Source: Phycisphaerales bacterium
GTDB taxonomy: Bacteria; Planctomycetota; Phycisphaerae; UBA1845; Fen-1342
Assembly (NCBI GenBank): GCA_016795025.1
Contig: JAEUIR010000051.1
Span: 1 to 22,627, forward strand
Length of the DNA: 22,627 bases
Direction of reading: 5' to 3'
Shown here: piece by piece, positions 1 through 22,627 of the stretch
Layout of the letters: the number at the start of each line of letters is the position of its first letter
Numbering within the stretch: the first letter of the stretch is position 1
The notes under the pieces: model-generated
Database searches by the model: none
What the model was told of the DNA's origin: nothing
Seen by the model: the letters and a program-made list of their open reading frames with translations, nothing else
Position numbers and translations under genes: made by a program

Positions 1-309
1 AGTAACTCTTCGATTTTTCGGCCGATTTGCTCGAAGCTGAGCGTCCATGCGTCCGGCGCGCCGGGGTCGGCCTTGAAATTGCAGAAGATACATTTGGCGG
101 TGCAAACGTTCGAGTAATTAATATTGCGATCGACCACGTACGTCCGCGTCGGCTCGGGGTGAAGCTGCATGACACGCGAGAACGCGCGGCGTCCAAGCTC
201 GTGAATCGGCCATTCGTAGTACATTTCGAGCGCTTCCGCGTCGCTGAGGCGGCGGAAAGCGGGCTGGGCGCTCGGTGCGCCGTGTGTTGCCGGTGCGGCT
301 TGCAGCATG
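1..309 (-). CDS. Radical SAM enzyme, MqnC/MqnE/CofG/CofH subfamily (futalosine-pathway/F420-type). N-terminal 103 codons only; the gene continues off the left edge
   Basis: Minus-strand frame read from an ATG at 309 down to position 1 gives MLQAAPATHG...LHPEPTRTYVVDRNINYSNVCTAKCIFCNFKADPGAPDAWTLSFEQIGRKIEELL. It carries the CxxxCxxC radical-SAM cluster motif (CTAKCIFC) and the DRNINY[ST]NVC signature typical of MqnC/MqnE/CofH. It is not in the supplied ORF track because it is edge-truncated. The listed + ORF 27..374 is its antisense shadow. Confidence 0.55.
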
Positions 310-430
310 CAGATCGTCCTCGATGCGCGCCGGAGATCGAAAAGTGGTTCGCGCGGCACGGAGGTGAATCGTAACACGGCGACAGATGCCGGCCAATTTT
401 CTGCCGTTTCAGATTGAGTGAAAAAAGCGG

Positions 431-1513
431 TCAGGCCCCGCGAAAATCGTCCAACTGCGTTTCGTGCGGTGGCGGCTGCGGACATAGCCAGGCACGCAAC
501 GCGGCGTCGGCGAATTGCGGCGCGCAGAGACAATAATCTGAGCGACCTGAGTCATCGGCGACGGCGAGCACGCTCGTATCCGGCCAATAAATCAGAGTGC
601 TGCGCGAACGAACATAGAGCTTGATTTCCCATGTGCGGGCGAAGCGAGCGGATTCGCGAACAATCAACGATTGAGGGGCGACGAACACCTGGAGCGGGCG
701 CGGGCTCACCGCCAGCGCGAACAACCCGAGGAATAACGGACCGTAGTCCAGCAGCGGCAATAAATGTGACGAACGGCTTGAGATAATACCAAAAACTGCG
801 GCCAAAAAGGCGGCCGCGAGAACCATCAATCCGAACAGAATCATCGCGAGCTGCGCGAAGCGCGCTAATCGAGCCGCCTTTGCATCGCCCGGTCTACGTT
901 GCAGAAACTCCGCAAGTTGTTCGAGCTGCGTCGACGGTTTCACAAACCGCGCCAAGCCTTCGCGGTCCGGCGGGAACAAGCGCAGTGGTTCGAAGGCCTG
1001 TTGAAGCGGTTCGAGTGTCTTGCGGTCCGCGATCGGCGTGGGTGAGAAGCGCACTGTCGCCCCGGCGCATCCAGCCGACACGAACTGTTCCGCAATCGTC
1101 GTCGTGCTTGACTTGACGAGCCGCATGATGACGCCGATCGTGGGGTGAACCACCGCGATATCGGATTGGGCGAAGTCCGCCGTAATGGTTTCAATCAACG
1201 ATCGAGAGCACGTGGACGGGCCGCGGATGCATGCGAACATTCGGCGAATTCGCCATCGCTTTATTCGTTCTGTCGCATGGTCGAATACGATCATGACGAG
1301 CAACATCGCCAGCATCGTAATCCCCCTGCTTATGGTCAATGCTCGGCAGATGGCAACGCACGCGAATAGAACCGCCATCAGTTGAAAGCCGTAAAGGCTG
1401 AATGAACGCTTGGCGGTGACGACTTCGATGACCGAAGCGAAACATGACGGCGTCCGCTCCTGATCCGCCCGTAAAGAGGAACTCACTTTGCATCCGCCCG
1501 CGGCTTCACCCAC
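431..1513 (-). CDS. Hypothetical polytopic membrane protein (at least 3 predicted TM segments). Function unknown
   Basis: 360 aa ORF with long hydrophobic stretches: LMAVLFACVAICRALTISRGITMLAMLLVMIVF, LAMILFGLMVLAAAFLAAVFGIISS and LLPLLDYGPLFLGLFALAV. Such stretches are not expected in antisense shadow ORFs, which tend to be Arg/Ala/Pro-rich. No recognisable catalytic motif. The start is uncertain because the ORF overlaps the GNAT stop by 31 nt; an internal start is possible. Confidence 0.4.
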   Translation of the reverse strand: MGEAAGGCKVSSSLRADQERTPSCFASVIEVVTAKRSFSLYGFQLMAVLFACVAICRALTISRGITMLAMLLVMIVFDHATERIKRWRIRRMFACIRGPSTCSRSLIETITADFAQSDIAVVHPTIGVIMRLVKSSTTTIAEQFVSAGCAGATVRFSPTPIADRKTLEPLQQAFEPLRLFPPDREGLARFVKPSTQLEQLAEFLQRRPGDAKAARLARFAQLAMILFGLMVLAAAFLAAVFGIISSRSSHLLPLLDYGPLFLGLFALAVSPRPLQVFVAPQSLIVRESARFARTWEIKLYVRSRSTLIYWPDTSVLAVADDSGRSDYCLCAPQFADAALRAWLCPQPPPHETQLDDFRGA

Positions 1514-2055
1514 AATCCCATGAAAACTTCATCCACATAGCGATCGCCGGATAGCTTAGCCTGGCCGGGGCGCACGCCTTCATCAACGAAGCCAAGACTG
1601 CGGTATAGCCCCTGACCGACATCATTGGAGCTGAATACCGACAGGCAAACTTTTTCGATCGTTGGGTGCGCGCGCGCCCAATCGATCATCGCCAGCATGA
1701 GCAATCGGCCGACGCCGCGACCGCGCCACTCGGTGGCGATCGAAATGCCGAGCGTGCCGGTATGTGCGATGCGCCGGCGATTTCCGACAAAGAAGCCGCA
1801 GCCGCCCACGATTTTTCCCTCAACCAACCCAATGAGCAGCAGGCTCGCCGGGTTATCGCGGATGCCGCGCAGAAAATCCGCCTCGGCCTCCGGCGTCGGC
1901 GGAAGCTCGTCGGGCTGCGTTGCGACCTGATCAGTGGTGGCGTGGGCTTCTCGAACGAAATCGAGCATTTCGGCTGCTTCTTCGACGGCGGCGCTGCGGA
2001 TCTCAAGCCTGACGCCCTCGCGCGTTTTCCGAAATATCGGCGGATGCGTCGCCAT
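1483..2055 (-). CDS. GNAT family N-acetyltransferase
   Basis: From the internal ATG at 2055: MATHPPIFRKTREGVRLEI...GKIVGGCGFFV...IATEWRGRGVGRLLMLAMIDWARAHPTIEKVCLSVFSSNDVGQGLYRSLGF. The GNAT acetyl-CoA-binding motif R/Q-x-x-G-x-G/A is present as RGRGVG. The upstream 104 codons of the 294 aa ORF overlap the FIST gene region and are low-complexity. Confidence 0.75.
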   Translation of the reverse strand: MATHPPIFRKTREGVRLEIRSAAVEEAAEMLDFVREAHATTDQVATQPDELPPTPEAEADFLRGIRDNPASLLLIGLVEGKIVGGCGFFVGNRRRIAHTGTLGISIATEWRGRGVGRLLMLAMIDWARAHPTIEKVCLSVFSSNDVGQGLYRSLGFVDEGVRPGQAKLSGDRYVDEVFMGLWVKPRADAK

Positions 2056-2199
2056 CAGCGTTCCTCGACGAGTTGGAAAGCGGAGTATGACGGGATTGAC
2101 CGCCGCTGGCGAGTCCCCGGCCGACGGGCGAATTGGAACGAGGCGCGCCGCCGCATACAATCGGGAACGGAGTCGGGAAAAAGAAGGGTTGCATCGCGC

Positions 2200-3390
2200 A
2201 TGAAGATCGCTTCGGCAGTGGTGAATCTGGTCGGGACTGAAAACACGGTCCGGCACCTCGTCATGCAACTCCGGCAGGAGCTGGGTGACGGCCCGATCGA
2301 TTTGCTCATTTTGTTCGGCAGCGCGCATTTTGAAGGCGACTTGGAAAAAATCGCGCCGGAGCTGCAAGAAGCGCTGTCACCGCGGACGTTCATCGGTTGC
2401 ACGGCCGACGCGGTGATTCGCGACGACCAGGAATACGAGCATCAACCGGGGCTTGTCGCGTGGGCGGCGCGCATGCCCGGAACTCGCTGCGTTTCGTTTC
2501 ATTTGTCGCAGGATGATCTAGCGCGCCTGGACACGCCTGAGGCGCTGCGCGAACACCTGAATGTCCCGGCGGATGAGAGTCCATACTTCGTGCTGCTGGG
2601 CGATCCGTTCAGCGCGAATCCGATACAGTTGCTCGATCGCATCAACACGGCTTATCCGAGGCGACCGGCGATCGGCGGCATGGCATCAGCCGGCGAGCAG
2701 CCGGAGCAAAACGTGCTGGTGTTTGAGGGGCAGACGCTGCGGCATGGTACCGTGGGCGTGGCGCTTTGGGGCAATGTCGAAATGGACACGATTGTGTCGC
2801 AGGGGTGCCGGCCGATCGGGCGGCATCTGGTTGTGACCAAAGCGGAGAACAACATCATTCACCAACTCGGCGGCAAGCCAACGCTCGCAGCCGTCAATGA
2901 GATTTTGAATGAATGCCCACAAAGCGACATTGATCTGGCCAAAAAACGCGGACTGTTGATCGGTTGCGTGATTAACGAATACATGAAGACGTTTGGGTCG
3001 GGCGATTTTCTGATTCGCAACCCGATCAGCATCGACGAAAAATCCGGCGCGATGGCCGTGAACGACATGATGCGCACGGGGCAGACGGTGCAGTTTCATG
3101 TGCGCGACAGCCAATCGGCGGCGGAGGATTTGCAGTATTTACTATCGGTGAAAGCGACAGAACCGGCCGCCGGCGCGCTGTTGTTCAGTTGCAACGGCCG
3201 CGGCTCGCGCTTTTTTCCCGATCGACATCACGACGCGCGGGCAGTGGTTGACGGACGCTCGCAAATGCCGGTGGCCGGGTTTTTCTGCGCCGGCGAAATC
3301 GGTCCGGTGGGCAACCGCAATTTTTTGCACGGGTTTACGGCGAGCATCGGATTCTTTCGCCCAACAAACGGCGATCATGGCGGGGGATGA
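2200..3390 (+). CDS. Stand-alone FIST (N+C) sensor domain protein
   Basis: MKIASAVVNLVGTENTV...LLILFGSAHFEGDLEKIAPEL...GVALWGNVEMDTIVSQGCRPIGRHLVVTKAENNIIHQLGGKPTLAAVNEIL...ALLFSCNGRGSRFF...AGFFCAGEIGPVGNRNFLHGFTASIGFF. The C-terminal GFFCAGEIGP...N.LHGFT block is the FIST_C signature. The start is moved from 1666 to the ATG at 2200, which has a purine-rich RBS (aagaaggg) 11 nt upstream; the upstream part of the ORF is antisense to the GNAT gene. Confidence 0.7.
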   Translation: MKIASAVVNLVGTENTVRHLVMQLRQELGDGPIDLLILFGSAHFEGDLEKIAPELQEALSPRTFIGCTADAVIRDDQEYEHQPGLVAWAARMPGTRCVSFHLSQDDLARLDTPEALREHLNVPADESPYFVLLGDPFSANPIQLLDRINTAYPRRPAIGGMASAGEQPEQNVLVFEGQTLRHGTVGVALWGNVEMDTIVSQGCRPIGRHLVVTKAENNIIHQLGGKPTLAAVNEILNECPQSDIDLAKKRGLLIGCVINEYMKTFGSGDFLIRNPISIDEKSGAMAVNDMMRTGQTVQFHVRDSQSAAEDLQYLLSVKATEPAAGALLFSCNGRGSRFFPDRHHDARAVVDGRSQMPVAGFFCAGEIGPVGNRNFLHGFTASIGFFRPTNGDHGGG

Positions 3391-3763
3391 TGGACGAAAG
3401 CGTTTTCGGCCGAAGCAGCGGATTCGAGCCCGCGCGGAGTTTGATGCGGTTTTTCGGAACGGCGTTCGCGTGCAGAATGAATCGCTCACCGTGTGGTTAT
3501 TGCCGGCGGCGGCGGGGCGAGTGGAAACGCGACTTGGGATTGTCGTTTCCCGCAAGCACGGCGGCGCGGTCGCGCGCAATCGATTGAAGCGGCTGATTCG
3601 GGAGGCCTTCCGCATGTCGGCGCGTGAGTTGCCGATCGCCAGCGATATTCTCTGTCAGCCGCGCGCCGGCCGGAAACTCTCGCTCGACGAGGCTTGCGCT
3701 TCGCTGGTGCGCCTCGCGCGGGCGGCGCTGGGCCGGGGTTCGCGGGCTCCACAGGGGCATTGA
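3377..3763 (+). CDS. rnpA: Ribonuclease P protein component
   Basis: MAGDDGRKRFRPKQRIRARAEFDAVFRNGVRVQNESLTVWLLPAAAGRVETRLGIVVSRKHGGAVARNRLKRLIREAFR. This is the classic RnpA RNR-motif region (R-L-G-x-x-V-S-[KR]-K-x-G-x-A-V-x-R-N-R-x-K-R-x-x-R-E). Size is ~128 aa. The start ATG at 3377 overlaps the FIST stop (ATGGCGGGGGATGA). Confidence 0.85.
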   Translation: MAGDDGRKRFRPKQRIRARAEFDAVFRNGVRVQNESLTVWLLPAAAGRVETRLGIVVSRKHGGAVARNRLKRLIREAFRMSARELPIASDILCQPRAGRKLSLDEACASLVRLARAALGRGSRAPQGH

Positions 3764-3769
3764 CGGCAC

Positions 3770-4921
3770 ATGAGCACGAACGGCGCGACGGAACGCCCGA
3801 TTCTAATTCTCTCCGCGTCCGCCGGCGCCGGGCATATGATGGCGGCGCGCGCGATTGAACAAGCGCTGCGCGCGGCGGCGCCGGGGGTGTCGATCGAGGT
3901 TCTGGACGTGCTGAGCGCGGCGAGCGGCGCTTTTCGGCGAATGTATGCCGGCGGGTATTTGTCGCTGGTGCGCCGCGCTCCGGTTCTGATGGGCGTGCTA
4001 TATGAGCGCATGGATCAACCCGTCCCAAACATCGCGGACCGTGCCCGCCTGCTGATTCAGAATGCCCACGCACCGCGCATCGCGCGCTGCATTCGCGCAC
4101 ATCGGCCGCGCGCGATTGTGAATACGCATTTTCTCTCCGCGGAAATCGTGTCGCAGATGCGGCGCAGCGGGGCGCTCAATTGCCCGCAGGCGACCGTAAC
4201 GACGGACTTTGAGACGCACCGCCTGTGGGTGCAAGAGCCGACCGAGCGCTACTTCGCTGCCAGCGAGCAAGGGCGCGTCCTGCTGCGGCGCTGGGGCGTG
4301 GACGATCTGCGCATCCGAGTAACCGGAATTCCTGTAATGGATGCGTTTCGCCCGACGGCGAATCAGAGCGCCGTGCGAACTGAGTTAGGGCTTGATCCGG
4401 CCCGGCCGGTTGTGCTGTTGCTGTGCGGGGGTTTTGGTGTCGGCCCGGTCGCGCTGGCCTTTCAGGAGATTCTGGCGCTGTTGGATACGCAGTTGGTGGC
4501 CGTGTGTGGTCGCAACGAAGCGCTGCGCGAGCGGTTGGCACTGATGTCGAAAGGGGCGGAGTCGCGGTGCAAGGTCGTCGGGTTCACGAACGAGATGCAT
4601 CGATACATGCAAGCGGCCGATGTTGCGGTTACGAAGCCGGGCGGCCTGACATCGAGCGAGGCGCTGGCGTGCGGTTTGCCGATGGTCGTGGTGAATCCAA
4701 TTCCCGGGCAGGAGTCGCGCAACAGCGATTTTCTTCTCGAAAGCGGCGCGGCGATCAAAGCGAACGACGCGTGCCTGGTTGGACCGCGAATCCGCAGCTT
4801 ACTCTCGTCGCCGACACGACTTGCGGCGATGCGCGATGCCGCGCTTCGCGAGGCCCGTCCGGATGCGGCGAGGCAGATCGCCGAGGCGGTCGGGGAAATG
4901 TGCGGTGCGTCGGCCGTTTGA
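3770..4921 (+). CDS. GT28 glycosyltransferase of the UgtP / MGDG-synthase family (processive diacylglycerol glycosyltransferase-like)
   Basis: Colinear similarity to B. subtilis UgtP recalled from memory: ILILSASAGAGHMMAARAIEQAL vs VLILTANYGNGHVQVAKTL; VTTDFETHRLWVQEPTERYFAASE...VTGIPV vs [24 protein letters not shown]...ITGIPI; GGFGVGP vs GGGLGLGP; VTKPGGLTSSEALACGLPMVVVNPIPGQESRNSDFLLESGAAIKAND vs ISKPGGLTVSEALAMNLPMIIFDPIPGQEEANTAFLTESGAAVRADD. The start is 7 nt after the rnpA stop. Confidence 0.8.
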   Translation: MSTNGATERPILILSASAGAGHMMAARAIEQALRAAAPGVSIEVLDVLSAASGAFRRMYAGGYLSLVRRAPVLMGVLYERMDQPVPNIADRARLLIQNAHAPRIARCIRAHRPRAIVNTHFLSAEIVSQMRRSGALNCPQATVTTDFETHRLWVQEPTERYFAASEQGRVLLRRWGVDDLRIRVTGIPVMDAFRPTANQSAVRTELGLDPARPVVLLLCGGFGVGPVALAFQEILALLDTQLVAVCGRNEALRERLALMSKGAESRCKVVGFTNEMHRYMQAADVAVTKPGGLTSSEALACGLPMVVVNPIPGQESRNSDFLLESGAAIKANDACLVGPRIRSLLSSPTRLAAMRDAALREARPDAARQIAEAVGEMCGASAV

Positions 4922-4990
4922 CATTCGGCGGGTGGGTTCAAACAATTGACAACCCGCAAACCGCATTGCCGGGATTGAACGGAGGTCGAT

Positions 4991-5731
4991 GTGCGCTGGC
5001 TTGTCGCCATCCCCGCTTACAACGAAGAGCAGCACCTTCCGGCCGTGCTGGATGCCGTGCGCGAATACACGCGGCACATCGTCGTTATCGACGACGGCTC
5101 GACGGACGCGACCAGCGCGATACTCGACGCGCGGCCGGAGATTCAGCGCGTCACGCATGGAATCAACCTGGGATATGGGCGCAGTGTGATCGATGCATTT
5201 GATTACGCCGCGGCGCATCATTTCGATTGGGTTATCACGATGGATTGCGACGAGCAGCACGAGCCGGCGCAGATTCCGCATTTTGTCGCGGAAATGACGC
5301 GCGATCGCGCGGATGTTATCAGCGGCTCGCGCTATCTGATTCCGCATCCGCAAGATGACGCGGCGCCGCTCGACCGGCGCCGCATCAACCACACGATCAC
5401 GCGCGTATTGATGCAACGACTGGGTTTGCGGCTGACAGACTCGTTTTGCGGTTTCAAGGCGCATCGCGTGTGCGCGATGCAGCGGCTTCGCCTGAGTGAA
5501 ACCGGCTACGCGTTTCCGCTGCAATTCTGGGCGCGGTGCGTGCAGGAAGGATTGCGCATTACGGAGATTCCCGTCAGGCGGATTTATCGCGATGCGTCGC
5601 GCGTCTTCGGCGGCATGCTCGATGATCCCGAACATCGCCTGCGACACTACTTGGAAGTTCTCGAACGCACCATTCAGCAATCGCCCGTGCCGTGCGGCGC
5701 GCGACGCGCAGCATCGGCCGCGTGTCATTGA
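4991..5731 (+). CDS. GT2 glycosyltransferase, Dpm1/Ppm1-like (polyprenyl-phosphate sugar synthase family)
   Basis: GTG start at 4991 with a GGAGG RBS at 4981-4985. VAIPAYNEEQHLPAVLDAV...HIVVIDDGSTDATSAIL (GT2 DxD-region), MDCDEQHEPAQIP (DAD-x-QH-like motif) and ISGSRY all match the Dpm1-type GT2 pattern. The last ~25 residues are low-complexity, so the true C-terminus may be functionally shorter. Confidence 0.7.
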   Translation: MRWLVAIPAYNEEQHLPAVLDAVREYTRHIVVIDDGSTDATSAILDARPEIQRVTHGINLGYGRSVIDAFDYAAAHHFDWVITMDCDEQHEPAQIPHFVAEMTRDRADVISGSRYLIPHPQDDAAPLDRRRINHTITRVLMQRLGLRLTDSFCGFKAHRVCAMQRLRLSETGYAFPLQFWARCVQEGLRITEIPVRRIYRDASRVFGGMLDDPEHRLRHYLEVLERTIQQSPVPCGARRAASAACH

Positions 5732-5817
5732 GCTCGCCCGTGTTGCTGGATCGCAGTCGTCTGAAGACTCCGGCGGGACCGTTGGGGGTTCTCTGCGAAC
5801 CGTCGGCGCTGCGCGAA

Positions 5818-7257
5818 ATGCTCGACGGCAGTGTTGAGGAGTTGCGCGGCAAACCGGAAACGACGCTTGTGAGCGGAAGGCCGCTCAGCGGTTGGCGGAG
5901 CGAGCTGCGTGACGCATTTGGCCTGGTCGAGCCTGCGATCGTCACGGGGCATCAGGTCGAGTTCTACCATGCGGGGGTTTTCGCGAAGGTGGTCGCGGCG
6001 CATCATCTGGCGGAGCGAAGCGGTGGAAGCGCGCTGTTCGTCGGCGTGGACAGCGATACGCCCAAAACCGCGCGCTTGACGACCACGCGCATTTCGCATG
6101 GCGCGGCGCAGCGTGTGGAGGTATTGATTCCCGGCGTTGATATGGACGTGTCAATGGAGGCGCAGGAGGCATTGCCGCGCGAGCAGTGGCTGGAGTTCTT
6201 CGCGCGCGTCGCTGATCTATCGCCGGATTACGAATCGAGCGGGCTTCGCGCATTCGCCGACGGATGGCTGGGCGGCGCAGCGGAGCGCGTCGCGATTTCC
6301 GCGGCGATGTCGCGCGGTCACGAAGGCCTGCAAGACGCTCTGGGCGTGAAGCCTACGCCGCATGTGCCGGTTTCCAGGCTGTGTACGACGCCGGCTTTTT
6401 CCGCGTTTTTTGAGCAAATCGCAATGAACGCCGCACGATTCGCAAAGAATTACAACGCTGCGCAGACAGCGTATCGAGCGCGCCACCGCGTGAGATCGGA
6501 TCAACGTCCTGTTCCGCCGCTGGTCGTGGATTGCGATCAGGTGGAACTGCCGTTTTGGATGATTGACGGCGCAGGCCGGCGAAAGCGGCTGTCATTGGAT
6601 CGCGCGCGCGGTCTGCGAGTAGAAGGCGTTTCAGCCGATATTTCTATTCAAAACGCGCTACGCGGCATTCAGGAAGGCACGCACCGAATTCGGCCGCGAG
6701 CGCTCACGCTGACGCTTTTTTTGCGTTTGTTCGTGGCGGATGCGTTTATTCACGGCATCGGCGGCGCGAAATATGATGAGATTACGGACGAGCTCTCGCG
6801 CGAGTTTTTCGGCGCGGCGGCCGCGCCGATCGCGTGCGTCAGCGCGACGCTAAGCCTGTTCGGCGAGCAGCAGGCATTGGTACCGGATGAGCTCGCGGCC
6901 GCGAGGCTCGCCGTTCGTGATCTGCGGCACAATCCCGAACGGTATGTGAAAGGCATCGACGAGGGGCTGATTGCGGAGCGCGACGAGTTGCTGCGCGAAG
7001 CGGCTCGGCTTCGAGCGAATGACAGGCGAAATCGCGCGGCTCGGCGAGCGATTCACCGGTCGCTGCGGGCCGTACACGATCGCATGCTGGCGGTCCAACC
7101 TTGGTTGGGTTCTTCGCTGACTCAGCGGGTCGAAACGCTGCTTTCTCGCAGCCGCGACGAAAAGTTACGCGCAGATCGTGAGGTTTTTTACGGCTTTCAT
7201 TCGCTTTCGGCCTTGCGAGAATTGGTGAGCGCGATCCGCGGAGCGATCGGCTCGTGA
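5818..7257 (+). CDS. Conserved protein with BshC-like motifs (putative bacillithiol-type cysteine-adding enzyme family) and a C-terminal coiled coil
   Basis: AIVTGHQVEFYHAGVFAKVVAAHHLAE...ALFVGVDSDTPKTARL resembles the BshC N-terminal GQQxGLFxGPLYxxxK ... PVFWIAGEDHD pattern. IRPRALTLTLFLRLFVADAFIHGIGGAKYDEITDEL resembles the BshC LRP...FIGGxxEIxYW block. The C-terminal ~110 residues are strongly helical (RDELLREAARLRANDRRNRAARRAIHRSLRAV...), as in the BshC coiled-coil domain. The motifs are recalled from memory, so family assignment is tentative. The start could alternatively be GTG 5740, TTG 5743 or GTG 5692; the ATG at 5818 was chosen. Confidence 0.45.
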   Translation: MLDGSVEELRGKPETTLVSGRPLSGWRSELRDAFGLVEPAIVTGHQVEFYHAGVFAKVVAAHHLAERSGGSALFVGVDSDTPKTARLTTTRISHGAAQRVEVLIPGVDMDVSMEAQEALPREQWLEFFARVADLSPDYESSGLRAFADGWLGGAAERVAISAAMSRGHEGLQDALGVKPTPHVPVSRLCTTPAFSAFFEQIAMNAARFAKNYNAAQTAYRARHRVRSDQRPVPPLVVDCDQVELPFWMIDGAGRRKRLSLDRARGLRVEGVSADISIQNALRGIQEGTHRIRPRALTLTLFLRLFVADAFIHGIGGAKYDEITDELSREFFGAAAAPIACVSATLSLFGEQQALVPDELAAARLAVRDLRHNPERYVKGIDEGLIAERDELLREAARLRANDRRNRAARRAIHRSLRAVHDRMLAVQPWLGSSLTQRVETLLSRSRDEKLRADREVFYGFHSLSALRELVSAIRGAIGS

Positions 7258-7402
7258 GCGGTAACGGGCGCCGAATTACTGCCGCGATTTTCGCCGCGTC
7301 TTCTCGCAATTAGCGTTTTTTCTCCGGAATTCCGCAGTTGTCTCCGCTATGTGCCGGCAGCAAGATACGCGCACCCAGCAGGTCAAATTTGTGGAGCGGC
7401 GA

Positions 7403-9976
7403 ATGGCGGACAATTCAGCGGGGAATTCCGAGCGCGCCCAGCGAATTGAAGCGATCGTGCGGGAATACATCGAATCCATCGGCGACGCTGCCGCGCCGCG
7501 GATGGAGGAGTTGGTGAAGGCTCACCCCGATCTCGCGCCCGACCTTGAAAATGAGTTGCGCGTCGCGGTCCATCAAACACTGAGCGACTCGACCAACGCG
7601 GCCCCGAACTCAACCACCGTGCTGGCCGCGCCGCCTGGGGTGTCCTCGTCGCCGTTGCCGCCGCCGGGCACGTTCGACGGCTATGACATTGTGAGCGTGC
7701 TGGGGCAAGGCGCGCAGGGCATCGTGTACAAGGCGATCGAGCATCGGCCGCGACGAAAAGTCGCGATCAAAATGCTGACGGACGGCATGCACGCGACGGC
7801 GGAGCGTCGGCAACGCTTTGATCGCGAGATCGAGATCATCGCCCGATTGCAGCATCCGAACATCGTCTCGGTGCTGCGCAGCGGCGAAACGCCATTTCGG
7901 CAGCCGTATTACGTCATGGACTATGTCCGCGGCGCGTCGCTCACGCGTTATGTCCGCGATCAGCAGCTCACAGTGCCCCAGGCGCTGCGGCTGTTTGTGG
8001 AAGTATGCGATACCGTTCAGGCCGCGCATGCCCAGAGCATCGTGCATCGCGATCTCAAGCCGTCGAATATTCTGGTCAGCCTGCACGGTCAGCCGCACGT
8101 GCTGGATTTCGGGCTTGCGAAGGCATTCGGCGAGTCTGAGATGGCGGGCTTGTCGCGAACGTATGAAGTTCGCGGCACGGCGCAATACTTGTCGCCGGAG
8201 CAGGCTCGCGGGGAAAACCACGCGCTCGACGCGCGCAGCGACGTGTATTCGCTGGGGGTGATCCTGTTTCAAATCCTGACGGGAGAGTTTCCGTACCCGG
8301 TGATCGGCTCCTTTGAGAGCGTCTTGCACAACATTCGCGAAACGCCGCCGGCGGCGGCCATGCGGGCGTGGTCGATGGACGGCGGAATCGTCCAGCGCGG
8401 CGAGCATGGCGAAATTCGCAAGGTATGCCCGATCGATCAGCGATTGAATCGCATCGTGATGAAATCCTTGTCCAAGGATCGAAATCGGCGCTATGCGAAT
8501 GCGGGTGAGTTGGCGGCGGACATTCGGCGTTATCTGGCGCATGAACCGTTGGAGGCGGTAGGCGACGGGCCGGTTTTTCGTTCTCGCGCCGGATGGCAGC
8601 GCATGATTCGTCGGCAACCAATCATCGGCTATTTCGCGGCGATGCTCGCGACAGTGCTTGTCGCGCAGTCGCTATTTGTGGATATCGTGTTCTATCGCAC
8701 ATCGCTGAATCAGTTCTTTGAGCAGCGCGCAGTGAAATTTCAGCAGGCTCCGCTAGCGCGAAACGCGCGGCTCGCGCATGTTCAGATTTTGGAAATGCAA
8801 TCCACCCAAAGTGTGATGGAGCTTGCTCGAACTCAGGGAATTTCGATCCCGGAGAGTTTGTCGCCGGCAGAATTTCGGAGCAAAGAGTGGTATCGCATTC
8901 GCGAATTACACGGGCAATTGATGCTGCGCCTGGCTGAGAAAATGCGTGATTGGCGGCCTCGCGCGGTGGTGTTCGACATTTTCTTCAATTCAGCCCGACC
9001 GGAGCAGGACGCGGTGTTCGTGCAGGGCGTGGAAGCGCTGCGCGTGAAAGGCGTGCCCGTGGTAGTCGCCGTCGCGCAGCAACCGCTCGCCGTGAATTCG
9101 ACGCTGGAATCCAGCGAGAACATTCTGCCGAAGGTGTTTCCGGGGGGCGCGTCGACGCATTTGAACGAGCGGCCGTGGCTCTATCACCTGGCCATTCATC
9201 GCGTGGGCCATCGCTCGTTTCCGTCGATCGCGCTGGCGGCGTTTCTGGCGGCGAATTACGCCGATTACACCTACACGCTCACGCCCTATGAAGACAAGCT
9301 GTTGGTAGGGCTGTCGCCGCGCGAGTCGTCGCTGCTGTGGGGTTCGTTGATTCCAATCGCCAGATCGCTGGTGATCGAAGTTGGCGACCATGTTCAACTG
9401 CGAACCGCACCGAAGAAACCAGACGGCACTGCCGCGGGCGATGTTGTTTCCCAATTGCTGATCATCCCGCCGCGACAAAAGTGGTTCGCCACGAGCACGC
9501 TCCCTTACGACACGGTATTTGAAAAGAGTGAGTTGGAGCTGCGCCGACTGTTTGACGACCGTTACGTGTTGATCGGCGATACCGATGGCGATTCCAAAGC
9601 GGGTTATGCGGAGTCGGACGAGGAATACCGCGGATACCATGTACATGCGGTGGCGCTGGAGCAATTGGGGGGCAAGCCGGCGGATGATCGCGTTGTGCTG
9701 GAGCGACGCCTGATCTCGGCCACGGGGTCGGTGACATATCCCGCGCTGGCGGCCGTATGTCTGATCGCCTGTCTGTTCGGTGCGCGCCAGGAAGGCCGGC
9801 CATGGGCGCGCCTGCTGACGGGCGTCGGCGCGTCGCTGGTCATTTTTTGCATTTCGCTCGGACTGGTCGCGATTGCGAATATCGACTTAAATCCGTTTGT
9901 ATTCATCGGCGCATGGTGGATGGCAATGGAACTGGCGGCGGCCGTGCGGCGCACGGCGACGGCCGAGGTCATCTAA
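7403..9976 (+). CDS. Hanks-type Ser/Thr protein kinase with a C-terminal transmembrane CHASE2 sensor module
   Basis: Kinase motifs are all present: LGQGAQGIVYKA (Gly loop), VAIKML (VAIK), HRDLKPSNILV (catalytic loop), DFGLAKA (DFG), LSPEQARG (APE-like) and DVYSLGVILFQILTGEFPY. A TM helix follows (IIGYFAAMLATVLVAQSLFVDIVFY), then a ~300 aa extracytoplasmic region with the CHASE2-like block RPRAVVFDIFFNSARPEQDAVFVQGVEALRVKGVPVVVAVAQ, then 2-3 C-terminal TM helices (YPALAAVCLIACLF, LTGVGASLVIFCISLGLVAIANI, FVFIGAWWMAMELAAAV). The start is set at the ATG at 7403, preceded by GGAG; the ORF-track start at 7349 adds 18 poorly fitting residues. Confidence 0.8.
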   Translation: MADNSAGNSERAQRIEAIVREYIESIGDAAAPRMEELVKAHPDLAPDLENELRVAVHQTLSDSTNAAPNSTTVLAAPPGVSSSPLPPPGTFDGYDIVSVLGQGAQGIVYKAIEHRPRRKVAIKMLTDGMHATAERRQRFDREIEIIARLQHPNIVSVLRSGETPFRQPYYVMDYVRGASLTRYVRDQQLTVPQALRLFVEVCDTVQAAHAQSIVHRDLKPSNILVSLHGQPHVLDFGLAKAFGESEMAGLSRTYEVRGTAQYLSPEQARGENHALDARSDVYSLGVILFQILTGEFPYPVIGSFESVLHNIRETPPAAAMRAWSMDGGIVQRGEHGEIRKVCPIDQRLNRIVMKSLSKDRNRRYANAGELAADIRRYLAHEPLEAVGDGPVFRSRAGWQRMIRRQPIIGYFAAMLATVLVAQSLFVDIVFYRTSLNQFFEQRAVKFQQAPLARNARLAHVQILEMQSTQSVMELARTQGISIPESLSPAEFRSKEWYRIRELHGQLMLRLAEKMRDWRPRAVVFDIFFNSARPEQDAVFVQGVEALRVKGVPVVVAVAQQPLAVNSTLESSENILPKVFPGGASTHLNERPWLYHLAIHRVGHRSFPSIALAAFLAANYADYTYTLTPYEDKLLVGLSPRESSLLWGSLIPIARSLVIEVGDHVQLRTAPKKPDGTAAGDVVSQLLIIPPRQKWFATSTLPYDTVFEKSELELRRLFDDRYVLIGDTDGDSKAGYAESDEEYRGYHVHAVALEQLGGKPADDRVVLERRLISATGSVTYPALAAVCLIACLFGARQEGRPWARLLTGVGASLVIFCISLGLVAIANIDLNPFVFIGAWWMAMELAAAVRRTATAEVI

Positions 9977-9992
9977 CGTTTGGGAGCAGAAA

Positions 9993-10733
9993 ATGCGGCG
10001 AGCTTGCATCATCGTGGCGATGGCTGTTGGATTGATGGCCGTCGGCTGCGCACACGATCGAAAGTTCATTGTGGTCAAGGCTCCGGAAGGCATGGGGTTT
10101 GACACGGAGTTCTTCGCGACGACGGCGGCCGTCCCATCGTCCGGCTGGTTCATCACGGGCGAAGTTTTCAAGGGTTCAGGCAACTCGGTGATGTTCATTG
10201 ATTACACCACCGGCTCAACGTATGGGACTGAAATCACGACGCCCGCGACGTATTCCGCCACCAAACCAACGCAAATGCACGTGATCGGCGGAGGGTTTGA
10301 CTATCACGTCATGCTTGTTCCCGAACCGGGTTTCACCGCGACGATGCAATTGACGTCGCCTTCATCGCCGGCGACTTTTGGCGGGAATTACAATTTTGTT
10401 TACATCCATGGGAATTGGCCGACGACAACCACGACGCACACCACCATCGCGGCTTCCGGCTGTTCGATTCTGGTGCTTGGCCGCGTAAATCCGGTCACGA
10501 CTACGACGTTTGACCAGGTTTTCCTGCTGCGGCAATCCACCGCGGGCGGCGGCGTGAGCATTTCCAAGAATGGCGTTCCCGGGTCATATCTGCTCTCGAC
10601 GATCCGCCACTACGTCGAGGTCATCACCACGACGCCCGTCGCGGATTTTCCAATCCAGAATCTGCCGGCTCTGGATCAGGAGCGTTTCTCAAAATCGGAA
10701 GGCCTGGCGCTGCTGACCAGGACCGGACCGTGA
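9993..10733 (+). CDS. Secreted lipoprotein, paralog 1 of a three-member tandem family of unknown function (Thr-rich core GNWPTTTTTHTTIAASG)
   Basis: Starts at the ATG at 9993 with a GGGAG RBS at 9982-9986, 16 nt after the kinase stop. The N-terminus MRRACIIVAMAVGLMAVGC is a lipoprotein-type signal (lipobox-like AVGC). It shares the core ...NYNFVYIHGNWPTTTTTHTTIAASGCSILVLG with the two downstream paralogs. Confidence 0.6.
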   Translation: MRRACIIVAMAVGLMAVGCAHDRKFIVVKAPEGMGFDTEFFATTAAVPSSGWFITGEVFKGSGNSVMFIDYTTGSTYGTEITTPATYSATKPTQMHVIGGGFDYHVMLVPEPGFTATMQLTSPSSPATFGGNYNFVYIHGNWPTTTTTHTTIAASGCSILVLGRVNPVTTTTFDQVFLLRQSTAGGGVSISKNGVPGSYLLSTIRHYVEVITTTPVADFPIQNLPALDQERFSKSEGLALLTRTGP

Positions 10734-10815
10734 CGATCGTCATTCGGCACGCGCGGCGCTTGATCGCCAAGCGCCGCGCTGCGATGATTGCGGCACACCT
10801 TTTCGGAGTGTCTGC

Positions 10816-11496
10816 ATGATGGGGTCGATGCTTGTCGCCGGGTTGCTCACGCTGCATATGTTGCCCGTGCCGGAAGCGCGAGAGATGATCGATGCTGCGC
10901 AAGTCGCTCCAACCGCTCAAATTCTCGGCTACTTTGAATACAAGCCTGACGGCGTCAGCTTCGAATTCAACCGGCTCGGCACACCCACGGCGTTTCCATT
11001 TGACTCGGTTCAATCGATTCAAAAGCCGACGCAGATTCGCTGTACATCTTCAACATGGGATTACACGCTGCTGATTGTGCCGAAATCCGGGCAACAGCCC
11101 ACGCTAAGAATCGAAAAGGACAACGGTACGCCGGGGCGAGCGATTTTCGGGTCCGGCGTGGATTACATCATTCTCAGCGGCCGCTGGCCGGTGATCGAGA
11201 CGGAGCACACGACTTCCGCGGCGGCCGGCGTGGTCATTGTGGTGTACCCGTTCCAGGACAGCGGCAAGAATTTTGATCGCTATGTGATGTTGCAGCGGAC
11301 CGCCAGCGATGGCATGCTGAAGGCGCGATCGAAAGTGGGGTCGCCGCCGGATCAACAACTGGCTCTGCGCGGAGCGTGCGTAGCGCTTGCCTCCGACGAG
11401 GTGCGGCACTCGCATTTGATGGACGACGAAGCGGTGGACAAATCAGTGGCGAAGATGCGCGGTCTGGGCGCGCTGACGCTGACAATTCCGCCGTAA
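10816..11496 (+). CDS. Secreted protein, paralog 2 of the tandem family (core GRWPVIETEHTTSAAAG)
   Basis: ATG at 10816 with GGAG 8 nt upstream. The hydrophobic N-terminus MMGSMLVAGLLTLHMLPVPEA is a signal-peptide candidate. The core VDYIILSGRWPVIETEHTTSAAAGVVIVVYP aligns with paralogs 1 and 3. The upstream block TQIRCTSSTWDYTLLIVPKSG aligns with paralog 1 TQMHVIGGGFDYHVMLVPEPG. Confidence 0.6.
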   Translation: MMGSMLVAGLLTLHMLPVPEAREMIDAAQVAPTAQILGYFEYKPDGVSFEFNRLGTPTAFPFDSVQSIQKPTQIRCTSSTWDYTLLIVPKSGQQPTLRIEKDNGTPGRAIFGSGVDYIILSGRWPVIETEHTTSAAAGVVIVVYPFQDSGKNFDRYVMLQRTASDGMLKARSKVGSPPDQQLALRGACVALASDEVRHSHLMDDEAVDKSVAKMRGLGALTLTIPP

Positions 11497-11617
11497 TGGC
11501 GATCGGTCGGCTCGGGTCTCATTCACCTGACCAGGCGCGGCCGCATGCTTTTGGAGCTCCGTGTTGTTCTTGTAGCGGCGTATTCTCGGTCAGGCTTTGT
11601 TTGGATTGGAATTGACG

Positions 11618-12238
11618 ATGCTGCGAGCGATCGGACTTTTGATGCTGACGGGGTTGATGGGGGGCATCGCGGGCTGTCCTGGAGCTCTCGATTTGTCGGA
11701 TTGCTGCGACGGTCCGGCGGGATTGGCGACTTTCGCAGTGGATTTTTCGTCGCTCACATCGTCACGGTCGTTTGATGTTGCACTGCCGTCGCGTGTGACA
11801 CTCACAGGCGCCGGCGTGGATTGCGTGATCTGGGTGCTGCCGGCGGACACAGCCGGCGCGAGCGTGATCGTCGAACCAAACGGAAGGGCGCGAATCACTG
11901 GAAACTACTCGGCGATCTACATATCTGGTAACTGGCCTGTGGTGGAAACGACGCACACGACAGCGGCCGCGTCGGGCTTGGTCGGACTGGTGCTGCCGGA
12001 GGCCGCCGAGGGTGGTGAATACGTATACAACGCGGCGCTGCTGGCGGCCGGCGGCACTTTGGGTGTCGGTCCCGCGGCGGATCAGCCGATCGCGCTCGGG
12101 CAGTTTCGTTTCATGACGAATCAGGCGGTGGGGGAGGCCACAGCGCTTTCATCCGTGGAGCCAGGCGGCGGGGCGGTATCGACTCAGATCGCGGCCGTGC
12201 TGGCACAGATCGAATCGTTGGAGGCTCGCGTGGAGTGA
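11618..12238 (+). CDS. Secreted lipoprotein, paralog 3 of the tandem family (core GNWPVVETTHTTAAASG)
   Basis: ATG at 11618; the ORF track starts at a TTG at 11597. The N-terminus MLRAIGLLMLTGLMGGIAGC has a lipobox-like IAGC. The core GNYSAIYISGNWPVVETTHTTAAASGLVGLVLPEA aligns with paralogs 1 and 2. The C-terminal 20 residues are helical (STQIAAVLAQIESLEARVE). Confidence 0.6.
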   Translation: MLRAIGLLMLTGLMGGIAGCPGALDLSDCCDGPAGLATFAVDFSSLTSSRSFDVALPSRVTLTGAGVDCVIWVLPADTAGASVIVEPNGRARITGNYSAIYISGNWPVVETTHTTAAASGLVGLVLPEAAEGGEYVYNAALLAAGGTLGVGPAADQPIALGQFRFMTNQAVGEATALSSVEPGGGAVSTQIAAVLAQIESLEARVE

Positions 12239-12296
12239 GCAGTGCCGCGCGGCAGGCGAATCGTCCGGCGATCGGTATCTCGCCCCATGCTGAGTG

Positions 12297-13454
12297 TTAC
12301 TTGCCCCACTCCGTCGCACGTTCGTTTAGCTCGGTAAGCATCTTCACATAGCTGCGATGACGCCGCGGGCTGATGCGGCCGTCGGCGACGGCGGCGAGTA
12401 TCGCGCAGCCTTCCTGATTCACGTGCAGGCAGTCGCTGAACCGGCATTGCACGACGAGCGGCGCGAATTCGGTGAAGTGCAACTCCAACTCGCCTAGTTC
12501 GAGACGCCACAAATCAAACTGTCGAATGCCCGGAGTATCGACAACGAAGCCTCCGAAGTGCAGCGGCAATAGCTGCGCGTTCGTCGTGCAGTGTCGGCCT
12601 TTTTGATTGGCGTCGCTCACTTCGGCCACGCGCAGGCTCGCGCCGGGCTCGAGCGCATTGATGAGCGAGCTTTTTCCGACGCCGCTCTGGCCGGAAAGCG
12701 CGGTGATGTGGCCGCGCATTTCGTCGCGCAAAGCACCGAGCCCGAGACCGCTGCGCGCGCTGGCGAAAATGCAGGTGTAGCCGATGCCGCGATACTCCTC
12801 GACGAGTTCGGCAATGGTGAGCAGCGGCCCGTCATAGTCGTCATCGTCGTAATCCACCTCGCCGGCGACCAGATCGCACTTGCTGAAGCAAATGATCGGC
12901 CGCAGCTCGCCTTTATGTGCGGCGATGAGATAGCGATCGATGAGGTGCGGCTTGGGTTTCGGCTCAGCGACGGCGGTGACGATGAGCAACTGATCGGCGT
13001 TGGCGACCATGACATGCTCGCGCCCGCGAAAGTCGCGCCGCGATAATCGCGAGCGGCGTTCGTCGACGCGCTCGATGACGCCGGCGCTCTGGCCGGGCGG
13101 AGCGTCGGCGAGTTTTGAGAACCACACGCGGTCGCCGACGATGACGGGGCTGCGTTCATCGATGGACACGGTGCGCAGCTTGCGGCGAATGGTGCAATCC
13201 CAGACAACGTCCCCGGCATGCACGCGGCAGACCAGCCCGTGAACCGCGAGCACGACGCCGCTGGTCCACAGTGCCTCGTCGACCAGTGGGGCGTCGTCGT
13301 CGCCGACGATGATCGTGCGTTTTCTCGAAGCCGCGCCTTTTGACCGGACGCTCTCGTTGCGATCGGCGTCGATTGTTTGGCCGGGCTGGTTGCGGTTTGC
13401 GCGAAAATCGACACGGACTTTACGGCCGGTCTTTTTTTTGCCATGCTTGGCCAT
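12297..13454 (-). CDS. rsgA: Ribosome small-subunit-dependent GTPase A (RsgA/YjeQ)
   Basis: Circularly permuted GTPase order: G4-like CFSKCDL, then G1 LSGQSGVGKSSLINAL, then TTNAQLLPLHFGGFVVDTPG (G2/G3). The C-terminal zinc finger CRFSDCLHVNQEGCAI is typical of RsgA. It has an N-terminal Lys/Arg-rich extension and an OB-fold region. Confidence 0.85.
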   Translation of the reverse strand: MAKHGKKKTGRKVRVDFRANRNQPGQTIDADRNESVRSKGAASRKRTIIVGDDDAPLVDEALWTSGVVLAVHGLVCRVHAGDVVWDCTIRRKLRTVSIDERSPVIVGDRVWFSKLADAPPGQSAGVIERVDERRSRLSRRDFRGREHVMVANADQLLIVTAVAEPKPKPHLIDRYLIAAHKGELRPIICFSKCDLVAGEVDYDDDDYDGPLLTIAELVEEYRGIGYTCIFASARSGLGLGALRDEMRGHITALSGQSGVGKSSLINALEPGASLRVAEVSDANQKGRHCTTNAQLLPLHFGGFVVDTPGIRQFDLWRLELGELELHFTEFAPLVVQCRFSDCLHVNQEGCAILAAVADGRISPRRHRSYVKMLTELNERATEWGK

Positions 13455-13589
13455 TGGTGGAATTGTATCGGTGGAGGGGCGCGGACGGGGGAAGCGTCAC
13501 GTATACCCGAAATGAATGTGGCATTTGTACACGCACTGCACAGCAAAGCAGGTATTCTGGAGCGAGTATTGTCGGCAGCGCTGCGGTCG

Positions 13590-13991
13590 TTATGGCGCCT
13601 GGCCTTTTGGAAAGTCGCATTTTGAGCATTTTCGCGGGTCGTTGGGTCCGGGGGCGAGTTTGACCACATCACCGTGTGCGGGGCAGCGCTTGCCGCGGAC
13701 GCCCTTGCGCTCGTTGCACTTGGGGCAGCGGTATTTCATCATGCGCGTTTGTGCGTCGCTGTCGTAATCGTTGCGGCGCTGCGCGTCGTCAATCTGCCGC
13801 AATGTCATGTCGAACTGCTGATTGCAACCTTCGCAGACGAACGCGACAGCGCTGTCCGCGTCGTCTGGCGCGGCGTCTTCGATCGAGCTGCCTTTTGTGA
13901 ACAGCCGCCATGCGGCCAATCCGCCGACGAGCACGACAACTCCGGCGAGAACATAGGTTTTGGCTGCGGCGCGCCGAAGATGCCGATTCAT
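13590..13991 (-). CDS. Small membrane-anchored Cys-rich (double zinc-ribbon-like) protein, function unknown
   Basis: From the internal ATG at 13991: MNRHLRRAAAKTYVLAGVVVLVGGLAAWRLF (positive N-terminus plus one TM, giving N-in topology). It is followed by CEGC...CPKC and CPAHG...CSKC, i.e. four CxxC-type pairs. The upstream 71 codons of the 204 aa ORF are low-complexity and were excluded. Confidence 0.4.
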   Translation of the reverse strand: MNRHLRRAAAKTYVLAGVVVLVGGLAAWRLFTKGSSIEDAAPDDADSAVAFVCEGCNQQFDMTLRQIDDAQRRNDYDSDAQTRMMKYRCPKCNERKGVRGKRCPAHGDVVKLAPGPNDPRKCSKCDFPKGQAP

Positions 13992-14751
13992 CCGGTTTGC
14001 TCCATTGACGATGCGGCGGCGAGGATACCGCGCGAGTTGCGAGCGAGCGAGTGGCGGACTGCTTTGCGGAATCATCATGCAGCACGCAAGACGCAGAAGG
14101 AAAGCCGGGTGAGCGGCAAATCGCCGGTCAAGTGCCAAGCAAACCGCATGCCGCGAATTTTGCCATGCGCATCGAAAAGTCACGCAAACTGTGTGCCGCG
14201 CCAAACCGCGACAATGTCTTGGAATAACTCCTCGCCCGCCATGAATGCGCCATATCGAATTACGCTTTTTGTCGATTCTTGGAATCGCTTGTCATGCGCA
14301 TTTGCACCGGCCGAAATATGTGCTAGGTTTCTTCTAGTGACGCTGAATGCCGAATGTCGCGGCGCCGGTCGCCGCGGCAACGGGGAACCCAGGCGCGGCA
14401 CACAGTCGGCCGATCGTCGGTCGGCGCCGCAGGGGCGAATCCGCGACGCATGCGGACGCAAACAGCGATTTGCGAGCCCGTCAGCTAACCTCGTAGGCGC
14501 TACCGCTGGAGCGTTGTTATGCGCATCTCATAGCTCATCCGCGGCCGGGCTTCCCGGCAATCCGTCGAATCAAGCTCTCATCCGAACCGCGCAAGCTGTC
14601 GTTCGGGCGCAGCAGGCGCGCGGAGAGCGGCTTCGATCATCGCCCATCATGACGCAATGGCCGCGCGCCAGCGATGCCGCGCCTCACGCGCGAACGCGGC
14701 CTTCCGCATCGCGGTGCGCTGGCTGAACCGCGAGCGAACGAGGAGCCTGTC
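13992..14751. promoter_or_regulatory. Long (~760 bp) divergent non-coding region between the zinc-ribbon gene and the flotillin gene. Likely carries both promoters and a long 5' leader
   Basis: No protein-like ORF on either strand; the 350 aa + ORF 13674..14726 and the 93 aa - ORF have Arg/Ala/Pro-rich, non-protein-like composition. There is a locally AT-richer patch at 14240-14340 (TTGCAC-16nt-TAGGTT, a weak sigma70-like element). An AGGAG RBS at 14741-14745 precedes the flotillin GTG at 14752. Confidence 0.3.
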
Positions 14752-16821
14752 GTGTTCGCATACACACTGCTGATGTCCGTTGCAGACGGCGTACTTTTGA
14801 CGGTAACGACGATGCTTGGCATGGTCGTTGTCGCCGGCTTGTTGAGCAGTATTCGATACATCCCCAACAACCGCGCGGGCATTGTCGAGAAGCGCTTCAG
14901 CGCGCGCGGCTCGGTGCAGCATGGATTTATCGCGATGAATGGCGAGGCGGGCTTTCAGCCCCATGTGCTGCGAGGCGGTCTGCACCTGTTGATTCCGTTC
15001 CAGTACAAGGTGCACATCGTTCCGCTCGTGACGATTCCGCAGGGAAAAATCGGCTACATCTTCGCCCGCGACGGACGGCCGCTCGCGCCCACGCAGACGC
15101 TGGGCAGCAATGAAAAAGCAAACAGCTTTGAAGATGTCGAGCATTTTTTGCGGAACGGCGGGCAGCGCGGTCCGCAGCGTCAGATTCTGCGTGAAGGCAC
15201 GTACGCGATCAATCTGGCGCAGTTCGCCGTGATCACGGCCAACCACATGTATTTTTTGACGCTGGATCGCGATGACCGTGGCATCTTTCAGAATATGACG
15301 AACGTCATTACGGTGCGCGAAGGCTTCGAGCCGGTGGTGATCAAAGGCGCGGACGACATGTGCGGAATCGTGACGGTTCACGACGGCCCGGCGTTGCCCG
15401 CCGGCGAGATCATTGCGCCGATCGTCGGTCAGAATGCCGAAGAGGCCGAATCGTTTCATAACAATTTTCAGGCTCCGGAGCATTTCATCCGCGCCGGCGG
15501 ATGCCGTGGCCGTCAGCACCAGGTGCTAGTCGAGGGCACGTATTACCTGAACCGGCTGTTCGCGACGGTGGAGCTGATTTCGAAGACCGTTGTCGAAGTC
15601 GGTAATGTCGGCGTGGTGGTGTCATACACCGGCCGCCGCGGCGCTGACTTGTCCGGTGCGGAATACAAACACGGCGAGCTGGTGGAGCAGAATGGCCGCG
15701 GTGTGTGGAAAGACCCACTGATGCCTGGCAAGTATGCGTTCAATACTTACGCGGGCAAAGTCATCATGGTGCCGACGACGAATTTCATATTGAAATGGAT
15801 CCGGAGCGAAAGCGGGCAGCATCGTTACGACGAGAGCCTGAGCGAAGTGTCGCTCATCACGAAGGACGCCTTCGAGCCGTCGTTGCCGCTGAGCGTGGTG
15901 GTGCATATCGACTATCGCAAGGCGCCGCTGGTCATTCAGCGATTCGGCGACGTGAAGCGACTGGTCGAGCAGACGCTCGATCCGATGGTATCGGCGTACT
16001 TCAAGAACATCGGCCAGACGCGCACGCTGATTCAGCTATTGCAGGATCGCGCGATGATTCAAAAGCTGGCCGGCGAGGAGATGCAGGAGAAATTCGCGCA
16101 CTACAACCTGGAGCTTGAAGAAGTGCTAATCGGCACGCCGACTTCGAGCGGCGGCGACCGACGCATCGACGACATCCTGACGCAGCTTCGGCAACGCCAG
16201 ATTGCCGAAGAGCAGGTTGAGACGTATGCGCGCCAGGAAAAAGCGGCGTTGAAGGAACGCGAGCTGCGAGAAGCCGAAGCCAAGGCGCGTCAGCAGCAAA
16301 GCCTGACCGAGAGCGAATTGTCGATTCGCATGCAGGAAAATCAGGGTAAGGCTGAATACCAGCGCGCGATTCAGGAAGCGGCTCGCGTTCGCGCGATGGC
16401 CGAAGCCGAAGCCGCCAGGACTCGCGCGCTGGCCGAAGCTGAAGCGGCCCGCATCCGCGCCGTTGGCGAGGCGGAGGCGGACAAGGCCGCTCGCATCGGC
16501 GTGGCGCAGGCCGTGGCGATCGAGGAGCAGGTGCGCGCGTATGGCGGTCCGCAATATCAGCTTACGCGACAGGTGATGGAGCGCTTCGCCGAGGCGATCC
16601 AGCACTCGGGCGTCGATCTCGTGCCAAAGGTCGTCATCGGTGGCGGCACGAAGGGCGACATGACAAACGGCGGCAATGTGATGGAGGCGCTGTTGACGAT
16701 GTTGTTGTCCGAACGATTCGGCGTGACGCCGGCCGTGACGGACGCCAAGCCGAATCCGCTGGCGGAGCGCATGCGCCAGGATGTACGACAAGTGCTAACG
16801 AACGGCCCGGGGAAAGGGTGA
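14752..16821 (+). CDS. Flotillin / SPFH (band 7) domain protein, FloT/YqiK-like, with an extended Glu/Ala-rich coiled coil
   Basis: N-terminal TM (VLLTVTTMLGMVVVAGLLSSI) followed by IPNNRAGIVEKRFS, the SPFH-start signature. The SPFH body runs to ~residue 430. A long coiled coil with EAEA repeats follows (AEAEAARTRALAEAEAARIRAVGEAEADKAARIG), then the flotillin C-terminal region. The start is taken as the GTG at 14752 with an AGGAG RBS 7 nt upstream. Alternatives are the ATG at 14773 or the ORF-track ATG at 14674. Confidence 0.8.
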   Translation: MFAYTLLMSVADGVLLTVTTMLGMVVVAGLLSSIRYIPNNRAGIVEKRFSARGSVQHGFIAMNGEAGFQPHVLRGGLHLLIPFQYKVHIVPLVTIPQGKIGYIFARDGRPLAPTQTLGSNEKANSFEDVEHFLRNGGQRGPQRQILREGTYAINLAQFAVITANHMYFLTLDRDDRGIFQNMTNVITVREGFEPVVIKGADDMCGIVTVHDGPALPAGEIIAPIVGQNAEEAESFHNNFQAPEHFIRAGGCRGRQHQVLVEGTYYLNRLFATVELISKTVVEVGNVGVVVSYTGRRGADLSGAEYKHGELVEQNGRGVWKDPLMPGKYAFNTYAGKVIMVPTTNFILKWIRSESGQHRYDESLSEVSLITKDAFEPSLPLSVVVHIDYRKAPLVIQRFGDVKRLVEQTLDPMVSAYFKNIGQTRTLIQLLQDRAMIQKLAGEEMQEKFAHYNLELEEVLIGTPTSSGGDRRIDDILTQLRQRQIAEEQVETYARQEKAALKERELREAEAKARQQQSLTESELSIRMQENQGKAEYQRAIQEAARVRAMAEAEAARTRALAEAEAARIRAVGEAEADKAARIGVAQAVAIEEQVRAYGGPQYQLTRQVMERFAEAIQHSGVDLVPKVVIGGGTKGDMTNGGNVMEALLTMLLSERFGVTPAVTDAKPNPLAERMRQDVRQVLTNGPGKG

Positions 16822-16950
16822 GAAATTCAGAATGCGGAACTCAGAGCGCTGAACGCGGAATTCGGAGGCCTGAGTGAAGCGCGCGCCGGTTGAAAAATGA
16901 GTGGATGGCGGCGATCGCGGCCGCTACTGCGTGAGGTCAGCGTGTGTGTG

Positions 16951-16984
16951 GCCGGGAGTTGCCGCGCGAGTGGCAGCTCCCGGC
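16951..16984. terminator. GC-rich hairpin between convergent flotillin and MFS genes (candidate bidirectional terminator)
   Basis: gccgggag-t-tgcc-gcgcgagt-ggca-g-ctcccggc forms an 8 bp outer stem plus a 4 bp inner stem. It lies 5 nt 3' of the MFS stop codon (16989-16991) and ~130 nt after the flotillin stop. No strong U-tract on either side, so it is more likely a stabilising or intrinsic-terminator-like element than a canonical terminator. Confidence 0.3.
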
Positions 16985-16988
16985 GCTG

Positions 16989-18344
16989 TTACTTGTCGGA
17001 CGGCTTCTTGGCTTCCTCCGCTGCGTTGTACAAGCCGCGCAGGCGGCGCAGCTCGGGCAGCCAACATGCCGTACCGATGACGACGAGAATAGTGCCGATT
17101 CCGCCGGAGACCACGCTGAACACCGGCCCGAAGAACTTCGCCACTAACCCACTCTCAAAGCCGCCTAGTTCGTTTGACGACTCGATGAATACCGCGTTCA
17201 CGGCGGCGACGCGGCCGCGCAAGTGATCCGGCGTTCTCACGCTTACGAGCAGGTGGCGAATCACGACGCTGATGTTGTCTACCGCGCCGAGAATCGCCAG
17301 ACAGGCTAATGACAGCCAGAAATTCGTGGAGACGCCAAACAGGATCGTGAACGCGCCAAAGCCGGCGACAGATAACAGCAGCGCTCGACCGGCCTGCTCG
17401 ATGGGGCGGCGGTGCGCCATGAACACAGCCATGATGAACGCCCCGACGAACGGCGCCGCGCGCAGCGCGCCGAGTCCCACCGGCCCGACATGCAGGATGT
17501 CCTGTGCGTAAACGGGCATCAGCGCCGTCGCGCCTCCCAGCAGCACCGCGAACAGGTCCAGGGTGATGGCGCCGAATACGGTCTTTTCGCGCCAGACGTG
17601 ACGCGCGCCTTCGAGCATTCCGGGGATCAAGACGCGCGGGCGAATCGCGTTCCACATGCCGTCATTCACGGGCGGCGGCGAATGCGGTCGTATGAAACCT
17701 GCGCTGATCGCGAACCACAAACATGAAACGCTCATGAACACATAGACCGGCCAGGCGGCCTTTACGAAATGGATTAGAAATCCGGCAGCGATCGGACCGA
17801 GCATCGCGGCGAGTTGAAACAGGCTTGCGTTCCAGGTGACGGCGTTCTGGAACAGCAACCCGCTCGCGCCGCCCGGCAGCATCTGTGGCAGCAAGCTGGA
17901 GCGACTCGGGCCGTTGAACACGCGGGCGCAGCCGGTCAGCGCGATCAGGGCAAACATCATCCACAATCCACCGCGACCGCTCCCTAGCGCGCCGCGCTCC
18001 CAGGCGATCGAGCCGGTCGTCAGCGCCGCTCCGGCGATCGCGAAGCCGATCTGAGTGGCGATCAGCACGCGCTTGCGGTCGATGCGATCGGCGATCTGCC
18101 CGGCCGGCAGCGCGAGCGCCAGCGTCGGCAATGCCCGAAAGACGCCGATGAGGCCTAGTGCGAGCGGGTCTTGCGTGCGCTCGTAAATTTCCCACGCGAG
18201 TGCGGTGTTCTGCATTTGCAGACCGATCGAAGCGGGCAGCCATCCGCCCGCGAAAAGCTGGTAATTGCGGTTGCGCAGCGCGGCATAGGCATCGTGAACG
18301 GGATGGGCGGGTATCGAGTCGTCTGTTTTGTCCGGCGGCATCAC
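16989..18344 (-). CDS. MFS transporter (EntS/YbdA-like, 12-TM)
   Basis: 451 aa and hydrophobic throughout. The N-terminal motif YQLFAGGWLPASIGLQMQNTALAWEIY...DPLALGLIGVFRALP is typical of the EntS-type MFS family. The start is 13 nt downstream of the PMT_2-TPR stop on the same strand. Confidence 0.7.
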   Translation of the reverse strand: MMPPDKTDDSIPAHPVHDAYAALRNRNYQLFAGGWLPASIGLQMQNTALAWEIYERTQDPLALGLIGVFRALPTLALALPAGQIADRIDRKRVLIATQIGFAIAGAALTTGSIAWERGALGSGRGGLWMMFALIALTGCARVFNGPSRSSLLPQMLPGGASGLLFQNAVTWNASLFQLAAMLGPIAAGFLIHFVKAAWPVYVFMSVSCLWFAISAGFIRPHSPPPVNDGMWNAIRPRVLIPGMLEGARHVWREKTVFGAITLDLFAVLLGGATALMPVYAQDILHVGPVGLGALRAAPFVGAFIMAVFMAHRRPIEQAGRALLLSVAGFGAFTILFGVSTNFWLSLACLAILGAVDNISVVIRHLLVSVRTPDHLRGRVAAVNAVFIESSNELGGFESGLVAKFFGPVFSVVSGGIGTILVVIGTACWLPELRRLRGLYNAAEEAKKPSDK

Positions 18345-18357
18345 GCGGGAATTGTAC

Positions 18358-20433
18358 TCATTCGAGGCGCGCGGCTCGGTCCGCGCGATATTCGGTTAGT
18401 CGCGCACTAATGCGTGCCCCAAGTCGCAGGTCGCCGCCACAACGGTCGAGCGCGCTCGTTGCCGTTCGGATGGCCTCGTCGAAACGGCCGACCTCGGCAT
18501 ACGCGGCGGCGAGAACATCTAATACGGCTGCGTTCGGGACCGACATCGACGCTGCCGCGGACTCCGCGAGCTTTACGGCGGCGGCGCCGTCGCGCACCTG
18601 TTGATTCGGGGCGGCGGCAAGAAACCATGCAAGACGAAGTTGCAGTTCGAAATCGGAGGGGTTGGCGTTCGCGCCACGCCGCAGCGCGTCTACTGCCGCC
18701 GGCCAGTCTGCGCGTCGTCGGTGCGCCTCGGCGAGATTCGACCAGGGCGCCGGGTCGAACGGATCGGCCTCGACCGAGCGTTGCAGATAATCGATTGCAG
18801 ATTCGATGTCGCGCGCCATGAGCTTCGCGGTTCCCATCGCGGCCAATACGTGCGGTACGTTGGATTGGCCGGCAAGCGCAATTTCGTATTCGGCAATCGC
18901 GTTCGCTGGTTGTCTGCGTTGCGACCAGACCTGTCCCATGCCGAAATGCGCGGCTGCTTTGCCGGGCTGAATTTCCAGTGATTTTTTCAGGTAATGCTCG
19001 GCTGTATCCGCCTCCCCAATGTTGGCGAGCGTGATGCCGGCGTTCGCGTAGCTCGTGGCCAACTCGGCCTGGGCGGGAAAGGGCGTCGGCCAATTCGCGG
19101 GAGCGGCGACCAGGACGCCGACGGCGATCGCGCCCCAAAGCGAGGCGGTTTCGCGACATCGCACTCGACGCACAATTTCCACGATTGCGTGGCTGGCCAA
19201 AGGCATCAACAGCACCGCCAGCGGATAGCGATAGCGCGCCAGCACAAAGAACGCCGCTGTGGACAGCAGAAATATGGCCGCCATCAGCACAATCAGTCGC
19301 GTTTCCGGCCACTTCGACCAACTGAGCCAGGCGCCGGCAACTGCCAATGGCAGCAACAAGCCGAAGTGCGTGATCGGCGACAGAAGACCGAGCAGGACGC
19401 TATGGTCTGCATAAAACGCCTGATCCTCCGAATCAGGAATTTCATAGGCGTTGGTCGCCAGGAACAGTTTGTGCGCGGTGAGCCGCAGCCAGGGCAACGG
19501 CTCCGCGCGGATGAACTTAAACGCCTCTGCGTACCAGAAGCGCGATACTTCGCGCGGCGACAGTTCCCGTCCGGCCGCAGCCTGAGCAATGCGTATCGCG
19601 TCGATGCGTTCATAACGCGTTTGTCCCCGCCCGGCGCTCAGCGCCACATATGATCCGTTCGCGCTCGGGTTGTTTCCGATGTAAAAATTCGGCCCGGACT
19701 GATAGGTGGTGATCAGCGCCTGGCCGCACACGACGTAGTTGCGCCAGGCGACGATGCTGAGAATCGCGACGGCCCCGAGGGTCAGTGTGCCGGCACGCGT
19801 CAGGCGCGCCCCAACGCGGTTTGTATGGCTTGGCGAGATCGTGATTGCAAGCCAGCCGGCAACGACCGGGATTAGCAACAAAGCGTTCTCGCGCGTCAGC
19901 GCGAGCGCGGCGATCGTCATGCCCAGCGCGCCGCAGACGATCAACCCCGTGGATTGTCGCAAACGCGAGATGAGCCAGAGCATCGTCGCGAATCCGAGTT
20001 CATCCAACACGGTTTTTTGAATCAACGCGCCGAGGAAGATCGAAGGAGGATAGATCGCCAGCAATGCTCCGGCGAGCACACCGACCGGCGTGGAGAACAA
20101 TCGTCGGCTCGCGGCGGCTAGCAGCACGCAGGAAACAGCTCCAACGGCGGCCTGCACAAATCGGATCGCGATGGCGTCGTCCCCGACGAGGCGCATGGTC
20201 GCCGCGAGAAAATACGGGTATAGCGGCGCTTGATAGAATGGTTCCGAGCCAAGCCAGTCACCTCCCGCGATTTGTCGCGCCCATTGCAGATACGCTTCGG
20301 AATCGATAACGGGGAAGCGCACCATCGGAACATCGCGAATTTCCGCGATGAATGCAGCGCGCGCGAGCAGCGCGAGCAGAAACACACCGGCCAGCCAAGC
20401 CCACCACGGCAAATCGCGCTGTCGAGCGTCCAT
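18358..20433 (-). CDS. PMT_2-family (ArnT / GT39 / GT83-like) integral-membrane glycosyltransferase with a C-terminal TPR domain
   Basis: From the ATG at 20433: MDARQRDLPWWAWLAGVFLLALLARAAF...FPVIDSEAYLQWARQIAGG...EPFYQAPLYPYFLAATMRL. The D-x-E-A-Y loop after TM1 and the FY..PLYPY pattern are characteristic of ArnT/PMT-like GT-C enzymes. There are ~11 hydrophobic segments through residue ~470. The C-terminal ~220 residues are TPR-like (AEHYLKKSLEIQPGKAAAHFGMGQVWSQRRQPANAIAEYEIAL...). The upstream 83 codons of the 774 aa ORF are Arg-rich and overlap the upstream gene, so they were excluded. The stop of the upstream gene and this start are arranged TGA-t-ATG. Confidence 0.6.
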   Translation of the reverse strand: MDARQRDLPWWAWLAGVFLLALLARAAFIAEIRDVPMVRFPVIDSEAYLQWARQIAGGDWLGSEPFYQAPLYPYFLAATMRLVGDDAIAIRFVQAAVGAVSCVLLAAASRRLFSTPVGVLAGALLAIYPPSIFLGALIQKTVLDELGFATMLWLISRLRQSTGLIVCGALGMTIAALALTRENALLLIPVVAGWLAITISPSHTNRVGARLTRAGTLTLGAVAILSIVAWRNYVVCGQALITTYQSGPNFYIGNNPSANGSYVALSAGRGQTRYERIDAIRIAQAAAGRELSPREVSRFWYAEAFKFIRAEPLPWLRLTAHKLFLATNAYEIPDSEDQAFYADHSVLLGLLSPITHFGLLLPLAVAGAWLSWSKWPETRLIVLMAAIFLLSTAAFFVLARYRYPLAVLLMPLASHAIVEIVRRVRCRETASLWGAIAVGVLVAAPANWPTPFPAQAELATSYANAGITLANIGEADTAEHYLKKSLEIQPGKAAAHFGMGQVWSQRRQPANAIAEYEIALAGQSNVPHVLAAMGTAKLMARDIESAIDYLQRSVEADPFDPAPWSNLAEAHRRRADWPAAVDALRRGANANPSDFELQLRLAWFLAAAPNQQVRDGAAAVKLAESAAASMSVPNAAVLDVLAAAYAEVGRFDEAIRTATSALDRCGGDLRLGARISARLTEYRADRAARLE

Positions 20434-20434
20434 A

Positions 20435-22198
20435 TCAGCGCGATCCCAGGAAGCCGCGAATCGCCGGAATTGCTCGCTCCGCGCGGGCGCGATCGACCGC
20501 CACCAACTTGACGTCGTGCGAATCGACCTCAGCAACCGATTGATCCACGTTAAATGTGATGATCCGTCCGTTGGGTTGCCAATCCCACTGACATGCCACG
20601 CGGCGTCGGCCATCGGCGTCCGGGGGCAAAGGCCGTAACCGCATCGTCGGGAGGCTTTGCCCCCACGGCCCGATGGTTTCAAGCAGCCATTCGCCGTCGT
20701 CCTGATTCGCCGCCCAGGCCTGCGCGATCATTTCCATTGGCGGACTAATGAAACAGTCAGTCGGGATAAGTTTTACCGTGCGGTTGAGTCGGCCAAGCTG
20801 AATTGTGTGCTGAATCGTCCCATCCAGACCGCGCTTGGTGCGAAGCGACGTCGGCGTGCCATCCGCCGATTCGCCTTGCCAGGCATTCGAGTATTCGTAG
20901 CCGTGCTCATCCATTGTCCATCGTTCGGACTCGTGGCCCTGCGGGAATATTGTCAGATTCTGGCCGCGGTATCCAAGTCGGGGATTGCGGCTCTCGGCGC
21001 TGCGCTCCATTACTTGCAGCCGCAAGCCGGTACGCGACTCAAGCAGGTAATCGCGAGACAATTCGCGTCCCCACCAAGCCACCGGGCCCTGTTGCGTCAA
21101 CAGCTTCGACAGCGCCATACCGGCGGAAATCGACGCGTCAACATCTGGCGCGCAATCAGCCTCGCGAAAGGCGATCGCTTCGGCAAGGCGTTTCAACGAC
21201 GACTCTGCCTGAGCCGCATTTCGGGGATTAGCGCGGGCGATCAGCAGAACGGCGTTGCGAGGGTCGCGCCAGACGAGGCCCGCGCTGCTGAATGTGTCGT
21301 CCTGTTCCACAGCCGGGTTCGGCATGATGGCCATTGAAAGGCCGTCTGCCCGGTGCAACTCGTCCGGGGTCGGCAGATCGACCCACGGCGCGTGCAGGGT
21401 GGATGCGGCCACGTCGCGCAGAATTTCCGCGGCGTTGCGGCCGGGGGCCATCCACGTTCGAAATATGTCGATGGCGTGCGTCATTTCGCCGTTTTCGAGA
21501 AAGCCAACATGAAGTCCGGCGAATTCCTCGCGGGCAGCGACCACGCATGCGTCCGCCGGCAAACGCGCTGCAAGTCCAACCTGTGCCCAAGCTTCGGCCG
21601 GGGATTTTGCGACGGCTTCGTCGTCGACGCGCACGGCGCGGCAAATCGCGTCGAGCAGGTCAAGATCGCCGAGCGTCAGATCGGTGAGCGGCACATATTC
21701 CACAACCAGAATGTCGCCGCGTGGCGTGCAGGCCACCCGGATGACGCTGTCCTGATCGAATCCGAATCCGCGGTGCTCGACGCGCAGGCGGCGCGTGGCC
21801 TGCACCCCCCAGAAGCGCCCGATTCGCGCCGGGCGATAATCGCTGAAAGGCAGCGCGTCGCGCTGCGCCCGTTCGCGAATCCACTCGCGCGGCGAGCGAA
21901 ACGACGAGCCTTGCGCATACGAAAACGTAATCTGCCGCTCGATGGAGATGCGCTGGCGGCCGATACCCTGTTGTCTGGTGGGCAGCACGAAGCGCCCAGG
22001 AGCTTTCGGGTTGGCGATCCAGCCGATCGGCGGGCGAACGACCAGCGGCGTGTTCTCGACGCGCTGCTCAGCGGCCAAGGCGCGCGAGGCGCTGACTTGC
22101 CACCAGGCCAACCCCAGCGTGCTCGCCAGCAGCACAGCGCTTAGGATGAGCAGGCGAGCGGGCTTGCCGGGGCGCGTACCGGAATAGACTTCCCACAT
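20435..22198 (-). CDS. Large exported/membrane-anchored protein of unknown function (588 aa), translationally coupled to the PMT_2-TPR glycosyltransferase
   Basis: From the ATG at 22198: MWEVYSGTRPGKPARLLILSAVLLASTLGLAWWQVSASRALAAE, a signal-anchor or signal peptide. The remainder is soluble-looking with no motif I recognise. The stop lies 1 nt before the start of the downstream glycosyltransferase. Confidence 0.5.
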   Translation of the reverse strand: MWEVYSGTRPGKPARLLILSAVLLASTLGLAWWQVSASRALAAEQRVENTPLVVRPPIGWIANPKAPGRFVLPTRQQGIGRQRISIERQITFSYAQGSSFRSPREWIRERAQRDALPFSDYRPARIGRFWGVQATRRLRVEHRGFGFDQDSVIRVACTPRGDILVVEYVPLTDLTLGDLDLLDAICRAVRVDDEAVAKSPAEAWAQVGLAARLPADACVVAAREEFAGLHVGFLENGEMTHAIDIFRTWMAPGRNAAEILRDVAASTLHAPWVDLPTPDELHRADGLSMAIMPNPAVEQDDTFSSAGLVWRDPRNAVLLIARANPRNAAQAESSLKRLAEAIAFREADCAPDVDASISAGMALSKLLTQQGPVAWWGRELSRDYLLESRTGLRLQVMERSAESRNPRLGYRGQNLTIFPQGHESERWTMDEHGYEYSNAWQGESADGTPTSLRTKRGLDGTIQHTIQLGRLNRTVKLIPTDCFISPPMEMIAQAWAANQDDGEWLLETIGPWGQSLPTMRLRPLPPDADGRRRVACQWDWQPNGRIITFNVDQSVAEVDSHDVKLVAVDRARAERAIPAIRGFLGSR

Positions 22199-22310
22199 GC
22201 TGGCGAATGATAGCGTGTGACGCGGTTCGCGCCCGGTACGTCGATGTGTCGTGGTCGGCGGCGCGGTTTCGCTGATAGGCTGTTCGCGCGGGCGGTTTGT
22301 TGAAATAAAT

Positions 22311-22627
22311 TTATCGTGCGGAGGGGCCGTCCAGCCGCACTGCAAACTGCACGTTTTGAAATCCAGCGCCGACGCACTCGTCCATCGCGCGAACGATGTG
22401 CTTCCAGCGCACCGAGGATTCCGCGCCGATCACCACCGGGTTCGTCGCATCCGCGCCGGCGGCGCGCTTGCCTTCCAGGAATTTCCGCAACTCGTCGAAT
22501 GCGTTGGTGCCGATCGGCTCGCTGTTCACGTAAATGCCGCAAGACTTGCCGGCGTCGATATTTTGAAGTCCGATCTTGACGGCTGGAATGATGTCAACCG
22601 CCGCGCCGGCTCCGGGGCCGCTGCGCG
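22311..22627 (-). CDS. exbD: ExbD/TolR family biopolymer transport protein (C-terminal part; the gene starts beyond the right edge)
   Basis: Extending the listed 72 aa ORF upstream in frame gives ...AGAAVDIIPAVKIGLQNIDAGKSCGIYVNSEPIGTNAFDELRKFLEGKRAAGADATNPVVIGAESSVRWKHIVRAMDECVGAGFQNVQFAV. This matches the ExbD periplasmic domain pattern (IYVN...V..EL...L......V.I.AD..V.....V.VMD....AG...V.F.). Confidence 0.6.
   Translation of the reverse strand, partial: RSGPGAGAAVDIIPAVKIGLQNIDAGKSCGIYVNSEPIGTNAFDELRKFLEGKRAAGADATNPVVIGAESSVRWKHIVRAMDECVGAGFQNVQFAVRLDGPSAR

What the first reader, a model, noticed from the sequence alone, without database searches (positions are those of the whole stretch)
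7403..10733. Receptor Ser/Thr kinase with a cytoplasmic N-terminal kinase and extracytoplasmic CHASE2 sensor, operonic with the novel secreted-protein family
The kinase has all catalytic signatures and is followed by a TM helix, a CHASE2-like extracytoplasmic module (VVFDIFFNSARPEQDAVFVQGVEALRVKGVPVVVAV) and C-terminal TM helices. The first lipoprotein paralog begins 16 nt after the kinase stop with its own strong RBS. This looks like a sensor-plus-substrate or sensor-plus-ligand-presenting cassette. The secreted paralogs could be co-receptors or ligand-binding partners of the CHASE2 domain, or phosphorylation-regulated exported cargo. Kinase-CHASE2 modules paired with a diversified periplasmic protein family have not, to my knowledge, been characterised.
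Basis: partly seen in the sequence, partly recalled or inferred. Interest (0 to 1): 0.6.

Follow-up and report, generated by a model that had tools for sequence, protein, structure and literature searches.

The report
CHASE2 receptor kinase with FecR-like lipoproteins
A membrane Ser/Thr kinase with an outward-facing CHASE2 sensor is encoded next to three unannotated exported proteins; these belong to a widespread, fast-evolving lipoprotein family that nearly always follows such kinases in Planctomycetota and is predicted to fold like the iron-signalling protein FecR, which suggests a protein partner for a sensor whose ligand is unknown.

Summary
ORF 7403-9976 encodes an 857-aa Hanks-type Ser/Thr kinase with all catalytic motifs, one TM helix, a CHASE2 domain above Pfam's cut-off, and C-terminal TM helices. 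A lipoprotein gene starts 16 nt after its stop, followed by two paralogs.

The kinase-CHASE2 architecture is common and already annotated in Planctomycetota. The new result concerns the "novel secreted family". It is a divergent branch of a broad lipoprotein family with no Pfam or NCBIfam model. A member lies directly downstream of the STK-CHASE2 gene in 25 of 27 evaluable loci, although the flanking genes differ.

Published neighbourhoods in Burkholderia, Campylobacterota and Sinorhizobium also pair CHASE2 receptors with FecR-domain proteins. My reading is a periplasmic FecR-fold partner that modulates the CHASE2 kinase. This is a new variant of a known kind. The interaction itself is inferred, not shown.

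The parts
7403..9976 (+). Receptor Ser/Thr kinase gene (857 aa): cytoplasmic kinase, TM1, periplasmic CHASE2, C-terminal TM bundle
   Evidence: ORF list and translation. Identical to an NCBI MAG protein. Pfam Pkinase and CHASE2.
7682..8494 (+). Hanks-type kinase domain (aa 94-364) with a complete catalytic motif set
   Evidence: Pfam PF00069, E=1.2e-46. Motifs GQGAQG, VAIK, HRDLKPSN, DFG and SPE located.
8621..8689 (+). TM helix 1 (aa ~407-429), preceded by a basic cytoplasmic stretch
   Evidence: Kyte-Doolittle scan. Positive-inside residues RSRAGWQRMIRRQ lie just upstream.
8882..9670 (+). CHASE2 match (aa 494-756) within the extracytoplasmic region (aa ~430-775)
   Evidence: Pfam PF05226, 31.2 bits against a gathering cut-off of 26.3, E=2.1e-7. 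No solved relative by sequence.
9728..9952 (+). C-terminal TM segments (aa 776-794, 807-825 and a weaker ~830-850) carrying the conserved NP..(E)..A.VRR tail
   Evidence: Hydropathy. The same C-terminal motif is present in distant homologs and in the fragment upstream of P0134.
9982..9986 (+). Shine-Dalgarno-like GGGAG, 6 nt before the p1 start codon
   Evidence: Sequence read.
9993..10733 (+). Paralog p1: 246-aa lipoprotein and the primary partner. All-beta core with a predicted FecR-like fold and a C-terminal helix.
10458..10463 (+). Gly156-Cys157 of p1: family-invariant Gly followed by a nucleophilic residue. Candidate FecR-type self-cleavage site.
   Evidence: Gly is invariant in A6. The next residue is T, S or C in 27 of 27 primary copies. 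hhalign places this pair on FecR G181-T182, but that alignment is not significant. The FecR cleavage site is from PMC12036975.
10751..10779 (+). GC-rich hairpin (12-bp perfect stem, 5-nt loop) between p1 and p2; no T-tract
   Evidence: Sequence and RNAfold: the 82-nt spacer folds at -44.4 kcal/mol. L001 and L002 have unrelated strong hairpins at the same position.
10816..11496 (+). Paralog p2: 226 aa, hydrophobic N-terminus without a lipobox Cys. Gly is retained but followed by Val.
   Evidence: Orthologs in L001, L002 and L004.
11618..12238 (+). Paralog p3: 206-aa lipoprotein (lipobox IAGC; alternative TTG start at 11597). Gly is retained but followed by Leu.
   Evidence: Ortholog in L001 only; absent from L002 and L004.

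Best explanation
The locus encodes a two-part envelope sensor.

Part 1 is an inner-membrane Hanks-type Ser/Thr kinase. Its catalytic domain faces the cytoplasm, and its CHASE2 domain, held between one N-terminal and two to three C-terminal TM helices, faces the periplasm (shown by sequence analysis).

Part 2 is a lipid-anchored periplasmic protein. It is encoded immediately downstream, probably on the same transcript. It belongs to a fast-evolving family that accompanies STK-CHASE2 genes across Planctomycetota (shown by comparative genomics). Its beta-rich core is predicted to adopt the fold of the periplasmic FecR domain (predicted structure).

I infer that the lipoprotein binds or gates the CHASE2 domain and so sets kinase activity in response to an envelope or outer-membrane event. 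The analogy is FecR-fold domains relaying signals from outer-membrane proteins, and accessory lipoproteins such as LpqB (with MtrB) or NlpE (with CpxA) modulating sensor kinases.

Every primary copy keeps an invariant Gly followed by Thr, Ser or Cys at the position matching FecR's Gly181|Thr182. A FecR/FoxR-like self-cleavage that yields two associated fragments, whose signal-dependent dissociation is what the kinase senses, is therefore possible. This step is speculative.

In this lineage the partner gene was duplicated. p2 lost its lipid anchor, and both p2 and p3 lost the nucleophile after the invariant Gly. They may act as non-cleavable modulators or decoys.
For: Kinase and CHASE2 domains, motifs and topology.

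Tight spacing: 16 nt in the window; -14 to +34 nt in most other loci.

Conservation of the pair: close relatives keep kinase, p1, p2 and sometimes p3. Distant STK-CHASE2 genes (kinase domain 41-53% identical, CHASE2 22-27%) in unrelated gene contexts also have a 205-255 aa lipoprotein directly downstream.

Family membership by HMM: an HMM built only from 12 distant downstream lipoproteins was run against all six-frame segments of the window and every locus held at that point. It hit only these positions (one copy lies just upstream of the L015 kinase). Hits included untrained loci (L025 7e-44, L026 1e-24, L030, L034, L035, L032, L028) and the window family (L002 p1 4e-11, L001 p1 1e-8, window p1 about 1e-3). 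No unrelated ORF scored even at a permissive E-value threshold (10, 1).

Tally: 25 of 27 evaluable loci.

Reverse test: P0134 was found by an exhaustive, context-blind HMMER search using the window-family profile (E=1e-4 over 1.8e9 proteins). It scores 1.7e-34 with the distal HMM. It sits just after the C-terminal TM motif typical of these kinases. P0139 lies 12 nt after a Pkinase+CHASE2 gene.

Two STK-CHASE2 plus lipoprotein pairs occur in one MAG (L009 and L015).

Lipoprotein distances track kinase and CHASE2 distances (Mantel r=0.84 and 0.72), so the pair is inherited as a unit.

Motif: Gly followed by T/S/C in 27 of 27 primary copies. FecR G181|T182 cleavage: PMC12036975.

Precedent: CHASE2 receptors encoded next to FecR-domain proteins in Burkholderia (PMC5192318), Campylobacterota (PMC9239204) and S. 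meliloti cyaD1-smc02177 (PMC5498481). CHASE2 cyclases sense a protein signal through an outer-membrane protein (PMC13001267).
Against: No interaction, co-transcription or phosphorylation data exist. A multimer model could not be run.

FecR similarity rests on one AF2 model from a 17-sequence alignment (mean pLDDT 68.8). Foldseek against the PDB found nothing.

Pfam gives no FecR hit for any member or for the family consensus. hhalign against FecR is not significant (E=0.46 and 0.35).

The Gly-nucleophile pair could be purely structural. PupR itself lacks G-T at that position (alignment).

In the only genetic test of a CHASE2-adjacent FecR-domain protein (S. meliloti SMc02177), the protein was not needed for signal perception (PMC5498481).

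The Mantel correlation is no stronger with CHASE2 than with the cytoplasmic kinase domain, so there is no specific co-evolution signal.

L022 and L023 lack the partner within about 1 kb downstream.

The loci were sampled through one CHASE2 motif (SLRRLHG..M), so they represent a subclade.
Confidence: 0.55

Rival explanations
1. The lipoproteins are co-expressed output or effector proteins of the envelope, not sensors. They share an operon with the kinase so that their dosage follows it, or they act downstream in the same physiological process, without touching CHASE2.
For: In S. meliloti the FecR-domain protein SMc02177, encoded next to the CHASE2 cyclase CyaD1, is needed for the pathway's phenotype but not for signal perception (PMC5498481). 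No direct interaction evidence exists here. The Mantel test shows no CHASE2-specific co-evolution.
Against: The pairing persists at about 15% lipoprotein identity, in unrelated gene contexts, and in several copies per genome. The exposed parts of both proteins diverge fast: CHASE2 46% and lipoprotein 59% against 83% for the kinase domain in the nearest relative. FecR-fold domains are known as protein-protein signalling modules (PMC12036975).
Confidence: 0.2
2. The lipoprotein is an assembly or stability factor for the kinase. It would help the large CHASE2 domain and its 1+3 TM bundle to fold or insert, or protect it from periplasmic proteases, and would carry no signal.
For: Near-obligate adjacency and very short or overlapping intergenic spacers (-14 to +34 nt) suit stoichiometric co-production. 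Outer-membrane transducers protect FecR-type anti-sigma factors from proteolysis before the signal arrives (PMC11637429, title and abstract only).
Against: A pure chaperone role does not explain recurrent duplication and divergence of the partner (window p1-p3; L006, L028 and L015 with two copies). It also does not explain strict retention of the Gly-T/S/C pair in primary copies only.
Confidence: 0.15
3. The adjacency is inherited synteny without functional meaning, and the paralogs are lineage-specific orphan exported proteins.
For: Among the closest relatives the whole block FIST - RnpA - GT - GT2 - 500-aa protein - kinase - paralogs is syntenic. A word-indexed search with the narrow family profile found only about 10 proteins.
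Against: In distant loci only the kinase-lipoprotein pair is kept; all other neighbours differ. 25 of 27 loci carry the pair. The reverse look-ups agree.
Confidence: 0.04
4. The paralogs are substrates of the kinase ('phosphorylation-regulated exported cargo'), or the locus is a kinase-based anti-phage defence system.
For: The paralogs are Thr-rich around the HTT motif. The kinase domain matches PADLOC PD-T4-6 and mad6 kinase models and NCBIfam MADS6.
Against: The kinase domain is cytoplasmic and the paralogs carry export or lipoprotein signals, so they meet only before export. The HTT motif is restricted to the local branch. The PADLOC and NCBIfam matches cover only the generic kinase domain (aa about 90-390), and the NCBIfam scores lie far below cut-off (149.7 against 460). 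The paralogs and the 521-aa neighbour have no defence-model hit. No other defence gene was found among the window ORFs scanned against Pfam.
Confidence: 0.04

Closest known systems
CHASE2-domain transmembrane receptors (Pfam PF05226), including Ser/Thr kinase-CHASE2 and metacaspase-CHASE2 proteins
   Same: The CHASE2 HMM is matched above threshold. The layout is one TM before and about three after the domain. The output domain is cytoplasmic. Many Planctomycetota homologs share the same Pkinase+CHASE2 architecture (PMC3501461).
   Different: In cyanobacterial STKs the CHASE2 domain is reported as one of the exceptions to the usual C-terminal placement of extra domains (PMC2176072). Here the kinase is N-terminal. 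No CHASE2 ligand or structure is known, and an obligate lipoprotein partner has not been described for this class.
[quoted passage not shown]
   Different: There is no detectable sequence or profile similarity. There is no N-terminal anti-sigma domain and no TM helix; a lipid anchor replaces them. A complete STN-like C-terminal subdomain is not evident. No ECF sigma factor or TonB-dependent transducer was found among the window ORFs scanned. The output is a Hanks kinase, not a sigma factor.
CHASE2 receptor gene clusters with FecR-domain proteins: Burkholderia 'BiofilmReg' operon, Campylobacterota CHASE2 adenylate cyclase cluster, S. meliloti clr-cyaD1-smc02177-smc02178
   Same: A CHASE2 receptor is encoded next to an exported FecR-domain protein. 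In Burkholderia a lipoprotein also lies downstream of the CHASE2 kinase (PMC5192318, PMC9239204, PMC5498481).
   Different: Those partners are recognisable by Pfam as FecR (with LysM in Burkholderia), and the Burkholderia lipoprotein is DUF4136. The outputs are histidine kinase or adenylate cyclase. Here the partner is a sequence-orphan lipoprotein, the output is a Ser/Thr kinase, and there are three paralogous partners.
Accessory lipoproteins of sensor kinases (LpqB-MtrB, NlpE-CpxA, RcsF-IgaA); comparison from my own knowledge, not tested here
   Same: A lipoprotein encoded with, or acting on, the extracytoplasmic domain of a membrane sensor so as to set its activity.
   Different: The folds and kinase classes are unrelated. 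None involves CHASE2 or a FecR-like fold.

Membership tests
Hanks-type Ser/Thr protein kinase (Pfam PF00069) | Kinase-domain HMM match with Gly-loop, VAIK Lys, HRD catalytic loop, DFG and APE-like motifs | tested here: met
   PF00069 E=1.2e-46. GQGAQG, VAIK, HRDLKPSN, DFG and SPE all present.
CHASE2 receptor (Pfam PF05226) | HMM score above the gathering threshold | tested here: met
   31.2 bits against 26.3, E=2.1e-7, aa 494-756. Homologs carry precomputed PF05226.
CHASE2 receptor (Pfam PF05226) | Extracytoplasmic placement between one TM helix and a C-terminal TM cluster | tested here: met
   Hydropathy: TM at 407-429, then 776-794, 807-825 and a weaker ~830-850. Basic residues precede TM1. 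Prediction only; no dedicated topology predictor was available.
Bacterial lipoprotein | Signal peptide ending in a lipobox with an invariant Cys | tested here: met
   p1 MAVGC and p3 IAGC. 24 of the 27 family members examined have a lipobox (23 by the regex, plus L038 VGWGC read by eye). p2 and its orthologs lack the Cys, so p2 is not a lipoprotein.
FecR domain (Pfam PF04773) | Sequence or profile similarity to FecR | tested here: not met
   No Pfam hit for the three paralogs at E<=0.1, nor at E<=10 for 19 members or 2 consensus sequences. hhalign E=0.46 and 0.35. No PDB sequence hit.
FecR domain (Pfam PF04773) | FecR periplasmic-domain fold | tested here: met
FecR/FoxR self-cleaving sigma regulators | Gly-Thr self-cleavage site with actual cleavage | tested here: inconclusive
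   Gly is invariant, and T, S or C follows it in 27 of 27 primary copies (Cys in p1; Val and Leu in p2 and p3). Placement on FecR G181-T182 comes from a non-significant alignment. Cleavage itself cannot be tested in silico.
Cell-surface signalling system (TonB-dependent transducer / FecR / ECF sigma) | N-terminal anti-sigma domain plus TM in the FecR-like protein, with an adjacent ECF sigma factor and TonB-dependent transducer | tested here: not met
   The paralogs are 206-246 aa with only a signal peptide. Pfam scans of 17 of the larger window ORFs show no sigma factor or TonB-dependent receptor.
DUF4136 lipoprotein (partner of the Burkholderia CHASE2 histidine kinase) | Pfam DUF4136 match | tested here: not met
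   No hit for the three paralogs at E<=0.1 or for any of 19 members at E<=10.
Kinase-based anti-phage systems (PD-T4-6, MADS) | Full-length match to the system's kinase and presence of partner genes | tested here: not met
   PADLOC and NCBIfam matches cover only the generic kinase domain. NCBIfam MADS6 scores 149.7 bits against a cut-off of 460. The partner proteins have no hit.

The most novel reading that the evidence does not exclude
CHASE2 may be a receiver for FecR-fold periplasmic proteins rather than a small-molecule sensor. The Planctomycetota lipoprotein family would be the minimal form of that partner. After Gly|Thr/Ser/Cys self-cleavage, signal-driven dissociation of its two fragments, for example by an outer-membrane event, would be what CHASE2 reads. 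The same CHASE2/FecR-fold relay would then feed Ser/Thr kinases here, and cyclases or histidine kinases in Proteobacteria and Campylobacterota. That would be a trans-envelope signalling route parallel to FecA-FecR-FecI but independent of sigma factors.
Probability: 0.2. Interest if true: 0.8.

Novelty: new variant of a known kind. Interest (0 to 1): 0.55.

Why it matters
CHASE2 was defined by sequence in 2003. It is fused to kinases, cyclases, diguanylate cyclases and caspases in many phyla. Yet I found no direct ligand, no solved structure and no mechanism for it. The best-studied case senses a protein signal through an outer-membrane protein (PMC13001267).

A near-obligate periplasmic partner with a FecR-like fold gives a concrete hypothesis that can be tested in a two-gene system: CHASE2 reads a protein partner. 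It ties together scattered reports of CHASE2 and FecR-domain gene neighbours. It also defines a sizeable protein family that has no Pfam or NCBIfam model.

The locus is a natural experiment as well. It holds one primary partner that keeps the Gly-Cys pair, and two paralogs that have lost the nucleophile after the Gly.

Tried and rejected
1. Word-indexed searches for the paralog family found only 10 proteins with the narrow profile A2 and 9 with the broad profile A6. The family is too divergent for 5-residue words, so a census was not possible this way.

2. Exhaustive HMMER with the narrow profile gave three family representatives, one real distant member (P0134) and low-complexity noise (P0132, P0133, P0135, P0136).

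3. The first AF2 model, from 11 sequences, had pLDDT 47 and was unusable.

4. The afdb50 fold library was unavailable. Foldseek against the PDB gave no hit below E=0.4.

5. The 12-sequence CHASE2 alignment had no stretch conserved enough for a locus scan. A 4-sequence subset worked, but it restricts sampling to CHASE2 domains carrying SLRRLHG..M.

6. Pfam, NCBIfam and PADLOC scans of the paralogs found nothing: Pfam on the three paralogs, 19 family members and two consensus sequences; NCBIfam on the paralogs, P0134 and P0137; PADLOC on the paralogs only.

7. Profile-profile comparison to FecR was not significant.

8. The promoter and terminator scan of 5600-12600 gave nothing above the shuffled expectation.

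9. The mirror-tree test gave no CHASE2-specific signal beyond co-inheritance.

10. L020 (masked N runs), L033 and L036 (too little downstream sequence) could not be evaluated.

11. The defence-system reading was rejected because it rests only on generic kinase-domain similarity.

Full report
**1. The observation**

The window is a contig of a Phycisphaerales MAG. The kinase protein is 100% identical to an NCBI entry named only "protein kinase", and p1 and p3 are "hypothetical protein".

ORF 7403-9976 (+) encodes 857 aa. Pfam finds Pkinase at aa 94-364 (E=1.2e-46). It finds CHASE2 at aa 494-756 with 31.2 bits, above the gathering cut-off of 26.3. All Hanks motifs are present: GQGAQG, VAIK, HRDLKPSN, DFG and SPE.

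Hydropathy gives a TM helix at about 407-429 preceded by a basic stretch. Further TM segments lie at 776-794 and 807-825, with a weaker one at about 830-850. This puts the kinase in the cytoplasm and CHASE2 outside.

The kinase stop codon is at 9974-9976. GGGAG follows at 9982-9986 and the p1 ATG at 9993. Three paralogs follow:
- p1, 9993-10733, lipobox MAVGC
- p2, 10816-11496, no lipobox Cys
- p3, 11618-12238, lipobox IAGC

**2. How unusual the kinase is**

It is not unusual. Dozens of the 120 best homologs listed carry both Pkinase and CHASE2, mostly from Planctomycetota or Phycisphaerae. Some are named by JGI as [quoted passage not shown].

STK-CHASE2 fusions are catalogued in cyanobacteria, where CHASE2 is reported as an exception to the usual C-terminal placement of extra domains (PMC2176072). 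The layout seen here, with an N-terminal effector, a C-terminal CHASE2 and 1+3 TM helices, is described for a metacaspase (PMC3501461). No CHASE2 relative has a solved structure detectable by sequence.

**3. The adjacency in close relatives**

Three homologs at 57-61% identity (loci L001, L002, L004) keep the block FIST - RnpA - MGDG-synthase-like GT - GT2 - ~500-aa protein - kinase - p1 - p2. L001 also has p3. On its own this could be plain synteny.

**4. The adjacency in distant relatives**

This is the main result. Three distant STK-CHASE2 genes, about 33-40% identical overall, sit in quite different gene contexts. Each has a Pfam-less 221-252 aa lipoprotein directly downstream, and L006 has two.

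I then scanned species-representative genomes and metagenomes using the CHASE2 part only. This gave loci L008-L036.

An HMM built only from 12 distant downstream lipoproteins was run against all six-frame segments of the window and every locus held at that point. The outcome was as follows:
- It hit only segments next to the kinase gene, nearly all directly downstream.
- It hit loci that were not in the training set: L025 7e-44, L026 1e-24, L030 2e-20, L034 2e-20, L035 3e-18, L032 2e-15, and two copies in L028.
- It hit one extra copy upstream of the L015 kinase.
- It hit the window family: L002 p1 4e-11, L001 p1 1e-8, L004 p1 1e-7, L001 p3 7e-6, window p1 about 1e-3, window p2 about 1e-2.
- No unrelated ORF scored even at a permissive E-value threshold (10, 1).

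In the other direction, an exhaustive HMMER search of 1.8 billion representatives with the window-family profile found P0134, a 248-aa lipoprotein, at E=1e-4. The distal HMM scores P0134 at 1.7e-34. Its 1-kb contig begins with ...QFLCNPVIPVISLLVAGEAAALIQRLQRAHR*, which is the C-terminal TM motif of these kinases. P0139 lies 12 nt after a Pkinase+CHASE2 gene.

After removing duplicate loci, 25 of 27 evaluable STK-CHASE2 loci have at least one family member next to the kinase. The spacer is usually -14 to +34 nt. L022 and L023 are the exceptions; an FHA gene lies on the opposite strand there. One MAG carries two separate pairs (L009 and L015).

A full-length alignment is collinear: lipobox, D..L.GP, GW.Y..G.WP, A.G[TSC], RV.LL, YVE, then a C-terminal amphipathic helix.

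The "novel secreted family" is therefore a divergent local branch of a broad lipoprotein family linked to STK-CHASE2 genes. No member examined has a Pfam, NCBIfam or PADLOC model.

**5. Rates of change**

Against the nearest relative, the kinase domain is 83% identical, CHASE2 46% and p1 59%. Against distant loci the figures are about 47%, 25% and 17%.

Lipoprotein distances correlate with kinase-domain distances (r=0.84) and with CHASE2 distances (r=0.72). The pair is therefore inherited as a unit. The test shows no co-evolution specific to CHASE2.

**6. The fold**

With a 17-sequence alignment, AlphaFold2 gave mean pLDDT 68.8, with 73-90 over residues 81-246. The model has a beta-rich core and a C-terminal helix.

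The negatives are these:
- Foldseek found nothing.
- hhalign against FecR is not significant (E=0.46 and 0.35).

The link to FecR is therefore fold-level only and rests on a predicted model.

**7. A motif that fits the fold**

The only invariant residue of the mature proteins is a Gly, G156 in p1. The residue after it is Thr, Ser or Cys in all 27 primary copies; it is Cys in p1 and its orthologs. It is Val, Leu or Asp only in extra paralogs: window p2 and p3 and their orthologs, and L028 copy 2.

The best hhalign local alignment is not significant. Even so, it places P143 on FecR P167 and G156-C157 on FecR G181-T182. That is the site where FecR is first cleaved, reportedly by an N-O acyl shift as in FoxR (PMC12036975).

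Self-cleavage of these lipoproteins is a hypothesis only. The Gly may simply be structural, and PupR lacks G-T at this position.

**8. Published context**

CHASE2 receptors have been reported next to FecR-domain proteins in three settings:
- Burkholderia, in an operon of RR, LysM-FecR protein, CHASE2 histidine kinase and a DUF4136 lipoprotein (PMC5192318).
- Campylobacterota, where a CHASE2 adenylate cyclase clusters with a phosphodiesterase, a FecR-domain protein and a TPR protein (PMC9239204).
- S. meliloti, with clr, cyaD1, smc02177 (FecR domain) and smc02178 together (PMC5498481).

S. meliloti CHASE2 cyclases respond to a protein signal through the outer-membrane protein NsrA (PMC13001267). 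This means CHASE2 signalling can run by protein relay across the envelope.

One caution applies. SMc02177 was not required for signal perception (PMC5498481).

**9. Interpretation**

Shown:
- a receptor STK with a CHASE2 domain
- a conserved two-gene module with a lipoprotein family
- local triplication of the partner gene

Predicted:
- a FecR-like fold for the partner

Inferred:
- the lipoprotein acts on the CHASE2 domain in the periplasm to set kinase activity
- it may do so through FecR-like self-cleavage and fragment dissociation

The rival readings are a co-expressed effector, an assembly factor, mere synteny, and kinase substrate or phage defence. They are listed with their evidence in the rival-explanations section.

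The defence reading rests only on generic kinase-domain matches to PD-T4-6 and mad6 models.

**10. Verdict**

The kinase architecture itself is ordinary, and pairing of CHASE2 with FecR-type partners has precedents.

What is new:
- the extent and near-universality of the pairing in Planctomycetota
- recognition that a sequence-orphan lipoprotein family is the partner
- its predicted FecR-like fold and conserved Gly-nucleophile pair

I rate it a new variant of a known kind, of moderate interest.

Noticed in passing
window 10751-10779 (also L001 11345-11378, L002 ~11655-11675): A perfect 12-bp GC-rich hairpin sits in the p1-p2 spacer; the 82-nt spacer folds at -44.4 kcal/mol. Relatives have strong hairpins of unrelated sequence at the same position. 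This may mark the end of an ancestral kinase-p1 transcript or an attenuator before the extra paralogs. It has no T-tract.
   Followed up: partly
window 5692-7257 (+): A 521-aa protein with no Pfam, NCBIfam or PADLOC match. Its start overlaps the end of the upstream GT2 gene. It is conserved immediately upstream of the kinase in the close relatives (498-519 aa) but absent from distant STK-CHASE2 loci. Function unknown.
   Followed up: partly
window 1666-5731 (+): A conserved block FIST/FIST_C protein - (RnpA-like ORF 3248-3763, inferred from relatives) - MGDG-synthase-like glycosyltransferase (3770-4921) - GT2 (4991-5731) precedes the kinase in all close relatives. The listed FIST ORF (574 aa, GTG start) is about 180 aa longer than in relatives (395 aa) and overlaps a GNAT gene on the minus strand (1483-2367), so its true start is probably later.
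   Followed up: no
L015 4134-4931; L006 9196-9960; L028 4411-5049: The partner lipoprotein gene has been duplicated independently in several lineages. L006 and L028 have a second copy downstream, and L015 has a copy upstream of the kinase. L006 copy 2 keeps Gly-Thr; L028 copy 2 has Gly-Asp.
   Followed up: partly
window 8700-9700 compared with L001, L002 and L004: Within one gene, the extracytoplasmic CHASE2 part is only 43-46% identical to the nearest relatives while the kinase domain is 79-83% identical. The outward-facing half is evolving much faster.
   Followed up: partly
L005 221-3784; L006 1999-4179: Some distant STK-CHASE2 loci have a second, different Ser/Thr kinase just upstream. In L005 it is an ECF sigma factor plus a TPR kinase; in L006 it is a kinase fused to an FGE-sulfatase domain. 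This hints at clustering of kinase genes.
   Followed up: no
window 13590-14204 (-): A 204-aa ORF with a TM segment and CxxC...CxxC zinc-ribbon-like motifs. It has only a weak sub-threshold HypA match (E=0.006).
   Followed up: no
L020 (CP070685.1, 1205552-1218550): The STK-CHASE2 reading frame crosses masked N runs. After the last run it continues into sequence unlike the usual C-terminal TM tail. This locus could not be used for the adjacency tally.
   Followed up: no

What the first reader, a model, noticed from the sequence alone, without database searches (positions are those of the whole stretch)
9993..12238. Tandem array of three diverged paralogous secreted/lipoproteins with a conserved Thr-rich 'GNWP-x-ET-HTT-AA-G' core and no recognisable domain
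Three consecutive same-strand genes (9993-10733, 10816-11496, 11618-12238) each start with a signal or lipoprotein peptide. They share a clearly alignable core:
- P1: NYNFVYIHGNWPTTTTTHTTIAASGCSILVLG
- P2: VDYIILSGRWPVIETEHTTSAAAGVVIVVYP
- P3: NYSAIYISGNWPVVETTHTTAAASGLVGLVLP
P1 and P2 also share a second block about 45 residues upstream: ...DYHVMLVPEPG vs ...DYTLLIVPKSG. Outside these blocks they are highly diverged, which points to an old duplication or diversifying selection. I cannot assign the conserved motif to any family I know. The HTT/Thr-rich run could mark a ligand or metal site, or O-glycosylation sites; a PMT-like glycosyltransferase and a Dpm1-like enzyme are encoded nearby. The first paralog starts 16 nt after a receptor Ser/Thr kinase, suggesting a functional unit.
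Basis: seen in the sequence. Interest (0 to 1): 0.8.

Follow-up and report, generated by a model that had tools for sequence, protein, structure and literature searches.

The report
Three FecR-like lipoproteins beside a kinase
Three old, well-conserved sister genes for exported (mostly lipid-anchored) proteins sit directly behind a membrane sensor kinase in a few uncultured Phycisphaerales; no sequence database recognises them, but their predicted fold matches the periplasmic signalling domain of FecR-type regulators, so they are probably partner proteins of the sensor.

Summary
Three same-strand genes (9993-10733, 10816-11496, 11618-12238) encode paralogues: pairwise BLASTP E is 4e-13 to 9e-16. 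All 13 family members share the motif G-x-W-P-x3-T-x-H-T-[T/S]-x2-A-x-G. The genes are real and under purifying selection (dN/dS 0.06-0.27). The duplications predate the split of five lineages, and every known copy lies just downstream of the same Ser/Thr kinase with a CHASE2 periplasmic sensor domain.

By sequence the family is an orphan. Pfam, NCBIfam and PADLOC give no hit. A search of 1.84 billion representative proteins finds only the three paralogue clusters, and scans of GTDB genomes and JGI metagenomes find nothing.

Published work describes FecR-domain proteins encoded next to CHASE2 sensors in other bacteria. My best reading is that these are membrane-tethered periplasmic co-sensors of the CHASE2 kinase, a divergent variant of a known pairing. 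Diversifying selection and the O-glycosylation idea are not supported. Interest is moderate.

The parts
7349..9976 (+). Receptor Ser/Thr kinase. It has an N-terminal cytoplasmic kinase domain (aa 112-382), a TM helix at about aa 424-449, a periplasmic CHASE2-like domain (Pfam match aa 512-774) and a C-terminal multi-TM bundle (aa 788-855). NCBI calls an 857-aa product, which starts 18 codons later.
   Evidence: Pfam Pkinase E 1.2e-46; CHASE2 E 2.2e-7, 31.1 bits against a cut-off of 26.3. Hydrophobic segments. Orthologues in L001, L004 and L006 have the same domains.
9993..10733 (+). P1, 246 aa, predicted lipoprotein. It has a P1-specific N-terminal region (aa 20-85) and the shared beta core (aa ~85-200).
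9993..10049 (+). P1 signal peptide ending in the lipobox-like LMAVG-C (Cys19 at 10047-10049).
   Evidence: Hydrophobic window aa 1-22. The [AV]GC sequence is conserved in all five P1 orthologues.
10410..10460 (+). P1 copy of the family motif G-N-W-P-TTTT-T-H-T-T-I-A-A-S-G (aa 140-156). It is followed by the P1-specific conserved Cys157.
   Evidence: Invariant columns in 13 sequences. The sequence was read directly.
10816..11496 (+). P2, 226 aa. It has an uncharged hydrophobic N-terminus (aa 1-21, no Cys) and is probably secreted or N-terminally anchored. It carries the shared beta core.
   Evidence: ORF. Orthologues at 58-75% identity in L009, L001, L004 and L006. dN/dS 0.10-0.27.
11179..11229 (+). 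P2 copy of the family motif G-R-W-P-VIE-T-E-H-T-T-S-A-A-A-G (aa 122-138).
11618..12238 (+). P3, 206 aa, predicted lipoprotein. It has the shared beta core (aa ~37-165) and a C-terminal amphipathic helix (aa 186-205).
11618..11677 (+). P3 signal peptide ending in GIAG-C (Cys20 at 11675-11677).
   Evidence: Hydrophobic window aa 2-20. The G-C-P sequence is conserved in all three P3 orthologues.
11927..11977 (+). P3 copy of the family motif G-N-W-P-VVE-T-T-H-T-T-A-A-A-S-G (aa 104-120).

Best explanation
P1, P2 and P3 are exported proteins of the cell envelope. P1 and P3 are lipid-anchored through an N-terminal Cys; P2 is secreted or N-terminally anchored. They are co-transcribed with, and work with, the upstream Ser/Thr kinase, whose sensing part is a periplasmic CHASE2 domain.

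Each protein carries a beta core of about 120 residues that most likely adopts the twisted beta-solenoid-like fold of the juxta-membrane (CJM, 'FecR') subdomain of FecR/PupR-type periplasmic signal transducers. It lacks their cytoplasmic anti-sigma domain, their TM helix and their C-terminal STN subdomain.

In other bacteria, secreted or outer-membrane FecR-domain proteins are encoded next to CHASE2 histidine kinases and CHASE2 adenylate cyclases. By analogy, I propose that the trio forms a membrane-tethered periplasmic co-sensor. It would bind the CHASE2 domain, alone or as a hetero-oligomer, and switch the kinase in response to an envelope or external cue.

The only segment invariant across all paralogues is G-x-W-P-x3-T-x-H-T-[T/S]-x2-A-x-G. 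This is the candidate contact or ligand site.

Shown: gene reality, paralogy, purifying selection, strict kinase linkage, export signals, and CHASE2 plus the kinase topology.
Predicted: the FecR-like fold.
Inferred: physical interaction with CHASE2, and the direction and nature of the signal.
For: (1) Paralogy: E 4e-13 to 9e-16.

(2) Three clean orthologue clades whose internal branching mirrors each other. dN/dS is 0.06-0.27, the same range as the kinase at 0.11-0.26.

(3) Every family member found anywhere lies directly downstream of the orthologous Pkinase+CHASE2 gene. This holds in the window, L009, L001, L004/L005 and L006-L008. Downstream flanks differ between loci (RsgA against CBS/PilZ), so the linkage is to the kinase side.

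(4) The family and the kinase's sensor half are restricted to the same few lineages.

(5) Conserved lipobox-like Cys in P1 and P3, and hydrophobic N-termini in all three.

(6) The kinase has a TM helix, about 340 periplasmic residues with a CHASE2 hit above the Pfam gathering score, then C-terminal TM helices.

(9) Literature on the pairing:
- Burkholderiales operon of response regulator, LysM/FecR protein, CHASE2 histidine kinase and DUF4136 protein (PMC5192318).
- Campylobacterota CHASE2 adenylate cyclases clustered with a FecR-domain outer-membrane protein (PMC9239204).
- S. meliloti CHASE2 cyclases activated through the outer-membrane protein NsrA (PMC13001267).
Against: - No sequence method links the family to FecR. 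Pfam finds nothing even at E<=10 for all 10 members. hhalign against a FecR/PupR/BDI_1681 profile gives probability 0.1-0.2%, although that FecR profile was shallow (Neff ~2.5).
- Foldseek of the P3 model against the PDB returned no hit with E<=0.001 and no FecR-family entry among the 50 hits listed.
- The most conserved motif is modelled differently and with low confidence in the two models.
- The CHASE2 assignment is only about 5 bits above threshold.
- No interaction, expression or localisation data exist.
- Synteny comes from closely related lineages and could partly reflect shared ancestry rather than functional coupling.
Confidence: 0.45

Rival explanations
1. The three proteins are lineage-specific structural or housekeeping envelope lipoproteins (for example outer-membrane or peptidoglycan-associated). 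They merely share an operon or neighbourhood with the kinase. Their fold is new or only superficially FecR-like, and they do not regulate the kinase.
For: - No sequence relationship to any family.
- Foldseek finds no FecR hit.
- Model confidence is moderate.
- The conserved synteny extends upstream to unrelated genes (FIST, rnpA, two glycosyltransferases) in the same close relatives. Gene order here is therefore partly just phylogenetic inertia.
Against: - The 16-nt spacing to the kinase stop, with no promoter-like site in 7000-12600.
- Kinase linkage holds in all five lineages while the downstream flank changes.
- The family and the kinase sensor domain share the same narrow taxonomic restriction.
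Confidence: 0.3
2. One reading: the Thr-rich HTT run marks O-glycosylation sites. These would be served by the PMT-like (18358-20682, - strand) and Dpm1-like GT2 (4991-5731) enzymes, making the trio glycosylated surface proteins.
For: - A PMT_2+TPR protein and a GT2 with a polyprenyl-phosphate-sugar synthase-like profile (PpgS E 3e-27, below cut-off) are in the window.
- P1 is 14% Thr.
Against: - The Thr residues sit in an invariant motif with W, P, H and G inside the predicted beta core, not in a variable, disordered Ser/Thr/Pro tract.
- P2 and P3 are only 7% Thr.
- The PMT-like gene is 6 kb away on the other strand. No PMT gene is called within 10 kb of the trio in L001, L004 or L006.
- The GT2 is separated from the trio by a 521-aa gene and the kinase.
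Confidence: 0.05
3. The proteins are substrates of the adjacent kinase, with the TxHTT threonines as phospho-acceptors.
For: Adjacent to a Ser/Thr kinase, with invariant Thr residues.
Against: - All three have N-terminal export signals, two of them with a lipobox Cys.
- The kinase catalytic domain lies N-terminal to the first TM helix, which I take to be the cytoplasmic side. Enzyme and putative substrate would then be in different compartments.
Confidence: 0.03

Closest known systems
FecR/PupR-type sigma regulators: periplasmic C-terminal cell-surface signalling domain, CJM subdomain (Pfam FecR PF04773; PDB 6ovk/6ovm, 4m0h/4m0n)
   Different: - No detectable sequence similarity.
- No N-terminal anti-sigma domain (DUF4880), no TM helix and no C-terminal STN/DUF4974 subdomain.
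- Anchored by a lipid rather than a TM helix.
- No ECF sigma factor or TonB-dependent transducer gene was seen among the ORFs examined in the window.
- No Gly-Thr self-cleavage site. The family has its own invariant WP...T-x-H-T-[T/S]...G motif.
- Present as two or three tandem paralogues.
CHASE2-associated FecR-domain proteins: COG4254 LysM+FecR proteins in the Burkholderiales RR/LysM-FecR/CHASE2-HK/DUF4136 operon, and FecR-domain outer-membrane proteins next to CHASE2 adenylate cyclases in Campylobacterota
   Same: Secreted protein(s) with a FecR-type domain (here only predicted) are encoded immediately beside a CHASE2 transmembrane sensor. In Burkholderia a further uncharacterised (DUF4136) protein is in the operon (PMC5192318; PMC9239204).
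   Different: - The output domain here is a Ser/Thr kinase placed N-terminal to CHASE2, not a C-terminal histidine kinase or cyclase.
- No LysM domain, no beta-barrel and no PF04773 hit.
- Gene order is sensor first, then partners.
- The partners are triplicated.
- The family is restricted to a few Phycisphaerales lineages.
NsrA / CHASE2 cyclases CyaD1, CyaD2, CyaK of Sinorhizobium meliloti
   Same: This is an experimentally supported precedent. A CHASE2 sensor receives its signal through a separate envelope protein rather than directly (PMC13001267).
   Different: [quoted passage not shown] I could not read the primary paper, so I did not verify its domain content. The output is cAMP, not protein phosphorylation.

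Membership tests
FecR domain family (Pfam PF04773) | Sequence match to the PF04773 profile at or above the gathering score | tested here: not met
   No Pfam hit for P1-P3 at E<=1. None for any of the 10 members at E<=10.
FecR domain family (Pfam PF04773) | Profile-profile similarity to bona fide FecR proteins (E. coli FecR, PupR, BDI_1681) | tested here: not met
   hhalign probability 0.1% and 0.2% with a 13-sequence family profile. The FecR profile was shallow (8 sequences), so sensitivity was limited.
FecR domain family (Pfam PF04773) | Three-dimensional fold of the CJM subdomain (two 7-stranded sheets, twisted beta-solenoid-like) | tested here: inconclusive
FecR-type anti-sigma regulators (cell-surface signalling) | N-terminal cytoplasmic anti-sigma domain (DUF4880), single TM helix, C-terminal STN/DUF4974 subdomain, and an adjacent ECF sigma factor and TonB-dependent transducer | tested here: not met
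   No PF16220 or PF16344 hits, whereas true FecR homologues carry them. The proteins are 206-246 aa with only an N-terminal signal sequence. No sigma-70 or TonB-receptor domain turned up among the window ORFs scanned with Pfam.
FecR-type anti-sigma regulators (cell-surface signalling) | Gly-Thr autoproteolytic site (present in FoxR/FecR, not universal) | tested here: not met
   FecR has ALGTEFTV. The family has A-[SA]-G followed by C (P1), V (P2) or L (P3). Structural equivalence of these positions could not be checked.
CHASE2-associated FecR-domain accessory proteins (COG4254-like) | Encoded adjacent to, and on the same strand as, a CHASE2 transmembrane sensor gene | tested here: met
   CHASE2 hit in the kinase. 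P1 starts 16 nt after its stop codon. The arrangement is the same in L001, L004, L005, L006 and L009.
CHASE2-associated FecR-domain accessory proteins (COG4254-like) | LysM domain plus FecR domain recognisable by sequence | tested here: not met
   No Pfam domains at all.
Bacterial lipoproteins | Signal peptide ending in a lipobox with an invariant Cys | tested here: met
   P1 has ...LMAVG-C19 and P3 has ...GIAG-C20. The Cys is conserved in all orthologues. This rests on inspection only, because no SignalP or LipoP tool was available. P2 lacks the Cys, so the feature is not met for P2.
PMT-type O-mannosylated proteins | Disordered Ser/Thr/Pro-rich acceptor region and conserved linkage to a PMT gene | tested here: not met
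   The motif lies in the predicted beta core. Thr is 7% in P2 and P3. No PMT gene is called near the trio in L001, L004 or L006. Actual glycosylation cannot be tested here.
Anti-phage defence systems (PADLOC) | Match of the accessory genes to a defence-system model | tested here: not met
   There is no PADLOC hit for P1-P3. The kinase hits (PD-T4-6, mad6) cover only the generic kinase domain.

The most novel reading that the evidence does not exclude
The trio is a previously undescribed, heteromeric lipoprotein co-receptor for a CHASE2 sensor. Its invariant W-P-x3-T-x-H-T-[T/S] segment would be a functional site of a new kind. One possibility is a cis-autoproteolytic or acyl-shift site, analogous to the Gly|Thr self-cleavage of FoxR/FecR or the His-x|Ser/Thr sites of GAIN/Nup98-type domains. 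In that case P1's conserved Gly-Cys157 would be a second candidate. Another possibility is a metal or ligand site.

If true, this would give the first mechanistic handle on how a CHASE2 domain receives its signal. CHASE2 ligands are still unknown.
Probability: 0.12. Interest if true: 0.7.

Novelty: new variant of a known kind. Interest (0 to 1): 0.4.

Why it matters
The papers I read state that the signals recognised by CHASE2 domains are unknown (PMC5192318). The recurring co-encoding of FecR-domain envelope proteins, and the NsrA precedent, suggest that CHASE2 receives its input through partner proteins.

This locus would extend that pairing in three ways. It would add a third output class (a Ser/Thr kinase) and a distant phylum (Planctomycetota, Phycisphaerales). 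It would also add partners so diverged that only structure prediction sees them, present as 2-3 co-evolving paralogues.

If confirmed, two things follow:
- Sequence-based surveys undercount the CHASE2-FecR-like partnership.
- The small, soluble partner proteins and their sharply conserved motif give a tractable system for binding and structural studies.

If the fold call is wrong, this is simply a very rare lineage-specific family of envelope proteins of unknown function.

Tried and rejected
- Sequence family searches. Pfam, NCBIfam and PADLOC on the three proteins, and Pfam on all 10 members, found nothing.
- PDB sequence search with the family profile. It gave only weak hits to antibody light chains (best E 0.0025), aligned over the signal peptide and a 'PSRFSGSGSGTDFTL'-like strand. 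I judged these spurious.
- Exhaustive HMMER over 1.84 billion representatives. It found only the three paralogue clusters. Three further weak hits were found; the two I retrieved (P0013, P0014) are repetitive sequences that I judged spurious, and the third (P0012, 2632 aa) matched only in four short stretches and was not retrieved.
- hhalign against a FecR/PupR/BDI_1681 alignment, in local and greedy modes. No signal. The FecR homologue search returned only close relatives (>=64% identity), so the profile stayed shallow.
- Foldseek against the PDB with the P3 model. No significant hit. The afdb50 library was unavailable.
- Genome and metagenome scans. Scans for the kinase sensor half and for the family in GTDB genomes found nothing. 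The JGI metagenome scan for the family also found nothing. A homologue search with the sensor half returned only the same lineages. tblastn of the sensor half against plasmids gave no match. I therefore could not test whether more distant CHASE2 kinases carry a recognisable FecR gene in the same position.
- Promoter and terminator scan of 7000-12600. Nothing above the shuffle expectation.
- Diversifying selection. Rejected from dN/dS.
- Pseudogene fragments. Rejected: reading frames are intact in all lineages and under purifying selection.
- The primary NsrA paper was not available.
Full report

Yes. The window has three consecutive + strand ORFs at 9993-10733 (P1, 246 aa), 10816-11496 (P2, 226 aa) and 11618-12238 (P3, 206 aa). 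These lengths equal the NCBI gene calls JNG88_07225, _07230 and _07235 of a 'MAG: Phycisphaerales bacterium'.

The three proteins are paralogues well beyond chance. BLASTP gives E 9e-16 (P1/P2, 28% over 163 aa), 5e-15 (P1/P3, 36% over 84 aa) and 4e-13 (P2/P3, 31% over 131 aa). The second shared block (D-Y/C-x-hydrophobic-x-P) is present in all three.

P1 starts 16 nt after the stop codon of an 875-codon ORF. That ORF encodes a Ser/Thr kinase domain (Pfam Pkinase E 1.2e-46) followed by a CHASE2 domain (31.1 bits, gathering score 26.3).

**2. Are they real genes, and how old is the array?**

A profile search of 5.8 billion clustered proteins found just ten members. Look-ups of their contigs gave four further lineages: L009, L001, L004/L005 and L006-L008. 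All are Logan assemblies of public sequencing runs. All have the order kinase -> P1 -> P2, followed by P3 in L009 and L001 but not in L004 or L006.

A neighbour-joining tree of all 13 proteins gives three clean clades, P1, P2 and P3. The lineage groupings are the same in each clade (window+L009; L004+L006). The duplications therefore predate the divergence of these lineages, which share about 50-60% amino-acid identity.

Nei-Gojobori dN/dS between orthologues is 0.06-0.20 for P1, 0.10-0.27 for P2 and 0.19-0.20 for P3. This is the same range as the kinase, at 0.11-0.26. The genes are under purifying selection. The idea of diversifying selection is not supported, and they are not pseudogene fragments.

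**3. Anatomy.**

P1 and P3 begin with a hydrophobic segment that ends in a Cys: LMAVG-C19 in P1 and GIAG-C20 in P3. The Cys is conserved in every orthologue, as expected for lipoproteins. This rests on inspection only, because no dedicated predictor was available.

P2 has a conserved but uncharged hydrophobic N-terminus without a Cys. It is probably a signal peptide or an anchor.

Twelve columns are invariant across the 13 sequences. Eight of them lie in one 17-residue stretch: G-x-W-P-x3-T-x-H-T-[T/S]-x2-A-x-G (P1 residues 140-156). All five P1 orthologues have a Cys directly after the final Gly. P2 has Val there and P3 has Leu.

The kinase has a hydrophobic helix at about aa 424-449, about 340 residues containing the CHASE2 match, and further hydrophobic helices at aa 788-855. 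This is the usual CHASE2 topology, with the kinase domain N-terminal to the first helix (presumably cytoplasmic).

**4. Sequence-level identity: none.**

- Pfam and NCBIfam give no hit at E<=1, and PADLOC gives none at E<=0.01.
- Pfam on all ten members at E<=10 gives nothing relevant.
- An exhaustive HMMER profile search of 1.84 billion representative proteins returns only three true clusters, one per paralogue. Three further weak hits also appear; the two I retrieved (P0013, P0014) are repetitive sequences that I judged spurious.
- Pattern scans of 185,579 GTDB species genomes and of JGI metagenomes find no relative.
- A PDB sequence search gives only marginal hits to antibody light chains, which I regard as spurious.

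The family is thus a genuine, very narrowly distributed orphan at the sequence level. The kinase's sensor half is equally restricted.

**5. Fold-level identity: FecR-like, with caveats.**

The AlphaFold2 model of P1 used the 10-sequence alignment. Its mean pLDDT is 55, and its core (aa 81-180) mostly scores 64-77. The P3 model has mean pLDDT 66, with 80-89 for aa 41-100. Both show an all-beta core.

| Model | 6ovm_R (PupR C-terminal cell-surface signalling domain) | 4m0h_A (putative anti-sigma factor BDI_1681) | Next best hit | Call |
|---|---|---|---|---|

Against this:
- Foldseek of the P3 model against the PDB finds nothing significant.
- hhalign of the family against a FecR/PupR/BDI_1681 profile gives probability 0.1-0.2%.
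- The two models share one shallow alignment.
- The conserved motif is modelled with low confidence, and differently, in the two models.

I put the FecR-like fold at about 60%.

**6. Why that matters for function.**

FecR-type domains are periplasmic signal relays. Independently of my fold result, the literature describes FecR-domain proteins encoded next to CHASE2 sensors:
- A Burkholderiales operon of response regulator, LysM+FecR protein (COG4254), CHASE2 histidine kinase and DUF4136 protein (PMC5192318).
- CHASE2 adenylate cyclases of Campylobacterota, clustered with a FecR-domain outer-membrane protein, a phosphodiesterase and a TPR protein (PMC9239204).
- In S. meliloti, the CHASE2 cyclases respond to a plant protein signal through the outer-membrane protein NsrA (PMC13001267).

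The present locus fits this pattern: a CHASE2 sensor, here with Ser/Thr-kinase output, followed by two or three exported proteins with a FecR-like core.

**7. Proposed mechanism (confidence about 0.45).**

The trio is a membrane-tethered periplasmic co-sensor. It binds the CHASE2 domain and gates the kinase. The invariant motif is the likely contact or ligand site.

- Shown: paralogy, selection, strict linkage, export signals, and the kinase domain content and topology.
- Predicted: the fold.
- Inferred: the interaction and the signal.

Rivals:
- Envelope lipoproteins functionally unrelated to the kinase (about 0.3).
- O-glycosylated Thr-rich proteins (about 0.05). The motif is in the folded core, P2 and P3 are only 7% Thr, and no PMT-like gene is called near the trio in L001, L004 or L006.
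- Kinase substrates (about 0.03), which would be in the wrong compartment.

**8. Comparison with known families.**

It works like the CHASE2-associated FecR-domain accessory proteins. It is not a demonstrable member of PF04773, because both sequence tests failed.

It is clearly not a FecR-type anti-sigma regulator:
- It has no anti-sigma domain, TM helix or STN subdomain.
- No ECF sigma factor or TonB-dependent transducer turned up among the window ORFs I scanned.
- It has no Gly-Thr site.

It differs from the COG4254 type in lacking LysM, in being lipid-anchored, and in being present as 2-3 paralogues.

**9. Novelty and score.**

I rate it a new variant of a known kind of system. It is an undescribed, extremely rare protein family that probably represents a highly diverged form of the FecR-like partner of CHASE2 sensors, now with a Ser/Thr kinase in Planctomycetota.

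Interest is 0.4. It is a useful data point for the open question of how CHASE2 senses, but it is not startling, and the key link is a moderate-confidence structure prediction.

The most novel reading not excluded is that the invariant H-T-[T/S] (and P1's Gly-Cys) marks a self-processing or ligand site of a new co-receptor class. I give this a probability of about 0.12 and an interest of about 0.7 if true.

Noticed in passing
window 14331-14514 (+): A c-di-AMP riboswitch (Rfam RF00379, 52.5 bits against a gathering score of 38, E 9e-10, full-length). It lies about 160 nt upstream of a 715-aa SPFH/Band 7 protein gene (14674-16821, +). I do not recall SPFH/flotillin-like proteins among the usual targets of this riboswitch.
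   Followed up: no
window 5692-7257 (+); L001 5768-7264; L004 5472-7031; L006 5584-7125: A conserved protein of about 500-520 aa directly upstream of the kinase. It has no Pfam, NCBIfam or PADLOC hit in any lineage, so it is another orphan that may belong to the same unit.
   Followed up: partly
window 1666-7257 (+); L001, L004, L006 upstream halves: The gene string FIST sensor, rnpA (RNase P protein), MGDG-synthase-like glycosyltransferase (diglucosyl-DAG synthase profile E 3e-63, below cut-off), GT2 (PpgS-like, E 3e-27), 500-aa hypothetical, then kinase is conserved in all long related contigs. The window's FIST ORF (574 aa) is much longer than the orthologues' 395 aa, so its true start is probably later.
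   Followed up: partly
L004 11544-11687; L006 11650-11783: The L004/L005 and L006-L008 lineages lack P3 altogether. Only about 130-140 nt separate P2 from a convergent CBS-domain gene. The system therefore works with two paralogues there. P2 in these lineages carries a 7-residue Gly-rich insertion (NAAGGGT) before the core motif.
   Followed up: partly
window 10461-10463 (P1 Cys157): All five P1 orthologues have a Cys immediately after the invariant Gly of the family motif (A-S-G-C). P2 has Val and P3 has Leu at this position. It recalls the Gly|Thr self-cleavage site of FecR/FoxR-type proteins, but structural equivalence could not be checked.
   Followed up: no
window 18358-20682 (-): A PMT_2 (dolichyl-phosphate-mannose protein mannosyltransferase-like) domain fused to many TPR repeats. 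No such gene is called within 10 kb of the trio in L001, L004 or L006.
   Followed up: partly
window 13590-14204 (-): A 204-aa ORF with several CxxC pairs (CEGC...CPKC...CSKC), resembling zinc ribbons, and a hydrophobic segment. It has no Pfam or NCBIfam hit and lies just upstream of the riboswitch region, on the opposite strand.
   Followed up: no
window 7349-9976 (+): The kinase's sensor half (aa 401-875) has no detectable relatives outside the same few lineages that carry the trio. This held in the 5.8-billion-protein word-index search, the GTDB genome scan and the plasmid tblastn. The CHASE2 call itself is only about 5 bits above the Pfam threshold.
   Followed up: yes

What the first reader, a model, noticed from the sequence alone, without database searches (positions are those of the whole stretch)
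18358..22198. PMT_2 (ArnT/GT39-like)-TPR membrane glycosyltransferase translationally coupled to a 588 aa exported protein of unknown function, in an operon with exbD and an MFS exporter
Four minus-strand genes lie in a row: exbD fragment, 112 nt gap, unknown exported protein, TGA-t-ATG junction, GT-C glycosyltransferase with C-terminal TPR, 13 nt gap, MFS transporter. GT-C enzymes of this family transfer sugars from polyprenyl-phosphate donors to proteins or lipids on the periplasmic side. The TPR domain suggests protein-substrate recognition. The coupled large exported protein has no motif I recognise and could be the acceptor or an accessory subunit. A Dpm1-like donor synthase is encoded 13 kb away (4991-5731). 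Together this could be a periplasmic protein-O-glycosylation-like system, which is not well described outside Actinobacteria.
Basis: partly seen in the sequence, partly recalled or inferred. Interest (0 to 1): 0.65.

Follow-up and report, generated by a model that had tools for sequence, protein, structure and literature searches.

The report
Glycosyltransferase beside unrelated envelope protein gene
The four genes are really there and the enzyme looks like a genuine membrane sugar-transferase, but its pairing with the unknown 587-residue protein occurs only in a few close relatives, so there is no evidence that the two form a dedicated protein-glycosylation system.

Summary
On the minus strand lie an ExbD fragment, a 112-nt gap, a 587-aa unknown protein, a TGAtATG junction, a 691-aa PMT_2+TPR glycosyltransferase (GT), a 13-nt gap and an MFS transporter.

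The GT is a credible GT-C enzyme. Asp44 in the first loop is invariant in 120 homologues and aligns with the Asp of the E. coli ArnT loop. Hydropathy gives 11 TM helices, which places the loops and the TPR domain in the periplasm.

The system-level reading fails its own conservation test. The unknown protein (FAM) belongs to a Planctomycetota (mostly Phycisphaerae) family of about 178 clusters. Only the window and two close relatives (P0002, P0003) pair it with the GT. The next relative (P0004) has a DNA glycosylase gene there instead. None of 31 more distant loci with enough downstream DNA has the GT. Their usual neighbours are a tandem Kdo/WaaP-like kinase and an LplA-like ligase. The GT family has more than 3,000 members with varied neighbours.

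A confident AlphaFold model (pLDDT 94) shows a conserved uncleaved N-terminal anchor, two PsbP/Mog1-like domains and an EipB-like β-spiral. These are envelope binding folds with no link to glycosylation.

The locus is best read as a lineage-specific juxtaposition. Interest is low to moderate.

The parts
22314..22625 (-). C-terminal 104 aa of an ExbD/TolR-type protein, cut by the contig end. In orthologous contigs it is the second ExbD of a vWA(SxxxH anchor)-ExbB-ExbD-ExbD cluster.
   Evidence: Pfam ExbD E 2.3e-7; frame and stop codon; orthologous loci L001, L005 and L007.
22199..22310 (-). 112-nt intergenic gap. It contains a conserved TATCATT element at 22206-22212, 8-14 nt upstream of the ATG. 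This may be a separate promoter or leader for the downstream genes.
   Evidence: Alignment of the gap in four orthologous loci. Gap length is variable; the motif is conserved in 3 of 4. No consensus sigma-70 site was called.
20438..22198 (-). 587-aa member of an unnamed Planctomycetota (mostly Phycisphaerae) protein family, called FAM here. It has a conserved cytoplasmic N-terminal motif (xEVYxGxRPG[RK]P) and a TM anchor at aa 13-38 (nt 22085-22162). The periplasmic part has two PsbP/Mog1-like alpha/beta sandwiches (about aa 50-210 and 215-345) and an EipB/DUF1849-like beta-spiral (about aa 350-585).
18361..20433 (-). 691-aa GT-C glycosyltransferase. The membrane domain is aa 1-450 (nt 19084-20433) with about 11 TM helices. 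The invariant Asp44 codon is at 20302-20304. The periplasmic TPR domain is aa 456-664 (nt 18442-19068).
   Evidence: Pfam PMT_2 and TPR hits. More than 3,000 homologues. Invariant residues. hhalign to E. coli ArnT loop 1. Hydropathy count.
16992..18344 (-). 451-aa MFS transporter (MFS_1/MFS_3, EntS/DHA3-like). It accompanies the GT in the window, L005 and L007 only.
16951..16984 (.). 15-bp GC-rich hairpin between the convergent MFS and SPFH genes. It is the likely end of the transcription unit.
4991..5728 (+). 246-aa GT2 resembling polyprenyl-phosphate-sugar synthases. It is a possible but unlinked donor-forming enzyme.
   Evidence: Pfam Glycos_transf_2 1.2e-25. NCBIfam PpgS 3e-27, AglJ, dolichyl-P-hexose transferase and ArnC, all below the curated cut-offs.

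Best explanation
The row of genes is a lineage-specific juxtaposition of three separate modules, not a conserved glycosylation system.

(1) The ExbD fragment is the tail of a proton-motive motor cluster. In orthologous contigs this cluster reads vWA protein with a TonB-like SxxxH anchor, then ExbB, ExbD, ExbD. That is the 'vWA force transducer' type recently described in PVC bacteria.

(2) The 587-aa protein (FAM) is an inner-membrane-anchored periplasmic protein of a family confined to Planctomycetota, mostly Phycisphaerae. A conserved cytoplasmic N-terminal motif and TM helix hold it in the membrane. Two PsbP/Mog1-like sandwiches and an EipB/LolA-like beta-spiral face the periplasm. By analogy with LpqN, DcrB, EipB and LolA, it most likely binds a protein or lipid-like ligand in envelope biogenesis or maintenance. 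This function is inferred, not shown. Its usual genomic partners are a tandem Kdo/WaaP-like kinase and an LplA-like ligase.

(3) The GT is a bacterial TMTC/ArnT-like GT-C enzyme. It most likely takes a sugar from a polyprenyl-phosphate donor at the periplasmic face, with Asp44 of loop 1 in the catalytic role. It probably passes the sugar to an acceptor recruited by its periplasmic TPR domain. The acceptor is unknown, and in most genomes it cannot be the 587-aa protein. In this clade the GT travels with an MFS transporter.
For: Gene map and domain calls.

FAM family and structure:
- 178 clusters, nearly all full length.
- The N-terminal 60 aa are the most conserved part.
- 47 loci from GTDB species representatives carry a family ORF by HMM, all from Planctomycetota/Phycisphaerae MAGs.
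- AF2 model pLDDT 94.2.

Neighbourhoods:
- All four close orthologues follow ExbB-ExbD-ExbD. GT+MFS follow in P0002 and P0003. Adenine_glyco follows in P0004.
- Outside this clade, no ExbB/ExbD, GT (PMT_2) or MFS matched models built from this locus's own proteins.
- Of 34 loci with at least 900 nt downstream, 24 have the Kdo/WaaP kinase and only the 3 window-clade loci have the GT. Of 44 with at least 900 nt upstream, 21 have LplA-like and only the same 3 have ExbD.
- Pfam confirms Kdo in 25 and LplA in 13 of 155 neighbouring ORFs.

GT:
- More than 3,000 homologues in several phyla.
- Neighbours vary: RTX giant protein, pilus-type ATPases, ECF sigma, PSCyt proteins.
- L001 (FAM without GT) and L008 (GT without FAM) come from the same sample and have the most similar tetranucleotide profile (r 0.973).
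- Asp44 is invariant in 120 of 120 homologues and aligns with the Asp of the ArnT 'PDETRY' loop.
- 11 hydrophobic segments.

Literature:
- vWA force transducers beside tolQ and two tolR genes in PVC bacteria (PMC12204202).
- Full-length GT-C+TPR homologues of TMTCs exist in many uncharacterised prokaryotes (PMC7801869).
Against: - The FAM-GT junction is very tight in two lineages (1 nt in the window and in L007). Such spacing often marks co-translated partners.
- FAM, the GT loops and the TPR domain are all predicted to face the periplasm, so an interaction is physically possible.
- Two structural relatives of the beta-spiral domain have links to TPR proteins: EipB with TtpA (genetic only) and CATIP with TTC17.
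- Neighbourhood counts rest on 8-kb blocks of MAG contigs, a crude ORF caller and HMMs built here.
- The DNA pattern used to find loci recovers only about 55-60% of family members.
- Gene order is weakly conserved in Planctomycetota, so absence of linkage is weaker evidence there than in operon-rich phyla.
- No function is demonstrated for any of the proteins.
Confidence: 0.62

Rival explanations
1. The GT-TPR enzyme and the 587-aa protein form a dedicated periplasmic protein-O-glycosylation module. The 587-aa protein is the acceptor or an accessory subunit, the GT2 at 4991-5728 makes the lipid-linked donor, and the MFS protein assists.
For: - Tight TGAtATG junction, and the same adjacency in L007 and L005/L006.
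- Invariant catalytic-type Asp and a periplasmic TPR domain.
- GT2 resembling polyprenyl-P-sugar synthases on the same contig.
- Eukaryotic TMTC and TMEM260 enzymes of the same architecture O-mannosylate folded domains.
Against: - The pair is absent in the P0004 lineage and in all more distant family loci.
- The closest GT orthologues lie elsewhere.
- The GT family is far larger and taxonomically wider than the 587-aa family.
- The GT2 is 13 kb away on the other strand, among unrelated genes.
- The folds of the 587-aa protein have no known link to glycosylation.
Confidence: 0.12
2. The 587-aa protein is an output or accessory of the ExbB-ExbD-ExbD proton-motive motor that precedes it. Its conserved TM helix would dock on the motor, as TonB or TolA does, and pass force or a signal to its periplasmic domains.
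For: - All four close orthologues sit 60-135 nt after the second exbD.
- The TM anchor and juxtamembrane segment are the most conserved part of the family.
- New non-TonB transducers for such motors have just been described in PVC bacteria.
Against: - The TM helix has no His or SHLS motif.
- The motor cluster already encodes a vWA protein with an SxxxH anchor.
- There is no Pro-rich linker or TonB_C domain.
- No family member outside this small clade lies next to ExbB/ExbD.
- A conserved element in the variable gap suggests a separate start of transcription.
Confidence: 0.1
3. The GT modifies a lipid or glycan rather than a protein, for example lipid A/LPS or another envelope glycolipid, as ArnT does. 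The MFS protein would move a related small molecule. The TPR domain would serve for complex assembly, not for choosing a substrate.
For: - Loop 1 aligns best with ArnT.
- PMT_2 is the ArnT/PMT-type model.
- There is no MIR domain and no PMT (PF02366) or DUF1736 hit at E<0.01.
- The usual neighbour of the 587-aa family is an LPS-kinase-like protein, which shows that LPS-related genes lie near this family in other genomes.
Against: - The hhalign match to ArnT is weak (E 0.0018, probability 15%).
- The characterised GT-C enzymes carrying TPR domains named in the papers read here (TMTC1-4, TMEM260) act on proteins.
- No lipid A-modification genes (arnBCAD-like) lie in the window.
Confidence: 0.15

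Closest known systems
Eukaryotic TMTC1-4 (GT105) and TMEM260 protein O-mannosyltransferases, and their uncharacterised prokaryotic full-length homologues
   Same: N-terminal GT-C membrane module with a conserved Asp in the first extracytoplasmic loop. About 11 TM helices. C-terminal TPR domain on the same side as the catalytic loops (PMC7801869 and PMC10214176).
   Different: No DUF1736 or DUF2723 Pfam hit at E<0.01. The sugar, donor and acceptor are unknown. The enzyme sits at the bacterial periplasm rather than the ER lumen. No sequence match to any solved structure, even with a profile.
ArnT (GT83), undecaprenyl-phosphate-L-Ara4N:lipid A transferase
   Same: PMT_2-type membrane domain. Loop 1 reads D-x3-Y ... 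G-D-W ... F-Y-Q-A-P and aligns with E. coli ArnT D-E-T-R-Y ... G-D-W ... Y-F-E-K-P.
   Different: Weak similarity (E 0.0018). The Glu after the Asp is not conserved. A TPR domain replaces the ArnT periplasmic domain. There is no arn operon.
Actinobacterial/fungal Pmt (GT39)
   Same: Same GT-C clan. NCBI names the protein 'glycosyltransferase family 39 protein'. A Dpm1/Ppm1-like GT2 is present on the contig.
   Different: No PMT (PF02366) or MIR domain hit at E<0.01. The DE dipeptide is reduced to D only.
EipB (DUF1849) of Brucella, with PA1994, CATIP and LolA-like beta-spiral proteins
   Different: No sequence similarity (9% identity, no Pfam DUF1849 hit). The domain here is fused behind two PsbP-like domains and a membrane anchor. 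EipB is a soluble protein restricted to Alphaproteobacteria.
PsbP/Mog1-fold periplasmic binding and chaperone proteins (LpqN, DcrB, SciW/DUF1795, Tsi3, Apa)
   Different: Similarity is in fold only. No shared motifs, and the ligands are unknown.
vWA force transducers with TolQ/TolR-like motors in PVC bacteria (PMC12204202)
   Same: Orthologous contigs carry a vWA protein with an SxxxH anchor, then ExbB and two ExbD genes, directly upstream of the 587-aa gene.
   Different: In the window only the last ExbD fragment is visible. The published clusters place the vWA gene after the motor genes and a TPR gene before them. The 587-aa protein is not part of the described system.

Membership tests
GT-C / Pfam PMT_2 (PF13231) | Match to the family model above the curated score | tested here: met
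   44.1 bits against a cut-off of 26.1, aa 68-230 covering model positions 2-160 of 160.
GT-C / Pfam PMT_2 (PF13231) | Conserved acidic catalytic residue in the first extracytoplasmic loop | tested here: met
   Asp44 is invariant in 120 of 120 homologues. It aligns with the Asp of E. coli ArnT 'PDETRY'. The alignment itself is weak (E 0.0018).
GT-C / Pfam PMT_2 (PF13231) | Polytopic membrane domain with catalytic loops and C-terminal domain outside the cytoplasm | tested here: inconclusive
   Family-averaged hydropathy gives 11 segments, which implies N-in and C-out. No dedicated topology predictor or structure model was available for the GT.
GT-C / Pfam PMT_2 (PF13231) | Use of a polyprenyl-phosphate-linked sugar donor | not testable with these tools
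   Inferred from the family. A polyprenyl-P-sugar-synthase-like GT2 lies 13 kb away.
GT39 protein O-mannosyltransferase (PMT) | PMT domain (PF02366), luminal MIR domain and DE motif | tested here: not met
   Only PMT_2 and TPR families were hit at E<0.01. The residue after Asp44 is S/A/G, and position 46 is R/Q/E/K across the family.
TMTC-like (GT105) | GT-C module followed by C-terminal TPR repeats | tested here: met
   PMT_2 at aa 68-230 and TPR at aa 456-664. The same architecture is seen in all 120 listed homologues.
TMTC-like (GT105) | DUF1736 signature region / significant sequence similarity to TMTCs | tested here: not met
   No DUF1736 hit at E<0.01. A direct comparison with a TMTC sequence was not run.
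TonB/TolA-type force transducer (for the 587-aa protein) | TM helix with SHLS/His motor-binding motif, Pro-rich or helical spanning domain, TonB_C/TolA_C domain | tested here: not met
   No His in the anchor in any of the aligned family members. No TonB_C hit. The periplasmic part of the model is globular, with mostly high pLDDT from aa 40.
EipB / DUF1849 | 14-stranded open beta-spiral fold | tested here: met
EipB / DUF1849 | Sequence membership in the Pfam family; soluble periplasmic protein | tested here: not met
   No Pfam hit. 9% identity in the structural alignment. The protein is membrane-anchored and has three domains.
   Present in the window, L007 and L005/L006. Absent in L001-L004 and in 0 of 31 more distant loci with enough downstream DNA.

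The most novel reading that the evidence does not exclude
In this small Phycisphaerales clade, a TMTC-like GT-C-TPR enzyme may have been recruited next to an EipB/LolA-like membrane-anchored envelope protein and a proton-motive ExbBD-vWA motor. The three would form a clade-specific, energised envelope-glycosylation or tethering module, in which the TPR domain docks on the beta-spiral protein. That would echo the EipB-TtpA and CATIP-TTC17 links between a beta-spiral protein and a TPR protein. It would be the first defined acceptor or adaptor for a bacterial TMTC-like glycosyltransferase.
Probability: 0.08. Interest if true: 0.65.

Novelty: new member of a known kind. Interest (0 to 1): 0.3.

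Why it matters
Bacterial GT-C enzymes with TPR domains are very numerous (more than 3,000 homologues found here), and I found no report of a known substrate for any of them. A conserved partner gene would have been a direct lead to an acceptor. This locus does not provide one.

The work does yield two things. First, it gives a confident structural description of an unnamed, Planctomycetota-restricted envelope protein family: a conserved N-terminal anchor, two PsbP-like domains and an EipB-like beta-spiral. Second, it identifies that family's real recurrent neighbours, a tandem Kdo/WaaP-like kinase and an LplA-like ligase. These are better starting points for finding its function than the glycosyltransferase is.

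Tried and rejected
- Word-indexed homologue search for the 587-aa protein found only 4 clusters. Repeating it with a 103-sequence profile again gave only 4. The exhaustive HMMER search was needed to see the family.
- The first AF2 run, with 4 sequences, was unusable at pLDDT 40.7. It was replaced by the 103-sequence run.
I wrote a degenerate DNA pattern over P10...W60 instead. The first version had a miscounted spacer and found nothing. It was corrected after a Python check and then scanned against the genome collection. At least six hits in non-Planctomycetota genomes carried no family ORF and were discarded.
- The afdb50 fold library was not available.
- PDB sequence searches found nothing for the 587-aa family. 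They also found nothing for the GT membrane domain, either as a single sequence or as a profile. The full-length GT query hit only TPR proteins.
- A 588-aa protein lies directly upstream of the GT homologues P0012 and P0013, which looked like a conserved pairing. It is unrelated: hhalign E 0.35-0.42, and it has an N-terminal stretch of hydrophobic, probably membrane-spanning segments. The two genomes are near-identical relatives. A '587-residue' gene in L008/L009 is also a coincidence of length.
- I looked for the Kdo/WaaP kinase and LplA-like genes in the window and in L001, L005 and L007. Neither is present.
- My first crude gene caller dropped the 587-aa gene because of the GT's extended ORF. 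I switched to clustering all ORFs.

Full report
**Observation.**
- An ExbD C-terminal fragment lies at 22314-22625 and is cut by the contig end (Pfam ExbD E 2.3e-7).
- A 112-nt gap follows.
- Next is an ORF from the ATG at 22198 to the TGA at 20435-20437. It is 587 aa and has no Pfam or NCBIfam hit.
- The junction reads TGA-t-ATG.
- Next is a 691-aa protein at 18361-20433. It matches PMT_2 (44.1 bits against a cut-off of 26.1, aa 68-230) and has TPR repeats at aa 456-664.
- After a 13-nt gap comes a 451-aa MFS_1/MFS_3 transporter at 16992-18344.
- A 15-bp GC-rich hairpin at 16951-16984 closes the unit against a convergent SPFH gene.

The window is a whole 22,627-bp contig of a Phycisphaerales MAG. 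NCBI names the two proteins 'hypothetical protein JNG88_07265' and 'glycosyltransferase family 39 protein'.

**The glycosyltransferase.** It has more than 3,000 homologues with the same PMT_2+TPR architecture in Planctomycetota, Acidobacteriota and other phyla.
- In an alignment of 120 homologues, Asp44 in the first loop after TM1 is invariant.
- Other invariant or near-invariant charged residues are K140, R181/E182, E275, D278, E331, D334, R400 and R402.
- A profile of the membrane domain matches no PDB sequence.
- hhalign against E. coli ArnT, fetched from MG1655, aligns 'IDSEAYLQWARQIAGGDWLGSE-PFYQAP' with '[33 protein letters not shown]'. This puts Asp44 on the ArnT loop-1 Asp. The score is weak (E 0.0018, probability 15%).
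- Family-averaged hydropathy gives 11 hydrophobic segments. With the N-terminus inside, loop 1, the 118-aa loop carrying E275, D278, E331 and D334, and the TPR domain all fall in the periplasm. This is a crude estimate, so the placement is inferred.
- The architecture is that of eukaryotic TMTC1-4 and TMEM260. Published work notes that full-length prokaryotic homologues exist and are uncharacterised.
- There is no PMT, MIR or DUF1736 hit. It is therefore not a GT39 Pmt in the strict sense.

**The 587-aa protein (FAM).** The word-indexed search found only three other clusters, at 82, 63 and 62% identity. An exhaustive HMMER search with their alignment found 178 representative clusters, 112 of them at E≤1e-30 and nearly all 560-625 aa long.
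- The most conserved part of the family is the first 60 residues: a cytoplasmic 'xEV[YH][ST]Gx[RK]PG[RK]P' motif, a hydrophobic helix, and a 'TPLxVRPPxGW' segment. Cleaved signal peptides are not conserved like this, so the protein is a bitopic N-in membrane protein rather than simply an exported one.
- With the 103-sequence alignment, AlphaFold2 gives pLDDT 94.2 and pTM 0.91. The 4-sequence run had failed.
- They also show two alpha/beta sandwiches of the PsbP/Mog1 type: PsbP 11.9, Mog1 11.2, Apa 11.2, SciW 11.1, LpqN 10.2, DcrB 8.8.
- These are binding or chaperone folds common in envelope biology. None has a link to glycosylation, and no catalytic signature is evident.

- All four close orthologues sit directly after MotA_ExbB-ExbD-ExbD.
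- GT+MFS follow in P0002 (junction 1 nt) and P0003 (36 nt). In the P0004 lineage the next gene is Adenine_glyco (four contigs).
- The closest GT orthologues, P0008 and P0009 (57% and 56%), follow a 2,289-aa RTX protein and precede rplT. They have no FAM, MFS or ExbBD nearby.
- P0008's contig comes from the same sample as P0004's. Its tetranucleotide profile is the one most similar to P0004's contig (r 0.973). This is consistent with one genome carrying the two genes apart.
- To reach the wider family I scanned GTDB species representatives with a degenerate DNA pattern over the N-terminal motif. 47 loci carried a family ORF by HMM, all from Planctomycetota/Phycisphaerae MAGs.
- Models built from this locus's own ExbB, ExbD, GT membrane domain and MFS found none of them beside any of these loci.
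- Of 34 loci with at least 900 nt downstream, 24 carry a ~625-aa tandem Kdo/WaaP-like kinase and only the three window-clade loci carry the GT. Of 44 with at least 900 nt upstream, 21 carry an LplA/LipB-like ligase and only the same three carry ExbD.
- Pfam scans of 155 neighbouring ORFs agree: Kdo 25, LplA 13, FtsX/MacB 7, Aldedh 6. No PMT_2, ExbD or MotA_ExbB appears among the listed families.
- Other GT homologues sit in yet other contexts.
- A 588-aa protein upstream of P0012/P0013 is unrelated to FAM.

**The ExbD end.** In L001 and L005 the motor cluster begins with a 359-aa protein. Its anchor reads 'ISLVVH' (SxxxH), and it has a weak VWA_3 match. This corresponds to the vWA force transducers next to tolQ and two tolR genes recently described in PVC bacteria (PMC12204202).
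- FAM's anchor has no His, so it is not a TonB/TolA-type partner.
- The exbD-FAM gap varies from about 60 to 135 nt among relatives. It keeps a TATCATT element 8-14 nt before the ATG in three of four loci. This suggests a separate transcription start, so 'operon with exbD' is unproven.

**Conclusion.**
- Shown: the gene map; the GT-C/TPR nature of the enzyme and its invariant Asp; the existence, taxonomic range, anchor conservation and predicted fold of the FAM family; and the lack of conserved linkage between FAM and the GT or ExbBD.
- Inferred: the periplasmic orientation of the TPR domain, use of a polyprenyl-phosphate donor, an envelope binding or chaperone role for FAM, and the separate promoter.
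- The locus is best filed as a new member of the known, uncharacterised bacterial TMTC/ArnT-like GT-C-TPR class, lying by lineage-specific rearrangement next to a member of an unnamed Planctomycetota (mostly Phycisphaerae) envelope-protein family.

Noticed in passing
window 14331-14514 (+); also L005 10819-11001 (+): A c-di-AMP riboswitch (ydaO/yuaA, RF00379) scores 52.5 bits against a gathering score of 38. It lies about 160 nt upstream of the 715-aa SPFH/Band_7 gene (14674-16818). The same element precedes the orthologous Band_7 gene in L005 (54.1 bits). It overlaps the mechanical 350-aa ORF at 13674-14726, whose 3' part is therefore doubtful.
   Followed up: partly
L001 6975-9898; L005 3-2546: Upstream of the family gene in orthologous contigs lies a vWA protein with a TonB-like SxxxH anchor ('ISLVVH'), then ExbB and two ExbD genes, preceded in L001 by DUF1844 and Lgt. 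This matches the 'vWA force transducer' systems of PVC bacteria reported in PMC12204202, but with the vWA gene placed before the motor genes.
   Followed up: partly
L012-L066 (e.g. L054 3031-4908; L027 2363-3241): The 587-aa family's usual same-strand neighbours are a ~625-aa protein with two Kdo/WaaP-like kinase domains immediately downstream (24 of 34 loci with enough DNA) and an LplA/LipB-like ligase immediately upstream (21 of 44). A MacB/FtsX permease, an aldehyde dehydrogenase and DUF3467 lie further upstream in some loci. The conserved cytoplasmic tail of the family (xEV[YH][ST]GxRPGRP) contains Tyr/Ser/Thr and could be a target of that kinase. This idea was not tested.
   Followed up: partly
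L008 917-7786; L009 863-7738: The closest orthologues of the glycosyltransferase (56-57% identity) lie directly after a 2,289-aa secreted-type protein with 12 RTX calcium-binding repeat stretches and a weak dockerin match. A giant repeat protein next to a TMTC-like enzyme is a candidate acceptor worth testing.
   Followed up: partly
L068 1088-8133; L010 3206-10142: In two closely related Phycisphaerales/Planctomycetia genomes, a GT homologue (44% identity) follows two T2SSE (PilB/PilT-type) ATPases and an unrelated 588-aa protein with an N-terminal hydrophobic, probably membrane-spanning region. In L068 a prepilin-peptidase-like gene lies nearby.
   Followed up: no
L070 8951-9652; L010 15819-16604: A small GT2 (233-261 aa, Dpm1-like size) lies 0.8-5.7 kb downstream of GT-C-TPR homologues in two other genomes. 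This is an occasional linkage to a possible donor synthase.
   Followed up: no
window 3770-7254 (+): An MGDG/diglucosyl-diacylglycerol-synthase-like GT (3770-4918) is followed by the polyprenyl-P-sugar-synthase-like GT2 (4991-5728). A 521-aa soluble ORF with no family hit (5692-7254) overlaps the GT2 end by 40 nt. This may be a small glycolipid-related unit of its own.
   Followed up: no
window 7349-9973 (+): An 875-aa Ser/Thr protein kinase with a CHASE2 sensor domain. Three following ORFs (9897-12235) have no family hit.
   Followed up: no
window 22206-22212 (-): A TATCATT element 8-14 nt upstream of the 587-aa gene's ATG is conserved in three of four orthologous loci, although the intergenic length varies. 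It could be a -10-like box giving a leaderless or very short-leader transcript.
   Followed up: partly
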